From assembly GCA_017537515.1 (NCBI GenBank), contig JAFYKO010000122.1, positions 3,866-67,865 of the forward strand: a stretch of DNA of 64,000 bases, given 5' to 3'. Both the position numbers and the translations under genes were made by a program. Positions 1 to 64,000 of the stretch are shown here, piece by piece (position 1 is the stretch's first letter; each line of letters opens with the position of its first letter). Source of the DNA: Clostridia bacterium. Lineage in GTDB: Bacteria; Bacillota; Clostridia; Christensenellales; UBA1242. The notes beneath the pieces were generated by a model. It saw only the letters and a list, made by a program, of their open reading frames with translations, was not told where the DNA came from and did no database searches.

Positions 1-458
1 TATCTTTCATACAGAAATAGTATTCCGCTATACTTCGGGTCGTTCGTCGTGCGGACGTAAATATCCACGGACCTGTTAGGGTCTTTCTGTGACGATACAC
101 GCCACATACACCCGTAAACTTTCGGGTCGTGTATGGTGTCGTCCTTGTCCACTTCGTAGCGTTCGTGGGGAAAGCCCGCAATACTAGGGGCGAACCGCAC
201 GACGTATTCCCAGGACAATTTATCGTCTTCCATACCGAACGGCATTTCAGCGGACTGCCACCACAGAATTTCCGAATTAGAGCGTTCGCTTGGGGCATAG
301 TTGGGGAACGTTGTAAACGTGTCCGAACACTTGCTAGTGTGGATTACGGACATATAGTAGCCGTCCTCCGTGTGGGGCGAACTGATTAGGGCTACAAGCC
401 TAGCACCCCTGGGGATTTCTGTCTTCTTTGCGTCTTGCCAATCTTCCTTGCGTATCAT
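1..458 (-). CDS. hypothetical protein, 3' end runs off the window
   Basis: My own minus-strand translation from ATG at 458 (MIRKEDWQDAKKTEIPRG...) stays open to base 1. The ATG lies 2 nt after the stop of 461..904. It is absent from the ORF track only because no stop falls inside the window. Confidence 0.5.
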   Translation of the reverse strand, partial: MIRKEDWQDAKKTEIPRGARLVALISSPHTEDGYYMSVIHTSKCSDTFTTFPNYAPSERSNSEILWWQSAEMPFGMEDDKLSWEYVVRFAPSIAGFPHERYEVDKDDTIHDPKVYGCMWRVSSQKDPNRSVDIYVRTTNDPKYSGILFLYER

Positions 459-460
459 AC

Positions 461-904
461 CTAGTCCTTTTCGTTTTTGAGTTCGTCCACGGGTTCCTCA
501 CCCATAACCTTGCACCAGGTATTCGCCCTGGCTACGGCTTCAACCGCCCGCTGCTTCACAATCCTAGTGACTTCGGACACTTCTTTCTTCGGGGGTTCCT
601 CAATCGTGACACTAGGCAGTTCCTTTACAATATCCAGGGTGCTGTGGAAGTCCACACGTCGCCCGACAACTTCGGGAGTTTTCCAACCCTCTGCGAGCAG
701 ATACGTGAGTTCCAGGGACACTTCGTAGTCTGCCTGGACGTAATCCCAATCTTGATACCCGTTGCTGTGAACGCCCTTTTCAACGGACTTTACCAAAAGG
801 TAAGTGTCCCGCTGCGTCCTGCCGTCGGGCAAGTCCTGGACTTTCGTGAACTTAATGAACGTGGGTTTCTTTTCAACCAGGGCTTTGAGTTTTTCAAAAT
901 TCAT
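461..904 (-). CDS. hypothetical protein (147 aa)
   Basis: ORF track. Part of the head-to-tail minus-strand gene chain. Confidence 0.6.
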   Translation of the reverse strand: MNFEKLKALVEKKPTFIKFTKVQDLPDGRTQRDTYLLVKSVEKGVHSNGYQDWDYVQADYEVSLELTYLLAEGWKTPEVVGRRVDFHSTLDIVKELPSVTIEEPPKKEVSEVTRIVKQRAVEAVARANTWCKVMGEEPVDELKNEKD

Positions 905-917
905 AATCCATTCTCCG

Positions 918-1373
918 CTAGTAATTGTTTAGTTTGTCAAGAGTAGCAAGGTCCTGTTCGGTGTAGTCAAACATTTCGGTATTACGGGAATCCTTGTAAA
1001 GAGCATTCCACAATTCTCTATTCACGTCAAGCACACCGTCGTCAAGCATTGTCCCGAACCCGAACCAACCCCAATAATGCGTCCTGGCGTAGTAAAGCGG
1101 TTCATCATCGGGGACCACGCTTTCAGTGTCTTCGTCAAATGTTTCACACAGAACAACATAATCGGTTGTAGGATTGAACACCCAATCAATTTCTTTAACG
1201 GCTTCCTGCCAACTTTCAAACACGTCCTTGTATTTCGGGTCAGTAGAAAGTGCCTTGAACGGAATCACTTCTTTGCACTTCACAAGGAAGTGACGCATAA
1301 GCGTAACCTTGCCGTCATCAAAGACGTGGTAAATCTTCCCTACTTCGGGGACAGTAGATTCTTCTGTATTCAT
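918..1373 (-). CDS. hypothetical protein (151 aa)
   Basis: ORF 918..1427 trimmed to ATG 1373 (MNTEESTV), which has an AAGAGG SD and forms an ATGA overlap with the upstream stop. Confidence 0.6.
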   Translation of the reverse strand: MNTEESTVPEVGKIYHVFDDGKVTLMRHFLVKCKEVIPFKALSTDPKYKDVFESWQEAVKEIDWVFNPTTDYVVLCETFDEDTESVVPDDEPLYYARTHYWGWFGFGTMLDDGVLDVNRELWNALYKDSRNTEMFDYTEQDLATLDKLNNY

Positions 1374-1603
1374 AAAAACCTCTTTAATATCTTGGAGCCG
1401 ATAATACCCGCAACGACCGCAAGGCATAATTTTACAAGCGGGCTAACGCCCGCATCGTCAGCACTAGCCGACTTAACAGGTGCTTCCTGGGTTTTCTTTT
1501 TGAGTGGCGTAAAGACCTTGCAGTGTTTACCCTCGTCACAATCATTCTTGCAGGGGCACAATACGCAAGAGCCGTAAAATCCATATCCGTTCGGGAATGC
1601 CAT
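1370..1603 (-). CDS. small Cys-rich protein with hydrophobic C-terminal segment (77 aa)
   Basis: ORF 1370..1657 trimmed to ATG 1603 (MAFPNGYGFYGSCVLCPCKNDCDEGKHC...) preceded by a GAGGA SD. The C-terminus LVKLCLAVVAGIIGSKIL looks like a membrane anchor. Confidence 0.5.
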   Translation of the reverse strand: MAFPNGYGFYGSCVLCPCKNDCDEGKHCKVFTPLKKKTQEAPVKSASADDAGVSPLVKLCLAVVAGIIGSKILKRFL

Positions 1604-1610
1604 AGGGTCC

Positions 1611-2234
1611 TCACTTTTTGGAAACTGTGACAAGGTATTTGAACAGGGGTTCGTCAATCGGGGCGATTTCCACCTTGGACCACGGGTAAGTCTTCAAGGC
1701 AAGTTCGGCATACGACATAGCCACATCAAGGGAAGCCAACTTCTTCGTGAACGTCTTGTTAAGGAACTTGTCTGCATCCACGGGAACAACCGTATTGTCC
1801 AGGATGGTATATATCTTTCGGCACTTTCCGACAGACAGCAGGGCGACAGGGACCTTGGGCATAGCCGACGGTTTCTTTGGGTCCTTCGTGAAATACCTGC
1901 ATTCCAGGGCGACCAAAGAGAACTCACGTTGGTTTGCATCGTAGGTGCGACTTCCACGCAGGTCAAGCCTGTATTCTTCAACTTCGCCATTTTCCAGGAT
2001 AACCTGCATTACTGCCGTGTTGCCACGATACAATCCGTTCACGCTGAAATCCACGGCATTATAGAACGTCAAGCGACACAGCCCGCCCAAGCCATTGTTG
2101 CCGAAGTCCATATTGTAAAGGTAGTTTTCCAGGTTCATAATGTTCCATAGCGAATCGGCTTCGGGCGAATAGAACCGAATGTCCGACACCTTGACAGAAC
2201 CCTTGCTGTTGTTTCTGTAAAAATCTTTGAGCAT
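1611..2234 (-). CDS. hypothetical protein (207 aa)
   Basis: ORF track. Packed within the minus-strand chain. Confidence 0.65.
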   Translation of the reverse strand: MLKDFYRNNSKGSVKVSDIRFYSPEADSLWNIMNLENYLYNMDFGNNGLGGLCRLTFYNAVDFSVNGLYRGNTAVMQVILENGEVEEYRLDLRGSRTYDANQREFSLVALECRYFTKDPKKPSAMPKVPVALLSVGKCRKIYTILDNTVVPVDADKFLNKTFTKKLASLDVAMSYAELALKTYPWSKVEIAPIDEPLFKYLVTVSKK

Positions 2235-2237
2235 AAC

Positions 2238-2423
2238 TTAATCTTCTCCAAAACAGGGCATCACCGTGTCTTCAATCTTTTGGGCAACAACCTTGGAAGT
2301 TTCCTTTTCGGACGTGTAGTTCAAGTGCTTGGAGTTGGCATAGAACTCACGCTTCTCACGAACAACATTACGGAGCCAATTTATTTCTTCCCAGGACAAC
2401 GACAAGTTATATTGAGTAGCCAT
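2238..2423 (-). CDS. hypothetical protein (61 aa)
   Basis: Internal ATG 2423 of ORF 2238..2756 (MATQYNLSLSWEEINW...) preceded by an AGGTGG SD. The upstream part of that ORF overlaps a better membrane-protein ORF. Confidence 0.5.
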   Translation of the reverse strand: MATQYNLSLSWEEINWLRNVVREKREFYANSKHLNYTSEKETSKVVAQKIEDTVMPCFGED

Positions 2424-2434
2424 AGAATCCACCT

Positions 2435-2638
2435 TTACATAAAAGTCCAATAAACGTCGTGCAAGAGCAGCAGCCAAAAGAACAGGAACATCAATGCCAG
2501 GACTGCACTGACAATGGGTCCCGTCGGGTCGCTCTCTCGCATACGACCCATCGCATAGACAGACGTAATGAACAGCCACACGAACAATACGAACAGGGTA
2601 AACAGGACGCAAGCCCCGATAGTCATTAGCAACGTCAT
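2435..2638 (-). CDS. small membrane protein, two predicted TM helices (67 aa)
   Basis: Two long hydrophobic stretches (GACVLFTLFVLFVWLFITSVY and IVSAVLALMFLFFWLLLL). ATGA-type overlap with the upstream ORF. Confidence 0.55.
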   Translation of the reverse strand: MTLLMTIGACVLFTLFVLFVWLFITSVYAMGRMRESDPTGPIVSAVLALMFLFFWLLLLHDVYWTFM

Positions 2639-2826
2639 TCAATAACCTCGCATTCAACAGGTTCGGCATTCGCAAGTTTCGCCTTGCGGTCCAGGCACCC
2701 ATCGTCGTTGGACTTCCAAAAATGGAACATATCGTTTTCAAGGTCACTGCTGACATTCAAGCGACGTATATGAAACACGCCATCTGCGGGCTTGCAAGAT
2801 TGTAAGTGTTCTTCTTGCGTCATCAT
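2635..2826 (-). CDS. hypothetical protein (63 aa)
   Basis: ORF track. 4-nt overlaps with both neighbours. Confidence 0.45.
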   Translation of the reverse strand: MMTQEEHLQSCKPADGVFHIRRLNVSSDLENDMFHFWKSNDDGCLDRKAKLANAEPVECEVIE

Positions 2827-3323
2827 TTACCTATAAACCCCTTCAAGAATTTTTCAACGGGATTGTCAAGGGTAATCTTCGTCACTTTCATAACCTTGCG
2901 AGTATCAATGAATGCCGACACTTCACAACTGCGGAGCAAGTCACAGAATTGGTCCACGCTCATAGTAGTCTGCACCTTTATATTCTTCTTGATTTGCTTG
3001 TAGGCTTCCTTGACACGCTTCAAGTGGTCCCGCAGGTTTTCTTCGGTAAGGTAGTGACCCTTTAAGTGGACGTGGCGATTGAAACCCTTGCAGAACGGGA
3101 AGAACGCATCCGAAATAGAAATATCCACCTGGGGTTCTTCGGTAGGTTCGCCATCGTCGTCAAAGGCACACGAATACTGTGCAGCGTCAATAAGGTAGCC
3201 CGTGAACACGGGGTTCTTTACGGAGTATTCAACCATATCCATAAAGTCCCCGTGGTGTATCAAGCCTTCTTCTTCGCAGATTTTCTTGAACAGGTCTGCG
3301 GTCATACAACGTTCTTTGCCCAT
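2823..3323 (-). CDS. hypothetical protein (166 aa)
   Basis: First ORF after promoter 3351..3399. Leader ...CACCACAACCGAGGATATT-ATG. Confidence 0.65.
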   Translation of the reverse strand: MGKERCMTADLFKKICEEEGLIHHGDFMDMVEYSVKNPVFTGYLIDAAQYSCAFDDDGEPTEEPQVDISISDAFFPFCKGFNRHVHLKGHYLTEENLRDHLKRVKEAYKQIKKNIKVQTTMSVDQFCDLLRSCEVSAFIDTRKVMKVTKITLDNPVEKFLKGFIGK

Positions 3324-3350
3324 AATATCCTCGGTTGTGGTGATGCTGTG

Positions 3351-3399
3351 AATATAACAAATTACCTAGTCGTTGTCAATAAGGCATTTGAAAAATTTT
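3351..3399 (-). promoter_or_regulatory. sigma70-type phage promoter (TTGACA-N17-TATATT plus A/T UP element)
   Basis: Minus strand: -10 TATATT = 3351..3356, -35 TTGACA = 3374..3379, exact 17-nt spacer, A/T-rich tract upstream. Member of a repeated family. Confidence 0.75.
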
Positions 3400-3736
3400 A
3401 AGTAGCCCACGCCTTTGCCTTTTCGGTAAGCGTAATGTAATCCCACTTATGCCACCAACTAGGCTCGCTATACTTTGCGATAGGCTTACCGCAGTTCCAA
3501 CCATACACTTCAATGGTTTGGATAAAGCAACGATAGGTAGCCTTCTTTCGTTCTTCGGGGGTCATCTGCCCGTAGATTGTTGCGAGTGCCTTTAACGGTG
3601 AGCCGTCACTGATAGGACACACCGCTGTGAACTTCTTCTTGAAGAACAGAAACTTGCGGACGCTTGCCTGGATTCCGTAGAAGCGGTTGGTTCCCGATTG
3701 GAGCAAGTCGCCCTTGAACACGATTGTAATATCCAT
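3398..3736 (-). CDS. hypothetical protein (112 aa)
   Basis: ORF track. Confidence 0.6.
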   Translation of the reverse strand: MDITIVFKGDLLQSGTNRFYGIQASVRKFLFFKKKFTAVCPISDGSPLKALATIYGQMTPEERKKATYRCFIQTIEVYGWNCGKPIAKYSEPSWWHKWDYITLTEKAKAWAT

Positions 3737-3745
3737 AAGATACCT

Positions 3746-4021
3746 CTAATGTTGTGAGTTAAAAAGTTTGTCAAGTTCGTCACGACGGACGGTAATGAAC
3801 CGCTCCGTCCGTGAACCACGATGAGGGTAATACCCGATAGTCAGCGTGTTCTGCAACGGGTCGTAGTCATTCACGTTCGGCATCACCTGGGAAATGACAG
3901 GGCAATCCACAGACGCAGCGTCACGCTCATAGATAACTTTCTGCAACGTGATACACACTTCGTTGTATCGGGCGACGGTATCTATCACGTCGTCCACTTT
4001 GGTTCTTACGTGTTCGCTCAT
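3746..4021 (-). CDS. hypothetical protein (91 aa)
   Basis: ORF 3746..4066 trimmed to ATG 4021 (MSEHVRTKVDD), which forms an ATGA overlap with the stop of 4018..4449. Confidence 0.55.
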   Translation of the reverse strand: MSEHVRTKVDDVIDTVARYNEVCITLQKVIYERDAASVDCPVISQVMPNVNDYDPLQNTLTIGYYPHRGSRTERFITVRRDELDKLFNSQH

Positions 4022-4449
4022 ACGGGTTCCTTTGTTTCCTGGGCGACACCCTGGCAATGTCCCCACAGGTCGTTGAGTTCGTCTGCTGTGAAAATCCCGT
4101 TAAGGGAGCCGTTGGCAATAAGACGTTGGACGCTTTCGGCTTCGGCACGGCTGTCTTTTTTCAGCAAGTCGTGGATTTCACGGTGGGGGTCCACGAAACC
4201 TGCAAGGCTGTCAAGCACGGAGCGGGAGCGTTCCGCAAGCATAACCAGGGTCTTGGATTGTTCCAGGCGGTCGTAGTTAATGCGGTCAAGCGTGTGCTTG
4301 TGGACTTCATTGATTTCCTGGATTTCTTCTTCGTGGGCTGTCTGCAATTCGCCAATAAGGTTCAATACGTCAGTGACGCTAAACCACTTGTCACGCCCGA
4401 ACGTGTAAGTCTTGGGGAGTTTGTTTGCGATAGTGTTGAACTTACCCAT
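4018..4449 (-). CDS. hypothetical protein (143 aa)
   Basis: ORF track. Confidence 0.6.
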   Translation of the reverse strand: MGKFNTIANKLPKTYTFGRDKWFSVTDVLNLIGELQTAHEEEIQEINEVHKHTLDRINYDRLEQSKTLVMLAERSRSVLDSLAGFVDPHREIHDLLKKDSRAEAESVQRLIANGSLNGIFTADELNDLWGHCQGVAQETKEPV

Positions 4450-4451
4450 AG

Positions 4452-4901
4452 TTATTCCTCCGATGCTTTAATAGCAAGTTTGATAAAGGCGTTAATCTTT
4501 TCTTCGTCAACGGGTTCAAGGCTGAAATCCACCAGGGCACAATCCTTGCAATCCATTGTCATAGGGAAGCATTCCGAATAACGGAAATGCTTGACCTTGG
4601 GGGGCATATTCTTGTAGGACACGTCCACTTCCTGCGAGCATAACACCGTCACGTTCCTGCCGTTAGTTTCAAAAGCAATGGCGAACTTGTAAAATTCCGT
4701 ATCGGGGTCGTTCGGGTTGAGCCACTTAATCCACTTACGCTTGAAGTTGGCGTTAAGGTATTCTGCCATCGCTTCGCTAAATTCGTAAGCACTCTTTGTC
4801 ATACCCTGCTTGGAATTTTCAAGCATACGCTGTGCCTTGTCGTTTTCTGCCTTATTAGCGTCATAGCGTTTCTTGATTTCGTTGAGTTCCTGTAAATCCA
4901 T
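4452..4901 (-). CDS. hypothetical protein (149 aa)
   Basis: ORF track. Confidence 0.6.
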   Translation of the reverse strand: MDLQELNEIKKRYDANKAENDKAQRMLENSKQGMTKSAYEFSEAMAEYLNANFKRKWIKWLNPNDPDTEFYKFAIAFETNGRNVTVLCSQEVDVSYKNMPPKVKHFRYSECFPMTMDCKDCALVDFSLEPVDEEKINAFIKLAIKASEE

Positions 4902-4916
4902 AATGTTGCCTCCTGG

Positions 4917-5234
4917 TTATGCGGGTTCGCTTCCCTGTTCGGGAGCCGTCTTCTTTTCGGGTAAATTCACGGACACTTGCAGGGTCACAACAGCCCCGTC
5001 CTTGCGTTTCCATTCAAAGGACACCTTCGTGGGCTTCTTGCAGTTCGGATTGTCCTTGGAATCCTTGTAATACTTGTCAGCAAGATTTTGGACGCAGTAA
5101 TCACGCACGGCTTCAATAGCCTGCTGCGTCACGTCAATCTTTGAAATCCATTCGGTGCCGTCCTTGTTAGTGGTGCCCGCATAGATTGTGTTAGTGAGCA
5201 TACTATGTGCCACCATAAATCTTTCGTTTTTCAT
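4917..5234 (-). CDS. hypothetical protein (105 aa)
   Basis: ORF 4917..5366 trimmed to ATG 5234 (MKNERFMVAHS) behind AACCGAGGTATCT. The longer form would overlap 5246..6349. Confidence 0.55.
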   Translation of the reverse strand: MKNERFMVAHSMLTNTIYAGTTNKDGTEWISKIDVTQQAIEAVRDYCVQNLADKYYKDSKDNPNCKKPTKVSFEWKRKDGAVVTLQVSVNLPEKKTAPEQGSEPA

Positions 5235-5245
5235 AGATACCTCGG

Positions 5246-6349
5246 TTAAACAATGTAGTCCACGGTGTTGGTTTCGTTCACGACACCCTTGCGTCTGTAA
5301 GAATAATGTGCCTTTACAAGAACCGTCTTGCCGTGCATACGGGCATAGTGGGCACGAACATACCAACTAGCCACGTTGAAGTTCTTCTGTTCACGAACGC
5401 ACTGCGAAGCACTCTCATACTTCTTCCAGGTTTCGTCCGTGATATGGATATAGCGGTATGCCTGGGAATGCTTCAACGGCTTCTTGCCTGCGAGCAGAAC
5501 AGGCTTGTCCGAAGCGTGGCGGGAGTAGTCGGGTTCCGAACACACTTCACAGGTTCGGAGCGATTCTGCAATCCACAGGTTCGTAAGCAGGGCTTCCACG
5601 TCAAACACGTTACCTGTGGTCCAATTATCATACTGCTCGTCGTATTCAAACGTGGCACCACGTAACTGCTTGTCACGGACAGACGGATGCAGGGGAATGT
5701 TGAAGTATTCGTTTTCCCCCGACTTCGGGTCACGTCGGTGCGTGATATGGCACATTTCCGTAGAAGCGACCAGGTAGATATAGTCGGTATGCCCGTTAAT
5801 CGGGAGTTCCAAAAGTTCCTCATAGAACTTCCCGTTTATGCAGTCCGAAACAAATTCAGTCTTCTGCTGTGCTGCCGTATTGTAAAGGTATTCACGATAC
5901 TCTTTGCGGAGTTCTTCGGCAGGGGCACCCAGGGAAAGCAGGAACTTCATAGCACGTTCGGACACCTTGCGAATCTTGCAGGACGGACCTGGGGTAATGT
6001 AGGCGTTGCACAGAAATTCGTTAATGCCCCCGCTGCTTATGAAACGCTGATGGTCCTTTACAGGCGGGTTCATATCCACCTTGACACCCAGGCGTTCTTC
6101 GTAGGCGTGGACGGAAAAGGGGAGCACCTTGAGTTTACGCAGGCGGTCCACCGCTTTCGTGTCACGCAGCGGTCGAAGCATATTGTCCTTCCACCAATCA
6201 CGCATACCCTGGGTATCGTCGCCAATGCGGTCCACGGCAGCAGCGTAGCAGGTTTCAAAGAATCTATCGGAAAGTGCGTTGCAGTTGAAGACAATCGGGT
6301 TTACGGGTTCTTCAACTTTCTTCTTCGGCTTGTTCTTATGCTTTGACAA
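5246..6349 (-). CDS. hypothetical protein (367 aa), TTG start
   Basis: Start codon is TTG (plus strand reads caa at 6347..6349), 7 nt after ACCGAGGA. First gene after promoter 6390..6447. Confidence 0.7.
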   Translation of the reverse strand: MSKHKNKPKKKVEEPVNPIVFNCNALSDRFFETCYAAAVDRIGDDTQGMRDWWKDNMLRPLRDTKAVDRLRKLKVLPFSVHAYEERLGVKVDMNPPVKDHQRFISSGGINEFLCNAYITPGPSCKIRKVSERAMKFLLSLGAPAEELRKEYREYLYNTAAQQKTEFVSDCINGKFYEELLELPINGHTDYIYLVASTEMCHITHRRDPKSGENEYFNIPLHPSVRDKQLRGATFEYDEQYDNWTTGNVFDVEALLTNLWIAESLRTCEVCSEPDYSRHASDKPVLLAGKKPLKHSQAYRYIHITDETWKKYESASQCVREQKNFNVASWYVRAHYARMHGKTVLVKAHYSYRRKGVVNETNTVDYIV

Positions 6350-6389
6350 GGCGTTATCCTCGGTAAAGGTTGTCGTGGTTTCTGTGCTA

Positions 6390-6447
6390 AATATAACAAA
6401 TTACCCGCCTATTGTCAATAGATATTTTAAATTTTTTGAATTTTTTC
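6390..6447 (-). promoter_or_regulatory. sigma70-type phage promoter (family member)
   Basis: -10 TATATT 6390..6395, -35 TTGACA 6413..6418, 17-nt spacer, long A/T UP tract. Confidence 0.75.
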
Positions 6448-6455
6448 AAGGTCCG

Positions 6456-6908
6456 CTATTTCTTATCGGCTTCTCCTACCATAACGACGGTTGTCAAGTC
6501 CCTGCCCTGCATACGCACGGCATTGTCTAGGAACTCTTTTGCCTTCTCAATGCTGTCAAACGACGCTTGGGTACAACAGGAATCGCAATCGTATTCCACG
6601 AACCTGTTCCAAAAGAACCACCTCTTGTATTCGGGGACGTAGTGAACGCTCAACTTGCCGTCAAGCAGAAGGTGTTCTTCCTTGACGATGCGGACCCGCA
6701 GCACCTTCTTTCGTTTGGTCCCTGGGTCAATGCCCCACATCTTGCAAAGGCTATCCTTGTCCTTGCGGAGTTTTCGGATTTCCCGCTGCAAAGCGTCCAC
6801 GACGTTCTTTACCAACGTAGCCGACGTAGTTAGACCGTGATACGTCATAAGGTCATACACGTTCATTCCATAAGAGTTCTGCGGTTCGTTAAGTTCGTCA
6901 CCAACCAT
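6456..6908 (-). CDS. hypothetical protein (150 aa)
   Basis: ORF track. Confidence 0.6.
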   Translation of the reverse strand: MVGDELNEPQNSYGMNVYDLMTYHGLTTSATLVKNVVDALQREIRKLRKDKDSLCKMWGIDPGTKRKKVLRVRIVKEEHLLLDGKLSVHYVPEYKRWFFWNRFVEYDCDSCCTQASFDSIEKAKEFLDNAVRMQGRDLTTVVMVGEADKK

Positions 6909-7197
6909 AATGCTTCCCCATTAGTTTAGAAAGTAAAATGCTTTGAATATGGGACACACGATTAGAATTTTCTTCGTTAAACGTGTAGTCGGTATCGTCG
7001 CCTGCGATTTGCAGGGTTTCAATAGCGTCCAACCGAACAACGGTGTTGCCGACGGTAATAGTGTCCTTGAACGGATTACCTGGCAGGTTAGTGGCATACT
7101 TGTTGGAATGGTATTCCTGCTTGATTTCGTTGAGAACGCCCGCAACGTCCAGGCGATAGCCCGTGTCGTCCAGGAACGTGACTATTCTAACAATCAT
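6898..7197 (-). CDS. hypothetical protein (99 aa)
   Basis: ORF track. Confidence 0.55.
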   Translation of the reverse strand: MIVRIVTFLDDTGYRLDVAGVLNEIKQEYHSNKYATNLPGNPFKDTITVGNTVVRLDAIETLQIAGDDTDYTFNEENSNRVSHIQSILLSKLMGKHYGW

Positions 7198-7738
7198 CGT
7201 TTACCCCCTGTGTTTTAAGATAGTTCGCTGCGTATTGAATAAGTTCGCATACCTGCAAGTAAACCTGGTCTTCCACAATGCAGGACTGCATAGTGCCGTA
7301 AAGGTATTCCATTTCCAGGTCCCAACCTTTTTCGGAGTTCAATTCATAAAGCGTGTCATACCAGGATTCAAGCGAGTCACGGTCGCTTTCAAGGTATTCC
7401 AGGTCTTCTTCCTTAATGGTGTCGGGATATTCTTCAAGCAGTTCCTTACGCAGTGCTTCCGCATCAATGGTGCGGTCGTAGTGGAACTTCGGGGCTGCTT
7501 CCAACTTTTCTTCCCAATAGCCAGGGTTAATGTGGTCCCCACGGAAGAAAGTATAGCAGTTCACGATATTGCCCTTGAAGACCCAACAGCCGTAATCGCC
7601 CAACACCGTCACGTCGTATTTCGTGAAGCGTATGTATATCGGGCATCCCATTCTGTTGACAAACTTGACTTCGTGACACGCCCTGTTAGGCGTATAGGTC
7701 AATGTGTCGGTAAGATTAAATCCGTTGTCTAATGCCAT
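7187..7738 (-). CDS. hypothetical protein (183 aa)
   Basis: ORF track. GGAGAA SD lies immediately downstream of the tnpB stop. Confidence 0.6.
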   Translation of the reverse strand: MALDNGFNLTDTLTYTPNRACHEVKFVNRMGCPIYIRFTKYDVTVLGDYGCWVFKGNIVNCYTFFRGDHINPGYWEEKLEAAPKFHYDRTIDAEALRKELLEEYPDTIKEEDLEYLESDRDSLESWYDTLYELNSEKGWDLEMEYLYGTMQSCIVEDQVYLQVCELIQYAANYLKTQGVNDDC

Positions 7739-7762
7739 ATAAGGTTCTCCAATATATTAGCT

Positions 7763-9172
7763 TTATATGCTTCTATTATCTATATAGTGCATAAGCGTAA
7801 TTTCCTGCTTCAACAACAAGCACTGTTCCTGTGTTTCAAAGAACTGCAACCTCTTGTCTTTCGGGTCCACATACGCGACACCTTCTTCCGAGCGTTCGCA
7901 AGGAAGGCAGGCTTCAACGGTGTTTTCACCGCAAGTATTTCGTGTGCTTACAAGTTCTGTAAGCCACAAGCCATAGAACTTCAAGTTCTCGGCTGCATTG
8001 AAATCTCTGTCGTGCCTATGCCCACATACGGGGCATACCCACTCTCTGTCTTTCAGTTTCAAATCTTCTTTCTTGTATTGTCCGCAGTGTGAGCAGTATT
8101 GACTACTAGCATAAAAGCAGGGAGCCTGTATTAACTGTATATTGTTCCACTTGCATTTATACTCTAAATAATTACGCATACGCCCGAAGTTTGCGTCTAA
8201 TATAGCCGAAGCAAGTTTGTGATTCTTCGTCATATTGCTAGGCTTCAAGTCCTCAATGACAACCATTTTAGGTTTAGACTTGTAAACCACATCGCTAGTG
8301 AACTGATGGGCTACGTTTATGCGAGCATTCGTTATTCTTTGATACAGCCTAGCGATTTTATGCTTACACTTGATTCTGTTCTTTGAGTGCTTACGCTTAC
8401 GTGCCAATGCACGTTGGTATCTACGCAAGCGTTGTTTAGCACGGGCATACCCTTTAGGGTTAGCATACACCATACCCTCACTTGTAATCGCTAAATCTTT
8501 AATGCCGAAGTCTATGCCTACAATATCGTCAGCAGTTATACTAGACACAGTTTCGTAGATAGGTATAATGTCAGTTTTATAGATAAACGACACGAACCAC
8601 TTGCCCGTAGCATCTACCGAAACGGTAGCCATAGACAGGGGTATTCTATCTACGCCAACGGGAATCTTGACGTAATTCTTTTCCTGTAAACGGATTTTCC
8701 CAATAGTGGGGATTTGAACGAAATCACGACCAATAAAAACATTTCCGCTACAACGGAAAGATTCGTTTACGTCATACCTGTGGAAGCGTGGGTGCTTGGC
8801 TTGACCCTTGAAGAACCGCTTCCAAGCAGCCCCTAAATCCCGCAAGGCTTCCTGCCCACAGAACTTGCTTACTTCTGCCATCCACTTGTTTTCGGGTAAC
8901 TTCTTGTAAATACACCATTCCTTGTGCCAATCAATAGGTGTTCCGAACTCACACTTGATTTTATGTCCTGGGGGAGTATTCTGTTTGGCTAATTCGTAAG
9001 CCTTGTTCTGTTGAGCAAGTTTCCAATTATATGCACGACGAGCAACAGCACACATCCTACGCAAGACAGGTATCTGTGCCTTGCTAGGTTTCAAGCATAT
9101 CTTTCGTCCGCTTATCTGTTGCATATACAAGTAAATGCCCGATGAATACTTATTGTGCAAGTCAGCATCCAT
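7763..9172 (-). CDS. tnpB: TnpB (IS200/IS605-family OrfB) RNA-guided-nuclease-type protein, canonical with zinc ribbon
   Basis: RuvC motifs VGIDFGIKD, VVIEDLKPS and HDRDFNAAENL, plus CSHCG...CPVCG between YASSQY and the last Asp. The true start may be the internal MQQISGRK at 9124. Confidence 0.85.
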   Translation of the reverse strand: MDADLHNKYSSGIYLYMQQISGRKICLKPSKAQIPVLRRMCAVARRAYNWKLAQQNKAYELAKQNTPPGHKIKCEFGTPIDWHKEWCIYKKLPENKWMAEVSKFCGQEALRDLGAAWKRFFKGQAKHPRFHRYDVNESFRCSGNVFIGRDFVQIPTIGKIRLQEKNYVKIPVGVDRIPLSMATVSVDATGKWFVSFIYKTDIIPIYETVSSITADDIVGIDFGIKDLAITSEGMVYANPKGYARAKQRLRRYQRALARKRKHSKNRIKCKHKIARLYQRITNARINVAHQFTSDVVYKSKPKMVVIEDLKPSNMTKNHKLASAILDANFGRMRNYLEYKCKWNNIQLIQAPCFYASSQYCSHCGQYKKEDLKLKDREWVCPVCGHRHDRDFNAAENLKFYGLWLTELVSTRNTCGENTVEACLPCERSEEGVAYVDPKDKRLQFFETQEQCLLLKQEITLMHYIDNRSI

Positions 9173-9238
9173 CGGGCATTCAAATGTCCGTATTAGTATA
9201 TAAGGACTTGCACATACTTATATACACTTTCAACCTAT

Positions 9239-9267
9239 AATATACATTTTTATCAAAAAATAATCAA
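9239..9267 (-). promoter_or_regulatory. promoter of tnpB copy 1 (TTGATT-N17-TATATT)
   Basis: -10 at 9239..9244, -35 at 9262..9267, 17-nt spacer. Confidence 0.55.
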
Positions 9268-9298
9268 GACCCTATATTAAAATGGCATAATAACTATT

Positions 9299-9952
9299 TC
9301 AAAGTTTTGTTCGTTGTAGGTTATGGAATGATATATCGGTCAAGAGCGTATTTGCGAACTCCCCCAGGTTGGTTCCAGGCGGGAACCTGTAAGATACGCC
9401 TGCGTAGGAATGCACTTCACGGGCAGCGTCATAGGAACATTGGAACAACACGCCCTGCCTGTCGGTGTCGTCTTTCGGAGCCAATCCATAGTAGGGTTCC
9501 CGAAAAATGAACATAACACCCCTGGTCCCAAAGAACTGCCAACCATCATTACCCGAATAGTCCTTGCAGTCGCAGGAACAGAACACCATAGCACCCCTGC
9601 TCTTACACGCCCAGGTATTGTAGCACGTTGCCAGGATATACAAGTATTCCTTTTCGGGCAACTGCAACCTGTCCTGGGAGGGCTTGAACTCACGGGCGAA
9701 TGTCGGGCACAGGTCTAGCAACTCACGCAGCGACACAGGGTTCAACGTGGATAGCCCGATATGCTCCAACAGGGTCCGTTCATTCGACGGCATCTTGCCG
9801 TTCAAGAACGTAGTGCGGTAGCCCTGGAAGTTCTTCGGGCTTTCGTATTCCTGCCCTCCAAAACGTTCGGCTATGAACAGCAAGGTAGCAGCAGCCTGTT
9901 CGGTAAACCCCAACTTCTGCAACTCACGTATTTCTTGAAGCCGTCTAGTCAC
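9299..9952 (-). CDS. hypothetical protein (217 aa)
   Basis: ORF track. Confidence 0.65.
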   Translation of the reverse strand: MTRRLQEIRELQKLGFTEQAAATLLFIAERFGGQEYESPKNFQGYRTTFLNGKMPSNERTLLEHIGLSTLNPVSLRELLDLCPTFAREFKPSQDRLQLPEKEYLYILATCYNTWACKSRGAMVFCSCDCKDYSGNDGWQFFGTRGVMFIFREPYYGLAPKDDTDRQGVLFQCSYDAAREVHSYAGVSYRFPPGTNLGEFANTLLTDISFHNLQRTKL

Positions 9953-9953
9953 G

Positions 9954-10178
9954 TCATACCTCGGTCAGTTCGTGGTCGTATTCGCCATTGTTCATCGTAT
10001 AAAGTTCTTCGTATTCCTCAACGGAACTTGTGAAGATGCCCCAAACGGAGCAGTCTTCTTCTACGATTTCTGCGAACTCTTTGTGCCATTGGGCACCCGT
10101 CATTACACGCCCATCGTAGGAATCCTTGTATTTCTTTTGCGGGTCCAGGTGATACCCTTCCGTGAACTTACGTGCCAT
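9954..10178 (-). CDS. hypothetical protein (74 aa)
   Basis: ORF track. Confidence 0.55.
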   Translation of the reverse strand: MARKFTEGYHLDPQKKYKDSYDGRVMTGAQWHKEFAEIVEEDCSVWGIFTSSVEEYEELYTMNNGEYDHELTEV

Positions 10179-10183
10179 AGTCG

Positions 10184-10432
10184 CTATTCCCTGTCAGCGG
10201 TTTTCTTGTTAATGAGGTCCAGGTAGTCCTTGACGGTCCGCAGCGAAGCCTTTTCGCAATCGCTGATTTCAATACCGAACTTGTCTTCAACCCTGCATAT
10301 AATGTCAAAAATATCCAGGGAGTCAGCACCCAGGTAAGCCAGGGAATCCTGTTCTTCAATGTCGTTGCGATGAACGTCTAGTTCAACAATGAGAATATCT
10401 TCAAATTGGTGTCTAATGATTTCGGGTTTCAT
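10184..10432 (-). CDS. acyl carrier protein (82 aa)
   Basis: LAYLGADSLDIFDIICRVEDKFGIEISD matches the ACP core (E. coli AcpP: [27 protein letters not shown]), including the phosphopantetheine-attachment Ser in DSL. Size is typical. Confidence 0.85.
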   Translation of the reverse strand: MKPEIIRHQFEDILIVELDVHRNDIEEQDSLAYLGADSLDIFDIICRVEDKFGIEISDCEKASLRTVKDYLDLINKKTADRE

Positions 10433-10713
10433 TTGTGTTTCTCCAAAGCGGAAAGTGAATCCAGGACAAAGCAGGTAGAAGCCACAGCGTCCTGCTTGTC
10501 GGGGCTAGGTCCAACCAACTTGCCCAACTCTTTTGCAAGGGATTCAAGTTGTTTTGAAGAACCCCCGTAGCGTTCACCGAACCCTGCCGTTTTCGCAAGT
10601 ATGCGTAAGTCTTCGTCGGTCGGGGCTGTGGCGACAAACGACTTGTCCGTAAGGGACGCACAGCACAGGACTTCCAAATCCTTGAACGACAACCCTTCCA
10701 ATTTTCTAGCCAT
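10429..10713 (-). CDS. hypothetical protein (94 aa), translationally coupled to the ACP gene
   Basis: ORF track. ATGA overlap with the ACP start. Confidence 0.55.
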   Translation of the reverse strand: MARKLEGLSFKDLEVLCCASLTDKSFVATAPTDEDLRILAKTAGFGERYGGSSKQLESLAKELGKLVGPSPDKQDAVASTCFVLDSLSALEKHK

Positions 10714-10714
10714 A

Positions 10715-11281
10715 CTAAATCACTCCGTCAATATCGTCAATTAGCCTGTTCTGTGTATCAATGATTTCCTGGGCGATGCGATACATAGTTGAACTGTTCA
10801 CGGGCATTCCGTAGTATTCCTGGGGTATTTCATACACAATGTCATTCCACAGGAACTTTGTGTAGTTGCTATTGAATGCGGGTGCAAACGGGGAAAAGTA
10901 ATAGAACCGCTCGCCTGCGATAACCTTGACACTTTTGGAGCCGTCTTCGTTCTCAACGACTTCCACGGAATTAGGCATCTGCTTTACAGGCGGGACACAC
11001 GATTCAATGGTTTCGTTAATATCCTCGCCATACAGGAAAATCCTACAATCCCTGGCGGTCGGCAATTCCTTGTCAATCCCGAAAGCCTTGACTTCTGCGA
11101 ACTTGTCGGGATTAGCCGTATAGAACTGCTTGCCGTCTTCCCCGTCCTGGCAGTAGAACGCAAATTCGGTCTTCAAGTCCTGCTTGCGTTTTTCCAATTC
11201 CAGGCGACGCTTCTCACGGCTTACCAGGATTCGCCTGGTAAAACCGATTGACATTAAAAGGTCGTGCAGCAATCCACTCAT
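10715..11281 (-). CDS. hypothetical protein (188 aa)
   Basis: ORF track. Confidence 0.6.
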   Translation of the reverse strand: MSGLLHDLLMSIGFTRRILVSREKRRLELEKRKQDLKTEFAFYCQDGEDGKQFYTANPDKFAEVKAFGIDKELPTARDCRIFLYGEDINETIESCVPPVKQMPNSVEVVENEDGSKSVKVIAGERFYYFSPFAPAFNSNYTKFLWNDIVYEIPQEYYGMPVNSSTMYRIAQEIIDTQNRLIDDIDGVI

Positions 11282-12135
11282 TACGTTCTTTCGCTCAATG
11301 GGAGTTTAAGCAACTTTTCCGCTTCTTCATTCGGCAACCACTTGCGGGAGCCGTCAGCCATACGGACGTATTTACCTTTTTGGTTCTGCAATACGTGGTT
11401 TCCGTAATACTTGATTACAGCGTCATACATAGCAAGCAAGTCGGCAGTATCACGGACAAGCGGGCACTTCTCGCAATTCCTGTCGCACCTGTCGGCACGG
11501 CTCACGCATTCACGCTCCGTTTTAAGCAGGTCCAGGACTTCTTCACGGGAAAGCCTTACGTTCCCCTTGCTAACCTTTTTCGGGGCTTCTACGGGCGGTT
11601 CCTGCGGTTCCGTAGCCACCTGCGGGTGGGGTGCCGAATAGGACGCAAGCCTGTCGGCAAACGCATTACAACTTTCCTGCAATTCCGTCGGGGACATTTT
11701 ATAGTTGCAGGCGGGCACAGTGAATCGGGTGCCCACGTCTTTAATCAAGTCTTCCAAAAGACTTGTAGTGTATCGCTGATAGTCCTTTACTCCAAACTGC
11801 CGAACGCCCTTACGCACCACAATCGGAGCATAGGAATCCTCACCGAAAATAAAAATTCGGGATAACGGCATAATGACATTATACGGGGGTGGCATAGACA
11901 AGTCATCCAACCTGTGATAGATAGGCGGGTATCTATAAGGGTCTTCGCACCTTACCCTTAATTCGTTCACAGCAAAACCGATAATGTAGAACGGGTCATT
12001 GTCGTCGGGAACCAATTCATTAAAACTAGAATCGGGCTTCACAATCCCGTGCTTTTTAAGAGTGTCAAGAGTGACAGGGTTAAACACAGCCCCGCCAAAC
12101 TTGACAACACATTCAAACAAACCATCTACTGTCAA
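11281..12135 (-). CDS. hypothetical protein (284 aa)
   Basis: ORF track. Confidence 0.65.
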   Translation of the reverse strand: MTVDGLFECVVKFGGAVFNPVTLDTLKKHGIVKPDSSFNELVPDDNDPFYIIGFAVNELRVRCEDPYRYPPIYHRLDDLSMPPPYNVIMPLSRIFIFGEDSYAPIVVRKGVRQFGVKDYQRYTTSLLEDLIKDVGTRFTVPACNYKMSPTELQESCNAFADRLASYSAPHPQVATEPQEPPVEAPKKVSKGNVRLSREEVLDLLKTERECVSRADRCDRNCEKCPLVRDTADLLAMYDAVIKYYGNHVLQNQKGKYVRMADGSRKWLPNEEAEKLLKLPLSERT

Positions 12136-12147
12136 AAGATACCTTCC

Positions 12148-12561
12148 TTATTTGGTGCTGTGGGCTTCCACAGCACGATTGAAATACTTTACAAAAGAGT
12201 GTGCCCCCTCCAAAAGACTGACGGGGGTGCGGGTAAGATAGCCGTGGGGACAATAGGTATCATTGAAAAACCCAACGCCATACTTGGAGCCGTCCATATA
12301 GTTTGCGGACAACAACAGGGTGTTCATACTCCCAAGGCTTGCCCACATCCTGCAAACAAGTTCCCTGGTTTCTATGTCCTTGATATGGATTTCGCACTTC
12401 GGTTCCTTGCTGCCAGGTATAGCGGGTGTCGGGTTCATTATGACGGGTGTCACTTCCACGACATACTTACCCTGCGAATACAGGTCTTCCTGGATATGTG
12501 ATGCAAACTCCAACGTATTGAAGTTAAGGTCAATCGCTTTGTGGTTAAAATCAATGGGCAT
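12148..12561 (-). CDS. hypothetical protein (137 aa)
   Basis: ORF 12148..12612 trimmed to ATG 12561 (MPIDFNHK) behind AACCGAGGTAATCATT. The longer form would begin inside the promoter. Confidence 0.6.
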   Translation of the reverse strand: MPIDFNHKAIDLNFNTLEFASHIQEDLYSQGKYVVEVTPVIMNPTPAIPGSKEPKCEIHIKDIETRELVCRMWASLGSMNTLLLSANYMDGSKYGVGFFNDTYCPHGYLTRTPVSLLEGAHSFVKYFNRAVEAHSTK

Positions 12562-12602
12562 AATGATTACCTCGGTTAAAGTTTGTGGTTGCCTATGTCC
12601 CA

Positions 12603-12655
12603 AATATAACAAATTACCTACACGTTGTCAATAGGTAATTTGAAAAAATTTTTAA
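12603..12655 (-). promoter_or_regulatory. sigma70-type phage promoter with perfect 10-bp inverted repeat around the -35
   Basis: -10 12603..12608, -35 12626..12631, 17-nt spacer. IR arms aaattaccta 12611..12620 and taggtaattt 12632..12641 with an 11-nt spacer. Confidence 0.8.
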
Positions 12656-14082
12656 CCTTTTTGTTTTTCAAAGGACAGGAACAGCCCACAAGTTTCGTGG
12701 TGGCGTTCATACATCTTAAACGACTTCCCATTGAACCCGTAGCGGGACATTTCGCTTCGCAGGTCCTTGACAGGCACCTTAATATCCACCTTGATTGCAT
12801 ACCTGCCTTTATCCGTCGGCTTAACCTGGACTATATCCGAACCGACACGCAGCGGGTGGATAAAGATTGCTTCGCCCTGTTCCTTGACCGCCTTGACTAT
12901 ATCCGAACTAGCCTCCACGTCCAGGACGAATGAGCCGTAGGGTTCAATCCACGGGACTTGCTTTGCGACATAATCGTGCAGGTCACGAATGCGAACGTCG
13001 CCCACGGGGATATGCTCCCAGGTCAAAGACTGATGGACCATTTCACAAGTGTCGGGGTCAAACGTCATATCCACGTCAACGTCCGACTTGCACAGGACTT
13101 CACACGTTTTCAAGTCAAACTTGATTTCGCCCTTGCCTGTCTTCAAATCTTCCCTAAACTGATATGTGAACCTGGACTGCAAATCGCTTTCAAGGAACTC
13201 ACGGGAATCGCTAGGCATATACTTCGCAGCGGAAACGCACATACTGATAGGTAGCATCCACACGCTGTTAATGATTACCGCAGCAGCCAACGTTTCTTCG
13301 TAAACCTTGGAACCCAGGCTGCTACTATACCTATCCATTATAAAGTCACTCTTGCCCAACGCTCTAATGCCGTCTGCATACTCATTTACGTGCTGACCGC
13401 TACCACCCCACTTCTCGCATTCTTCAAAGCCCACAATGAACTTCGGGTCCAACAGGGATAGTCGGCAGTGCAATTCCCAAAAGTCTGCAATTCTCGCACC
13501 ATTACCGCTAGAATCAAGGTATTCAACAGTGGGGTAAAGGTAGATATTGGAAGTAGATATTTTTCGCAACCCGTGGTCCCATACTTCCCATTGGCACATA
13601 TCCAATTCAAGCATAGGCTGACCCTTGACGAACAAAGTCTGTTCATAGTTCCCGTTGCTCTTTACTTCAATGTCATCGCAGCCCGTCCACTTACGCACCA
13701 GGTCCGCTACACGCTCAATAATCGGGAACGCTTCAAGATACAACTGCAACTCTCTCAACGCTGTCAACTTTGCACAGCGGGCTTCCACGGTCTTTTCCGA
13801 ACCCGAAGCAAGTATTCGTCGCAACTCCGACACACGCTTTCCGTCCCAGGACTTCGGAACCTTTACGGACTTGCTGATGGAATCCGTGATATACTTTTCT
13901 GCAAGTTTGACCTTTTCTTTCAGCACCCTGGATTTAGCCGACGACAAATCCTTTTCGGAGCGTTGCAGCACGGCTGCATAATGCTTCGCCTGCTTCAAGT
14001 CTTCGGACACCTTTTCACGCAGTTCCGTTAGGTTCTGTTCGTTCCTGGCTGTCACGCCTTTAAGTTGTTCTTCAAGCGTCAT
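12652..14082 (-). CDS. hypothetical protein (476 aa)
   Basis: ORF track. Confidence 0.7.
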   Translation of the reverse strand: MTLEEQLKGVTARNEQNLTELREKVSEDLKQAKHYAAVLQRSEKDLSSAKSRVLKEKVKLAEKYITDSISKSVKVPKSWDGKRVSELRRILASGSEKTVEARCAKLTALRELQLYLEAFPIIERVADLVRKWTGCDDIEVKSNGNYEQTLFVKGQPMLELDMCQWEVWDHGLRKISTSNIYLYPTVEYLDSSGNGARIADFWELHCRLSLLDPKFIVGFEECEKWGGSGQHVNEYADGIRALGKSDFIMDRYSSSLGSKVYEETLAAAVIINSVWMLPISMCVSAAKYMPSDSREFLESDLQSRFTYQFREDLKTGKGEIKFDLKTCEVLCKSDVDVDMTFDPDTCEMVHQSLTWEHIPVGDVRIRDLHDYVAKQVPWIEPYGSFVLDVEASSDIVKAVKEQGEAIFIHPLRVGSDIVQVKPTDKGRYAIKVDIKVPVKDLRSEMSRYGFNGKSFKMYERHHETCGLFLSFEKQKG

Positions 14083-14090
14083 AAAACCCT

Positions 14091-14924
14091 CTAGTTTCTA
14101 TACCTACTCCAAAAGTCGTCTGCTTCCTGCTGCTTTCGCTTACGCTCACGCCAATACTTTCCGTATAGCCATTCATTCGGCAGGGCGACGAACGCAATGA
14201 TTAAGCCGATACACACAATGGCGAACACGACCCAAAAGATAGGGACACCCCATTTGTGTATCAAGTGGTCCACGGCTTCGTCAAGCCCAACGCCATTCAA
14301 GAACTTTGCATCGTTGAACTGATGGTTGTCAATGTTGGCATAGACGGTTCCCGTATAGGACAAATTCCTGCCGTAATAGACATAGCGTTGCTTGGCAGAA
14401 AAGAACCCGCTGCGGTTCAAGTTAATCGTGGTGATATAGTTCTCCCCTGGGAGTGCAGGGAACGACCCGTAATAGAAATTCCTGCCCAGGAAATTGACCT
14501 GGTTGACCGCAAAGTGATTGCGACCGATAGCGTCCCAGGTCCAATAGGTTTCCGTATGGCAGTGTCTATTCTTACCCTCACCCGAACAGACGGTCCTGTG
14601 GTGCTTTCGGTATTCTTCAAGGACCCTGGTAATCGTCATATAGTTCCCGATACCATCGTCCGTCACGAACCCTACCGCACTGACTGTCCCGTAGGCGAGC
14701 GTGTGCCCTGCGTTAGTCTTGAACGCATAGTTAAATTGTGTGCTGTCCGCTAACTTGACAGCCTCATAATACTTCACGTTTGCGTCGTCTTCGCAACTAC
14801 GAATGGAGCCTGCGATACAGATACCACCGATAAATGCAATAAGAGCGAACACGATTGACACGAAGATTTCACGATTCGTCACTTCCACTTCGGGACCGCT
14901 GTTGTATGAATAAGGGTAAGACAT
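14091..14924 (-). CDS. membrane protein, N- and C-terminal TM helices flanking a ~190-aa domain (277 aa)
   Basis: Hydrophobic segments IFVSIVFALIAFIGGICIAG and VPIFWVVFAIVCIGLIIAFVAL. Lies immediately downstream of lemA. Confidence 0.65.
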   Translation of the reverse strand: MSYPYSYNSGPEVEVTNREIFVSIVFALIAFIGGICIAGSIRSCEDDANVKYYEAVKLADSTQFNYAFKTNAGHTLAYGTVSAVGFVTDDGIGNYMTITRVLEEYRKHHRTVCSGEGKNRHCHTETYWTWDAIGRNHFAVNQVNFLGRNFYYGSFPALPGENYITTINLNRSGFFSAKQRYVYYGRNLSYTGTVYANIDNHQFNDAKFLNGVGLDEAVDHLIHKWGVPIFWVVFAIVCIGLIIAFVALPNEWLYGKYWRERKRKQQEADDFWSRYRN

Positions 14925-14927
14925 AGG

Positions 14928-15482
14928 TTAGTCCTTCAATAAGCCCGTCGGAGCGTCAACGGGAGCGTTTTCAAACTTCAAGTATTCGTATTCCTTTGCT
15001 TCGTAGCCTACCCAATCCAGGAACACACGGGTCGGGAAACTGCGGACGTATCGCTTGTAATCTTTGACACCTGCATTGTAGTAGGTTCTATGGCTATCAA
15101 TGCGATTTTCGGTCATCGCAAGTTCGCTCATATACCTGTCGTAATTCTCAATGCTTCTCAACTGCGGGTATCTTTCCACGACACCTTTAAGGTAAAGGGA
15201 AGCGTTCACGTTGCCGTTGCCTTCCTTTGGGGTGCGGGCTTCGGACAACTGCACAAGCACTTCGGATTCGTGCTTGTCGTATGATTTAACCGCTTCTGCA
15301 AGGTTGCGGAGCAAACCGTTTCTGCGATTATATTCAGCGTTAAGGTCGCTTTCAGCACTTTCAATCACCTGTTCCTTTGCGATAGCGGAGTTCTGCGAAC
15401 TTTGAACACCGAAAATGCAGGCGACTGCGGTAAGTCCCGCAAGGACGAGGACTGCGATTACAATGAGGATTGCTTTTTTCAT
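14928..15482 (-). CDS. lemA: LemA family protein (184 aa)
   Basis: N-terminal TM helix followed by the LemA signature blocks YNRRNGLLRNLAEAVKSYDKHE, ERYPQLRS and ENRIDSHRTYYNAGVKDYKRYVRSFP. Confidence 0.85.
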   Translation of the reverse strand: MKKAILIVIAVLVLAGLTAVACIFGVQSSQNSAIAKEQVIESAESDLNAEYNRRNGLLRNLAEAVKSYDKHESEVLVQLSEARTPKEGNGNVNASLYLKGVVERYPQLRSIENYDRYMSELAMTENRIDSHRTYYNAGVKDYKRYVRSFPTRVFLDWVGYEAKEYEYLKFENAPVDAPTGLLKD

Positions 15483-15519
15483 TTTTTGTTTTTCCTTGTT
15501 GGTTTATGTAAGACAATAC

Positions 15520-15672
15520 TTACTTTCGGTTTGGTTTTAACGATTTAATTGTTGAACACCATTCAAAATTATCGCAGCAATAACCTATTTGGTGCGGTTC
15601 ACTACCGCACCATTTTTCACGATTCTTTTTGAACCTGTGCTTACACCAATAACAACATTTATGTTTATCCAT
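15520..15672 (-). CDS. small Cys-rich (zinc-binding-like) protein (50 aa)
   Basis: My own translation: MDKHKCCYWCKHRFKKNREKWCGSEPHQIGYCCDNFEWCSTIKSLKPNRK. GAGGT SD 6 nt upstream. Below the ORF-track size cut-off. Confidence 0.45.
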   Translation of the reverse strand: MDKHKCCYWCKHRFKKNREKWCGSEPHQIGYCCDNFEWCSTIKSLKPNRK

Positions 15673-15813
15673 AAGTTACCTCATTCTAGGTTAATACGTT
15701 CCCGAAATGCTAGTGATTTCTTGCATCGGGAAATCGTGTCGTTTCAAATAGTCACGGCAGCGGTCAATACTGCCAATACGATTTTCTTCATTTTTTGATT
15801 TCCTGGATAGAAG

Positions 15814-16050
15814 TTATACAACGGACGGCAAAACATCAACGACCTTGTAAGCCGAATAGTAGTCTTCGCCCCAACCATACTCAAAGTCCCAACCGTCGTA
15901 ATGCAATTCGGCTGCGTGAGAGTTGTTGGGGCTATCCCAATCCTGCTTTACCTTGTTCTTTACCTTTTCAAGATTTTCCTTTGAGTATTCGTAAATCTTG
16001 ATTTCGTCGTCGGTGTGACGGTTGTGGCACTTATAAACGATAACTTTCAT
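15814..16050 (-). CDS. hypothetical protein (78 aa)
   Basis: First ORF after promoter 16086..16132. Leader ...CCACCACAACAAACCGAGGAAACT-ATG. Confidence 0.6.
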   Translation of the reverse strand: MKVIVYKCHNRHTDDEIKIYEYSKENLEKVKNKVKQDWDSPNNSHAAELHYDGWDFEYGWGEDYYSAYKVVDVLPSVV

Positions 16051-16085
16051 AGTTTCCTCGGTTTGTTGTGGTGGGTTATGTCAGT

Positions 16086-16132
16086 AATATAACAAATTAC
16101 CTAAATGTTGTCAATACGAATTTTGAAATTTT
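16086..16132 (-). promoter_or_regulatory. sigma70-type phage promoter (family member)
   Basis: -10 16086..16091, -35 16109..16114, 17-nt spacer. Overlaps the last codons of the coaE-like gene. Confidence 0.75.
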
Positions 16133-16904
16133 CGCATAATTTTTTCTTGTCGTCCCTGTCGTCATACAGCGGGCACGGGAACGGACAATGCGAGCAGCCA
16201 CCCATAAAGGTCTTATACAAGTAGCATTGAACACGGCTCTTTACGTCCTTTGTGAAGACACGCAAGTTCATAGCGAACACAGCGTCACGTTCGTCGTCCG
16301 TAAGGTCCAACAGGTCCCGAAGTGCAATACGCACCTGCTTGTCAAGCGTTTCCAGGGAACCATTGTTCGTAATCACAACGTCGTGCTTATCAAGCGGGCA
16401 GTCCTGCTGCAAGTTGTCACGTTCGGCAATCTGTTCAATAGACAGACCGCTTCGCTGTTCCACACGTTCGTATCGCAGGTCCTTGTCCGCACGAACTACA
16501 ATCCTACGGGAATAGTTAGGGAGCGACTTAAACATATCCAGAACCCGCTGCGATTCGTGAACTTCAATGAACACGGGAACGTCTTCACTGATACCCACCA
16601 GGTAATTAGGCAAGAACACCAGGAACGACTTGAACACATATTCCTCAAATGCACGACGCTGCTTCGCATAACAAGCCTTGAAGAAGTTCTCACGCATAAA
16701 CGAAACGTCCACGTTGCCGTTGCCGTCCAGGACTTCCTTTGAGAACAACTTTACCAACTTCTTCTTGCAGCACTTCGCACCCAGGAACATTTTTGAAAAT
16801 TCGTCAATGCTCACTTCGCAGTGGTGGTGCCTGCGGATAACCGAAGCCACGGCAGACTTACCGCTGCCGATACGCCCCGTAATCAAGATAATGCGGTTCT
16901 TCAT
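16101..16904 (-). CDS. coaE: dephospho-CoA kinase (CoaE)-like P-loop kinase with Cys-rich C-terminal extension (267 aa)
   Basis: Collinear with E. coli CoaE as I recall it: IILITGRIGSGKSAVA (Walker A), SIDEFS, LFSKEVLDGNGNVDVSFMRENFF, RRIVVRADKDLRYERVEQRSGLSIEQIAERDNLQ, HDVVITNNGSLETLDKQV. An extra ~70 aa follows, ending in CSHCPFPCPLYDD. Confidence 0.7.
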   Translation of the reverse strand: MKNRIILITGRIGSGKSAVASVIRRHHHCEVSIDEFSKMFLGAKCCKKKLVKLFSKEVLDGNGNVDVSFMRENFFKACYAKQRRAFEEYVFKSFLVFLPNYLVGISEDVPVFIEVHESQRVLDMFKSLPNYSRRIVVRADKDLRYERVEQRSGLSIEQIAERDNLQQDCPLDKHDVVITNNGSLETLDKQVRIALRDLLDLTDDERDAVFAMNLRVFTKDVKSRVQCYLYKTFMGGCSHCPFPCPLYDDRDDKKKLCENFKIRIDNI

Positions 16905-17188
16905 TATTCCCCCTTTAAGTTCTCAACGTCGCTGTAAAGGGCGTTCAATATGTTTGCAATCGGAACTTCTTCAATGCGAAGATGCCGTTTGATTTCGTCG
17001 TTGCGGTAATCCGTGTTCCATTCGTCCCAGGGCTTATTCCCAAAGTATTCGTCGTGAATGTAGGTGTCCGCTTCATCACGGTTGTTAAAGAACCTAATAA
17101 AGCGACGATACTTACCGTCCTGGTAATACAACGCCATCACGGTCGGGATGGCACAGCCCCTTTTGTTTTCGGTTTTAGTCTTGTTCAT
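16904..17188 (-). CDS. hypothetical protein (94 aa)
   Basis: ORF track. Confidence 0.55.
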   Translation of the reverse strand: MNKTKTENKRGCAIPTVMALYYQDGKYRRFIRFFNNRDEADTYIHDEYFGNKPWDEWNTDYRNDEIKRHLRIEEVPIANILNALYSDVENLKGE

Positions 17189-17189
17189 T

Positions 17190-17534
17190 TTACTTGCCCT
17201 TATACTTGTCGTAAAATTCTTTCAAGTCCACGGTCCCACCCAGGCGATTATACAAGGATTGCATATTGGCGAACCCTTCGTCGCTATAAGCGAAACTGCG
17301 ACCCTCTTTCTTTTGAATGCTTTCAAGTTCTTCGTCAATGAACTTCTTGCAGGAATACAGGTCAAACGAATGTGCGAACGCACTAAACCCGTCTTCGTCA
17401 ATGGCTTCCCATACGACGCAGTGTTCGGGCTGAAAGTAGCCCCCGCATTCAATGAACACGCCCCTATACAAATAGCGAATGCCAACTTCGGAGCGACCTG
17501 TTTTCTTGTGTGGTAATCGGTGTGCCCTAAACAT
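17190..17534 (-). CDS. hypothetical protein (114 aa)
   Basis: ORF track. Confidence 0.55.
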   Translation of the reverse strand: MFRAHRLPHKKTGRSEVGIRYLYRGVFIECGGYFQPEHCVVWEAIDEDGFSAFAHSFDLYSCKKFIDEELESIQKKEGRSFAYSDEGFANMQSLYNRLGGTVDLKEFYDKYKGK

Positions 17535-17545
17535 ACGCAGCCCTA

Positions 17546-17896
17546 CTAGAAAACGGGAATGGCGTTGCGGAGCGAATCCAATACAGCGTTCAACTGCTCC
17601 GTCGTGAGAACCTTGAAATCGCCCGCTGTGCCCACAACGCAGGTAAGCAGCAGGTCTTTCTTCTTCACACGGGTGCGATACCAGGAACCGCTACAATCCC
17701 CGTTCTTTGCGGACTTCGCAGCGACCTGCACATAGTCCTTGTAATAGAAAATGTAGATGGAGCCTTCCTTTACGTGGAAGTCCACAAGATAATAACTATC
17801 GGAATCCTTGTGCGAAATCTTGACCCACTTGTTAGTGTAGTTTTCATAATGGGCTTCTGCACAGGGCGACTTGCTTGATTTTCTAGTCATAGACAA
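17546..17896 (-). CDS. hypothetical protein (116 aa)
   Basis: ORF track. Confidence 0.55.
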   Translation of the reverse strand: MSMTRKSSKSPCAEAHYENYTNKWVKISHKDSDSYYLVDFHVKEGSIYIFYYKDYVQVAAKSAKNGDCSGSWYRTRVKKKDLLLTCVVGTAGDFKVLTTEQLNAVLDSLRNAIPVF

Positions 17897-17928
17897 TCCT
17901 TGATTATGCGGTGTAGTTTACCCGCCTG

Positions 17929-18192
17929 TTAGATGCTGACCTTGCCGTTGAATCCGTAGGAAATCGTCTTGCCCTGGAGCAGTGCGATAGCGTCTTCCTT
18001 TGCAAAACGCAGATAGCCACGGCTAGACAGTAAGCGACCATTGATGGTGCCGTTAGGTTCATACAGGTCAAAGTCATCGGTCCTGTAATCGTGGCGAATG
18101 TAAAGGGTCTTCTGCCCGTTGCTGCAAACATAGCGGTTGCCGTCACGCTTAATCGTGATGCCTTCGGGAACTACGACGTTGTGTCTTCTCAT
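17929..18192 (-). CDS. hypothetical protein (87 aa)
   Basis: ORF 17929..18246 trimmed to ATG 18192 (MRRHNVVV) behind AACCGAGGATATTCCA. The longer form would start inside the promoter. Confidence 0.6.
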   Translation of the reverse strand: MRRHNVVVPEGITIKRDGNRYVCSNGQKTLYIRHDYRTDDFDLYEPNGTINGRLLSSRGYLRFAKEDAIALLQGKTISYGFNGKVSI

Positions 18193-18236
18193 TGGAATAT
18201 CCTCGGTTTCGGGTGGTTGGTTGTCTTTACGTCCTA

Positions 18237-18295
18237 AATATAACAAAATACCTGCTGATTGTCAACAGGTATTTTAAAAATTTTTAAATTTTTGA
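18237..18295 (-). promoter_or_regulatory. sigma70-type phage promoter with perfect 10-bp inverted repeat around the -35
   Basis: -10 18237..18242, -35 18260..18265, 17-nt spacer. IR arms aaaatacctg 18245..18254 and caggtatttt 18266..18275 with an 11-nt spacer. Long A/T UP tract. Confidence 0.8.
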
Positions 18296-18475
18296 TTATT
18301 TTCCGTGGGCTTTCTTGAAGTCTGTATAGACGGTCGGCAGTTTTACCCTCACCCGCTCCAAAAGGTCTTCGTGGAGTTTTGCGATTTCCCGAAGCGAGTC
18401 ATATTCCCATTTGGGGACTACCACGGTGTCAGCGTCCCCGTGCGGGCTAATCGGGTATTTTTTGAGGCGACTCAC
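18296..18475 (-). CDS. hypothetical protein (59 aa), GTG start
   Basis: My own translation: (V)SRLKKYPISPHGDADTVVVPKWEYDSLREIAKLHEDLLERVRVKLPTVYTDFKKAHGK. GTGA overlap with the stop of 18472..18894. The plus-strand ORF 18305..18655 is its shadow. Confidence 0.45.
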   Translation of the reverse strand: MSRLKKYPISPHGDADTVVVPKWEYDSLREIAKLHEDLLERVRVKLPTVYTDFKKAHGK

Positions 18476-18894
18476 TTATTTGCTTCCCCCTCGGCAGCAT
18501 CGCCCTGGGGTTCCGCAGCAGCGTCGCCCTGGAACCCTGCAAACTTCCAGGTGTTCGCACAGTCAAGCGAGAACGTCAAGTGGTTTTCGTCAGTCGGGAC
18601 GAACACCCCACAGTCAATGAACAGGACCATCAAGGAAAGCAGTTGGTCGGGATAGTTCGCAAGCGGGCTGTGCAGGCAGAAGTAGTCGGCAGTCACGTTC
18701 CCGTTCAAGGCGACGTAGGACGTGGTAAGGAACCTTACGGCATTGTCCAGGGCGATTAACAGGGAAGATTCTGTCGGGAACGCCTCTTTGAACATCGGGG
18801 CGTATTCCTTCGCCTTCTTTGCAATGTCGGAGGTGTATTTCATTTCAGCGGATGCGGGTGTCACTTTCGGAACATTCTTATGAGCCATTGCCAT
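18472..18894 (-). CDS. hypothetical protein (140 aa)
   Basis: ORF track. AACCGAGGAATGGCA-ATG. Confidence 0.6.
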   Translation of the reverse strand: MAMAHKNVPKVTPASAEMKYTSDIAKKAKEYAPMFKEAFPTESSLLIALDNAVRFLTTSYVALNGNVTADYFCLHSPLANYPDQLLSLMVLFIDCGVFVPTDENHLTFSLDCANTWKFAGFQGDAAAEPQGDAAEGEANK

Positions 18895-19163
18895 TCCTCG
18901 GTTAGATTAAAAAATCGGGGCACTCCCGATAGGGGAGCAGATACACTTTGAACACTTACAAAGGCGGGATTGCCCGATACTTGTATATAGTTGCAAGGCT
19001 ACTTTTTTGAAAGCCATATGCGATGCTCCTGGTAAAAATTTAGGGTGCCCCATTAACAAGAGGCAACACGTTAAACCCAATAGAACACTTGGGGCACCCT
19101 GTTTCAAATATAGTATATTGCCACTGTGAATAAACTGTCCAAATTGTGAATTACCACCAAACC
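18895..19163 (-). other. 269-bp structured non-coding spacer (candidate small RNA or attenuator)
   Basis: No credible ORF. 10-bp stem 19042..19051 / 19091..19100 encloses two smaller hairpins. A 6-bp hairpin plus T-run at 18908..18930 sits just upstream of the next SD. Confidence 0.4.
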
Positions 19164-19475
19164 CTATTCTTCCTTTAAAGATGCGTGGTATTCGTCAAGC
19201 GTAGCGGGAAGCGGTCGGTTTTCAAAATTCTTGTTCGCAAGGATTGTATATCGCCCGTCGCACAAGACAGAAATGGATTCGTCAATTACGCCCTCAATGA
19301 CGTTGTAGCGGATTTTTGTGCCCGCAGGGAACACCTTTTCAGCAAGGGCTGTAATACGCTTGTAGCCGTCAGCGTAGTCGGAGGTCCGAACATCCACGGA
19401 CGTGTGGTTGTCGGAGTTGTTATTGCCGTTGAACAGGTCGTCCACGGAAAAGGTATAAGTGGAATGTTTTGCCAT
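19164..19475 (-). CDS. hypothetical protein (103 aa)
   Basis: First ORF after promoter 19511..19560. Confidence 0.6.
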   Translation of the reverse strand: MAKHSTYTFSVDDLFNGNNNSDNHTSVDVRTSDYADGYKRITALAEKVFPAGTKIRYNVIEGVIDESISVLCDGRYTILANKNFENRPLPATLDEYHASLKEE

Positions 19476-19510
19476 TAGAGCATACCTCGGTTATTGGTTG
19501 TCCGAGGTAT

Positions 19511-19560
19511 AATATAACAAAATACCTGCTTATTGCAAACAGGTATTCTAAATAATAAAT
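19511..19560 (-). promoter_or_regulatory. phage promoter, weaker -35 (TTTGCA/TTGCAA), with inverted repeat
   Basis: -10 19511..19516. IR arms aatacctg 19521..19528 and caggtatt 19540..19547 with an 11-nt spacer. Confidence 0.6.
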
Positions 19561-19572
19561 GTTACATTTTAC

Positions 19573-20376
19573 TTACATACAGTAATAGACGGCAGTGACG
19601 TTACTGTTCTTGTCGTAGTGTTCTTCGGATGCCACGATAACTTTCTTGTCGTAGGTCAAGGAACTAACCACCGTGGAACCGATTTCCAACACCTGCGAAT
19701 AGGTGAACATCTGCATATCCGAAAACAACTTTGCGATTTCATTGCAGTTGTTCACGACGTTTTCCATAGCAGCCTGGTCTATGTTCGTGAACTGTCCGAA
19801 CGGCAGGACCACCTGGGCATCGTCGGGATATGAACCCGTTACAAGTTCTTCCCACCCGATGAACCCCGCAAGCGGGGCACGACCGTATAGCCTACGGAAC
19901 GGCACCTGGACCTGGACGGGCTTCTGCTTGTAGAGTTCGGAATAGTAAACGACCTTTTCCTTTTCAAAGTCCACAAAGCCAAACTTCGGGGACATATTCG
20001 CTAAAAGGATTGCCAACTGACCCTTGTTCAAGAACAAGTTCAAGAACGTGGTCGGGACCTTGGGACCGTTCTCAAGCCCAAGCCCCTTGAGTATTTCAGC
20101 AGCCTTGGCACTCTCAACCGACATAGGCGAGGTCTGCAACCACTTTTCGTGGGAGCCTAGAAGGGCTGAAATCTTGACCTGCGTCTTCTCACCGACGTGC
20201 ATATACACTTCGCTGCCCGCCACCTTGTATTCCTGCTTCACGTCCTCCACCGTAAGCGTGAACTTCGGTGCGTCGGAATAGGTCGCCATCGGGACGGCAA
20301 ATTCAGCGAACGTATAACCCGACAGTGCCCTGCGGATTATAACTTCTTCAATGTTTCCAAGGTCGCAGCCAATCAT
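19573..20376 (-). CDS. hypothetical protein, last gene of the tail operon (267 aa)
   Basis: ORF 19573..20421 trimmed to ATG 20376 (MIGCDLGN), which shares one base with the upstream TAA (TAATG). Confidence 0.55.
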   Translation of the reverse strand: MIGCDLGNIEEVIIRRALSGYTFAEFAVPMATYSDAPKFTLTVEDVKQEYKVAGSEVYMHVGEKTQVKISALLGSHEKWLQTSPMSVESAKAAEILKGLGLENGPKVPTTFLNLFLNKGQLAILLANMSPKFGFVDFEKEKVVYYSELYKQKPVQVQVPFRRLYGRAPLAGFIGWEELVTGSYPDDAQVVLPFGQFTNIDQAAMENVVNNCNEIAKLFSDMQMFTYSQVLEIGSTVVSSLTYDKKVIVASEEHYDKNSNVTAVYYCM

Positions 20377-20642
20377 TATATCTTGAAGTCCTCTTGTTCG
20401 TTCAATTCCGTAGCAAGCCACATGCGGTCAACGGGTGCGACGGCAGCACCCCTAGCCAATCGGTGAGGTGTATCAATGCCGTTGTAAATAAGGTCCCATT
20501 TCATATATTGGTCCCTGGGGAACAACTTGTCGGGGCGGTAGCGTGTCTTCAAGTCAGCCACCACGACATTGCCCATAACGCACTGCGGATTCACTCCGCT
20601 GTTGTTGTCCAGGAACCGTTCAATCGTTTTAGAGTCTGCCAT
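20376..20642 (-). CDS. hypothetical protein (88 aa)
   Basis: ORF track. Confidence 0.55.
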   Translation of the reverse strand: MADSKTIERFLDNNSGVNPQCVMGNVVVADLKTRYRPDKLFPRDQYMKWDLIYNGIDTPHRLARGAAVAPVDRMWLATELNEQEDFKI

Positions 20643-20645
20643 ACA

Positions 20646-21572
20646 TTACCCGCTAGAAGAAGTGTTATACAGGGCACCATACATATTCGTGATTGAAATG
20701 TTCACGTCCATTGCGGTGGGATAGACGTTCCCGCCCGACGTATCGTCTACAGCGTAGCCCTTTTCCGTGAACTTTGCAGAAGTGAGGACCCCGTTCACAC
20801 TTTGACGTGCGACCTGTCCCTCAATAATAAGTTCTACGGGGTGTCCTGCGGTCATCCACTTGCCCGCCACACCGCTGTTCATATTAGAACCCATCGCTTC
20901 CAAACCCGCCTGCATATTCGCACCGATACCGATAGCACCACCGATAACGGGAACGCCTGCGGTCTGTCCCGACATAGAGGCACCCGAACGTGCCTTGCCC
21001 TCGGCATACATTTCCTTGTTACCCGTAGCATAGCCCACGGTAATCTGTGTCTGTGCGGACGTGTGCTGCATAGCGGAGGTCATCATCGCCATACCCGCAG
21101 CGTCCATCGGGTCGTCGTTATAAAGGGCATCGTCGCCACCACGGGCGGGCTTGTAGGAAGCCAAACTCATATTCAAGAGTTGACTGCTAGAGGTGAACTG
21201 CTTCCAACCCTGTGCCAACATTTCGCTGCGAAGATTTTTCTTAACCGTCACGTAATCACGATAATCCGTAAAATACATAACCCCGTCAAGGCTGATAGTC
21301 AGTTCCAACCTATCGCCCTGCCATTGAACACCAGGCAGGGGCTTGGACAACTTGCTTTTCGGGTCATTACCACCTGCGTTCGCACCCAGGCTTTGTATCA
21401 ATGTCAAAAACTTCTCAACAGAACCCGCCCCTTCCCTGCATTGGTAATTAGGGAAGTTGTGTTCGTCAAGGGAAACATACCTGTCGGAATAAATATACAG
21501 GCACCCGTAGCGATAGCAGTTTGCACGGGCGAGCCTGCGAAATTCTAGGGATTCAATAACCTGTTCCATCAC
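20646..21572 (-). CDS. hypothetical tail protein immediately downstream of the tape measure (308 aa)
   Basis: ORF track. Assigned by position only. Confidence 0.55.
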   Translation of the reverse strand: MMEQVIESLEFRRLARANCYRYGCLYIYSDRYVSLDEHNFPNYQCREGAGSVEKFLTLIQSLGANAGGNDPKSKLSKPLPGVQWQGDRLELTISLDGVMYFTDYRDYVTVKKNLRSEMLAQGWKQFTSSSQLLNMSLASYKPARGGDDALYNDDPMDAAGMAMMTSAMQHTSAQTQITVGYATGNKEMYAEGKARSGASMSGQTAGVPVIGGAIGIGANMQAGLEAMGSNMNSGVAGKWMTAGHPVELIIEGQVARQSVNGVLTSAKFTEKGYAVDDTSGGNVYPTAMDVNISITNMYGALYNTSSSG

Positions 21573-21581
21573 ACAACCTCA

Positions 21582-23537
21582 TTAAGCGGTCCACGGTGCC
21601 ATAGCAGGGTTAGCAACCATAATCGGGGTGGTGCCAGGGTTCTTCGCAGAAGCCATAACAGCTTCACGCATAATTTCGTTCTGCTCACGCTGATTACGCC
21701 AATCTGCAACCTGGTATTCGGCAGGTGCGGGAGCCTGTGCAGCCCTAGCCTGTTCCATAATGGCGTTAGCCTCGGAAGGTGTAGTAAGGGCGGTTTCCCT
21801 GCGTGTGACAGACGCACGGACACCACGGGAATACACCGACGTAGTATCAATGATACCAGGTCCGTTCGTGACTTCCCGACGGGTCTTACGCTGTTTTTCC
21901 TGTTCGGCTTCAACGGCTGCGGACTTCTCCGAAATCTTGGATTGAACTTCGCTGTCCTTATACCAACCACGACCGAACAGACGGCTGCGGTCAAACAATT
22001 CAATCAAGCCGTTAATGCCCCCAAGTATCTGTGCCCCCGTTTCAATTATTGACGACACAATCATAGGCATTATGAGTTTGGTCATATCCATAATGGACCC
22101 TGCCAAACCACTTACTATGGGCACAAGCCTGTCAAATGACATAATGGCACTAGCGACCAAACCCCAGGGACCCAGGAACTTCGTTGCGGACTTTGCAATA
22201 GACCCAATACCCTTTACAACACCGCCCAACGCCTTGCCTAGCCCACCGAGGTTCACAGCACCCGATTTGCTACCGAACATACCCGTTGAAGCGGGGTTTA
22301 CAGTAGCCTGCGGTGCAGCCCCCCGCTTGACAACGGGAGTAAGCAACCTGGAACTTTGGCGGGGTGCCTTTTGCATTCTTGCATTTTTAGGCATCTGTCT
22401 AGGGGCTTCGGATGCTTTCTGCGGGATTTCCGCTTTAAGCGTGGAAGCAATTTCGGGGCGTTCTGCGGGAGCAAGTGCAGGCTTTGTGACTTTCGCTTTC
22501 GGGGCAGTAGCCTTTTCCACATTGTCTGTAATCCCGCTGCGTGTAAGCGTCGGAACTTCTGCGGGCGGTGCAGACTGCGGTTCACGGATAGCCTGGGAAA
22601 TTTCTTTCGCTGCCTTTTCCATAGACGGGACGTTCACCTTGACCTTGCCCGAAAGCAACTGCTTTTCAAAGTTCACGCCCTCGCCTGCCACAGCCTTGAC
22701 ATTCTGTGCCCGTTCCGCATACAGGCTCGCAGCGGACCCTGGGTCCTTGATACCCTGCTTTGCAGCACGGATAGCAAATTCTTCGTTAATGTCTGCCTGC
22801 TTTACGCCAAATTCCTTGTCAGCCAAAGCCTTTTTGCCCTCGGCAATTCGGTTCTGCTGATTTACAAGTGCGTCATACTTTTCTTTGGTCGCTTCGCTAA
22901 TCGGAGTTTCTTTATTTTCCTTGACGTAGCGACCTAGACCCGCAACCAGGAACTTTCCAAGGGAATCGCCCCCCGAATTGCCTAGACCACCGATAGCGGA
23001 TTCAATAGTCCCGTATTTGTCCTTAATGGCAAAATTGGCTTCGGCACGTTCAGTTTCTATCGCCTTGATACGACGCTTCTGCATATCTTCGGCATTTTTC
23101 TTTTGCAGGTCGTATTTCTTCTTTTCAAGTTCAACCGTGGCTTCAAGCGTCTTCCTGTGTTCACGGGCAACCAACTGCTGCAAACGAAATGCTTTCAGTT
23201 GTTCTTCCGTGACCTGCGGGACAAGGCTTTCAGCCAAATCCATCATACGTTGGTGGCGTTCCTGCTCAATCTTGTCTTCGGCAATCTTTGTTGTGAGCAG
23301 GTTGCGAATAGTGTCTTGAACGTCCGTTGCTTCGCCCGTCCGTCTAGCGATAGCGTTAGCAGCGATTTGGTCCTTAACTGCTAGTTGCATTCTATCCACA
23401 GCATTGGCGACCCGCTGCATACCTTCTGCGGTCTTACTCAAAGTTTTAGCAAACGGTCCACCTTGATTAGACAGACTTTCACGCTTTTCTTTCAATTCAA
23501 CCATTTTTTCAAACAAAGTCGCCATAGTTGCCATCAC
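21582..23537 (-). CDS. tail tape measure protein (651 aa)
   Basis: Position downstream of sheath, tube and chaperone-position genes. Long coiled-coil-like Ala/Lys/Glu-rich N-terminal half, then the Gly/Ala-rich hydrophobic block GAVNLGGLGKALGGVVKGIGSIAK...IVSGLAGSIMDMTKLIMPMIVSSIIETGAQILGG typical of TMPs. Start is GTG 23537 or ATG 23534 (GTGATG overlapping the upstream TGA). Confidence 0.8.
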   Translation of the reverse strand: MMATMATLFEKMVELKEKRESLSNQGGPFAKTLSKTAEGMQRVANAVDRMQLAVKDQIAANAIARRTGEATDVQDTIRNLLTTKIAEDKIEQERHQRMMDLAESLVPQVTEEQLKAFRLQQLVAREHRKTLEATVELEKKKYDLQKKNAEDMQKRRIKAIETERAEANFAIKDKYGTIESAIGGLGNSGGDSLGKFLVAGLGRYVKENKETPISEATKEKYDALVNQQNRIAEGKKALADKEFGVKQADINEEFAIRAAKQGIKDPGSAASLYAERAQNVKAVAGEGVNFEKQLLSGKVKVNVPSMEKAAKEISQAIREPQSAPPAEVPTLTRSGITDNVEKATAPKAKVTKPALAPAERPEIASTLKAEIPQKASEAPRQMPKNARMQKAPRQSSRLLTPVVKRGAAPQATVNPASTGMFGSKSGAVNLGGLGKALGGVVKGIGSIAKSATKFLGPWGLVASAIMSFDRLVPIVSGLAGSIMDMTKLIMPMIVSSIIETGAQILGGINGLIELFDRSRLFGRGWYKDSEVQSKISEKSAAVEAEQEKQRKTRREVTNGPGIIDTTSVYSRGVRASVTRRETALTTPSEANAIMEQARAAQAPAPAEYQVADWRNQREQNEIMREAVMASAKNPGTTPIMVANPAMAPWTA

Positions 23538-23638
23538 CTCGTAGTTCTGTTCGGTTTGTTAGACTTCTTGCGTTCCGCTTCAAGCATTTCTTCCCTTGCC
23601 CGCAAGTAGTCTTCCACTTCGGCTACGGACGTGTTCAT
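23534..23638 (-). CDS. small ORF (34 aa) between the chaperone-position gene and the TMP
   Basis: ATG 23638 (MNTSVAEVEDYLRAREEMLEAERKK...). Alternatively it is the C-terminal extension of a frameshift product of 23646..24392. Confidence 0.35.
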   Translation of the reverse strand: MNTSVAEVEDYLRAREEMLEAERKKSNKPNRTTR

Positions 23639-23645
23639 ATCCACG

Positions 23646-24392
23646 TCAAAGCCTAAAATTAGTCTTATACTTGCTAATCGCTGCCTTGTCAAGAAACGGG
23701 GTGTATTGAGTGACCTCCACGGCACTCAAAGCCACGCTGTATTTCTTCTTGCATTCGGGACATTCAAATTCGGCTTCGGTATCATCCAGGAAATAGGTTT
23801 TAATGGCTTCAAGCATAAGGTTCAAAATGCCGAAGTCGTCCATTTCCATAATAGTTTCACGAATCTTTTCTTTCTTGCCGTCCACAGACAGAATATAAGG
23901 TTCCACAAGGTCAATGAACTTTGCAGGTTCCAATTCGTCCAGGTCGGTGTCTTTCGTGAAACCCAACTTTTCCACCATAGTGTCCCAGGCTTCAACTGTC
24001 GGATAGCCCAATTCCCAAACGTGCTTGCCATCGTCAATGGTAAGCGGGTAAGGGTCGTCTGCTGCAAGGCTAGGAACAGGCGGGAAATCGCTCATAGATA
24101 TGGAACGCTTGTGGGCTTTCTTGCAGTGCGGGCAGGTAAGATTCAGTTCCCATTTCTGCTTCGGGTAAGCGTGGAACGCAAGCATAGCCACAAGATACTT
24201 CACGTCCACAGGGACAAGGAGGCTTGCGTCTATTTCGTCGCCCACAAGAACCTGCAAAAGTTTCACGACTTCTTGCAGCGACGGGTCCTTGCCCAAGTCA
24301 ATAGCCTGCTGCAAACTCATAGCCTTCATCTTGAAAGACTTGAATTTGTAGGGCTTAAAGTTGGACGGCAGGGAAGTCACAGGAATTATCAT
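23646..24392 (-). CDS. tail assembly chaperone-position protein with CxxC...CxxC zinc ribbon (248 aa)
   Basis: Lies between tube and TMP. CPHCKK and CPECKK pairs. AACCGAGGTATAAA-ATG. Confidence 0.45.
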   Translation of the reverse strand: MIIPVTSLPSNFKPYKFKSFKMKAMSLQQAIDLGKDPSLQEVVKLLQVLVGDEIDASLLVPVDVKYLVAMLAFHAYPKQKWELNLTCPHCKKAHKRSISMSDFPPVPSLAADDPYPLTIDDGKHVWELGYPTVEAWDTMVEKLGFTKDTDLDELEPAKFIDLVEPYILSVDGKKEKIRETIMEMDDFGILNLMLEAIKTYFLDDTEAEFECPECKKKYSVALSAVEVTQYTPFLDKAAISKYKTNFRL

Positions 24393-24409
24393 TTTATACC
24401 TCGGTTGGT

Positions 24410-24832
24410 TTAGATTGCCCTTAACGTAAGTTTTACGTCAAGAATTTCTGCGGACTTGTAATCCACAGAATCGGGTGGTTCATACTTTGAAAGATAGCAT
24501 TTAATTTGAGTGGGGTTGTCTTCGTGACCCCACATAAGCGTTATAGGCAACCGCAAATCAATGTAGCCAGGGTGGACGGTTGCCGTATAAAGGGAACGCA
24601 GCAGCAATTCCTGTCTGTTCGTCACATAGGCTTCAACGGTAAATTCCTGGGTCTTCAACTGCCCATCTTCAATAATGAACGGGCGAAGACCGCCAACGTT
24701 AGAAATAACCAACTTATTCAGTTCGTCAAAGCCACGGGGAAAGACACATTCTGCGTCAAAATGTGCCGTATCTAAAAATGTCGTATCAATAGCAGATTGG
24801 ACCGACAGCCCGTTTCTTACGTTGAATGCCAC
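24410..24832 (-). CDS. hypothetical tail protein (140 aa), probable GTG start
   Basis: The track ORF 24410..24895 would begin inside a strong hairpin. GTG 24832 has an AAGGA SD 7 nt upstream. Confidence 0.5.
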   Translation of the reverse strand: MAFNVRNGLSVQSAIDTTFLDTAHFDAECVFPRGFDELNKLVISNVGGLRPFIIEDGQLKTQEFTVEAYVTNRQELLLRSLYTATVHPGYIDLRLPITLMWGHEDNPTQIKCYLSKYEPPDSVDYKSAEILDVKLTLRAI

Positions 24833-24856
24833 TATGAAATCCTTTGAAAGTAGAAG

Positions 24857-24899
24857 CGGGGTGCCCCTATCTACCCAATAGATATATAGTGGCACCCCG
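24857..24899 (-). promoter_or_regulatory. nested hairpin directly after the tail tube gene (attenuator or RNA-stability element)
   Basis: 9-bp GC-rich stem cggggtgcc 24857..24865 / ggcaccccg 24891..24899 encloses a 6-bp inner stem (24868..24873 / 24879..24884). No clean U-tract follows. Confidence 0.5.
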
Positions 24900-24904
24900 T
24901 CAAA

Positions 24905-25489
24905 TTAGGTGTTGCCGTCGCCAATCGTCCAACCGTGTGCCTTGATTTCAAGTTGCACGGAGCCGATTTCGGCAGCGTCGGAAGTGTAGTTCGGGGACTG
25001 CACCTTTTTGAACTGCACACCTTTAAGGTGGTAGGTAATTGTCGGGGGAACTTCCCCATCAGCCGTGGAGTTGCCCAAGGCTTCCAGGGTAATCCCGTCA
25101 AAGGTGTATTCCGACTTTTCATTGATATTGCGGTGGTTGAAATAACCCGCAGTATTGTTCGCCACGTTCACAAGAGCCTTGAAAATACGGTGGTCCATAT
25201 TTTCATAAATGTCAATCGGGAGCGAATCAATAAAGCGGTCCTGCCAAGCAGCCTGGGAAATGTGAATGCCCTTGATTTCCGCTTCTGCATAGGTGGTTTC
25301 AGTTTCAAACTGAAAGTCGCTATGGCAGGCGAAGGACATCTGCAAACGGGGGTCGTTTGCCACGTCGCCCATAAGTTCTTTCAACTTATCGCACTTGTCA
25401 AAGTTAATACGCCAATTTGACGTAACGGCATAGTTGTATTCATTGAAGTTCTTGCCGAGAAGTTCTCCAATCTTAATGTTCTGTGGCAT
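24905..25489 (-). CDS. tail tube protein (194 aa)
   Basis: Immediately downstream of the sheath gene. Size is typical of myovirus tube proteins. Confidence 0.65.
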   Translation of the reverse strand: MPQNIKIGELLGKNFNEYNYAVTSNWRINFDKCDKLKELMGDVANDPRLQMSFACHSDFQFETETTYAEAEIKGIHISQAAWQDRFIDSLPIDIYENMDHRIFKALVNVANNTAGYFNHRNINEKSEYTFDGITLEALGNSTADGEVPPTITYHLKGVQFKKVQSPNYTSDAAEIGSVQLEIKAHGWTIGDGNT

Positions 25490-25492
25490 AGA

Positions 25493-27754
25493 TTAAGCCT
25501 CCTGTGCAAGCGACACAGCCAAAGTCTGCGTTTGGCTGTATGCGGTAATGTAAACGTCCACAAAGCGAGCCACGCCCTTGAAGCGGATTGCATAGTCAAA
25601 GCGAAGCACTTCATCACCGATAACGTTCTTGTCGGCACTGACGATACCTTCTTCAATGTAGTTCTTGTCAATGAAGTTTTGGTTCAACTGATTAAGAACT
25701 GCAAGACCACGGTTGACAGTGGATTGGTCGTTGTATTCAGCCACGAATGCCTTCATAGCGTCATAGATAGCGAACTTCATCCATAAGAACGAAATAATGC
25801 AGTGAATGTCGGAAAGCGACGTGTCGGTAAGTTGCGACGTGCGTTCTTCCCAAATGAAGTAGCCACCGTCTTCAATGACAGGGTTAATCTTCAACTGACG
25901 GGCGAGCATATTGCGTTCGGGTCCGCTGAACTGCTGCGACAGGGACAGACAAGCAATCTGTCCGTAATTGTAGCCGAACGGGGGACGTGCTTCAATGCCG
26001 TCGTTGTAGTGGCTGTTGAGCAAGTCAGCGACCAAGCAAGCCATAGTCACAGCCGTTCTCTTGCCTGCCAGGGTGCGGTAAGCATACTGACAGTAGTCGG
26101 CAATAAAGCGGTTGCCGTGACGACCCGTAAGGTTGCCGAACACGTCGGTAGAAGCAGCACGACCAATGTTAGACAGACCCAAGGTCGCTTCATTGGAAGC
26201 CGTGATTGCGGAAATGTAATCCGCAGGGTTCATAATGTCGCCAAGGTTCGGGGTAGCAAGACAACGCCAACGGGTAAGGTTGTCCCCAAGCAACACTTGG
26301 AGTGCCTGCGAGTAGGCGTAGGACTTGTTCTGCCCAAGAATCTTGTTTTCCTTAATCATACCCTCAAAGTAATGGAGTTCATTAGTAATCGGGTCGTTTT
26401 CGTAATCAATGGTGTAGTCGCCAAAGATTTCGCTAGACTTCGGAACAAGATACTTGGAACCACCCATAACAGCGTCCATCTGCATAGAAATGTAGTTGGA
26501 ATCAAAGTCGTCGTAAGACATAGACACCACGAAATCATTCTTGCAGTAGGTCTTGTAGTAGGAAGCCCAATACTCATTCTGCTCACCCATATACATATAG
26601 GTGTTGCGGTTTTTAAGATAGAGTTGGGTGCTAATGTTGAACTTCGCAACATAGCCGTCGCCCTTCTTTGCAACCGTCACATTACCGCACGGGAAGCCGT
26701 AGAAGCCAGGTGCGAGTTTACGGGTAGAAGTCGGGTCTTCGGCAATCGGGAGTTCCACGGTAGCCGTGAGCGAAATAGACAGACCGAAGCAGTTGAGTTG
26801 CTGCGGACCGCCATCCTTACCCGAATACAGGTAATAGACACCATACTTTTCGTTTTCGTCGGAACCCGAACCTTCCACACCCACACCAGGGGTATAGACA
26901 AGCGGGGTGTCCCAATCTTCTTCAATGACGTGCTTGCCGTCTGCGTAAGTGGCACCCTTGACCGCTTCTGCAAACTTGTCAAACATACCCCAATCGGAGC
27001 CGTCAAACAAAGCGGAGTAGTCAAATTCAGCCATACGGTTCACACGACCATTCACGAAAGCGGTAATCTTGACAGGGTGTTCGCCCTCGTCACCGCTACC
27101 GCTACCGCCCGCTGCTGCACCGACCAGGAAGCCGTCCAACTTGAAATCGCCCGAAGCGGAAATAAGGTTGGCAACGTCGGGATTGAATGCGAGTTCTGCG
27201 GGAACGTCTTCGTCAATGTGGTTTGCACCGTCAAAGTCAAACAACTGCACACGGACGGAACGACCTTCCTTTGCGTAAGCAGACTGCGTAATCGGCTGAC
27301 TTAAACGCACGACGACGTTCTTCTTGTCCTTGGAGCAGTAATCGCCTTCGCCCTTGAAGTAAAGGTAGGATTCGCTGTCTTCAACAGGGGCAGCGATAGC
27401 CGAAGCGGGAAGCATAGTGTTCACGACCAACTTGCCGTCTTCCACCGTAAACTTCATAGCACCGAACGGAGTGTCCGACGGGAGCATTTCGGGGTCCTTT
27501 GCACGGCAAAGAACCTGCGGGACCTTACGCTGTGCGAGCAAGTAGGCTTCCATAGCAGCAAGCCCGTGACGCTCCATATTCGGAGTGCCGAACGTCTTCA
27601 CGTAATCGTCTTCGCTAGAAATCAAGGTTGGTGTATTACAAAGTCCCCTGTCTGCTTCAATGGCACCCGCAGAACGGAAACCGATTGCAACAGAAGAACG
27701 CTGCGATTTATCAATGAGGTAAACACCTACGCCTGCGGAATCATTAACGGGCAT
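25493..27754 (-). CDS. contractile tail sheath protein (753 aa)
   Basis: Sheath-tube-chaperone-TMP synteny. N-terminal GVGVYLIDKS...FGTP pattern resembles the PGVY.E start of sheath proteins. Size is typical. Confidence 0.75.
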   Translation of the reverse strand: MPVNDSAGVGVYLIDKSQRSSVAIGFRSAGAIEADRGLCNTPTLISSEDDYVKTFGTPNMERHGLAAMEAYLLAQRKVPQVLCRAKDPEMLPSDTPFGAMKFTVEDGKLVVNTMLPASAIAAPVEDSESYLYFKGEGDYCSKDKKNVVVRLSQPITQSAYAKEGRSVRVQLFDFDGANHIDEDVPAELAFNPDVANLISASGDFKLDGFLVGAAAGGSGSGDEGEHPVKITAFVNGRVNRMAEFDYSALFDGSDWGMFDKFAEAVKGATYADGKHVIEEDWDTPLVYTPGVGVEGSGSDENEKYGVYYLYSGKDGGPQQLNCFGLSISLTATVELPIAEDPTSTRKLAPGFYGFPCGNVTVAKKGDGYVAKFNISTQLYLKNRNTYMYMGEQNEYWASYYKTYCKNDFVVSMSYDDFDSNYISMQMDAVMGGSKYLVPKSSEIFGDYTIDYENDPITNELHYFEGMIKENKILGQNKSYAYSQALQVLLGDNLTRWRCLATPNLGDIMNPADYISAITASNEATLGLSNIGRAASTDVFGNLTGRHGNRFIADYCQYAYRTLAGKRTAVTMACLVADLLNSHYNDGIEARPPFGYNYGQIACLSLSQQFSGPERNMLARQLKINPVIEDGGYFIWEERTSQLTDTSLSDIHCIISFLWMKFAIYDAMKAFVAEYNDQSTVNRGLAVLNQLNQNFIDKNYIEEGIVSADKNVIGDEVLRFDYAIRFKGVARFVDVYITAYSQTQTLAVSLAQEA

Positions 27755-27755
27755 A

Positions 27756-28919
27756 TTACTTCTCCTGTGTTAAATTTTTGGCGACGAGGGAATCCATTTC
27801 AACCACCTTTTCGGGGGCACGGCTGCAAGCGGATTCGTGCATTCTATCAAGCAACGCCATTTCGTCGGTAATCACGGCTTGATGCTTTTCTTCCACGTGT
27901 TCGGGGGCATACTTGCGGGCGAAGCCTTCTGCCATTTCAGCACCCATAAACTTCGTGGCAACTTTCTTCGCTTCGTCAATGTGGTTTTCCTGCAAGAGCG
28001 ACTTCACCAGGGTAGCGATTTTAGTCTTGTCATTACCGACAAACGCTTCCCCAAGGTAGCCATACTTGTGAACGAAACTTTCGCACGGTTCGGCAGAAGC
28101 CATAGCGTCACACCATTCGTCGTCGGAACAGGTGTTGGACTTGCAAAGGGCGTTGTCCATAATGCAGTTCACGGCAGAAATAAGGAACGAACGGAGTTGT
28201 TCAATTTCGTAGTCAGTCGGGTATTCGGGAATGGTAAGAGCCAGGTCGCCCGTTTCGTCATTGTAACCGCCATCAATGGTGTCCGCTCCGTAATACGGGT
28301 CGGGGACAAATTCCTGGGTTGGCTTCACAAGTTCCGAAGCACCACGGACAATCAACTTGCCGTTTTCGTTGGCGATAGTTACGCCCGTGCCTTCCAAAGC
28401 GTCGTTAGCAAGAGCGATAACGGAATCAAGTTCAATCGGGAAGCCGTCCATATCCACCTGGTCAACGTCTTCGGACTTCTTCTTATAACTAGAACCCGTG
28501 GTCTTGTTTACATTGTCCATAAACTTGTCGGGGTCTTCAACTTCAAGGGCATTACCATCCTTGTCAACGACGTAGGTCTTGCCATTCTTCGTGATAGTCT
28601 TCACGTTGTCCTTGCCGTCGCTGTAAACGGATTCTGCCTTTACAGGATTGAACTCAACGGAAACGTTGTATGCAGCGTTGTAGCCGTTGGAAATCGGTGT
28701 CATACGAACCGACTCAATGGCAGGCGAAGAAGCCTTTAACGAATCCATAAGACGTGTGACAGCACCAGGACCGCCCGTCACGGATTCAGTAAACGAGAAA
28801 CGACCACTTTTGTATTGGTCAATGTGGAACGCTTCACCGAGGGAATGTCCGAAAGTGGACTTGACACCTGCGTTAAGGTCAGCCCAAAATTTAGTCTTTG
28901 CGTTTTCAGTGAAATTCAT
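27756..28919 (-). CDS. hypothetical structural protein upstream of the sheath (387 aa)
   Basis: ORF track. AGGAG SD. Stop abuts the sheath start. Confidence 0.6.
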   Translation of the reverse strand: MNFTENAKTKFWADLNAGVKSTFGHSLGEAFHIDQYKSGRFSFTESVTGGPGAVTRLMDSLKASSPAIESVRMTPISNGYNAAYNVSVEFNPVKAESVYSDGKDNVKTITKNGKTYVVDKDGNALEVEDPDKFMDNVNKTTGSSYKKKSEDVDQVDMDGFPIELDSVIALANDALEGTGVTIANENGKLIVRGASELVKPTQEFVPDPYYGADTIDGGYNDETGDLALTIPEYPTDYEIEQLRSFLISAVNCIMDNALCKSNTCSDDEWCDAMASAEPCESFVHKYGYLGEAFVGNDKTKIATLVKSLLQENHIDEAKKVATKFMGAEMAEGFARKYAPEHVEEKHQAVITDEMALLDRMHESACSRAPEKVVEMDSLVAKNLTQEK

Positions 28920-29029
28920 TTGAGGAATACTCCTAATTTTCAGTATATACTAGACAAAATATAAATAAAATTTTTAGCACGTTCGCAACCATTATAGGCT
29001 TCAAACATATTTTATTAAAAGTGCCTGCC

Positions 29030-29058
29030 TTGACAAATGTTGCTCAACAAATTATATT
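29030..29058 (+). promoter_or_regulatory. plus-strand sigma70-type promoter ending 7 nt before the ATG (leaderless transcript predicted)
   Basis: TTGACA 29030..29035, 17-nt spacer, TATATT 29053..29058, then taagcgt and ATG at 29066. Confidence 0.6.
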
Positions 29059-29065
29059 TAAGCGT

Positions 29066-30394
29066 ATGAAGACCGTAAAAGTGCCAATACTCAAACCACC
29101 CTGCTTGAATACAGACATTCAACAGTATAGCAGTATGGTCCGTATGGCATTTAAGCGGTATCAAGAAGGACTATCTAATAAAGAAATTAGGTCATACTTA
29201 AAAGAGCGTTACACAATAAATAGTTGGCTTATAGAGTCCGCAAGAGCAGACGCACAGAACTTATATAACACCCTAAAGACAAAACACGTCATTTGGGGCG
29301 GGTTAGATAATCTAAAAAAATACCTAAACGGGTCTATATCAAAAGAGCAGTATAAATGCCGTAGAAACTTTCCTGTCTGCTCGGTAGGGGAATCCCCTAA
29401 CAAGGGCAACAGGCTGTTTGAATTAACTCTAAAAAACAATCAAGTTACTTACAAACCCTCTCGCAGAATCCACACAGAAATACGGTTCTGCCCTGTAAAG
29501 AAGAAACTAGCACAGGAATTAGCAAAAGTTCAAGAACTTGCGGAACAAGGAAAAATGCCCGTAACTGTAAAGTTCACTAGCACCCACCTGTTCTTTACTT
29601 ACGACGAATCCTTGATTTACAACGAAGCCTATAAGGGATTGAAGCATAACCGTGTTCTAGGTATTGATATGAACCCCAACTACATAGGGGTATCTGTTAT
29701 TGAATTTACCAAAAAGGCAGGCTTCACCGTCTTGCACAAAGAAGTGTTTGATTTAACAACCCTTACTAAACCTAGCGGGGAATCTTCACAGCATAAGAAA
29801 TCCAAGTATTTTACGAATAAATTGAAACACGAAACTATTGCGATTGCTTACAAGATTAACAAACTTGTAGATTATTGGAAGTGTAACAAGTTGGCTATTG
29901 AAGACCTGTCTATTAAACCTACCAATAAACAGAAGGGTAAGACATTTAATCGGTTGTGCAACAACAAGTGGGAACGCCAACTTTTCGTGGACAAACTTAA
30001 AATGCTCGCAGGAATACACAAATATGAACTTGTAGAGGTTAATCCTGCATATTCTTCAATCGTGGGAAACTTCGCATACGGTGGTCCAAATACACCCGAT
30101 ATGGTTGCTGCAAGCATAGAAATCGCTAGACGAGCATACAAGAAGTTTGAAAAAGGATGGTTCTATCCGAGGTTTAACATTAACCACTTAAATGAGCAAT
30201 GGAAGCAAACATTAAGTGGTGTGAAATCTTGGAAGGACTTATTCTTGAAAGTCAAAGAATCTAAACTGAAATATAGGTTCCTGCTATCCGACTATATCGG
30301 GAATGCAGTCTTTAGAGGAATATATCCTAAACAAAAGTGGGAACGTTACACTTTTACTACAAACGGATGTATTCCACATTTCGCAACAATCTAA
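29066..30394 (+). CDS. TnpB/Cas12-type RuvC protein lacking the zinc-ribbon domain, paralog 1 (442 aa)
   Basis: GIDMNPNYIGVSV (RuvC-I Asp), KLAIEDLS (RuvC-II Glu), VNPAYSSIVGNFAYGGPNTPDMVAASIEIARRAY (RuvC-III Asp). No CxxC pairs. Start set at ATG 29066 (MKTVKV), matching the paralog N-terminus. The track's GTG 29021 lies in the promoter. Confidence 0.75.
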   Translation: MKTVKVPILKPPCLNTDIQQYSSMVRMAFKRYQEGLSNKEIRSYLKERYTINSWLIESARADAQNLYNTLKTKHVIWGGLDNLKKYLNGSISKEQYKCRRNFPVCSVGESPNKGNRLFELTLKNNQVTYKPSRRIHTEIRFCPVKKKLAQELAKVQELAEQGKMPVTVKFTSTHLFFTYDESLIYNEAYKGLKHNRVLGIDMNPNYIGVSVIEFTKKAGFTVLHKEVFDLTTLTKPSGESSQHKKSKYFTNKLKHETIAIAYKINKLVDYWKCNKLAIEDLSIKPTNKQKGKTFNRLCNNKWERQLFVDKLKMLAGIHKYELVEVNPAYSSIVGNFAYGGPNTPDMVAASIEIARRAYKKFEKGWFYPRFNINHLNEQWKQTLSGVKSWKDLFLKVKESKLKYRFLLSDYIGNAVFRGIYPKQKWERYTFTTNGCIPHFATI

Positions 30395-30419
30395 AAATAA
30401 GTCCTATACAAACTCTACA

Positions 30420-30584
30420 CTAGCACTTCAATGCTTCAAGGGACCATTGTTCGTCAAGGTCGGGGTGTTCGCTGCGGAATTTCTTCAACGCCTTGTGAAC
30501 TTCCCACGCAAGGTTCAAATTCTTTTCCTTGCACTCTTGCTTCAACGTGTCATACAGTTCTTTTACTTTTTCTTCTAGCGTCAT
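30420..30584 (-). CDS. hypothetical small helical protein (54 aa)
   Basis: My own translation: MTLEEKVKELYDTLKQECKEKNLNLAWEVHKALKKFRSEHPDLDEQWSLEALKC. AAGGAAAC SD. Convergent with 29066..30394. Confidence 0.5.
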   Translation of the reverse strand: MTLEEKVKELYDTLKQECKEKNLNLAWEVHKALKKFRSEHPDLDEQWSLEALKC

Positions 30585-30618
30585 ACATAGTTTCCTTTTC
30601 TGTATGCCGTGGTTGTCC

Positions 30619-30646
30619 TATATACAATATAGCACCATAGCGTCAA
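30619..30646 (-). promoter_or_regulatory. candidate promoter (TTGACG-N16-TATATA)
   Basis: -10 30619..30624, -35 30641..30646. Confidence 0.4.
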
Positions 30647-30677
30647 AAATGAAAGTTGCCGAGTATTCCTCGGCAAC
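30644..30677 (-). terminator. rho-independent terminator
   Basis: 9-bp stem gttgccgag / ctcggcaac (30655..30677), followed on the minus strand by TTTCATTTTT. Confidence 0.7.
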
Positions 30678-30704
30678 TATCCAATCCATTAGACCAGGCG
30701 GTTA

Positions 30705-32213
30705 TTAGAACGGTTCGGGTTCGCCCATTTCAGCGGGGTTCGGGGCTTCGTTTTCGCCCCCGTTCGCTTCGGGTCCTTCTTCGCCACCCTCGCCACCTGC
30801 GGGGCTGTATTCCTTTTCAACGTCGCTAATCACGTCGTTTTCTTCTTCGTCGGATTCTTCGCCACCCTCGGTAGAACCGCCATTGTCGTCGTTCACAATC
30901 TGTGTGATAGCGTCGGCAAGAATGCCAATGACATTCATATTGTCTTCGTTCTTGTGATACGACAGGGCGTTCTTCAAGGTCTTGCAGGCTTCGCCAAGAG
31001 CCTGGAACGATTCAACAGCGTTCTTGACGGCTTCTTCTGCGTAGATAACTTCGTCGTCAAATTCGCCCGCCAGGGAAGCGTCCTTGACAAGTTTATCGCA
31101 GCAGTGAAGCACGGACTTCGTAAGGACTTCAAACTTCTTACCGAGTGTCGGAGCCTTGCGGACGTAGGATTCAACGACGATACCCACGACAGCGAAGCCT
31201 TCTTCAACTTCGGCAAAGGTTTCAGCGGATTCAAGGGCTTCGTCTTCAAGGTTGAAGAACAGGGAAGTAAAAGAGTTCCACAAGGTAGAAATCTTGTCCT
31301 TGAGCGTAGAAACAAGTTCTTTGAGTTTGTCAATAAGACCTTCGGACACAAACGCTTCGGTCGGGATAGTATCAATATCGCCCTTGGAAAGCGTAGTGAT
31401 TGTGGTCTTGATAGTTGCTTTCGGGGTGGACGCTTCCTTGACAATCTGTTCCACCAGGTCACGGAGTTCCTTGAACTGCTTGGGGTCAATGACCGCTTCT
31501 TCAATCTTCGGAGCAGAATCAAGCAAGGCGTTCATACGTTCAAGAACAGGCGTGAGTTTTTCAACGGTGTCCTTGTTCTTTACCCCGTGAGTAGCAGAAG
31601 TGACAGCCACAAGTTTCACAACGTCTTCTTCGGACATAAGCCCGTCAGCGATGCTGTCCTTGATAGTCTGTGCGTCCACTTCAATAGCACGATTAGCGTT
31701 GTCAACCCAGGCGGTCACAACCTTGTCGCCACGGGTGGCATAACGGCTGTCAATAACTGTCAGCAGTTGGGTCACGTCGGGAATGTTCTCATAATCGGAA
31801 TAAAGGATTTTGAGAGCGTCTTTAAGGTGTTTTTCAACGTCGGCAGCAGCCTTGACTTCGGGGGACTTATTGAACGTGAGTGCGTCCTTGATACCCTTTA
31901 CGGACTGCTGCTTCAAGAACAGGACGTGAGCGGAAAAGTCATTGAGAGCCTTGATAGACGCTTTCAAATCTTCCTTGGATTGAGCCAGGTCCTTCGCCTT
32001 GTTTTCCATAAACTTGCGGTGTTCTTCCAGGACGTTGATGATTTCGCCCAGGTTCCGCATTTTGGAAAAGTCAGTTCGCTTGGACATACCCGCACCGAAA
32101 CTTGTGGCTTCGGATTTCTTGGATTCAGCCCTGCGAGCAATCGGGCTACGCTGTGCAGCGGGAGCCACACGGCTTTCAAACTTATGTGTATTGATTTTCA
32201 ATGCCATATTCAA
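30705..32213 (-). CDS. head-module protein with N-terminal propeptide ending in ESKKSE, coiled-coil body and acidic tail (502 aa)
   Basis: M(NM)ALKINTHKFES...RRAESKKSE/ATSFG. Long helical middle. C-terminus GGEESDEEEND...GEPEPF. Confidence 0.65.
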   Translation of the reverse strand: MNMALKINTHKFESRVAPAAQRSPIARRAESKKSEATSFGAGMSKRTDFSKMRNLGEIINVLEEHRKFMENKAKDLAQSKEDLKASIKALNDFSAHVLFLKQQSVKGIKDALTFNKSPEVKAAADVEKHLKDALKILYSDYENIPDVTQLLTVIDSRYATRGDKVVTAWVDNANRAIEVDAQTIKDSIADGLMSEEDVVKLVAVTSATHGVKNKDTVEKLTPVLERMNALLDSAPKIEEAVIDPKQFKELRDLVEQIVKEASTPKATIKTTITTLSKGDIDTIPTEAFVSEGLIDKLKELVSTLKDKISTLWNSFTSLFFNLEDEALESAETFAEVEEGFAVVGIVVESYVRKAPTLGKKFEVLTKSVLHCCDKLVKDASLAGEFDDEVIYAEEAVKNAVESFQALGEACKTLKNALSYHKNEDNMNVIGILADAITQIVNDDNGGSTEGGEESDEEENDVISDVEKEYSPAGGEGGEEGPEANGGENEAPNPAEMGEPEPF

Positions 32214-32220
32214 TTCTCCC

Positions 32221-32769
32221 TTAATCTACACGATATGCGAGCATACCGTTTTCAAGTCCAACTTCCTTGCTGTCATAGATAGCAAGGTGCCAAGCAGGGT
32301 CAAGGCGGTCAATGTTATATTCAGCAAATCCCCTGTAATTCACACTGAAATTCGGGGCAACCTGTTCTTGGACGAATTTAGCAAATTCTTCTTTGCCCAA
32401 ATCGTCTGCAAGACTTTCAATTTCGTCCCTGTCTTCCCCGTCAGCGTCAACAAAGTCCAGGAACGTATCGTTCCCGAAGTAGTCAATGGCTGCACCCAAA
32501 ATGGTATAGTTGTCACGGAACTGCGATTCAAGGTCGTCAACGGCTGCGTCGTAAGCAGACTGCTCATTGTCATACACACAATACGTGGCGGTTTCCCCGT
32601 CTTTCATTTTCACGTCAAGGACATATTCGGGTTCCAGGTAATCGTAGTCCTTGGAACTTTCCTTTACATTACGAACAGGGACACCTAGTTCCTTTGCAAG
32701 TGCCTTACGTGCGTCGCCCAGGTCTTCGCACTTCTTTGTTTCGTGAACACGGATTGTCATTTTAGACAT
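32221..32769 (-). CDS. head-module protein with N-terminal targeting-type peptide (182 aa)
   Basis: MSKMTIRVHETKKCEDLG shares the M..KI.VHE.KK.E pattern. Confidence 0.6.
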   Translation of the reverse strand: MSKMTIRVHETKKCEDLGDARKALAKELGVPVRNVKESSKDYDYLEPEYVLDVKMKDGETATYCVYDNEQSAYDAAVDDLESQFRDNYTILGAAIDYFGNDTFLDFVDADGEDRDEIESLADDLGKEEFAKFVQEQVAPNFSVNYRGFAEYNIDRLDPAWHLAIYDSKEVGLENGMLAYRVD

Positions 32770-32782
32770 AATCTATTCTCCA

Positions 32783-33502
32783 TTATGTGAGTTCGCCTTT
32801 ATTGGGCTTCACTCCGAAATTTTCTGCATACACGTAGTAGGGCTGCGAAGCACCTGCCATAGTAGCGTCAACGTAAAGATAGGTTTCTTCAAATACAGCG
32901 TCGCCCTCGCCCTTTTCCTTGTCATAGTGACCGTCGTCTGCCATAGCCTGTTCGGTTTCTGCAACGTCTAACAGAACAGACTTGTCAATCTTTTCTGCAA
33001 GAGCCACAGCCACTTCCAGGGCTTCTTCGGGGTTGCGGTCGCCATTGTGGACGTTCACATAGAACACGTGGGTGTCATACCCGCTTCCCGTCCACAAGTG
33101 AACCTGGGCGTTAGCCATTTGCTGCATAGACGGGTAATAGGAAGTTGTGCGATACGAATTGCCGTCCGTAATGTTTACGGAACACGGGTATTCGTCGTCG
33201 GGCATAAAGCCATTTTCGTTTTCAATTTCACGGGTCCCGAACAATTCGTTCTTCACGAACAGGTCAAGCAACTTGCGAGCCTTTTTAATCACGCTGTCGG
33301 AAACGCTGCTGTCTTCAACCAGGATAGCGTCCTTTTCGCTGTCGTAGCCTATGGGGAGTTGTTCCCCGTCCACGACAATAAACGACTGCTCGCCTTCAAG
33401 AACGCCCAGGGCGGTGTCCTGTGCGTCGTCTGCGTCGGGATAGAGTTTAGACAGGTCGTCGTTCTCTATAAAATAAACTTTTTGATTGTCGGGTTCAAGC
33501 AT
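32783..33502 (-). CDS. hypothetical acidic protein (239 aa), possibly leaderless
   Basis: No SD. TATATT (33509..33514) ends 6 nt before the ATG. Confidence 0.55.
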   Translation of the reverse strand: MLEPDNQKVYFIENDDLSKLYPDADDAQDTALGVLEGEQSFIVVDGEQLPIGYDSEKDAILVEDSSVSDSVIKKARKLLDLFVKNELFGTREIENENGFMPDDEYPCSVNITDGNSYRTTSYYPSMQQMANAQVHLWTGSGYDTHVFYVNVHNGDRNPEEALEVAVALAEKIDKSVLLDVAETEQAMADDGHYDKEKGEGDAVFEETYLYVDATMAGASQPYYVYAENFGVKPNKGELT

Positions 33503-33547
33503 AACAGAAATATAAATAAAATTGAACAGACCAAGTAATCGCCTATA

Positions 33548-33574
33548 TGAAAAAGCACCCCTTTTACGGGGTGC
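33548..33574 (-). terminator. rho-independent terminator
   Basis: Stem gcacccc / ggggtgc (33555..33574), loop ttttac, followed on the minus strand by TTTTTCA. Confidence 0.7.
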
Positions 33575-33594
33575 CTCACAAAAGAACTAGGCGA

Positions 33595-35700
33595 TTACTG
33601 AATCACCAGATACATTCCCTTGTCGCTCTTGTATGCGTCAAGGTCGCCATCGTCAATGGCTGCTTGAATACATTCGCCCTTGGATTTGTTTTTGTCCTTA
33701 TACTTGTCGTCAAGCATTTCGCCGTAAACACGTTCTTCGTCAGCCCAATCCGTGTATTGGAACAGATTGTCAAAGAACTCAAAGGCAGAACCCTGGATTT
33801 CGCCCATTTCGGAATAGTATTCCCAAAGAGCATCCCAATAGTCTTCGTCTTCGTCAAGGTAGGCAGCAGCAGCACACAGACGCATAAACGTGTTATAGTC
33901 AATGTTCATCTTGATTGTGTCACTGATACCTTCGGACTTTTTGGATTCGGAAAGAACCTTACTAACTTCTCCGTAGTCCAGGTTATCGCCCGCAGCATTC
34001 GGAAGGAAATCACCGCCCTTGTCGGTCCACAAGGAACTGACACCCTTCGGGTAAGCATCGCACACAGCGGACACGTCAGCCAACTTGCCACGGATAGTAA
34101 TAGTGCAGCCGATAGCGTCGGATTCCACGTTCGGGAACTTTTTCTTAATCTGCTTCAAGGTGCGTTCAATCCACTTCTCGCTTGAACTATCCAACGTTCC
34201 TACAACCACGGTGTCCTTTGTCAAGGCTTCGGATTTCTTGGCTTCAGGCTTTTTCGCCTCGCCCTTATCCCTACAACGCTTGCAAAGACCACCATAGCGG
34301 TCATAATCATATTCGGTCATAACTGCCCCGCAAGAGTCGCAGCGTTCCATACTCTCTTTCTTACCGTCCTTACAAGATTCGGGTTTCTTGGATTCTTCCA
34401 ACTTACCACCAAGAACATCTGCAAGTTCTTCGGAGGCTTCCTTGCTAGGCAGATGAACGTAAAAGACATTCTCGTAATAGTAATCGGCCCGTCCATCGCC
34501 CCCTTCTATCTTGATAGTAAATTCGGGGTCGCCCTTTGCCTGGTCTTCATCAAAAACAATATCATCGCCATCACCCTCATAGGTATAATACTTGGATAAA
34601 ACATCCACTACATCTTCAAGCAAATACTCTGCGTCAGCATATCTCAAAAGGTCTTCAAACCCAATGTAAGTTTCAATTTTAGTAGTGACACGCTCGTCGT
34701 TATTGCCAACCTTCCAAAAGCCGAAGCAGGCTCCGTCACCTTCGGATGCTCCGAAGAAATATCCGTCGGGTGCAATGCCGTTGAGTGCGTCAGTGAGTTC
34801 GTCCACAAGCATAGACTTCGTTTCGTCGTCAACGTCGTCCCAGGACTGAATTTCAAGGATTTCGGGATAGTCCTTCAAGAACTTGGAGTGGGCGGTTTCG
34901 TCGTGCTTCAAGGCGTTAAGGAACTTCGGAATAAGGTCTTCGGGCTTCAAGGTGCCATCGGACACAACCTTGTCTTTCAAGGCTTCAACACCCTCGGACT
35001 TCTTGGATTCGGGGACCTTACTAACCACTGATTTCAGCCAACCCTTCGGGTCCCTCATAATATCGTCAATGTCAGTCCCTTCATCAACCCATTCGCCATT
35101 ATCGTCGCACACATAAACGCTACTCAACTCATTATCTAGGAACTGAACACCGAACGTCAATGTCTTACCACCACTAGCATACAGATAATCAAACAAATAA
35201 GTGTCCTGCGAAACACCCTCAATGTCGTCTGTGAAGTAATCGTCAAACACAAACATTTTAAGGTCATCAAGATTCTTCAAAAACGCCCTGGCTTTTTTAA
35301 ACATATCATTCCTAGCGTCTTCGTTAAAACTCTTCGTGGGAAGACCATCAGACTTCTTGGATTCGTTCTTGTCACACCAATCCTGGATAGCCCGTACAAG
35401 TTCGTCAAGTTCGTCAACATAGTCGCGTTCTTCGGGTAAGTCGGTGTCCATACTGCCCTTGCAGTCGTCACGATACTTCTTGACCTTTTCAAGAATATCC
35501 TTGTAGGAAAATTCAGTCGTGCCGAAGTTCAAGTCAATGTCGCCCAAGCCGAACTGACCATTGTCTTCGGAACCACTGTGAACGAACGCAAAACCCTTTT
35601 CAGTGAGCGGGTCGTATTCATCAAGCCACGGGGAAAAGCCACCATAACCTTCAATGTGGTGGCAGAAGTCGGTATATTTTGCTGCGTCCTGTTTAATCAT
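33595..35700 (-). CDS. head-module polyprotein, ~6 segments separated by ESKK(S/P)(E/D) linkers (701 aa)
   Basis: Linkers NESKKSD/G, PESKKSE/G, EESKKPE/S, EAKKSE/A and SESKKSE/G. One segment carries a zinc ribbon, CDSCG...CKRC. Confidence 0.7.
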   Translation of the reverse strand: MIKQDAAKYTDFCHHIEGYGGFSPWLDEYDPLTEKGFAFVHSGSEDNGQFGLGDIDLNFGTTEFSYKDILEKVKKYRDDCKGSMDTDLPEERDYVDELDELVRAIQDWCDKNESKKSDGLPTKSFNEDARNDMFKKARAFLKNLDDLKMFVFDDYFTDDIEGVSQDTYLFDYLYASGGKTLTFGVQFLDNELSSVYVCDDNGEWVDEGTDIDDIMRDPKGWLKSVVSKVPESKKSEGVEALKDKVVSDGTLKPEDLIPKFLNALKHDETAHSKFLKDYPEILEIQSWDDVDDETKSMLVDELTDALNGIAPDGYFFGASEGDGACFGFWKVGNNDERVTTKIETYIGFEDLLRYADAEYLLEDVVDVLSKYYTYEGDGDDIVFDEDQAKGDPEFTIKIEGGDGRADYYYENVFYVHLPSKEASEELADVLGGKLEESKKPESCKDGKKESMERCDSCGAVMTEYDYDRYGGLCKRCRDKGEAKKPEAKKSEALTKDTVVVGTLDSSSEKWIERTLKQIKKKFPNVESDAIGCTITIRGKLADVSAVCDAYPKGVSSLWTDKGGDFLPNAAGDNLDYGEVSKVLSESKKSEGISDTIKMNIDYNTFMRLCAAAAYLDEDEDYWDALWEYYSEMGEIQGSAFEFFDNLFQYTDWADEERVYGEMLDDKYKDKNKSKGECIQAAIDDGDLDAYKSDKGMYLVIQ

Positions 35701-35727
35701 AATGCAGGTCCTCTCTTTGTTAAAAAA

Positions 35728-36609
35728 TTACTTTGCGTAGTAGTCCATAGCGTTGTCAAACGCTGCGTAGTTGGCTTTCTTACGATATTCGGAAGTCGTA
35801 GCCTTGTCGCTAGACGAAGCCCAATAAATGTCATACGGCTCTCCTACAATGTCTCCACTAGGCTTTTCACGTTCGCCCGCCATAACCACAGCAAACACAA
35901 CCCCGTCATCGTCCTTGTAGCAGTCAATGATTTTCTTTGCGTCTTCAATGGCATCGTCGTCGGAGTAGTATGTTTGGGAAGCAGCCATATCGTCAATGCG
36001 GTCTTCTTCCCCGTCAGCGTCAATGCGGAACAGGTCAATGGTGAACACGTCCTTGTCGCCCTCGGCTTCGGACTTCTTGGATTCAGCAGTTTCAACCTTG
36101 TCGGTAAAATCCGCAAAGGTAATACCGCTGTCGTCGTCCGAACCACCGAACAACTCACGCATCACGTCGTCCTTAATATCCTGGTCAAATACCACAACTT
36201 CGTCGTAATAGCACCAAAGTTCTTCAACTTCGTCCAGGCTATCAATAGTGCCCGCAAAAGAATAGGGGCGACCCAAATCCTTGTTCGTGACTATGATTTC
36301 GTAATAGCCCTTATAGACGTTGAACTTGCCGTCCATATAGTAAGTGCTTGCGTCAGTCATACCTGCGAAATGTTCCATTTTACGGCAGCACTGCGGGTCG
36401 GCTCCGTCCACTTCGTCAAAGTCCTCCTGGTCATACGGCTGCAATTTAAGGGTTCCGTCGTCATTCACAGCGATTACTTCTGCAAACGCCATTTCGTGAA
36501 TCAACTTACCCCCATCCTTTTCAGCGTCGTAATCTACGAAATCGCCAACCTGGAAATTGCCGACGGCTTCGGACTTCTTGTTTTCGTGGACGTTAATCTT
36601 CATAGTCAT
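35728..36609 (-). CDS. head-module protein with N-terminal targeting-type peptide and one internal ESKKSE (293 aa)
   Basis: MTMKINVHENKKSEAVG and TAESKKSEAEG. Confidence 0.65.
   Translation of the reverse strand: MTMKINVHENKKSEAVGNFQVGDFVDYDAEKDGGKLIHEMAFAEVIAVNDDGTLKLQPYDQEDFDEVDGADPQCCRKMEHFAGMTDASTYYMDGKFNVYKGYYEIIVTNKDLGRPYSFAGTIDSLDEVEELWCYYDEVVVFDQDIKDDVMRELFGGSDDDSGITFADFTDKVETAESKKSEAEGDKDVFTIDLFRIDADGEEDRIDDMAASQTYYSDDDAIEDAKKIIDCYKDDDGVVFAVVMAGEREKPSGDIVGEPYDIYWASSSDKATTSEYRKKANYAAFDNAMDYYAK
36067..36084 (-). repeat. 18-mer GAATCCAAGAAGTCCGAA (encodes ESKKSE), perfect copy
   Basis: Identical 18-mers at 36067, 36905 and 49177. One-mismatch copies at 32109, 33931, 34993 and 37931. 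Copies with 2-4 mismatches at 34228, 34378, 35348, 36568, 37244, 38204 and 44374. Confidence 0.9.
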
Positions 36610-36630
36610 AGTGTTTACCTCTCACTGTTA

Positions 36631-36679
36631 AATATAACTAAATACCTGCTGATTGTCAACAGGTATTTTGAAATTTTTA
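36631..36679 (-). promoter_or_regulatory. sigma70-type phage promoter with inverted repeat
   Basis: -10 36631..36636, -35 36654..36659, 17-nt spacer. IR arms 36640..36648 and 36660..36668 with an 11-nt spacer. Confidence 0.75.
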
Positions 36680-38254
36680 TACGAAATAGAACAGGTTGCT
36701 GCTACGGGCGGTAATGGCATATTTCTTGCCGTCATTATCACGGAGCAAGGCACCGTTCATTCCGTAAGTCCCACGGCTCACACCGACAAGTTCAATGCCC
36801 TTCTTGCGAAGTTCCTTTGCTTCTGCGTCGGAAATAGTCGTAATGTCTTCGGCTTCCCCGTAGCGGACCATATCTTTCAATTCTTTCTGTTTGAGCGACA
36901 GGCTTTCGGACTTCTTGGATTCAGCATTACGGGTCCAATCATTCTTCGCACAATAGCCCTTGATTACACTTAAAAGTTTATTGACTGCTTCTTCGGGGGT
37001 GTAATCTTTTGCATAATACGAAACAGACCTATCAAAGTCATCATCCGTATAAGTGTGGAAATACTTTGTCCCCACAGTCCCCAACTGCTGCGAAAGTTCA
37101 TTACGCTTAACAAAAATAGTATAAGCAGCATCGGTGCCACTGCGACTATCCGTGATTTCGTCATATTCAATGTCAAAGCCATAATCGTCCTTTACGGCTT
37201 CCAAACCTTTAACGACTTTATCCTGCCAATCGCTTATGAACGCATTGGACTGCTTGGATTCAGCAGTGTTGCTTTCGTCGTCACGCCAATCCGCTTCAAT
37301 TTCTTCCCAAAAATAGATATTCATTTCACCAATGGAGTGTCCCTCATCGGGAATGCCTATAAGGTCTGCGATTTCTTCGCAAACGCCATAGCAGCGGTTC
37401 CACTGATTTGCGTCGGCTTCGTCACGGGTGTCATCGTCTTCGTAATCGCCAACCACAACGAACTTAAACCCGTAGCCGTCCCATTCAAAATTGTTGTCCA
37501 AGATTTCAACAATATCGGACATATTTTCCTGGACGGCTTCAAGGTCAAGGTTGTCTGCAATGGTCTTGCGGTCCTTGTCGGAATTAGACCACCTGTCAGC
37601 CCATTCTTTCATACCCTTAAAGATATTAGTGACTTCTTCTTCCTTTGTGCGGTTTTCGTGCTGCTTGCTTTCGGGAAGGTAGTCACCATCAAAGTTGCGG
37701 GTGGAAGTGTAATACCACTTGCCGTCCTTGTCGCCATAGTAGGACTGTGCTACAAGGTTGCCGTTAGTGTCAAGGGCGTAACCTGCGGTATGGAGCCACT
37801 GCGAGTCCTTAATGTCGTTGAACTGCTTGCTAGTCGTGACTTCCACGGCTCCAAGTTGCTTCATCTTGTTAATAAGGTCTGCACGGGAACGATACTGACG
37901 CTTACCGCCCAAACGCTTCGGGGGAAGACCCTCGGACTTCTTGGATTCGCTTGCTGATTCCTGTGTCAATTCATACCCATCAATAGTTTCCATAAAACTA
38001 TTCCAACGCACTACCAACTTATACTTAACACCGTTGTCAGTCATAGTGTAGGTCGTAACACACGTCTTCGTGCCATTAGGGTATTCTTCTTTTTCGGACA
38101 ACCATTCCCAACCCCAACCAATAAGGTCATCTTCACTATACGGTTCACCGTCCATTGTGTCCATATACGAACGGAAATCCTGGATAAATTCGGATTCAGC
38201 AGCCTCGGACTTCTTGCTTTCTTTAACGGCAATCTTGAATTTCTTGTTAGACAT
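36677..38254 (-). CDS. head-module polyprotein, ~6 segments separated by ESK(K/Q)(S/H)(E/N) linkers (525 aa)
   Basis: MSNKKFKIAVKESKKSE/A, then SESKKSE/G, PESKQHE/N, AESKQSN/A and AESKKSE/S. Confidence 0.7.
   Translation of the reverse strand: MSNKKFKIAVKESKKSEAAESEFIQDFRSYMDTMDGEPYSEDDLIGWGWEWLSEKEEYPNGTKTCVTTYTMTDNGVKYKLVVRWNSFMETIDGYELTQESASESKKSEGLPPKRLGGKRQYRSRADLINKMKQLGAVEVTTSKQFNDIKDSQWLHTAGYALDTNGNLVAQSYYGDKDGKWYYTSTRNFDGDYLPESKQHENRTKEEEVTNIFKGMKEWADRWSNSDKDRKTIADNLDLEAVQENMSDIVEILDNNFEWDGYGFKFVVVGDYEDDDTRDEADANQWNRCYGVCEEIADLIGIPDEGHSIGEMNIYFWEEIEADWRDDESNTAESKQSNAFISDWQDKVVKGLEAVKDDYGFDIEYDEITDSRSGTDAAYTIFVKRNELSQQLGTVGTKYFHTYTDDDFDRSVSYYAKDYTPEEAVNKLLSVIKGYCAKNDWTRNAESKKSESLSLKQKELKDMVRYGEAEDITTISDAEAKELRKKGIELVGVSRGTYGMNGALLRDNDGKKYAITARSSNLFYFV
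36905..36922 (-). repeat. 18-mer GAATCCAAGAAGTCCGAA (ESKKSE), perfect copy
   Basis: See 36067..36084. Confidence 0.9.
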
Positions 38255-38287
38255 ACAGGTGTTCCTTGTTTGGAAAATTGTTATACG

Positions 38288-38419
38288 CTAGAACGGGAGA
38301 ACGTCGCCCGTGAAGTTTCCCGTCCACAGAGATTCGTCACGCAGTTCTTCGTCCGCATACATAGCCAAAATGTATGCGTTGTAGGAATAATAATCGGGGG
38401 AAGTGTTTTCTTCTGCCAT
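38288..38419 (-). CDS. small hypothetical protein (43 aa)
   Basis: My own translation: MAEENTSPDYYSYNAYILAMYADEELRDESLWTGNFTGDVLPF. AAGGAA SD. Confidence 0.4.
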   Translation of the reverse strand: MAEENTSPDYYSYNAYILAMYADEELRDESLWTGNFTGDVLPF

Positions 38420-38554
38420 AGTAATTCCTTATTATAGAAGTGTCACTACTAAAAATAATAAAAATAGCAGACGACAGCACATTCTAGGTAACAAAAATAC
38501 TGCTGTAAGCACAGTTGGACACATTTTATACAAATGCCCCTAACTTACAGTGGT

Positions 38555-39742
38555 TTACACCACTGATGGTTTCGGGCATTCTCGGTTTTGAAGCCGAGCA
38601 TTGTTTAAGACTTCGGCAGGTCCCCCGCCTAGTGTCTTTTTAACTCCAAGATACAGGATGTTCCGTGCAGCGTTAATATCCCTGTCGTGCTGTGTGCTGC
38701 ATACGGGACACACCCACTGCTTAACGCCAAGCACAACGTCTTTGTTTACAATCCCGCACACGTTACAGGTCTTGCTTGTGTATTGTGCGGGGACTTTGAC
38801 TAGGTTTGTCTTGTAAGACAGGTATTGCCGTAGCAACCCGAAACCCTGGTCGCCAACAGTTCTGCCGTGTTCCTTTTCGGCTGACATCTTCTGCATATTG
38901 ATGTCTTCCACGAACACATACTCATACTTATTGGCTAGTTCACGGCTTACCTTGTGCAGCCAATCCCTGCGTTGGTTGGCTACCTTTTCGTGCAGCCGTG
39001 CAACCTTGGACTTGGCACGGTAATACCGCTTGGACTGCACGTCCTTACCTTTGACGAACCTGCGGGATTGGACCTGTTGGTATTTCTCCAACTGTTTTTC
39101 TTTCCTTTTCAAGAAGCGTGGGCACTTGACTTTCGTGCCGTCGCTCATTGTTAGGAACGAATCGTCGGAGCAGTTCCAATCAATCCCGACTGCCTTTCCG
39201 TTCTGTATTTTAGTTTGTTCTTCCTTGAGTTCTACGCAAATCTTGACATACCATTTACCGCTTGCGGAACGCTTGAACGTGATGTTCTTCCACTTGCCCT
39301 CACAGAACTGTGACTGTGCAGCAATCTTGATATAACCTAATCTGCTAGAAACATATAATCCTTTAGAATATAGACCCACACACATTTTTTGAACAGGGTA
39401 TCTAAAAGAAGCCTTACAAATCTTCTTACACTTAAACGTAGGTCTATTACAAACTTTACCCTTACGGGACCCTTGTATAGACGAAAAGAAATTTGTATAG
39501 GCTCCCCGCACATCCGACCACACTTGTCCCAAAGGCATAGAATCTACATCATTTAGCCATCCCAGGGCTTCGGGCTTGAACTTTGTAAATGTAGGTTTGT
39601 AACCTTCAATGGGCATTCTATAATCTTTATTCTTATGTTCAACTACAAGATTATAATACAAACGGCATAGACCTAGCGTCTTGTTAAAAACAGACAACTG
39701 TTCTTTTGTTGGATATATTCTGTATTCGTAAGTTGCAAACAT
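38555..39742 (-). CDS. tnpB: TnpB (IS200/IS605-family OrfB), canonical with zinc ribbon (395 aa)
   Basis: MFATYEYRIYPTKEQ start. GIDWN, VFVEDINMQ, AQYTSKTCNVCG...CPVCSTQHDRDINAARNI. Confidence 0.9.
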   Translation of the reverse strand: MFATYEYRIYPTKEQLSVFNKTLGLCRLYYNLVVEHKNKDYRMPIEGYKPTFTKFKPEALGWLNDVDSMPLGQVWSDVRGAYTNFFSSIQGSRKGKVCNRPTFKCKKICKASFRYPVQKMCVGLYSKGLYVSSRLGYIKIAAQSQFCEGKWKNITFKRSASGKWYVKICVELKEEQTKIQNGKAVGIDWNCSDDSFLTMSDGTKVKCPRFLKRKEKQLEKYQQVQSRRFVKGKDVQSKRYYRAKSKVARLHEKVANQRRDWLHKVSRELANKYEYVFVEDINMQKMSAEKEHGRTVGDQGFGLLRQYLSYKTNLVKVPAQYTSKTCNVCGIVNKDVVLGVKQWVCPVCSTQHDRDINAARNILYLGVKKTLGGGPAEVLNNARLQNRECPKPSVV

Positions 39743-39771
39743 AAGTTATTGTATAAAGTCACTATGGTGTA

Positions 39772-39800
39772 AATATACATAACTTCACAATTAAAAGCAA
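39772..39800 (-). promoter_or_regulatory. promoter of tnpB copy 2 (TTGCTT-N17-TATATT)
   Basis: -10 39772..39777, -35 39795..39800, 17-nt spacer. Confidence 0.5.
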
Positions 39801-39811
39801 CCCCCATCTAC

Positions 39812-39847
39812 ATACAAAAAATGTTCCTGTCGTGTGACAGGAACATT
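39812..39847 (-). terminator. strong rho-independent terminator after the major capsid gene
   Basis: Perfect 12-bp stem 39820..39831 / 39836..39847, 4-nt loop, followed on the minus strand by TTTTTTG. Confidence 0.85.
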
Positions 39848-39869
39848 CTGCTTAATAGTTTAAGCCTTA

Positions 39870-41519
39870 CTAGCCGTTGCTAGAACCGCTACCACTACCG
39901 CCATTCGGAGTCGTAGTCAAGAAGACATTGACATCCGCAGGGGCTTCGGCATCCTTCGTAATCACGATACGTTGGACAAATTCAGCCACAACAGGTTCAA
40001 TAGCCTTCCAAGACGCAATAGCACGTTGAGTTTGGAACGGGTTATCTGCCACAGGCATAGTGTCAGTCAAGAAGACAGGCATATACGTTGCACACACAAC
40101 AGGTGCTTCAAACGGGCTATTATCGCTGCTATAAGCAGCAATAACTTCGTTCGGAGCCACGATGGTGTTGGAACGGATAACCGTGATACCTTCGTTTTCA
40201 AGGGTGCCATACACGTGCGGACCCACAAGGTTGGTCTGCGGAGCAAGACGGAAACCAGGGAGGGACGCAATATACTGACAAGCGACGTAGCCCGCAACAA
40301 TCTTGTTAGCGTGACCCTTACCTGCACGGCTACCGATAGCAGCAGAAGCAGCCTGGATAGCATACAGGAAAGACTGACGGTGTTCAAATTCGCTGATACC
40401 TGCGGTCTTGTTGAGATTCCAGGTAATCGGCTTCCACTTGTTAGCACAACGGACATAGGCAGCAAGAATCTTTTCGGATTCAGCCATAGCCATATGACCC
40501 GTAAGGTCAGCAAGAACTTCGTCGGACGCAGCCTTACCAAAACGCTTGTTGAATTGGAAAGACTTGAACGTGCCCATCATTTCCTTCAAGCCAATGATTT
40601 CGGCACTGACAACCTTGTTGTCAAGAGCGTATTCAATAGCAGGAACGTCGGGAGCCTTTTCAAAGTCAACGTCATAAGTCACACCACCCTGGTAGCCCGT
40701 CGGAATGGTAAGAACCAGGTCGGGACCAACAGCAGCAGCGGTCACGGAAACCTTACCATAGAAAGTCGGCAACTGACCAGGACCACCGCAAACACCAACC
40801 ACGTCTTCAACGTTGCCGTTCTTGTCAACAAGACGGACGTTAATCGGGGTGTTCCAACGGAGGTTGCCAACGCCATACTTAATGGTAGCAGAACCGTCAG
40901 CAGCGATAGCAAACTGACGTTCACTCATATACTGCGTCGGGGAAGCCTGCCAACCCTTGAGGGCGTTGAAAGTGATAGCGTCAAAGTTCTTGGCTGCGAG
41001 TTGTTCGGCAGTCAGTTCGGTGTCGGGGGCAGCAACGGGACGACCACGGGTGTCAAGCCACTTCTTCCAGGCACCTGCGAAAGTCTTGTCGCCTTCAAAC
41101 TTACCGTCGGCACCCATCCACCTGTCTTCGGGCAGGGACGGAAGTCCTTCCTGGGCAGTCAGCGGATAGCCGTGGGTAAAGGTCTTCTTGAAGTAGATAA
41201 GACCCTGGGATTCTTCAAGCGTCTGCACACTTGCCAACTGCGGAGCAATAGAAAGTGCGTAGGTAGCAGAAATAAGGTCAAGAGCAACACGGGGCAACAC
41301 ACCAAGGCTAGAAGCCGAGGAATTTTCGTTCACGAAACTTTCGTAACGCTTGTAGTTGTCCATCTGCTGACCAAGGTTGAACATAGCGTTCTTGGACAAG
41401 GTGCCCTTGAACGACGGGGACTTGGCAAGGGCTTCAAACTGCTTGCCATAGCGGGCTTCGTAGGATTCTACGAGGCGGTTGTATTTCTGATTAGACATTT
41501 CTTCAACGGAAGTCTTCAT
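39870..41519 (-). CDS. major capsid protein, HK97-fold / T4 gp23-like (549 aa)
   Basis: Follows the protease, core-protein and scaffold genes and is followed by the strongest terminator in the window. LPRVALDLISATYALSIAPQLASVQTLEESQGLIYF resembles the gp23-family ...IAFDICGVQPMNSPTGQVFAL block. Confidence 0.75.
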   Translation of the reverse strand: MKTSVEEMSNQKYNRLVESYEARYGKQFEALAKSPSFKGTLSKNAMFNLGQQMDNYKRYESFVNENSSASSLGVLPRVALDLISATYALSIAPQLASVQTLEESQGLIYFKKTFTHGYPLTAQEGLPSLPEDRWMGADGKFEGDKTFAGAWKKWLDTRGRPVAAPDTELTAEQLAAKNFDAITFNALKGWQASPTQYMSERQFAIAADGSATIKYGVGNLRWNTPINVRLVDKNGNVEDVVGVCGGPGQLPTFYGKVSVTAAAVGPDLVLTIPTGYQGGVTYDVDFEKAPDVPAIEYALDNKVVSAEIIGLKEMMGTFKSFQFNKRFGKAASDEVLADLTGHMAMAESEKILAAYVRCANKWKPITWNLNKTAGISEFEHRQSFLYAIQAASAAIGSRAGKGHANKIVAGYVACQYIASLPGFRLAPQTNLVGPHVYGTLENEGITVIRSNTIVAPNEVIAAYSSDNSPFEAPVVCATYMPVFLTDTMPVADNPFQTQRAIASWKAIEPVVAEFVQRIVITKDAEAPADVNVFLTTTPNGGSGSGSSNG

Positions 41520-41537
41520 AATGTCTTCTCCTTTGGG

Positions 41538-42035
41538 TTAGGCTTTCTTGCCAATTTTGGAACGGAACTTCGCACGTGCTTCACCGATTGCCTTCTTACG
41601 GGCTTCGGCAGTGGAAGTAGAAGTTTTGGCTTCTGCTTTCTTTGCAGCACGACGGGCTTCAAGTCGCTTGCGGAACGCTTCGGCACGAGCCTCGTTGCGG
41701 GCGGGTGCGGTCTGCTTCTTTGCAGAACGACGGGCTTCAAGACGCTTACGGAATGCCTCACGACGAGCAGCCTTGCGGGATTCTTCAGCACCTTCATCTT
41801 CACTACCTTCAACGGAAGCGGAACCAAGAACTTCTTCTTCTTCCACGTCTTCCTTGGAGTTAGTAAGAACTGCGACGGTCACAGAGTTTTCGTTTTCGGG
41901 GTCGGGGGAAACGACAACCTGGATGTCCTTTTCTTCGTCAGCGAAAACAACTTCGGTTTCCTTGGCATCCAACTTAACGTCGCCAACTTCCACGATGCTA
42001 TCTTCTTCACGGAGTTTCTTGCGGAATTTAAGCAT
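41538..42035 (-). CDS. putative scaffolding protein (165 aa)
   Basis: Directly upstream of the capsid gene. Acidic N-terminal half, basic helical C-terminal half with a tandem 26-aa repeat EAFRKRLEARR(S/A)AKK. Confidence 0.5.
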   Translation of the reverse strand: MLKFRKKLREEDSIVEVGDVKLDAKETEVVFADEEKDIQVVVSPDPENENSVTVAVLTNSKEDVEEEEVLGSASVEGSEDEGAEESRKAARREAFRKRLEARRSAKKQTAPARNEARAEAFRKRLEARRAAKKAEAKTSTSTAEARKKAIGEARAKFRSKIGKKA

Positions 42036-42120
42036 AATAATGCTCTCCTTGTTAGGGTTTTGTTTTTGTTTGCTAGAGGTAGCTCTACGAAAGCCACCCT
42101 CCTACAAGGGAATTTGTCTG

Positions 42121-42300
42121 TAATAAGAATTACCTACAAGTATTGGCAGGGAAATTGCCCTCCCTTTGACAACAGAATATAATAAAAATTTTGTGCGATT
42201 TTGAAAAAGTTTTGAATAAAATGTCAAAAAATGTCAAATATAACAAATTACCTAGTTATAAGCTGTAGGTAATTTGTTATATAAATTAGGTAATCTATTA
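42121..42300 (-). promoter_or_regulatory. late-type regulatory region: four TAGGTAAT boxes and a perfect 17-bp inverted repeat carrying back-to-back -10 elements
   Basis: Boxes at 42128..42136, 42246..42254 (plus-strand sense AATTACCTA), 42266..42274 and 42287..42294 (TAGGTAAT). IR arms 42238..42254 / 42266..42282 with an 11-nt spacer. No TTGACA at -35. Confidence 0.55.
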
Positions 42301-42330
42301 TATTTAATTTATACGAAAGAAAATGGGCAT

Positions 42331-42359
42331 ACAAAAAGTGCCCCGAACAATCGGGGCAC
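42331..42359 (-). terminator. rho-independent terminator
   Basis: 9-bp stem gtgccccga / tcggggcac (42338..42359), loop acaa, followed on the minus strand by TTTTTGT. Confidence 0.8.
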
Positions 42360-42385
42360 CTTGATGATTTCGTCGTAGGATTTCT

Positions 42386-42745
42386 TTAAGCAACGACTTC
42401 GTTATAAATCTTCCTGGCGTATTCTTCGGCTTCGGCTGCACCGAACGGGGAGCCGTCCACGGGACTGCCCGAAAGACCTGCAAGGATTTCGTCAACCCAT
42501 TCGTCTTCGTTCTGTGCTGCGGTAGGACCATCAGCATAACTACGAATATACCACTTACCACACATTTCAGCCACGGCTTCGTCTTCAATGGTAAATTCTT
42601 CGGTATGACTCATAATTTCGGCACACAGGCTTTCAATGGCTACGGGTGCGTCATACGGCAGGTCATCCAACAAACCTTCGCACTTATTGGACTTATTCGC
42701 AGCAAGACTTTCTTTTTTCTTCTGCATAGAGCATTTGTATGTCAT
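42386..42745 (-). CDS. putative head core protein with MTYKCSMQKKKESL N-terminus (119 aa)
   Basis: N-terminal 14 aa are identical to the neighbour 42770..43459. Lies between protease and scaffold. Confidence 0.6.
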   Translation of the reverse strand: MTYKCSMQKKKESLAANKSNKCEGLLDDLPYDAPVAIESLCAEIMSHTEEFTIEDEAVAEMCGKWYIRSYADGPTAAQNEDEWVDEILAGLSGSPVDGSPFGAAEAEEYARKIYNEVVA

Positions 42746-42769
42746 AGTGTTACCTTTCCTTTTGCAGAC

Positions 42770-43459
42770 TTAATCTGCTTTAACTTCAATGGTCTTGTCG
42801 CCCTGGCTAAACGAATAGTTGGCGAATGCTTCTTCAACAGCCTTAATGAACTTGTCCGCATTTTCCTGCGTAAGTTGTCGGTAGTCCAAATACATTTGAA
42901 CACTCAAATAATTCCCGATAGTTTCACCACCGTCATATTCACGACCGATAGAAGCAGACAGGGTATAAGCAACACCACGCATAGACCGCTCATACATTTC
43001 TATGGCTGCGACACCCCAAAGGTTCATATCCCCCAAGAAACCCATCAAGTATTCCGTGTAATCGTCATACCCGTCGGAATCCTTTTCGGGAACTTCCCCG
43101 TGGTCCGAAGCATACGCCATATCCGCAGCGTCAATAGCCTTTTCAATTTCATAACCCAACTGACTATCGTGGAAACCCGAACTTTCAAAGAAACCCAAGT
43201 TTCCTACAAAATCTTTCTGCAAGCCTGCCTTGAAACTATCACGGGGCGAACCATCGCTGTAAGTGTTATAAAGCACTTCAACGTCGTGGGCTTCCCACCC
43301 ATCGCCACCCTGCGTGTCGTTCATATCATAGTCTTCAAGAATTTCACGGGCACGGGGTTCAATGAACTTGCTGTAAAATTCTCCTGCCACTACGGGAGCA
43401 GACTCAACCTTTTTGTTAAGACTTTCTTTCTTCTTTTGCATAGAACACTTGTAAGTCAT
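42770..43459 (-). CDS. putative head core protein with MTYKCSMQKKKESL N-terminus (229 aa)
   Basis: Shares its N-terminal peptide with 42386..42745. The same CSMQKKKESL occurs internally in 48610..49569. Confidence 0.6.
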   Translation of the reverse strand: MTYKCSMQKKKESLNKKVESAPVVAGEFYSKFIEPRAREILEDYDMNDTQGGDGWEAHDVEVLYNTYSDGSPRDSFKAGLQKDFVGNLGFFESSGFHDSQLGYEIEKAIDAADMAYASDHGEVPEKDSDGYDDYTEYLMGFLGDMNLWGVAAIEMYERSMRGVAYTLSASIGREYDGGETIGNYLSVQMYLDYRQLTQENADKFIKAVEEAFANYSFSQGDKTIEVKAD

Positions 43460-43501
43460 AGTGCTTCTCCATTATACTCTTGCAAGTATAGCCATTTAAG
43501 T

Positions 43502-44119
43502 TTACGCCTTGTATTTGTTATACATTTCTTCCACCAACTTCAAGGCTTCGTCTGCGGACTGCGTGTCCTTGATTTCGCTGCCGTTAGCAGCCTCGGCAAC
43601 GACGAAACCGAAAGCACCGACCATACAACTAACTTCCCCGTCTTCGGTATAGGCATTGTCAATTCCACCAGGAACGTCGCCCATATCGTTAATATCGCCC
43701 AGGTAATAGCCTAGTTCAAATTCCTTGCCCTTTGTAACGTCCACAATCTGCTTGGCGTAAGCGTCACGCAGGGCACCCACGTCAATGTAGCCGACAAGTT
43801 CCAGGGCTTCGGGCAGAACAGCCTTTTTGTATTCGTCAGCCATAATAGACTTGACCTTTTCGGCACCAGGATTGTCCTTGAAAGCGACCATAAGGTAATT
43901 GTCGCTCACGGTGGCTTCGTCAACGTCCCAGGACATATCTTCTACATCCCAGGCTGCGTCGGGTTCAACATCTTCCTTACCCTTGAACACAGCAAGTCCG
44001 TTAGCCCTGTAAAGCGACGGAAGTTCGTATTCAATGTCGGATTTCAACGTGGCGGGCAGAAACACAAGACCCTGTGCTTCTGCCTGTCGGCTTTCGTGAA
44101 GATTTATTCGGAGTGCCAT
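43502..44119 (-). CDS. putative head core protein with N-terminal targeting-type peptide (205 aa)
   Basis: MALRINLHESRQAEAQG. Confidence 0.6.
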   Translation of the reverse strand: MALRINLHESRQAEAQGLVFLPATLKSDIEYELPSLYRANGLAVFKGKEDVEPDAAWDVEDMSWDVDEATVSDNYLMVAFKDNPGAEKVKSIMADEYKKAVLPEALELVGYIDVGALRDAYAKQIVDVTKGKEFELGYYLGDINDMGDVPGGIDNAYTEDGEVSCMVGAFGFVVAEAANGSEIKDTQSADEALKLVEEMYNKYKA

Positions 44120-44121
44120 AA

Positions 44122-44418
44122 TTAGTCCCTGTAAAATACCAAACCGTCAGTGCCACCCTTCTTGTCAAGGGCTTCCATAGTGCCACGGAAGTAGCAGGCA
44201 GCGTGGTAAATCGTGGTGGTTTCTTCGTCAAGCAATTTGTTGTCAGCGTCGTAAAGAGCAACCCTGAACCTGCGGTTTCCTTCATCGGTAATAACCACGC
44301 AGCGGTCATCCTTACTAACGTGCCAATCAAGAGCATTGTTAATGTTCAAGTCACCCAGGCGAACGTCCTGGGCTTCGGACTTCTTTTCTTCGTGGACACA
44401 AATTTTCATTTTAGCCAT
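44122..44418 (-). CDS. putative head core protein with N-terminal targeting-type peptide (98 aa)
   Basis: MAKMKICVHEEKKSEAQD. Directly downstream of the protease. Confidence 0.6.
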   Translation of the reverse strand: MAKMKICVHEEKKSEAQDVRLGDLNINNALDWHVSKDDRCVVITDEGNRRFRVALYDADNKLLDEETTTIYHAACYFRGTMEALDKKGGTDGLVFYRD

Positions 44419-44430
44419 AGTGAGCCATCC

Positions 44431-45474
44431 TTAACGTTTGCTGCCGAGAATATAACCAATCAAGGACCCGTCGTTATCTTCGGCTTCACGGGCTGGTGCC
44501 TTTGCTTCCAAGACCTTAAAGGTCTGCGTTTCGGGCTGCTCACGTTCAATCGCTTCGTAAGTAGCACCTGCACGACGACGTTCGGTCACGTAGGCTTCGT
44601 TCAATCCATTCTTGTTAGCGAACTTCAAGTCACGGATAGTGTCTGCGGACTGCTTCACTTCTTCCTGCAAGCCTTCCACGAACTTCACGATAGACTGCTT
44701 AATGTCTTCGTTCACTTCGGTAAAGTCTTCAAACTTGTAAGTGTCGCCCGTGCCCTTGTCACAATCTGTCATTTCAACAGTATTGTTTTCCAGGCTTTCC
44801 ACAATATAGGTGCTGCCGTCAAGTTCAACAGGTGCCCCAAGTTCCTTTGCAAGAGAAAGCAGGGATTCTGCGACACGTTCCTTAACGGCTTCTTCAACCT
44901 TTTCGTTCTGCTTGCTTTCGGAAATCATCTTCGGCTTTGCGTCCAGGAACCCAGGGTCCTGCACAAAGTCAAAGCGTTCAAGTTTGTAGGTCTTCGGGTC
45001 AAGAATGTCGTTGCCGTCTTCGTCCTTGCCTTCGTAGTCGCCATCGGCACGGGAACTGACAAACATAGTAGTACCCGCACGAAGAATGGTGTAAAGCGTC
45101 TTGCCCATATCCGTATTGTAGATAACAGATTCAGCGATACCCGTCTTCCAATCAATGTTGCGGGTAATGTGGCTAAACTTGCCGTCGGCAATATCTTCGT
45201 CGGTAATTTCGGCTTCGTGACCGATACGACCGAACATTTGTCCGTTGGTCAACTTACGCTGCACGTCTTCGTCCTTGCCTGCTTCTTCCCAAAGTTCGGG
45301 AGTGTAAAGACGGTGGTTACGGCTTACCTTGCCAGGGCAGAAATGCTGACCCTTGACAATGGCGAGAATGGTGCCACCACTTTTAGCAACTTCGGATTGT
45401 GCGGATTCGTCAACACGGGAAATGTCGTCAATGAACTCACACTTAAACGGAATATAATCTTCTGCAATCTGCAT
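44431..45474 (-). CDS. prohead maturation protease, T4 gp21 family (347 aa)
   Basis: Collinear with T4 gp21 as I recall it: SRNHRLYTPELWEEA (gp21 NRNKRLYPKRILEKA), FGRIGHE (LGELNHP), ILRAGTTMFVSSRADG (IRAGWIPGVSSRGLG), FDFVQDPGF (VDAVWGPSA). Confidence 0.85.
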   Translation of the reverse strand: MQIAEDYIPFKCEFIDDISRVDESAQSEVAKSGGTILAIVKGQHFCPGKVSRNHRLYTPELWEEAGKDEDVQRKLTNGQMFGRIGHEAEITDEDIADGKFSHITRNIDWKTGIAESVIYNTDMGKTLYTILRAGTTMFVSSRADGDYEGKDEDGNDILDPKTYKLERFDFVQDPGFLDAKPKMISESKQNEKVEEAVKERVAESLLSLAKELGAPVELDGSTYIVESLENNTVEMTDCDKGTGDTYKFEDFTEVNEDIKQSIVKFVEGLQEEVKQSADTIRDLKFANKNGLNEAYVTERRRAGATYEAIEREQPETQTFKVLEAKAPAREAEDNDGSLIGYILGSKR

Positions 45475-45501
45475 AGTGTTTTTGCCTCGGTTGGTTTAAG
45501 T

Positions 45502-46173
45502 TTAACGCTTGTTAGACGGACGGACGGTGGCGGTCGGGACTGCTCCAAGCGACGCAGCGGACGCACCCCCGCAATCTTCTTTCAACGACTTGTGGAAGTC
45601 ATCGCTAGAATAGAACTTGCGGACAATGCCCGTGTTGCCGTCGTCATAAGCCATACGGAACACGTCTGCGATATACGGCTCAACAATGTCATAAGCGTAG
45701 TCAAACACAGCGTCGCTAACGTCGCCCTTGATAACGTTAAAAGTCGGCTCGCCCATCGCACTTTGATAAATGCTCATAAAGAGCAGGTCGGACAACTTGT
45801 CCCCGTCGCCCTTGAAATAGATTTCGTAGTTGTCATTACCAATCGGGACAACCTTGAAGAACTTCGTTTCAGCACGGTCGTCAAATTCAGCAAGCAACTT
45901 GCGAACTACGTCCTTGAAATCGTCCCATTCTTCCTTGCCGTCGGCATAGCGGTTCGGGTCTTTCTTGTCGGCAGACCCGTAAAAGATACCTTCCGAAACT
46001 TTTACAGCGGAACGGATAGGGGCGGTCACGTTCACAAGGTCGCCCAAGTCCCCGTAAGTGCGGGGAATGAGTTCTTCATAGCGAGCCTGGGCAGCATCCT
46101 GGCTAGTGAACAATTCAACTTTCTTCTTACCAAAAACGTCTGTATAACTGATAGACCAATTAGCCATATCCAA
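45502..46173 (-). CDS. hypothetical head-module protein (223 aa)
   Basis: ORF track. Confidence 0.6.
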   Translation of the reverse strand: MDMANWSISYTDVFGKKKVELFTSQDAAQARYEELIPRTYGDLGDLVNVTAPIRSAVKVSEGIFYGSADKKDPNRYADGKEEWDDFKDVVRKLLAEFDDRAETKFFKVVPIGNDNYEIYFKGDGDKLSDLLFMSIYQSAMGEPTFNVIKGDVSDAVFDYAYDIVEPYIADVFRMAYDDGNTGIVRKFYSSDDFHKSLKEDCGGASAASLGAVPTATVRPSNKR

Positions 46174-46187
46174 GAACCCCTTTGCAA

Positions 46188-46814
46188 TTAGTAAATGGTG
46201 TCAATCTTGCCGTCTTTAATGTAAATGCCGTGTTCGTCGGATTCAGCACCATCGCTATCACACCAATAAACTTCAAGGTCGCCCGCAGTAATAACAGCAG
46301 GAACGGCTTCAAGTTCCTTAATGATAGAATCCAGGTCATAGTCGCAATTCCACGCAGTATTGGACGGGTCATACCCATCAGTGGTATCGTAGCCATTACG
46401 AATGTCATAGCCGTTAGACGGGGGAAATTCCTTGTTCGTCGGGTCGGTTTCAACGTTGTCCTTGAGTTTGTTCCAGGCATCTTCAAGTTCTACATAGGTG
46501 AAGTTCTGCTTACCCACCTTGTCGTTGCCGTTGGCTTCGGAACGCTTCTTACAGCTTTCGTCGCTGTCACGGATAATTTCGCCCTTTTCTTCGTCATACT
46601 GCAAGCCGATGGCTTCGCAGACAGTGGCGAAATCAAACCAAAACATATCGTTGATTTCGGTTGCAGTCGGGAGGTTCCCGTCACCCGTATTAAAGTATTC
46701 GGGCAGGACCTCATCCAATTCCTGCAATTCGCTGTATTCTAAAAGTTTGGCGTTGTCAGCAGCACCACTCCAAAACTTGAAGTTGGTTAAGGATTCGTCA
46801 ACGACATACTGCAT
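46188..46814 (-). CDS. hypothetical acidic head-module protein (208 aa)
   Basis: ORF track. AGGAG SD. Contains a degenerate linker, ESCKKRSEA. Confidence 0.6.
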   Translation of the reverse strand: MQYVVDESLTNFKFWSGAADNAKLLEYSELQELDEVLPEYFNTGDGNLPTATEINDMFWFDFATVCEAIGLQYDEEKGEIIRDSDESCKKRSEANGNDKVGKQNFTYVELEDAWNKLKDNVETDPTNKEFPPSNGYDIRNGYDTTDGYDPSNTAWNCDYDLDSIIKELEAVPAVITAGDLEVYWCDSDGAESDEHGIYIKDGKIDTIY

Positions 46815-46860
46815 AAATAAACTCCTAGTTTAATTTTTACGTTCTTAAAAATAACAACAA

Positions 46861-46887
46861 ATTCCCCCGTCGTGCAACAGGGGAACA
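46861..46887 (-). terminator. hairpin plus U-rich tract (probable terminator or attenuator)
   Basis: ttcccc / ggggaa stem extended by G-U and 2 further bp, followed on the minus strand by TTTGTTGTTATTTTT. Confidence 0.5.
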
Positions 46888-46921
46888 CGCAAAATGAGCA
46901 TTACTTCGGGCACAACCATAG

Positions 46922-46940
46922 TATATAACAAATTACCTAC
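46922..46940 (-). promoter_or_regulatory. isolated half-site of the promoter box (TAGGTAATTTGTTATATA), no -35
   Basis: Plus strand reads tatataacaaattacctac. Overlaps the stop of 46940..47716. Confidence 0.35.
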
Positions 46941-47716
46941 TAGGGCTTCTCAACTTCAACGTAAGCGTCCTTGGGGACGATTACCTTTGTGCCGTCCTTT
47001 GCGACATATTCTTTCCATTCGGGCTGTCCGTTGAAATCCATAGAAGCGAGAGGAATGCCACGCTTGTTATACAGGTCAACGACAACGGAACGCAACGGGG
47101 CTGTCTTCCAATCGGCAAATTCGCTCACGAACTGCAACAGGAAACGGACGTTCCAACTATACGAAAACAGGTCGCCCTGTCGGAACGAAATAGGTTCCTC
47201 GGTCCCAAGGTCCTGGATAATCGTTGCGTTCAAGCCTGCCGTATCATAACCGCCCTCTGCTGTGCTTGTGCGGGTTTCATAGGCGAACTTCAAGTTAATC
47301 GGGACGTTATGGACGTTTTGATATTCCGCTGCGAACGCTTCTGCGAAATCTTCAATCATTTCCATTTTGTTAGACACCAGGACGCAACCCATACCAAATT
47401 CAGCCGAAACGGTCTTCTTGAACTTCAACCGCCCGTCGGGTGCCACTCCGTCTTGCAGGCGTATGGAACGACGGACAATGTTCTTCAAGGAATCCCTGGT
47501 CCAAAACAGGTAGGAATACGGGGCTTCACGGACATTCTCACGGTTGGTTTCGGACTTGCGTTCCATTTTCTTGTCGGCTAGGTCCTGGTCCAAGATACGC
47601 TGCGGACCCTCTGCGTCCGAACCATAGCAGACTTTCATAGTGCCGTCAAAACCCTGCCTGGTAAAGAAACCACGCATTTGAGCGAAATAGGCTTGTATGG
47701 CGATAGATTGCATCAT
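46940..47716 (-). CDS. hypothetical structural-module protein (258 aa)
   Basis: ORF track. Confidence 0.6.
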   Translation of the reverse strand: MMQSIAIQAYFAQMRGFFTRQGFDGTMKVCYGSDAEGPQRILDQDLADKKMERKSETNRENVREAPYSYLFWTRDSLKNIVRRSIRLQDGVAPDGRLKFKKTVSAEFGMGCVLVSNKMEMIEDFAEAFAAEYQNVHNVPINLKFAYETRTSTAEGGYDTAGLNATIIQDLGTEEPISFRQGDLFSYSWNVRFLLQFVSEFADWKTAPLRSVVVDLYNKRGIPLASMDFNGQPEWKEYVAKDGTKVIVPKDAYVEVEKP

Positions 47717-47729
47717 AGGCGATTAACCC

Positions 47730-48050
47730 CTAGTCTTCTGCGATTTCGCCATCAATAAGAGTGCTATACGACGCAACGTCAGCGATAAACTGATTTACTT
47801 CGTCACGGGAATACAATTTAGTTTGGCAATCCGTTTCTTTCTTGCCGTCGGGGTGCTTAACAAAGCATACGACCCTATACTTCTGCGTAGCATTGTCGTA
47901 TTCGGGCATTAAAGAATACGTTGCGTGGTCCTTACCGAACAAGTGCGGGAACTGCATAAACGAATTACCCATTCGCATATACAATTCGTCAAAGGTCAAG
48001 TTCATTCGGTGGTTGTCAAAATCATAGCGGTCAGTGTGGGCTGAAACCAT
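47730..48050 (-). CDS. hypothetical protein (106 aa)
   Basis: ORF track. Confidence 0.55.
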   Translation of the reverse strand: MVSAHTDRYDFDNHRMNLTFDELYMRMGNSFMQFPHLFGKDHATYSLMPEYDNATQKYRVVCFVKHPDGKKETDCQTKLYSRDEVNQFIADVASYSTLIDGEIAED

Positions 48051-48060
48051 ATAAACCTCG

Positions 48061-48597
48061 CTAGAATAAAGTTTTCTGCTGCGTCGGGACGTGCATACCC
48101 ATAAGCGGACAGGCTGTATTACAATTCAACCCAAGACCCATTCCGTCGCCTATCATAATCATATCGCCCGTAAGCGACAGGACACCCTTTGTTTCCACGG
48201 TCGTGCCTGCGGGTGTGTGTTCAACACGGAACCCGTCGTCGCCACCCTTGAACTCAAACGTGGTGCCGTCCTTACGACCCTTTGCGATATTCTTGCCGAA
48301 TCGGAAATAAAATTCTTCTTCGGTGTTCGTTTCGGCTAGTTCCTTGACTAAACCCAGGATATAGGCTTCGCACAGGGAACGGACTTCAACTATAACTTCG
48401 TCGTCAACTTCGTAAGAATATGACAGGGAAAGCAGCGGTTTCGCCCAAAAGTCCAAGTGGACTTCTTCCTTGGCGTTCATTGTGCATTGGACCTTGTAGA
48501 ACGGTCCAATTTCAAGAATCTTGCACCGCAAGGTGTAAGTCCTTGGGCTTAACGCCCGACGTAACGCTGCTGTTCCCAAGTCAAAGTTGTAAGCCAT
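48061..48597 (-). CDS. possible gpV/gp5-type OB-fold spike-like protein (178 aa)
   Basis: YEVDDEVIVEVRSLCEAYILGLV resembles the P.vGd.V.V.f..gd...p.IlG block of baseplate-V/Vgr OB folds. Ends with CPLMGMHVPTQQ. Weak recognition by eye only. Confidence 0.35.
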   Translation of the reverse strand: MAYNFDLGTAALRRALSPRTYTLRCKILEIGPFYKVQCTMNAKEEVHLDFWAKPLLSLSYSYEVDDEVIVEVRSLCEAYILGLVKELAETNTEEEFYFRFGKNIAKGRKDGTTFEFKGGDDGFRVEHTPAGTTVETKGVLSLTGDMIMIGDGMGLGLNCNTACPLMGMHVPTQQKTLF

Positions 48598-48609
48598 TAA
48601 CGAACCCGA

Positions 48610-49569
48610 TTATCCCTTGGGGAAGTTAGCCACAATGTCGTCAAGGACATTAAGAGCGTTGTCAAGTTGGTAGCCTACGGAGCAATCGGCATCGGACACA
48701 AGACCGCTACCCTCAATGGAAGCATAGTTGCCACGCAGATATGCACGAACTTTACGCATTGCGTCTTCCACGTCCTTCGGGAGCGAAACATCGGATTCGT
48801 TCTTCTTTGCGAGCAGGCTTTCCTTCTTCTTCTGCATAGAGCAGACGTGCTTCTTGGATTCATTCGGGGCATACAGGGCTTTCAAGATACGGGTAATTTC
48901 ATTATCCAACGGTGTGTGCTTAATGCCCTCAATGTTTTCCAACCAATCACGATACGGTCTGTCGGGTTCGCTATCACTTTCGGGATGGAACTCCATATAG
49001 TAGCCAACAATTTCATCGGCTTCTTTCTGCTTAAACGGACCGTCTGTCTTAATATCGGAAAAATAGTCAGCCCAATCTTCTTCGCTCTTACCATCTTCAA
49101 TAGCAAGTTGGCAGCATTCCTTGTAGGCTGCGTCAAACATATCCTGGTAATACTTCTTGTCCTTGACTTCGGCTGCTTCGGACTTCTTGGATTCACCCTT
49201 CTTCAAAACCTTGTCAATAAGCGGAAGCGGGTCAAATTCGCCAACTTCTCCCTCAACCTTATTAAGCAAGTTTGCGTCATCGTCATAACAATGGCATTCA
49301 AGCCAGGACTTCCCATCACCCAGGTCAGTATTAAGGACAAGCACGATTTCCGTGCCAGGATTCTTACCCTCAATATCGTCAAGAATGACCGACCATTCGT
49401 TAAAGTCGTCACTACGGCTGTCATTGAAACCGTTACCGACGGAACACTTGTCACCAACCACAGCACTGACGGCTTTGGTAAATTCGGGGGCAATGTCGTC
49501 ATACTTACGGGCAAGGTCATTGCCAACGACCTTGCCATACTTCTGTGCAAACTGCTGAATAGCGTTCAT
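48610..49569 (-). CDS. head-module polyprotein with ESKKSE and CSMQKKKESL linkers (319 aa)
   Basis: KKGESKKSE/AAE and PNESKKHVCSMQKKKESLLAKKNESD separate three segments. Confidence 0.65.
   Translation of the reverse strand: MNAIQQFAQKYGKVVGNDLARKYDDIAPEFTKAVSAVVGDKCSVGNGFNDSRSDDFNEWSVILDDIEGKNPGTEIVLVLNTDLGDGKSWLECHCYDDDANLLNKVEGEVGEFDPLPLIDKVLKKGESKKSEAAEVKDKKYYQDMFDAAYKECCQLAIEDGKSEEDWADYFSDIKTDGPFKQKEADEIVGYYMEFHPESDSEPDRPYRDWLENIEGIKHTPLDNEITRILKALYAPNESKKHVCSMQKKKESLLAKKNESDVSLPKDVEDAMRKVRAYLRGNYASIEGSGLVSDADCSVGYQLDNALNVLDDIVANFPKG
49177..49194 (-). repeat. 18-mer GAATCCAAGAAGTCCGAA (ESKKSE), perfect copy
   Basis: See 36067..36084. Confidence 0.9.
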
Positions 49570-49676
49570 AAGGAAAATCCTCGTTTTGAAAGTTTAACAC
49601 CCTAAATATACATTATTCCCTGCAATCTGCACCCAGGCAGGTCACGTTTATGGGCTTATAGGGCAGTCCCCAGGCA

Positions 49677-49826
49677 TTAGCCAATTTCAGTGATATTCTC
49701 AATGTCGTAGATACCGTCAATGGTATCAAGGGCTTCGCAGCGAACTTCGTCAATGTCGTTGCATTCCACGACTGCGGAGCAGTGACCGCCAAATTCGTTA
49801 ATGTATTCTACCTTGAACTTCTTCAT
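49677..49826 (-). CDS. small hypothetical protein (49 aa)
   Basis: My own translation: MKKFKVEYINEFGGHCSAVVECNDIDEVRCEALDTIDGIYDIENITEIG. First ORF after promoter 49872..49928. AACCGAGGATAGCCCA-ATG. Confidence 0.5.
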   Translation of the reverse strand: MKKFKVEYINEFGGHCSAVVECNDIDEVRCEALDTIDGIYDIENITEIG

Positions 49827-49871
49827 TGGGCTATCCTCGGTTTGGAGTGGTTATTTTCTCTTTACGTCATA

Positions 49872-49928
49872 AATATAACAAATTACCTATTGATTGTCAA
49901 CAGGTTTTGTTAAAATTTTTGAAAAAAA
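49872..49928 (-). promoter_or_regulatory. sigma70-type phage promoter (family member)
   Basis: -10 49872..49877, -35 49895..49900, 17-nt spacer, A/T UP tract. Confidence 0.75.
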
Positions 49929-50699
49929 TTAACGCTTACGGAATTTCCGTATTTGCTCCAATATAGCCTTACGCTTACTATGGACCGCAACAGGCTTGTG
50001 GACAATTACAGGCTTGCTTGCATACGTTAAATTGTGACCTGTATGCTTATTCAAAATATAACTACGCTCATACATAATGCAGACGTAATCGGTATAGTCA
50101 AAAGACAATATCTTATTGTAATCGTCCCTACCCATATCATACCGAAAATCCAAACACAAGATTTCTTGGAAATAGGGGAGTAATAACGGAATTAAAGGGA
50201 TAGACATACTATCGCAATTAAGCAACAGCCTACGTCCACTACTAGAACCTGGGGGATTATCCACTTTATACAAAACGCTTTCGTGTGGATAGCGAATAAC
50301 AGAATGATACTTTGTTATACCACCACCTGCACAGCATTCACGATAACTATGCAGTGTTATAGCCCGTGTTCTAAACCTATAAGCATCGCATATAAAGTCA
50401 TCTTTCCACAAGTGCCTATCATACCTAGAATCCCCTTCGGGGTCTGCAACTAATTTGAAGTCCCCAGGATTAAAGGGTATATCTAACTTTTTAGCCAAAT
50501 ACGGAAAGAATGTGCCCCACACATACGGAAAAACCCAATGGTGCTTATTCAATAGCCCGTCCGTGTCTTTATTATAAGTCGGGAACTCAACGTCAGTTAA
50601 ATCTTCAAACCTAGAATCTATGGAATGTTTTTCCCTTGAATAAATATCCCACAACACGCAGCGATAGACGTGTTCGGCTGTAATAGCGGACTCTATCAT
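49929..50699 (-). CDS. hypothetical protein, weak resemblance to AlgX/AlgJ/DHHW-type SGNH O-acyltransferases (256 aa)
   Basis: YDRHLW and LNCDSMS are reminiscent of the D.HW and GDS blocks. ATGA-coupled to the glycosyltransferase gene. AT-richer than its surroundings by eye. Confidence 0.3.
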   Translation of the reverse strand: MIESAITAEHVYRCVLWDIYSREKHSIDSRFEDLTDVEFPTYNKDTDGLLNKHHWVFPYVWGTFFPYLAKKLDIPFNPGDFKLVADPEGDSRYDRHLWKDDFICDAYRFRTRAITLHSYRECCAGGGITKYHSVIRYPHESVLYKVDNPPGSSSGRRLLLNCDSMSIPLIPLLLPYFQEILCLDFRYDMGRDDYNKILSFDYTDYVCIMYERSYILNKHTGHNLTYASKPVIVHKPVAVHSKRKAILEQIRKFRKR

Positions 50700-52654
50700 T
50701 CAATCCCTGCCATTGCTAAATACTTCAAAGCGTTCTTACGAACGTCCAATTCTTTTTCAGCAAATGACCGCATAACTGCACCATCCGCAGGATTATACTT
50801 CTTCAACTCCCGAACAAGCATATCGGCTGTATGAATAGTTGGGAACCCACGACCTGTAAAATTCGTCTTTGCGAAATCATACCATTTATCCGAAGTCACA
50901 TAGCCACAGCCCGTAAACGGGTTTAACTTACGATTATCCCAAGAAATACACGCCCTGCCACAAGCCATAGCGTCATACAACGAACGACCTATGCCCACTA
51001 CAATGTCAGCATCATTTATCAAGTCTTCTATATGCCATATACGGGAACCGACTTCTTTTGGGACATTCCTAAACTGCCAACCCAATTTGGAGCAGGCTTC
51101 CTTTAACAGACTATCATCCCCCTGGCATATAGAAAGCACACGTGGAACCTCATTTAACGGACGTTTAGAACAATAGCGAACCAGGTCTATGCCATTTCGG
51201 ATAATGTCAGTTTGATACCCACGGACTTTCAAGTATAATTGGATTTCTTCGGAAATAGATACAAACGCACGGGAACCCTTTACAGGAAATTCCAAATTAG
51301 TAAACGCACTATGACACGTCTGCACAACGGGGCATTTACCCAAGAAGTATTTACCACTTTGCTGATTAGCAAAACAAGCCAACAATGGGGTCCCCTCAAT
51401 ATACGGGCGAACCCCCGCTTCCATTAAATACTTTTCAGTGACACCCGTCCCGTCCATATTTGGGGCATAGTAATAAACCGTATAACCTAAATCCTGGAAC
51501 GCTCTACACAAAGCCCAATTAAATGTGTCGGTCCCGCCAATCCACTTATATGTTCCATTAGCAACACAGATATTACGGGCACCCGAAGTAAACAAATTAT
51601 TGAAATCCACCTTATACGCAGGGGCTACATTGTTATCATATAACAAATAGGCACCACTCACAGGACACAAAGTAGATACTTCCTTTTGCTCAAAGCACAA
51701 ACTTAAAAATTGTTCAACCGTGTAGGGGTCCGAAATCCACAAACTTCTATTACGTTCTTCAAGTGTGGCACCCAAATCGTCAAAACGTTTCTTCAAAAAC
51801 GACCCATCAAACGCCTGGAAAGAACCTGTGTAATGACCGCTTACAGGTAAACTCCATTTAGGAATTATACCCCTGTTCAAGTAATGCAGCGTAGGACGAT
51901 TCGGGTAAAGTAAAGGTCCAATAGCAATAGCACTTTTTGGGGAATCCTCAAAAAGATACCTATACATAACATAGCACCAATACAAGATATTTACTGCCGT
52001 TATCTTTATAGGGGACCCATTCCTGTATGAGCCTGTGACTATGGAATCGGCTATGTGTGTCACTCCCTTAAAATGGGTGTAATACACAAACTTTCCTGTA
52101 GCAACAGCGTGTTCAACACATTCCTTAAATGTGTCGTGTTCCCAACTACGCTTTTGCGGAACAATCTTAAAATCTATAACAGCCTTACCGCAAGACAAAA
52201 TAGCCTTGGCTTTCTGCATAGCAAAGGACATTCCACTTTTCGCAGCACAACGTATATGGATAACTTCAACCCTATCCATAACGTTAAATAATTGGAGCAT
52301 ATTCAAATGGAATATCTCGCAGGTAGTCAACCTATCTACACGCCTATCCCTATAAAACCAATGTATAAACAATTCCCCACGTTGAGGACCATCATACGGG
52401 CACCGATAACTTTGTAGAACCGTGAGCCTGTCAAATAAAGACTTGTCCCCATAAGCGAACGGACCCCTGGAATTACCCAAATTAAGCAGGGAACGTCTTT
52501 GGGAAATAGCCTCCTGTAATTCCTTACTATTGTTCGGTTGAGAACTAGGCAGAATCGCCTGGACTGCGGGGGCTGCAACAATGTGTGGGGGTCGTTTAAT
52601 CTTTTTAAGTTGTTTCAAAGTGGCAAGCAAGTTGCCCCTTGTCAGTCGGCTCAT
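50696..52654 (-). CDS. two-domain protein with C-terminal GT-B (GT4-like) glycosyltransferase domain (652 aa)
   Basis: The C-terminal half has GT4-like blocks: NGIDLVRY, VLSICQGDD and ADIVVGIGRSLYDAMACGRACISWD (compare E..G..lEAmAcG.PVI). Confidence 0.55.
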   Translation of the reverse strand: MSRLTRGNLLATLKQLKKIKRPPHIVAAPAVQAILPSSQPNNSKELQEAISQRRSLLNLGNSRGPFAYGDKSLFDRLTVLQSYRCPYDGPQRGELFIHWFYRDRRVDRLTTCEIFHLNMLQLFNVMDRVEVIHIRCAAKSGMSFAMQKAKAILSCGKAVIDFKIVPQKRSWEHDTFKECVEHAVATGKFVYYTHFKGVTHIADSIVTGSYRNGSPIKITAVNILYWCYVMYRYLFEDSPKSAIAIGPLLYPNRPTLHYLNRGIIPKWSLPVSGHYTGSFQAFDGSFLKKRFDDLGATLEERNRSLWISDPYTVEQFLSLCFEQKEVSTLCPVSGAYLLYDNNVAPAYKVDFNNLFTSGARNICVANGTYKWIGGTDTFNWALCRAFQDLGYTVYYYAPNMDGTGVTEKYLMEAGVRPYIEGTPLLACFANQQSGKYFLGKCPVVQTCHSAFTNLEFPVKGSRAFVSISEEIQLYLKVRGYQTDIIRNGIDLVRYCSKRPLNEVPRVLSICQGDDSLLKEACSKLGWQFRNVPKEVGSRIWHIEDLINDADIVVGIGRSLYDAMACGRACISWDNRKLNPFTGCGYVTSDKWYDFAKTNFTGRGFPTIHTADMLVRELKKYNPADGAVMRSFAEKELDVRKNALKYLAMAGIE

Positions 52655-52677
52655 AAAACTATGTCCTTATAAAGTGA

Positions 52678-53268
52678 TTACCAAACACGCCTGCCCGAAA
52701 AGAAATACGGCTTCGGAATGCCCGTGTAGGCTTCGTTCCGCAAGTCCGTAATGTTTTCGGGGTCGCAGTCACGGTTTATCATAATGAAATTCTTCCAATA
52801 CTCAACGCCCTTTTCGCCCTCGGCAAACATTTCGGGTCCGTCCAACTCAATCGGCTGCGACGGATATTTAGAGAACTTCAAGCGTTGACCTATCACAATC
52901 TTGCAGTGTGCCACGAACAGGTTTTCCAATTCTTCGGGAAGACCCGCCAGGTATGCGTTGTTCGCATTCAAGGCGATAGTGACGGTGATAGTCCCCGTCC
53001 CATTGAAAACCCTGGTCTGTGTTTCTACGAACTCCGACAACTTACCCGTCTTTCCGTCAACCGTCACGACCTGGTTCATAAGAATGTCGGGGACGTAATC
53101 CCCGCTTTCAATGGAATAGTTGTAGGTATTCGTGCGGGGAAACAGGCGATACTTGCGATACCAATGCAACGCCTTGTTATACATACGCTTGATAACAGCG
53201 TCCGTAATAAGTTCTTCGGTTTCAATGTTAAGTTCTTCGTCAAGAACGTCACGCAGACTAACAGCCAA
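52678..53268 (-). CDS. hypothetical structural-module protein (196 aa)
   Basis: ORF track. GGAGG SD lies 18 nt after the stop of 53287..54582. Confidence 0.6.
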   Translation of the reverse strand: MAVSLRDVLDEELNIETEELITDAVIKRMYNKALHWYRKYRLFPRTNTYNYSIESGDYVPDILMNQVVTVDGKTGKLSEFVETQTRVFNGTGTITVTIALNANNAYLAGLPEELENLFVAHCKIVIGQRLKFSKYPSQPIELDGPEMFAEGEKGVEYWKNFIMINRDCDPENITDLRNEAYTGIPKPYFFSGRRVW

Positions 53269-53286
53269 AATATACCTCCTTTAATC

Positions 53287-54582
53287 TTATACAAAAATGT
53301 AATAATTCCATTTTCGTTTATTATAGAAGTTACTAAAGACTGCATTTCCGAAATAGTCGGATAGCAGGAAACGATATTTGAGTTTCGCTTCTTTAACTTT
53401 TCGGAATAAGTCCTTCCAAGATTTCACTCCACCAAGCGTTTGCTTCCATCGCTCGTCTTGGGTTTCAACGTTAAACCTCGGATAGAACCATCCCTTTTCA
53501 AATTTCTTATATGCCCTACGTGCTATTTCAATAGACGCTGCTACCATATCGGGTGTATTTTCATTCCCGTATGCAAAATTACCCACGATAGACGAATAGG
53601 CGGGGTTGACTTCAACCAACTCATACCTGTGTATGCCCGCAAGCATTTTGAGTTTATTCACGAACAGTTGGCGTTCCCACTTATTATTAGCGAGCCTGTT
53701 AAAAGTTTTGCCCTTCTGTTTATCGGACGGCTTCATAGACAAGTCTTCAACCGCTAGTTTACTGCATTTCCAATAATCTACAAGTTTGTTAATCCTATGG
53801 GCAATAGCAAGCGTTTCGTGTTTCAACTTGTTCGTAAAATACTTTGATTTTATATGGGTGCTTGCTTTACCACTAGGTTTTGTGAGAGCCGTCAAGTCAA
53901 ACACCTCTTTGTGCAAGACCTTAAATTCATCATTTTTATCAAACTCAATAACTGACACCCCTATATAGTTGGGGTTCATATCTATGCCAAGAACCCTGTT
54001 CTGTTCCAAGCCCTTGTAGGCTTCATTGTAAATAAGAGTTTCGTCATAAGTAAGAAACAGGTATTTATCCGTAAACTTTACCGTAACAGGCATTTTCTTT
54101 TGGTCGGCTAACTCTTGAACCTTTGCTAACTCTTGGGCTAACTTCTTTTTTACAGGACAGAACTTTATTTCTTTACGAATGCCCCGACTAGGCTTATAGT
54201 TCACTACATTATTTTCAAAGTCAAATGAAAACAAACGATTCCCGTGATAGTTAGACTCACCTATACTGCACAGGGGCATCAACCTTTTTTGTCTAAACTG
54301 TTCTTTAGTTATCAATCCTTTAAGGTATTGTTTAAGATTAAGTTTACCACCGAACAGGACTTTCTTACCCTTATTAAGCGTAACTACCCCGTGGGCTTCC
54401 TTTGCTGCGGAAGACGCAAGCCAACTGCATACGCCAAACAAGTTTTGTAATCTCTTACGTGCTTCATTTTCGGAGCAACCCTCTTGAAGACGGTTGTAAG
54501 CCATACGGAACATACTGCTATACACACGTATAGCGTCCGACAGGTCGGGATTGTTCGTAATGGCTAGTTTCAATGTCTTCAA
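53287..54582 (-). CDS. TnpB/Cas12-type RuvC protein lacking the zinc-ribbon domain, paralog 2 (431 aa), TTG start
   Basis: Same three RuvC motifs as 29066..30394 (GIDMNPNYIGVSV, KLAVEDLS, NPAYSSIVGNFAYGNENTPDMVAASIEIARRAY). The TTG start lies 1 nt after the upstream TAG and has a GGAGGT SD inside that upstream gene. Confidence 0.75.
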   Translation of the reverse strand: MKTLKLAITNNPDLSDAIRVYSSMFRMAYNRLQEGCSENEARKRLQNLFGVCSWLASSAAKEAHGVVTLNKGKKVLFGGKLNLKQYLKGLITKEQFRQKRLMPLCSIGESNYHGNRLFSFDFENNVVNYKPSRGIRKEIKFCPVKKKLAQELAKVQELADQKKMPVTVKFTDKYLFLTYDETLIYNEAYKGLEQNRVLGIDMNPNYIGVSVIEFDKNDEFKVLHKEVFDLTALTKPSGKASTHIKSKYFTNKLKHETLAIAHRINKLVDYWKCSKLAVEDLSMKPSDKQKGKTFNRLANNKWERQLFVNKLKMLAGIHRYELVEVNPAYSSIVGNFAYGNENTPDMVAASIEIARRAYKKFEKGWFYPRFNVETQDERWKQTLGGVKSWKDLFRKVKEAKLKYRFLLSDYFGNAVFSNFYNKRKWNYYIFV

Positions 54583-54583
54583 A

Positions 54584-55393
54584 CTAGGACCTCCCCGCCC
54601 GCTGCACGGCTACGTCACGGATATGCTTCATAGCGTCGGCAAATTCAGCCAACAGCACCATCTGTGTAGAAGCCATAAATTCGGGACCCAACGTGTCAAA
54701 CACAATGTATTCGCTAACTTCGGCAGCATTCTTAACGCCATCAAGATACAAGCGAACCTTGTAATCAATTTCCATTTCGGGACAAAGGTTCACGACACCC
54801 GATGTCTTGGAAACATACAGAAGTATCGGGTCTTCGCTTATAGTCTTGTATTGCAAGTTCCCGCCATAGGCAGACGGGTCAAGTTGGTTATAGACAGTAA
54901 CCTGCTCCCAATGGGTAGTATCGCTAGGCGGGTATGCGTCTGCGTCTTCCACATTTTCAATGCAGCGGTAATACTCATACACGTCGTTGCTGCCCAAATA
55001 CCAAACAGTGTCGCCCACCCTGTAGTCGCCCTTTTTGGCAAACGGGGCGAACATATAGTAAAGGTCAGCCAACACAGCGATAACATTGTAGGACACTTCC
55101 TGCGTGGGCAGGAACGTAAATTCAATATCCAGGGCAGCAATCGGTTTACCCGTTTCTTCGCCCTGGCTGTCATACATACACGGAAGGTAACTTGTGCAAG
55201 GAAGGTCGGCACCCTCAATAGCGGAATCCGAAATGTCGGACCACTTGAGTGCAGCGACTTCATCCACGGAAGCCATCCCGCTAGAAACGTTGCAAAGCGT
55301 AGCACCACGGATAATGAGTTTGGCACCCGTAGCGACCGCACGGGCTAACGCAAGGCTACCCTCGTTAGTGAGCATATCATACTTTGTTGCCAT
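54584..55393 (-). CDS. tail-fibre-type protein with P2 gpH-like N-terminus (DUF3751-like) (269 aa)
   Basis: YDMLTNEGSLALARAVATGAKLIIRGATLCNVSSG resembles the FRTVITTAGAAKLAAATAPG...MAVGDGGG opening of P2 gpH-type fibres. Confidence 0.45.
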   Translation of the reverse strand: MATKYDMLTNEGSLALARAVATGAKLIIRGATLCNVSSGMASVDEVAALKWSDISDSAIEGADLPCTSYLPCMYDSQGEETGKPIAALDIEFTFLPTQEVSYNVIAVLADLYYMFAPFAKKGDYRVGDTVWYLGSNDVYEYYRCIENVEDADAYPPSDTTHWEQVTVYNQLDPSAYGGNLQYKTISEDPILLYVSKTSGVVNLCPEMEIDYKVRLYLDGVKNAAEVSEYIVFDTLGPEFMASTQMVLLAEFADAMKHIRDVAVQRAGRS

Positions 55394-55395
55394 AA

Positions 55396-55623
55396 CTAAA
55401 ATTCCTCCAGGGCTTTGTCAACCGTATTTTCGGCAGCGTCCTGCGTAAGACCGCCAACAGGGATAGAAAGAACCATCACGTCACTGTCGTAAACGTCAAT
55501 AGCCACTCCCTTGTCGTCAGCAGACACCGCAGCGGAATAACCCGCAGGCAAATTCCTGTTGGTATATTGCTTCAACGCCTGTGCGTCAAGTTCGCTCGCC
55601 TCGTTTTTCTTGAACTTCCTCAT
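55396..55623 (-). CDS. hypothetical protein (75 aa)
   Basis: ORF track. Confidence 0.5.
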   Translation of the reverse strand: MRKFKKNEASELDAQALKQYTNRNLPAGYSAAVSADDKGVAIDVYDSDVMVLSIPVGGLTQDAAENTVDKALEEF

Positions 55624-55638
55624 AGTCTAAATATACCT

Positions 55639-58599
55639 TTATTCTTCGTTTTCTTCAAACGTAAACTTGAACAGATATTCGGAACTGCTCGCATCGTCAA
55701 CCAGGCGTTCCGTAAACGGAACGATAATCATACCACGGATGAAGCCGTCCTTGTCCCAAAGATACAGGAAGCGGGGAATACCTCCGCCAACGCTCAAGGT
55801 CGGTTCGTCGGGGTCCCAGGCGAATGTCAAGTTCTTCACTTCGGGGGACGTGACATTCACAATCATACTCTTAAAGGTTGCAACGTCGCTAACCCAACAA
55901 CCTACCATCTTTACACCGTCAAGCGGATGCCAATCCGCAAACGGCATAACTTCATCCATAGTCCATTCGGGGTCATTGAAGATATACTGCCACTGCAACG
56001 CTTCTGCCGTCACTTTCAAAGTGTTCGTATCAATTCGGAGCGTAATAGCAGCCATACCCTTACACAAGTAAATGTCGGAGCCGTGGCGGTCATTGTCCGT
56101 AGGATTCATTTGGGTGGCATCCTCAAAGCCGTCGAACCCGTGGTCGCCAGGACGTGCCTTGTAATCGTCGGTGCCTGGGGAATCGGGATTACCCAAGCAA
56201 CCAATCGTATAGCGGGAAGTCCAACACCATTTATATCGGACAACATCACCCATATCGTCGTAATCAATCCCACGGGCTACCTTGTAGATTACAGAAGCGT
56301 CGTCACCCGTGTATTTGATACGCATATACACAGCCTGGTCAAACGCAAAGTAGCGGTAAGTCCCCTTGTTCACAAAATCAATGCACTGCGTCCAATCGGA
56401 GTCGGGGCTATCTTCTGCCAACGGCTCATAAGAATAGAATACTGTCGGGTAGCATTCCTTGACCTGCATAGTGATAAAGTCAAAATACTTGCCAGGGAAC
56501 AGTTTCAGCCCGATAGGTCCCCCCCAGGAATCCTGCAATACAACAGGCTTGGAAATCCCACGCAGGCGGGTGCGTCCTACCGTAGTAAGACGGATTTTCA
56601 AACGGAAATAAATGTAGATAGGGATTTCGTAAGAAAGCAGCGTAGTGAGTGCGAGCGACAAACCCACAAAGGTGTCGTCGTCAATCCACTGCAAGCCATC
56701 GCCCATATCAATAATGCCGTCCGAAGCCAAGCGGTCCAACAGACTTGCGTCTGCCCTGTAATAGCGGTTGTTCACGGAATAATCATATTCCGACACGTTC
56801 CTGTCGCTACCGATATGTTCAAACGAATAGAACTTTTCCCAATTACCTGCATCCGTCGTTTCATTGTTGCGGGTGTAAACCCAAACGGTATCGGGGTCTT
56901 CACCTTCCTGGGAATAACGAATCCAGGGCACATCCATATCGGGGTCGTCCTTAACCAAAAGGGAACGTCCCTCGGTCCAAACCTTGTCAGCCTTTACGGA
57001 CTTCGCAATCTGCTTGACCTTGCCGATTTCAGTATAAACGTCCTTGATTTCAGCCTTATTGCCACCGTCATACTGCGAATAGATAACCGACGGGGAACCC
57101 CTACGCAGGTTAGTAATATCCATACCAATAGCGTTCATAGCAGCCTTAATACCAGGGAACGTTTCCCTAGTCCTGTAAAGCAACGCCCACAAAAGAACAC
57201 TATACTTGGAGCCTAACGCATCCACAAGGGCATACGGAATATCCACCATTTTGGCGTAGATACGGAACGCTTCTTCACGGGCGGGACAGGTTTTGCTAAC
57301 CACCGCATTCGTGGCGTTCGTGTAAGGCTTGATTATCGGGTCCCGAAGCATAGTGGAATTACTTTCACTATACACTTCGGTCCAATGCGGGTTCTTGTAA
57401 TGTCCTGGGCGGTAGGCTTCTTCAATACCATCTTCGGCAATAGACGTATCGTTTCGCTGATACAGCGTGATAACGTTATCGTCAATAACAGACACCAGGT
57501 CGCCCGTTGCATAATCCAAGAAATACTTGCGGTCGTAATGACCCCAATAGTGACGAACAGGGAACGCACGGAGCAGGTCCATCTTAAACAAATAACCACC
57601 AACGTCCAGGACCGCCCACAGCGACGTAAGTTCATATTCCCCGTCGGGAAGTCCAATAGGCTCAACGGAGTAATAGCAACCCCGCAACCAATACGTGCGG
57701 TCAACACCGTCCTCGGCAAACGTAGCCGTCGGCAGGACGCTACCCGTGATAGTCTTCTTGTCGTCGTTCGGGTCGGGATATTGCCTGGTAGGAATATAGT
57801 CAAGAGCGTAGTAATCCGAACCGCAATAGTTGACAATATCTCCCTTTGTGTAAACGTCCTGGTTAGAGAACTGCGGGCAAATAAGCGTCACGCCTAGCAT
57901 ACGAGGAATGCCATTCACGACAACTTCGGTGCCCACAGGAAGACGTGGACCCGAAATGAACAAGCGTTTGTCAATCACGATAGCACGGGCAGCCCTATAC
58001 TTCAATGCAGCAAACTGACTGACCGCTGCGGGAGCGTTAGCCTGTTGGAAATTGTAAATAGGCACACCCGCTTCATAGAGAGCCTCATTGAACTGTGGTT
58101 CAATCACAAGGCGGTTCAAATCTGCAAGAGCCTTGTTAGAGCGGTTCCACGGGGTCACGATATGGCGAAGCAGCGGGGGTTCTTCAATAGAAACCCAGGA
58201 ACGCCAAATGGGTGTAGTTTTTTCGCCACTAACGGAAATCGTGAAGTCCAGGGCATACAGACCTGGTGTTTCGGGGTTAGGGTGGTTCACAGAAACCCTA
58301 TCCGAAACGTCAACGGAATAGTTCCCGTAGGACACTTCCACACGGGGATATTCCACAACGTAGTCAACGTAAGCGTCAACTTTCAAAACTTCTGCGGGCA
58401 ACTGCGTAAGCGTGATAGTGGGCTTCACGTCTTCGGGCAGAGGTTCCGTAACATAGCCCGAAATAAACTCACGCCAATACGTCAAGAGGGTGTCGTCTTC
58501 AACAGGGCGAAGCACAACTTCGTCCGAAGACGCAGACACGACAATGTAAGTCCGTTTATAACTTGTATCTACAAATCCGTTCATTAGCCAACCTCTCAA
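55639..58599 (-). CDS. large tail-fibre or baseplate-associated structural protein (986 aa)
   Basis: Size and position in the baseplate/fibre operon. 4-nt overlap with the upstream gene. Confidence 0.55.
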   Translation of the reverse strand: MRGWLMNGFVDTSYKRTYIVVSASSDEVVLRPVEDDTLLTYWREFISGYVTEPLPEDVKPTITLTQLPAEVLKVDAYVDYVVEYPRVEVSYGNYSVDVSDRVSVNHPNPETPGLYALDFTISVSGEKTTPIWRSWVSIEEPPLLRHIVTPWNRSNKALADLNRLVIEPQFNEALYEAGVPIYNFQQANAPAAVSQFAALKYRAARAIVIDKRLFISGPRLPVGTEVVVNGIPRMLGVTLICPQFSNQDVYTKGDIVNYCGSDYYALDYIPTRQYPDPNDDKKTITGSVLPTATFAEDGVDRTYWLRGCYYSVEPIGLPDGEYELTSLWAVLDVGGYLFKMDLLRAFPVRHYWGHYDRKYFLDYATGDLVSVIDDNVITLYQRNDTSIAEDGIEEAYRPGHYKNPHWTEVYSESNSTMLRDPIIKPYTNATNAVVSKTCPAREEAFRIYAKMVDIPYALVDALGSKYSVLLWALLYRTRETFPGIKAAMNAIGMDITNLRRGSPSVIYSQYDGGNKAEIKDVYTEIGKVKQIAKSVKADKVWTEGRSLLVKDDPDMDVPWIRYSQEGEDPDTVWVYTRNNETTDAGNWEKFYSFEHIGSDRNVSEYDYSVNNRYYRADASLLDRLASDGIIDMGDGLQWIDDDTFVGLSLALTTLLSYEIPIYIYFRLKIRLTTVGRTRLRGISKPVVLQDSWGGPIGLKLFPGKYFDFITMQVKECYPTVFYSYEPLAEDSPDSDWTQCIDFVNKGTYRYFAFDQAVYMRIKYTGDDASVIYKVARGIDYDDMGDVVRYKWCWTSRYTIGCLGNPDSPGTDDYKARPGDHGFDGFEDATQMNPTDNDRHGSDIYLCKGMAAITLRIDTNTLKVTAEALQWQYIFNDPEWTMDEVMPFADWHPLDGVKMVGCWVSDVATFKSMIVNVTSPEVKNLTFAWDPDEPTLSVGGGIPRFLYLWDKDGFIRGMIIVPFTERLVDDASSSEYLFKFTFEENEE

Positions 58600-59942
58600 T
58601 CATATTCCGTCGGGGACATAGGCATCATATAGGCATACAGGATTCCACCTATAATGGACCACTTAAAGATAAAATCTATTGACGAATATGGTGGGAACGT
58701 AATGTAGTTCAAGTCTTCCACGGCACCGTAAACAGTGTCGTCTTTTTTAATAGAACCCTGTGCTGCGGAACCAGCTATGTCGCCAAATGTAGTGGCAACG
58801 GCACCCACTACGTTTGTAATCCACGCACTTTCCCGCTCGCTATCTATTTTGGCAACGGTGAAAGCCCAGGCGTTGCACAACTTTAATTTCTTGGAAGTCG
58901 GATTACGAACCTGGAATACCCTGTTAGCACGTTCTTCTGTAGGTTCCAACAACGTCACATAGCAAGTACCATACCAATGGTCTTTCGTGCGGGTGCCCTT
59001 AAACGGATAAAGCATAACAATGTTCGGGACTTCCGTTTCAGCCATTTCCTCGGTCATACTGTAATCGGGATAGTTTACCTTTGGCAGCGGATAAGTTTCA
59101 AACTCAATGTCAGTATAACCTCCATCGCCACGTCCCGAACTTCCACCATACGATATGCCCTTGAACACGGGTATTTCAACAATCACACCTGCGTGATAAG
59201 ACTTGAACTGACGGGTATATTCGGAATAACTGTTATAGTCATAACGGAAATACCCCGTCACCTTATACAACCCCCACACATCCCTGGATTCACACTGCGT
59301 ATAGCACGACAAGTCATAAGAACCATTCCACCTGGTAGGGAACTTCAAGGCTGCGTCCCACCTAATCTTCGACAAGTCCACTGTAAGCGGATTGATAAAC
59401 GGAGAATCGCTTCTGTTTTGAATACTTCCGTTTTCAAGGTTTAGTTCGTTCGTTTCAGCAACCTGCGAAACGTTAGCGTTATACGTTGAAAGTTCTTCTG
59501 TAGCCTCCAACTTCGTAATGATAGCGTCGCTAGGAATATCCACAGAATCTGCCACCAACTCTACAATAGTCCCGTCAGTTATTTGCAGGTCTGTGGAAGT
59601 GTCACCTATTTCGGGAAAGTTCGCTTTAAGCGGGGAACCCTCAATGTCAAGATTCAAAGTCGTCTTTTGATACTTACCACCCTGGATAGGAATAGTAGTT
59701 ATTTCGGGGATTAACTCCGCAACGGCACCTACAATTACTTTCAAAAAAGTAGCATTACACATACCCCGAACAAATTCAAAAGTAGGCACAACGTCAACGG
59801 AGCCATCAGACCACTTGATTTCAACAACGCCCTTGTCATCACTGCTATCTTCGGGATGCAGGTCATACAAGGCGTAAAGAAAAGCCTTTACGTCAAATTG
59901 AAGTTCCCTAAAAGTCCGAATAGCCGTATGAGCGTTCAACAT
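58596..59942 (-). CDS. hypothetical baseplate/fibre-module protein (448 aa)
   Basis: ORF track. Confidence 0.6.
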   Translation of the reverse strand: MLNAHTAIRTFRELQFDVKAFLYALYDLHPEDSSDDKGVVEIKWSDGSVDVVPTFEFVRGMCNATFLKVIVGAVAELIPEITTIPIQGGKYQKTTLNLDIEGSPLKANFPEIGDTSTDLQITDGTIVELVADSVDIPSDAIITKLEATEELSTYNANVSQVAETNELNLENGSIQNRSDSPFINPLTVDLSKIRWDAALKFPTRWNGSYDLSCYTQCESRDVWGLYKVTGYFRYDYNSYSEYTRQFKSYHAGVIVEIPVFKGISYGGSSGRGDGGYTDIEFETYPLPKVNYPDYSMTEEMAETEVPNIVMLYPFKGTRTKDHWYGTCYVTLLEPTEERANRVFQVRNPTSKKLKLCNAWAFTVAKIDSERESAWITNVVGAVATTFGDIAGSAAQGSIKKDDTVYGAVEDLNYITFPPYSSIDFIFKWSIIGGILYAYMMPMSPTEYD

Positions 59943-59945
59943 AAG

Positions 59946-61163
59946 TTAAGAAAGTTCCAATATGTAGGTTACAGTTTTTTCCGAAATATTAGCGTCAGTC
60001 CCTTGGATGCATCCAACAATGAAGCGGAAGCACGAATACGGAGGGATTTTCGTGTATTCGCCAAAGTCGATAGACTCAACCATCCCGTTAGTCCCGACTA
60101 CCAGGCTCATTCGTCTGTAAATATACCATTCGTTTTCATAAGTTTGGTAGTAAATTTCCTTACCAATATCATCCGCAGAAAACGACGTAATGTATAAAGC
60201 ACCGTAATCGCCCTGGGAAGGAGCATAACCACCCGTAGGGAATGCCATTAAAGCAGCGAACTGATATGCAGACCTGTCAAACCTCACAAGGTAGAAGTTA
60301 GAACTGTTGAAGTCCGCAACGTAAGCCCCGACATTAGCTGGAACTTCTAGGGGAGTCAGCGGGGCAATAATACCCGCCTTACGGTTGAAACTAGAATACT
60401 TTGTGTTACCACAAATTTGAATCAAGTCGGGAACGGCAGACGTAGCCTTTAATGTCTGCGGGTCTTCTGCGACTGCGAACCCAAAGTCAGTCGGGGACAA
60501 TTTACCGTTGCCCGCATTCATAACCCACTGACCGTTGTCAAGGTTCAACAATTTGTAGGCATCGTCAAGCGGTTGGTCGTTTCGGTAGAACATTCTACGA
60601 ACACGCTGCGGTGCAAACTTGCGAACACCCGTAACAAGTATTCCATCGCAAGACAACGACGACCCAACTGAAAGAACGTTTGTCTTCACTTTCTGTGCGT
60701 TCAAGTTCATAGTATTCAAGTTCTCAAACGACATACTACCAAATTTTACGGAACCACCACTAACTTTTGTCTTTCCCTTAATGGAACGAATTGTGGCACC
60801 ATTGGCAGTAACATATCGGGCATAACACTGCTGAATTGTAGCCGAAATAACCTTGCTGCAAGACACAGAAACCTTATAACCATCGCTATCGGTCACACAC
60901 AAATTACCGTCAGCATCAACAGACAACTTAACTTTCTTGCCAACGCCTTGACCGCCCAAATACAATTCGTCAAACTTGCCATCCTTGTAATTGGAAACCA
61001 GGTCCAGGACAGACTGCACGGTGATGCTGTATTTGCCCATATTGAACGTGACGGGTTCCTTGCCGTTAAGCAGGGACTTCAACTTCAATATGAGTTCAAC
61101 AAAGTCGTCGTTAGCCGACTTCATCTCTTCAAGAGAGGTAGAACTATCTGCTACACTAGCCAT
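59946..61163 (-). CDS. hypothetical baseplate/fibre-module protein (405 aa)
   Basis: ORF track. Confidence 0.6.
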   Translation of the reverse strand: MASVADSSTSLEEMKSANDDFVELILKLKSLLNGKEPVTFNMGKYSITVQSVLDLVSNYKDGKFDELYLGGQGVGKKVKLSVDADGNLCVTDSDGYKVSVSCSKVISATIQQCYARYVTANGATIRSIKGKTKVSGGSVKFGSMSFENLNTMNLNAQKVKTNVLSVGSSLSCDGILVTGVRKFAPQRVRRMFYRNDQPLDDAYKLLNLDNGQWVMNAGNGKLSPTDFGFAVAEDPQTLKATSAVPDLIQICGNTKYSSFNRKAGIIAPLTPLEVPANVGAYVADFNSSNFYLVRFDRSAYQFAALMAFPTGGYAPSQGDYGALYITSFSADDIGKEIYYQTYENEWYIYRRMSLVVGTNGMVESIDFGEYTKIPPYSCFRFIVGCIQGTDANISEKTVTYILELS

Positions 61164-61921
61164 TAAATTGCCCCTTCGTCGTCATTCTTCATTTCAAAAA
61201 TGTTCACACGGTCCTGCCCGATAGCCGCCCAAACAAGGAACGTGACATTACGATACACAGGCAGCACACGGGTATAATAACCATTAGCGTCTGCATCGTT
61301 ATACCAAAGTTTAAGGGTTACATCGTCGCCATTTGGGTTCGTGTTTACGAATGTGACCTGCGTGTAATACTGCTTACCGCTATACAGGCTATTCGCCACT
61401 CCCGTAGGCATAGACTTGATATGGAAGTCAAACGACGTAATCGGGGTTCCACCACTATCGGTTGCCCAACCCACGAAGATAACAGGTTCTAGTTGGTGCA
61501 TCCTAACGTTAATGTTATTCGTGGTTGGCATACATACAGAAGACACTTCTGCCCGCATAAACTTGGCATAAGACTCCCAACCAACACGGGACGGGTCATA
61601 CGGGTTGCCCCCCTCGTCGTGCCACGCATTAGACGTGCGGTCCGTAGCAGAAATTCTACCGTCCACACGATACGCTGAAAACTTCACTGTCTTACAGGTA
61701 GGCTCGTTAAGGGACAAACCAGCAATCAAGTCGTTTCGGATTTTCGCCAGGTTATCTACCTTGTGGACCCCGTTAGACAACTGAATTTCCACAGTTCGGG
61801 GCGTATCGGTGTTGCAAATCAAGTCCCACTTGGTTACGATTTCAGCAACGTCACTTTGGGACTGCCCAAGCAACTTCAAGGCAGCAGCGAAATCTACAAT
61901 AGCAGCAGGCATTTGTTCCAT
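61163..61921 (-). CDS. hypothetical baseplate-module protein (252 aa)
   Basis: ORF track. Confidence 0.6.
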   Translation of the reverse strand: MEQMPAAIVDFAAALKLLGQSQSDVAEIVTKWDLICNTDTPRTVEIQLSNGVHKVDNLAKIRNDLIAGLSLNEPTCKTVKFSAYRVDGRISATDRTSNAWHDEGGNPYDPSRVGWESYAKFMRAEVSSVCMPTTNNINVRMHQLEPVIFVGWATDSGGTPITSFDFHIKSMPTGVANSLYSGKQYYTQVTFVNTNPNGDDVTLKLWYNDADANGYYTRVLPVYRNVTFLVWAAIGQDRVNIFEMKNDDEGAI

Positions 61922-61924
61922 AGT

Positions 61925-63931
61925 TTACTTCCTCGTTCCAAGAATTTCTTTAAGTGATACGTTGAGCAGGCTTGGGGGCACGTAGGTAGCCGACGGCAGA
62001 ACCAACTCAATTTCGTCCTTTGCGTTGTCAACCGAATCCAACCGAAGCGTGACATACGCTGACGACAGATTGTAGGTTTCCGTAAGCAAAGAATTGAGTG
62101 TATCGGCTTCTAGGGTCTTGCCGACGTGGTAGCACACATAGTCTTCAATCGTCTTGCGGACCTGCTGCTGCATAGTGTAGGGTGCCGTATATTGAATGTA
62201 AACACTGACACCGACCTGCCCAAGCGGTTCAACCACTACAGACGTAAATCCCAACTTATCCGCTATATTGAAATAGCCCTTGATTTCGGATTCAAAGATA
62301 GCCTGGGTAAGTTGTTCATAATCATCAAACTTGTAGGACAGGTTATAGACCTGTTCGGTAGAATTGTCGTCGTCGTCAAGTTCCAGGGCTTCTTCACGGG
62401 TAGCCCAAAACCTGTCTTCGCTATACAGCGAAACGTCTTCTTCACTGCCAGGTTCAACCGTCTGCCCGCCATCCCGCAACGCAAGCCAAAGTTTCTTCGT
62501 CTTGGAATGGTAAACAACGTCGCCCTGGTAATAGACCCCGTGTTCACTCCAATACCTGCGGTTCTTCAAGACAAGACCCGACAACACGATTGTAGCATTG
62601 TCATACACACAAGACGACGGGTAATAGCGTTGGTAAACCTGCGAAAGTTTAGTTCCGTCTGCCAAAGACATATAGAATGCCCAACCGTTCTTTGAAGAGG
62701 GGACACCCCTGTAATTCGGGTCGGAACAAATATACAGGCTAGACTCATAAACAACCATATCACCAGGATTATACTTCTTATAACGGCTATACTTGTATCG
62801 GTTGAAAAACAAAAGTTCCTTGGACTTGCGACCATTCCTAGCGTCGTTGTAGCCCTTTGAGAGCATAGACACCGTAATCCAGGAAGCCCAATTATATTCC
62901 CTGCGACCAAAGCAAGATTTCACAAAAGGTATCTTACTAACTTCGGTCACAAGGTCACGTTCGTCTGTAATCTTGCTTGCAGCGAAAAATTCCGAAACAG
63001 CACGGGAACGCAACGTGGTAGGGGTGTCGCCCATATTCATAGGTGCAAGCAACGGAGTGCTTTCACCTTTAAGGAACATTTCCGTAATGTCAGTATTGAA
63101 CTTTATCGTAGAATTGTCCACAGGTGCAAGGCTTTCGCACTTAACGTAGGTCACGACGACTTGCTTAATATGAGCCTTACCGCTACCACCATTGTAATCC
63201 TTGCCGAAGATTTCGCCATCGCCCAAGGTAAGTGTCATACCACGGGAGGTATGCTGAATCAAGGCTGCTTCGTCGGCATTCGGCATAGACAGAAGTTCAT
63301 CCAAGGACCAGGCTAGTTTCGGATAAATCGGGGGTTCGTCCCCGTCCATTTCCAACTTGACTTCCACAGACTCCGACCATACAGACTTGTAGGTTTCGGG
63401 AATAAGGACGGGTGCAAAGATACCAGGGGTATATCCGTCAAACCCGCTATCAATCGTCTGCTGCACGTAGTCGCCCGCACAATAAAGGGCTTCGTATTCA
63501 GTCCCCAATTCGGAACCTTCCACGTGACCCGTAGCGTCAATCTTGAACACAATAAGGTTCGTCTTGGAGCCGTCTTTAAGTGCAATAGTCCCCAACGAAC
63601 TCCAACGAGTATAAGAACGCTCCGACCAAAAGCGGAACGGGGTTGAGGAGTTAATCTTCGGGGGCGTAATGGATTCAACGCTGTTAAGCAAAATGCCTTC
63701 CGCAAGTTTAAGCAGGTAAGCGTCGTTGCTATACAGAACGTCCATATTGAGCAGGTGGGACGCAGAACGGGCAGTGATAGCGTCAAGCCCATACATAAGC
63801 ATCTGCAAGAACGAACGGGTCTGCTGCCCGAACACTGCGGAGTCTTTATTGAGAGTGGCTGCGGAACGCCCCAGGCGTTCCTGTATAGACAGGTTCGCTA
63901 ACGCAAAATGGTCGTAAAATTGTTGAGCCAT
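61925..63931 (-). CDS. putative baseplate wedge protein (gpJ/gp6 position) (668 aa)
   Basis: Size and position at the head of the baseplate/fibre operon. No motif recognised. Confidence 0.45.
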   Translation of the reverse strand: MAQQFYDHFALANLSIQERLGRSAATLNKDSAVFGQQTRSFLQMLMYGLDAITARSASHLLNMDVLYSNDAYLLKLAEGILLNSVESITPPKINSSTPFRFWSERSYTRWSSLGTIALKDGSKTNLIVFKIDATGHVEGSELGTEYEALYCAGDYVQQTIDSGFDGYTPGIFAPVLIPETYKSVWSESVEVKLEMDGDEPPIYPKLAWSLDELLSMPNADEAALIQHTSRGMTLTLGDGEIFGKDYNGGSGKAHIKQVVVTYVKCESLAPVDNSTIKFNTDITEMFLKGESTPLLAPMNMGDTPTTLRSRAVSEFFAASKITDERDLVTEVSKIPFVKSCFGRREYNWASWITVSMLSKGYNDARNGRKSKELLFFNRYKYSRYKKYNPGDMVVYESSLYICSDPNYRGVPSSKNGWAFYMSLADGTKLSQVYQRYYPSSCVYDNATIVLSGLVLKNRRYWSEHGVYYQGDVVYHSKTKKLWLALRDGGQTVEPGSEEDVSLYSEDRFWATREEALELDDDDNSTEQVYNLSYKFDDYEQLTQAIFESEIKGYFNIADKLGFTSVVVEPLGQVGVSVYIQYTAPYTMQQQVRKTIEDYVCYHVGKTLEADTLNSLLTETYNLSSAYVTLRLDSVDNAKDEIELVLPSATYVPPSLLNVSLKEILGTRK

Positions 63932-63944
63932 ACTTTAACCTCTA

Positions 63945-64000
63945 CTACACTATCCCGTTCACGTCAAAAGTTTCAGTGCCGAACGTAAGTTGCAAATCCA
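63945..64000 (-). CDS. 3' end of an upstream gene (partial)
   Basis: The frame reading ...DLQLTFGTETFDVNGIV* ends at TAG 63945..63947, 13 nt before the next ATG, with a GAGG SD in between. Confidence 0.3.
   Translation of the reverse strand, partial: DLQLTFGTETFDVNGIV

What the first reader, a model, noticed from the sequence alone, without database searches (positions are those of the whole stretch)
42386..44418. Shared N-terminal M..KI.VHE.KKSE peptide on at least six head-module proteins (candidate capsid-targeting propeptide)
The N-termini align as follows. MTMKINVHENKKSEAVG (gene starting at 36609), MAKMKICVHEEKKSEAQD (44418), MALRINLHESRQAEAQG (44119), MSKMTIRVHETKKCEDLG (32769), M(NM)ALKINTHKFES...ESKKSEA (32213) and MSNKKFKIAVKESKKSEAAE (38254). 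The mature parts are unrelated. The conserved portion ends in the same KKSE motif used as the internal linker. This mirrors the T4 capsid-targeting sequence: roughly 10 N-terminal residues on IPI-III, Alt and gp68, removed by gp21 after a Glu. Four of these genes sit between the protease and scaffold genes, where T4-like phages keep their core proteins.
Basis: partly seen in the sequence, partly recalled or inferred. Interest (0 to 1): 0.65.

Follow-up and report, generated by a model that had tools for sequence, protein, structure and literature searches.

The report
Shared leader peptides on capsid cargo
An uncultured ~213-kb phage with a T4-type head puts the same short N-terminal peptide, ending in a likely protease cut site, on many unrelated proteins encoded beside its capsid genes; this looks like a new version of the T4 tag that loads proteins into the capsid, but cleavage and packaging are untested.

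Summary
All six quoted N-termini are in the sequence. Among 2,080 pairs of N-terminal 20-mers from 65 window genes, the nine best-scoring pairs all involve these genes, and the mature parts are unrelated.

- There are two leader classes. Class A is M(xK)M-K-I-K-V-H-E, strictly N-terminal. Class B is M..K-C-S-M-Q-K-K-K-E-S-L and sits on the other two genes in 42386-44418.
- The tail of class A equals a heptapeptide junction, E-S-K-K-S/N-E-A/G/S, which also joins domains inside polyproteins. It occurs 12 times against 0.03 expected.
- In 16 related contigs (capsid protein 65-99% identical) the same cargo domains follow leader A, leader B or an internal junction. Leader codons vary synonymously.
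- AlphaFold leaves exactly residues 1-16 disordered.
- The adjacent protease is gp21-like, with the catalytic His and Ser conserved. It carries the junction motif where T4 gp21 has ITE|S.
- More distant relatives carry their own, more T4-like leaders.

Best reading: a T4-CTS-like propeptide and junction system for capsid-internal cargo. Cleavage and targeting are inferred, not shown. I rate it a new variant of a known kind.

The parts
44374..44418 (-). Class A leader of the 98-aa gene 44122-44418: MAKMKICVHE|EKKSE|A
   Evidence: This is the first gene after the protease.
44078..44119 (-). Class A leader of the 205-aa gene 43502-44119: MALRINLHE|SRQAE|A
   Evidence: I5, E9 and E14 are invariant in 23 homologues. 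AF2 pLDDT is below 50 for residues 1-16 and about 95 afterwards.
43424..43459 (-). Class B leader of the 229-aa gene 42770-43459: MTYKCSMQKKKE|SL
   Evidence: E 6e-7 with an HMM built from relatives only. The same cargo sits behind leader A or an internal junction in relatives.
42677..42745 (-). Class B leader of the 119-aa gene 42386-42745: MTYKCSMQKKKE|SLAANKSNKCE|G
   Evidence: Homology to the cargo in L015 and L001 starts at G24.
38204..38254 (-). Class A-like leader of the 525-aa polyprotein 36677-38254: MSNKKFKIAVKE|SKKSE|A
   Evidence: The protein has two further internal junctions, at 37928-37948 and 36902-36922.
36568..36609 (-). Class A leader of the 293-aa two-domain protein 35728-36609: MTMKINVHE|NKKSE|A
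   Evidence: An internal junction AESKKSE|A lies at 36064-36084. The AF2 model of domain 2 becomes ordered right after it.
32725..32769 (-). Class A leader of the 182-aa gene 32221-32769: MSKMTIRVHE|TKKCE|D
   Evidence: best class A hit. In L001 the same cargo follows an internal GESKKNE|D junction.
32109..32213 (-). Extended class A-like leader of the 502-aa gene 30705-32213: (MN)MALKINTHKFE|S...RRAESKKSE|A
   Evidence: Relatives have MSLKIKTHKFES...ESKKSEA.
33595..35700 (-). 701-aa polyprotein with no N-terminal leader but six ESKK.E-type junctions, starting at 35364, 35010, 34395, 34260, 34245 and 33948
   Evidence: In relatives its domains occur behind leaders, for example the ALKDKVVSDGTL domain.
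48610..49569 (-).
   Evidence: E 3e-5.
44431..45474 (-). gp21-like prohead serine protease. It carries a junction-like site MISE|SKQNE at 44899-44919, at the end of the catalytic domain, and an N-terminal MQIAE|D.
   Evidence: phrog_207 at 4e-22. Pfam S77 at 1e-4, below the curated cut-off; the His and Ser aligned to T4 H85 and S140 are invariant.
41538..42035 (-). Scaffold-like protein: 165 aa, an acidic N-terminal half and basic AFRKRLEARR repeats, encoded immediately upstream of the capsid gene
   Evidence: Assigned by position and composition only. It has no family match.
39870..41519 (-). Gp23-like major capsid protein with a conserved candidate propeptide site, V63-N64-E65|N66 (E65 codon at 41325-41327)
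   Evidence: The T4 gp23 propeptide is also 65 aa.
55396..55623 (-). Candidate extra small cargo of 75 aa that starts MRKFKKNE|AS
   Evidence: only. Weak and not followed up.

Best explanation
**What it is.** The window carries the head module of an uncultured jumbo phage; related contigs reach 213-215 kb. The head machinery is T4-type, with a gp21-like serine protease and a gp23-like capsid protein. Around these genes lie at least 10 genes for capsid-internal 'cargo' proteins.

**How the cargo is built.** Each cargo domain is preceded by a short, unstructured, Lys/Glu-rich module of one of three kinds.
- Class A leader, M(xK)M-K-I-K-V-H-E-S-K-K-N/S-E-A, found only at N-termini.
- Class B leader, ..K-C-S-M-Q-K-K-K-E-S-L-A-K-K-S-E-A, found at N-termini and internally.
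- The bare junction, E-S-K-K-S/N-E-A/G/S, found between domains of polyproteins.

**Proposed mechanism, by analogy with the T4 CTS.**
1. The leader, and possibly the junction itself, binds the scaffold/protease core while the prohead assembles, so the cargo is built in.
2. The activated protease then cuts after the conserved Glu residues: V-H-E| and K-K-S-E| in the leader, and E|SKKSE| in the junctions. It also cuts its own MISE|SKQNE and the capsid protein's VNE65|N.
3. Single folded domains of about 80-200 aa are released. They stay in the head and are presumably injected with the DNA.

**Consequence for evolution.** Because every domain is bounded by the same module, domains are shuffled freely between genes and genomes.

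**Shown:** the shared modules, their enrichment, peptide-level selection, domain shuffling at the modules, the disorder of the leader, and the protease family with its catalytic residues.

**Inferred:** cleavage at these sites, packaging, targeting by the leader, injection, and the function of the cargo.
For: - Leaders and enrichment.
- 16 related contigs carry dozens of genes with the same two leaders: about 90 regex hits, all but one on the coding strand and at ORF starts.
- The class A core occurs 38 times at N-termini and never truly internally in 74,147 residues.
- Consensus logos show that the tail of leader A equals the internal junction.
- The same cargo family sits behind leader A, leader B or an internal junction in different genomes.
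- In the alignment of the 293-aa protein, domains are exchanged exactly at ESKKSE. E176, K178 and K179 are nearly invariant while mean column identity is 22%.
- Leader codons vary synonymously and the upstream DNA is unconserved.
- Both leader Glu are invariant in 23 homologues.
- AF2 gives pLDDT below 50 for residues 1-16 only, with 89.8 overall. Domain 2 of the 293-aa protein becomes ordered right after the junction.
- The protease is gp21-like with invariant His and Ser. A near-invariant hydrophobic-x-E|S lies at the end of the catalytic domain, reading ISE|SKQNE here and ITE|S in T4.
- The capsid protein has a conserved V-x-E65|N, and the T4 gp23 propeptide is also 65 aa.
- The cargo set differs even from L001, whose capsid protein is 99% identical: blastn finds no match, or only fragments, for most cargo genes. 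T-even IP loci behave the same way.
- Distant relatives (protease 36-46% identical) and cultured Ralstonia phage RP13 have arrays of unrelated small genes sharing other, T4-like leaders that end in Glu.
Against: - No virion, proteomic or cleavage data exist for this uncultured phage.
- Some cargo lacks any N-terminal leader: the 701-aa and 319-aa polyproteins, the 239-aa MLEPDNQKVYF protein, and L003 12174. The leader therefore cannot be the only route into the head.
- Class B and the junction also occur internally, so they may be cleavage modules only.
- The residue three before the cut (P3) is aliphatic in V-H-E, as in T4. It is not consistently hydrophobic before E|SKKSE.
- The leaders have no sequence similarity to the T4 CTS.
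- The protease's Pfam S77 score, 21.9 bits, is below the curated cut-off of 27. phmmer finds no solved structure.
- Cargo proteins have no recognisable domains or folds, so 'injected effector' is a guess.
- The junction DNA is nearly uniform, GAATCCAAGAAGTCCGAAGCC. A DNA-level contribution to its spread cannot be excluded.
Confidence: 0.6

Rival explanations
1. The modules are cleavage-only junctions. The prohead protease, or another protease, cuts there, but they do not target anything. Cargo would enter the prohead through its folded domains or by passive trapping, and the N-terminal 'leader' is simply a junction that happens to come first.
For: - Leaderless polyproteins use the same junctions.
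- Class B and ESKKSE occur internally as well as at N-termini.
- The same cargo family occurs with and without a leader, for example the MLEPDNQKVYF family.
Against: - The unique N-terminal part of class A (MxKMKIKVH) is strongly conserved across the clade and never occurs internally. A pure cut site would not need it.
- In T4, the targeting and processing determinants lie side by side in a 10-aa peptide.
- Distant relatives keep clade-specific leaders of 12-16 aa, longer than a cut site needs.
Confidence: 0.22
2. The shared N-termini are a nucleic-acid-level feature or an evolutionary leftover with no role as a peptide. They could be a conserved translation-initiation region, a recombination hotspot or microhomology that moves cassettes, or the remnant of gene duplication.
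For: - The junction DNA is nearly uniform and uses preferred codons.
- Cassette exchange clearly happens at these sites.
- A-rich codons after ATG are common in well-expressed genes (general knowledge).
Against: - Synonymous variation without amino-acid change occurs in both leader classes: 5 of 14 codons between the two class B copies, and AAA/AAG, ATT/ATC/ATA and GTC/GTT/GTA in class A.
- Upstream DNA is not conserved beyond a GGAG-type ribosome-binding site.
- The motif is found only in the coding frame.
- Glu positions are invariant while their neighbours vary.
- Capsid, scaffold and other late genes lack the leader.
- Mature parts are unrelated, yet the same mature domain carries different leaders. 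That is the opposite of simple paralogy.
Confidence: 0.08
3. The proteins are not capsid contents. The leader would serve another purpose, such as an export or secretion signal, a degradation tag, or a pro-sequence that keeps toxic early or late proteins inactive until a protease cuts them in the cytoplasm.
For: - Cargo functions are unknown.
- There is no virion evidence.
Against: - The genes sit inside the head module, between protease and scaffold/capsid and between capsid and tail sheath.
- The leader is hydrophilic and has no signal-peptide features, as the sequence shows directly.
- The motif also marks the protease's own C-terminal processing-equivalent site.
- The closest precedents for Glu-terminated shared N-terminal peptides next to a gp21-type protease are capsid propeptides.
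Confidence: 0.07

Closest known systems
T4 capsid-targeting sequence (CTS) on internal proteins IPI/IPII/IPIII and Alt, removed by the gp21 prohead protease
   Same: - A short N-terminal peptide shared by otherwise unrelated head-internal proteins, ending in Glu. In T4 it is MKTYQEFIAE|A on IPII and IPIII and is 10-19 aa long.
- An aliphatic residue at P3: I-A-E in T4, V-H-E here.
- A gp21-family protease and a gp23-family capsid protein.
- A cargo set that is hypervariable between close relatives while the leader is kept.
   Different: - No sequence similarity to the T4 CTS.
- Two leader classes rather than one.
- An alternating basic/aliphatic pattern (K-I-K-V-H) instead of T4's pattern.
- The leader carries a second conserved Glu site that equals a 7-aa junction.
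- Cargo is often encoded as multi-domain polyproteins with up to six junctions.
- Cargo genes are clustered inside the head module. T4 ip genes are scattered.
- Nothing has been tested experimentally.
Propeptides of inner-body and ejection proteins of phiKZ-like giant phages (phiKZ gp175, SPN3US gp245, 201phi2-1)
   Same: - A jumbo phage with a diverged gp21-like protease that cuts after Glu.
- Many internal head proteins are processed.
- Several cut sites per substrate.
- The SPN3US paralogues gp53 and gp54 share an identical 15-aa N-terminus containing cut motifs.
   Different: - The phiKZ-type motif is a minimal S/A/G-x-E, and its propeptides are mostly longer than 100 aa.
- Here the leaders are short, the junction is a well-defined heptapeptide, and unrelated domains are shuffled combinatorially.
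- The capsid protein and protease here are closer to the T4, RHph_TM30 and RP13 types than to phiKZ.
Encapsulin cargo-loading peptides (general knowledge, not tested here)
   Same: A short, conserved, disordered terminal peptide that directs diverse cargo into an HK97-fold shell. It can be used to mine cargo from genomes.
   Different: - Usually C-terminal.
- Not removed by a protease.
- Binds the shell protein directly.
- Not a virus.
Leader-bearing small-gene arrays in other phages with this protease family (found here: IMG/VR loci L033, L035, L036, L039, L046, L048; Ralstonia phage RP13)
   Same: Arrays of small head-module genes that share only their first 12-16 residues, ending in Glu. 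Residues 17 to the end are mutually unrelated.
   Different: - Their leaders are a different, T4-like amphipathic type, such as MNKAQKLLxxIE, MSKARDILxxIE and MSLAGNIIRIIE.
- I did not see ESKKSE-type junctions or polyproteins in them.
- I did not find them described in the searchable literature.

Membership tests
T4-type capsid-targeting sequence (CTS) system | A short (about 10-20 aa) N-terminal peptide shared by head-internal proteins whose mature parts are unrelated | tested here: met
   Eight window genes carry a leader, and the mature parts give no BLASTP hit at E<=1.
T4-type capsid-targeting sequence (CTS) system | The peptide ends at a gp21-type cut site: Glu at P1 and an aliphatic residue at P3 | tested here: met
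   In sequence only. In 39 unique class A leaders, P1 is E in all 39 (the search pattern required E, so this count is by construction) and P3 is V in 29, L in 4 and I in 2. E9 and E14 are invariant in an unbiased family alignment. Actual cleavage was not testable.
T4-type capsid-targeting sequence (CTS) system | A gp21-family (S77) prohead serine protease encoded in the same genome | tested here: met
   phrog_207 at 4e-22. BLASTP against T4 gp21 gives E 6e-7 with T4 H85 and S140 aligned, and both are invariant in the family alignment. Pfam S77 is only sub-threshold: 21.9 bits against a cut-off of 27.
T4-type capsid-targeting sequence (CTS) system | Sequence homology to the T4 CTS (MKT[YF][QK]EF...E) | tested here: not met
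   Direct comparison of the T4 N-termini with M..KIKVHE and KCSMQKKKESL shows no similarity. This is an analogue, not a homologue.
T4-type capsid-targeting sequence (CTS) system | The peptide is necessary and sufficient to load a protein into the prohead core, and is then removed | not testable with these tools
   This needs reporter fusions and virion mass spectrometry. Leaderless cargo argues the leader is not strictly necessary.
T4-type capsid-targeting sequence (CTS) system | Cargo genes are hypervariable between close relatives while the leader is conserved | tested here: met
   The window and L001 have capsid proteins 99% identical. Between protease and scaffold, the window has 4 genes and L001 has 6, largely different. 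Leaders are conserved in all 16 loci.
phiKZ-like inner-body/ejection-protein propeptides | An S/A/G-x-E cut motif and long (>100 aa) N-terminal propeptides | tested here: not met
   The motif here is E-S-K-K-S/N-E and V-H-E. Leaders are 12-35 aa.
Sec/Tat/lipoprotein signal peptides | A hydrophobic core region, or a lipobox before the Cys | tested here: not met
   The sequence shows it directly. Leaders are Lys/Glu-rich with no hydrophobic stretch, and the Cys of class B is preceded by K, T or F-K rather than a lipobox.

The most novel reading that the evidence does not exclude
The heptapeptide E-S-K-K-S/N-E-A/G/S is at once the protease recognition site and the capsid-recruitment tag, with class A and class B as N-terminal elaborations of it. 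Any domain flanked by it would be docked on the protease/scaffold core, built into the prohead and then cut free. That would make a plug-and-play 'cargo polyprotein' system that lets this phage clade shuffle and inject dozens of unrelated effectors. Clade-specific leaders of this kind would then be a general, unrecognised feature of phages with gp21-like proteases, and could be mined to catalogue injected proteins from metagenomes.
Probability: 0.25. Interest if true: 0.8.

Novelty: new variant of a known kind. Interest (0 to 1): 0.6.

Why it matters
If the model is right, it has four uses.
- It gives a sequence handle, in the form of leader and junction HMMs, for listing the proteins an uncultured jumbo phage packs into its head. 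Such proteins probably enter the host with the DNA and are otherwise invisible, because none has a known domain.
- It extends the T4 CTS principle to non-T-even lineages. Each clade would have its own leader, which suggests the principle is general for gp21-type proteases.
- The defined 7-aa junction and the polyprotein layout would be a compact, engineerable way to load several foreign proteins into a capsid.
- It offers a natural example of domain shuffling at protease sites.

If the model is wrong, the strong conservation of these peptides still needs an explanation.

Tried and rejected
- **Near-identity DNA search.** Searching 30-50 kb of the window against cultured phages found nothing.
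- **Cultured relatives.** The closest ones (IME392, RHph_TM30, Ab1, Va2) have portal, protease and capsid genes with no cargo arrays, so they gave no proteomic anchor. RP13 has T4-like leaders, but I found no paper with its virion proteome.
- **Family searches on cargo.** PHROGs and Pfam on all window cargo and on 10 large cargo polyproteins of relatives gave no meaningful family.
- **Protease against solved structures.** phmmer found no hit. I used pairwise BLASTP against T4 gp21 instead.
- **HSP start positions.** I tried to show domain boundaries from the start positions of the BLAST local alignments (HSPs) relative to the motif. This was uninformative because the motif itself aligns. I replaced it by cutting proteins at the motif and clustering the segments.
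- **A first HMM** built from the four window leaders was circular. I replaced it with HMMs built from relatives only.
- **AF2 of the 293-aa protein** gave only a mediocre model, pLDDT 58.6, which I use cautiously.
- **Literature searches** returned only T4 and SPN3US/phiKZ work.
- **Explanations considered and rejected:** signal peptide or lipoprotein signal (no hydrophobic core); a purely DNA-level repeat (synonymous variation, coding frame only); simple paralogy (the same cargo carries different leaders).
Full report
**1. Setting**

Almost every gene in the window is on the minus strand. Reading in the direction of transcription, the order is:
- 44431-45474: a head-maturation protease. It matches phrog_207 at 4e-22. 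Its Pfam Peptidase_S77 hit is 1e-4, below the curated cut-off.
- Four small genes: 44122-44418, 43502-44119, 42770-43459 and 42386-42745.
- 41538-42035: a 165-aa scaffold-like protein, acidic then basic. It has no family match, so this label rests on position and composition alone.
- 39870-41519: a Gp23-like major capsid protein (Pfam Gp23 2e-10, phrog_138).
- 38555-39742: an inserted TnpB-type transposase.
- Six more genes of unknown family between 30705 and 38254.
- 27756-28919: one 387-aa gene.
- 25493-27754: the tail sheath.

No cultured phage is close at the DNA level. The nearest capsid and protease proteins are only 25-40% identical. They belong to Rhizobium RHph_TM30-like phages, E. 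coli IME392/EP_H11, Ralstonia RP13, Vibrio Va2 and Acinetobacter Ab1. IMG/VR holds 16 related loci with capsid proteins 65-99% identical. Several lie on contigs of 213-215 kb, so this is an uncultured jumbo-phage clade.

**2.

All six quoted N-termini are there exactly. An independent gene caller gives the same gene lengths.

I aligned the first 20 residues of 65 window genes all against all. The nine best of 2,080 pairs all involve the leader genes, scoring 38-74 against a median of 12. Their mature parts share nothing at BLASTP E<=1.

HMMs built only from relatives recover the four tight class A genes as the top four of 1,023 six-frame segments. They also recover the class B genes at E about 6e-7.

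They share a second leader, MTYKCSMQKKKESL, identical over 14 residues with five synonymous codon differences.

**3. Anatomy of the modules**

Unique instances from the window and 16 loci give three consensus modules.
- Class A is M(xK)(M/L)-[K/T]-I-[K]-V-H-E-S-K-K-N/S-E-A, from 39 instances.
- Class B is (K)(F/Y)K-C-S-M-Q-K-K-K/I-E-S-L-A-K-K-S/N-E-A, from 22 instances.
- The internal junction is E-S-K-K-S/N-E-A/S/G, from 107 KK.E contexts, 73 of them with E at -5 and 65 with S at -4.

A class A leader is therefore a unique N-terminal piece, MxKMKIKVH, fused to the generic junction. The KKSE part is dispensable in some relatives (MGKMKIKVHEAVSD, MPKLKIMVHEAKSD).

The class A core occurs 38 times at N-termini and never truly internally in 74,147 residues. 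Class B and the junction occur both at N-termini and inside long ORFs.

In the window the strict junction E[SA]KK.[ED] occurs 12 times against 0.03 expected. The looser KK.E[ASGD] occurs 21 times against 1.4. The motif appears only in the coding frames and almost only between 30.7 and 49.6 kb.

Two polyproteins carry junctions but no N-terminal leader. One is the 701-aa protein at 33595-35700, with six junctions. The other is the 319-aa protein at 48610-49569, which has one junction and an internal class B motif.

**4. Selection acts on the peptide, not the DNA**

Within the leaders, Lys, Ile, Val and Glu codons vary synonymously. The DNA upstream is unconserved apart from a GGAG-type ribosome-binding site.

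In an unbiased alignment of 23 homologues of the 205-aa protein, going down to 53% identity, I5, E9 and E14 of the leader are invariant while their neighbours vary.

The junction DNA is fairly uniform, GAA TCC AAG AAG TCC GAA GCC. It mostly uses the genome's preferred codons, with some synonymous and conservative changes. Microhomology may help cassettes move, but it does not explain the conservation.

**5. The modules bound shuffled cargo domains**

I cut all head-module proteins at the motif and clustered the segments. The same domain family then appears behind different modules in different genomes.
- The window's 229-aa cargo has leader B here. It has leader A in L004 and L003, and internal ESKKSE|S or ESKKNE|A in L001 and L002.
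- The window's 119-aa cargo has leader B here and in L015. It has an internal junction in L001 and L003.
- The 182-aa cargo has leader A here and GESKKNE|D in L001.
- The 'KRTVQPPSYDVYTYDEL' domain has leader A in L009, leader B in L010 and L003, and an internal class B motif in L002.

The alignment of homologues of the 293-aa protein shows domains exchanged exactly at ESKKSE. E176, K178 and K179 are nearly invariant while mean column identity is 22%.

One homologue of the 205-aa protein has an extra DUF4313 domain attached through DESKKSES.

The gene set between protease and scaffold differs even from L001, whose capsid protein is 99% identical. Protease, the 205-aa gene, scaffold and capsid are 93-97% identical in DNA. 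For most other cargo genes blastn finds no match or only fragments.

**6. Structure**

AlphaFold models the 205-aa protein confidently, with mean pLDDT 89.8. Only residues 1-16 fall below 50, and those residues are exactly the leader.

The 293-aa model is mediocre at pLDDT 58.6. Even so, residues 1-16 are again disordered, and the second domain becomes confident from about residue 183, directly after ESKKSE181.

The cargo fold matches nothing in PDB or BFVD, and no cargo has a Pfam or PHROG function.

**7. The protease links the motif to cleavage**

The protease is 31% identical to T4 gp21 over 149 residues (E 6e-7). T4 His85 and Ser140 align to its GHE and VSSR motifs. Both residues are invariant in a family alignment that includes T4 and five cultured phages.

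At the end of the catalytic domain the family has a near-invariant hydrophobic-x-E|S. T4 reads ITE|S. This clade reads I[ST]E|SK[KQ][NK]E, which is the junction motif. T4 gp21 is known to be processed C-terminally, and all gp21-type proteases studied cut after Glu. That this particular site is the autocleavage site is my inference.

The capsid protein has a conserved [FY]-V-x-E65|N, and the T4 gp23 propeptide is also 65 residues. The protease N-terminus MQIAE|D resembles T4 gp21 LIE-9.

V-H-E in leader A has the aliphatic P3 and Glu P1 that matter for T4 CTS processing, where residues 8 and 10 of MKTYQEFIAE are the determinants.

**8. Comparison with T4**

T4 IPII and IPIII both begin MKTYQEFIAE|A, and IPI begins MKTFKEF...ITE|A. 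These 10-19-aa propeptides target proteins to the scaffolding core and are then removed. The IP sets of T-even phages are highly diverse and share only the CTS.

The present system matches that logic point by point, but the sequences are unrelated, so it is an analogue rather than a homologue.

In T4 the core genes 67 and 68 lie between portal (20) and protease (21), and the ip genes are elsewhere.

**9. Generality**

A search with a protease family alignment found more distant loci, with proteases 36-46% identical. Several of them, and cultured Ralstonia phage RP13, carry arrays of small genes around the protease and capsid genes. These genes share only their first 12-16 residues.
- L036: MNKAQKLLxxIE, 10 genes.
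- L039: MSLAGNIIRIIE, 7 genes.
- L048: MSKARDILxxIE, 10 genes.
- L046: M[SG]I.KDLLxxIxE.
- RP13: MTTAKDLLKKIEEA, MSLAKQALSKISES and others.

Residues 17 to the end gave no BLASTP hit among themselves in any of the four loci tested.

These leaders look more like the T4 CTS and also end in Glu. A clade-specific leader on unrelated head-module proteins therefore seems common among phages with this protease. That independently supports the reading of the window's leaders as capsid propeptides.

**10. Verdict**

The best explanation is a CTS-like leader plus junction system for capsid-internal cargo, processed by the gp21-like protease.
- About 0.7 that these are protease-removed propeptides or junctions.
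- About 0.5 that the leader itself is the targeting determinant.
- 0.6 overall.

The main rival is that the modules are cut sites only. Leaderless polyproteins favour it. The strictly N-terminal, strongly conserved MxKMKIKVH piece argues against it.

I found no description of this clade or these motifs in the searchable literature. It is a new variant of a known kind. The new elements are two novel leaders, a defined heptapeptide junction, and combinatorial cargo polyproteins.

Noticed in passing
L036, L039, L048, L046, L033, L035 (IMG/VR loci); L021 (Ralstonia phage RP13): Distant relatives with gp21-like proteases carry arrays of small genes sharing other N-terminal leaders that end in Glu, for example MNKAQKLLxxIE, MSLAGNIIRIIE and MSKARDILxxIE. 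In the four loci tested (L036, L039, L048, L021) the mature parts are mutually unrelated. This looks like a general, undescribed pattern.
   Followed up: partly
window 38555-39742 (-), 29021-30394 (+), 53287-54582 (-): A TnpB/IS200-605-type transposase (phrog_506, 8e-89) is inserted between the capsid gene and the cargo array. L001 has an 80%-identical copy elsewhere in the opposite orientation. Two further TnpB-like ORFs with similar N-terminal regions lie in the window.
   Followed up: partly
window 41538-42035; L003 9416-9982, L004 6668-7237, L005 9416-9982, L015 9407-9976: The scaffold-like protein has its two halves in swapped order in some relatives. The basic NEAR..AFRKRLEARR repeat is C-terminal in the window and N-terminal in L003, L004, L005 and L015. 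A KKLRE|(D/E)D motif sits at the boundary.
   Followed up: no
window 45502-46173 (C-terminus) vs capsid protein 39870-41519 (residues 66-78): The 223-aa protein encoded upstream of the protease ends in ...GGASAASLGAVPT. This resembles the capsid protein's SSASSLGVLPR, which lies just after its putative cut site. L008 3414 has the same motif near its N-terminus.
   Followed up: no
window 55396-55623 (-): A 75-aa ORF starts MRKFKKNE|AS. It is a possible further short-leader cargo gene outside the main module.
   Followed up: no
window 34225-34395 (inside 33595-35700): A tiny zinc-ribbon-like module, CDSCG...CKRCRDK of about 45 aa, is bracketed by the junctions EESKKPES and EAKKPEAKKSEA. A relative's polyprotein (L001 12978) has a weak zf-RING hit.
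   Followed up: no
upstream of window 36609, 12612 and 18246; L009 5595-5633: A recurring AT-rich DNA motif, TTATATTTA(G/A), lies upstream of several gene starts. When ORFs are called from non-ATG starts it is translated as 'LYLG'. It may be a promoter element.
   Followed up: no
L028/L029 vs L010/L009 (contigs 3300021399_000234 and 3300021255_005861): In the sub-clade with 73% capsid identity, the protease gene lies about 30 kb from the capsid gene instead of next to it. It still has a leader A gene (MIIKVHEHKVKEA) immediately upstream.
   Followed up: no
P0041 (homologue of window 43502-44119): One homologue of the 205-aa protein carries a C-terminal PF14190 (DUF4313) domain joined through DESKKSES. 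It is the only cargo-linked Pfam family I saw.
   Followed up: no
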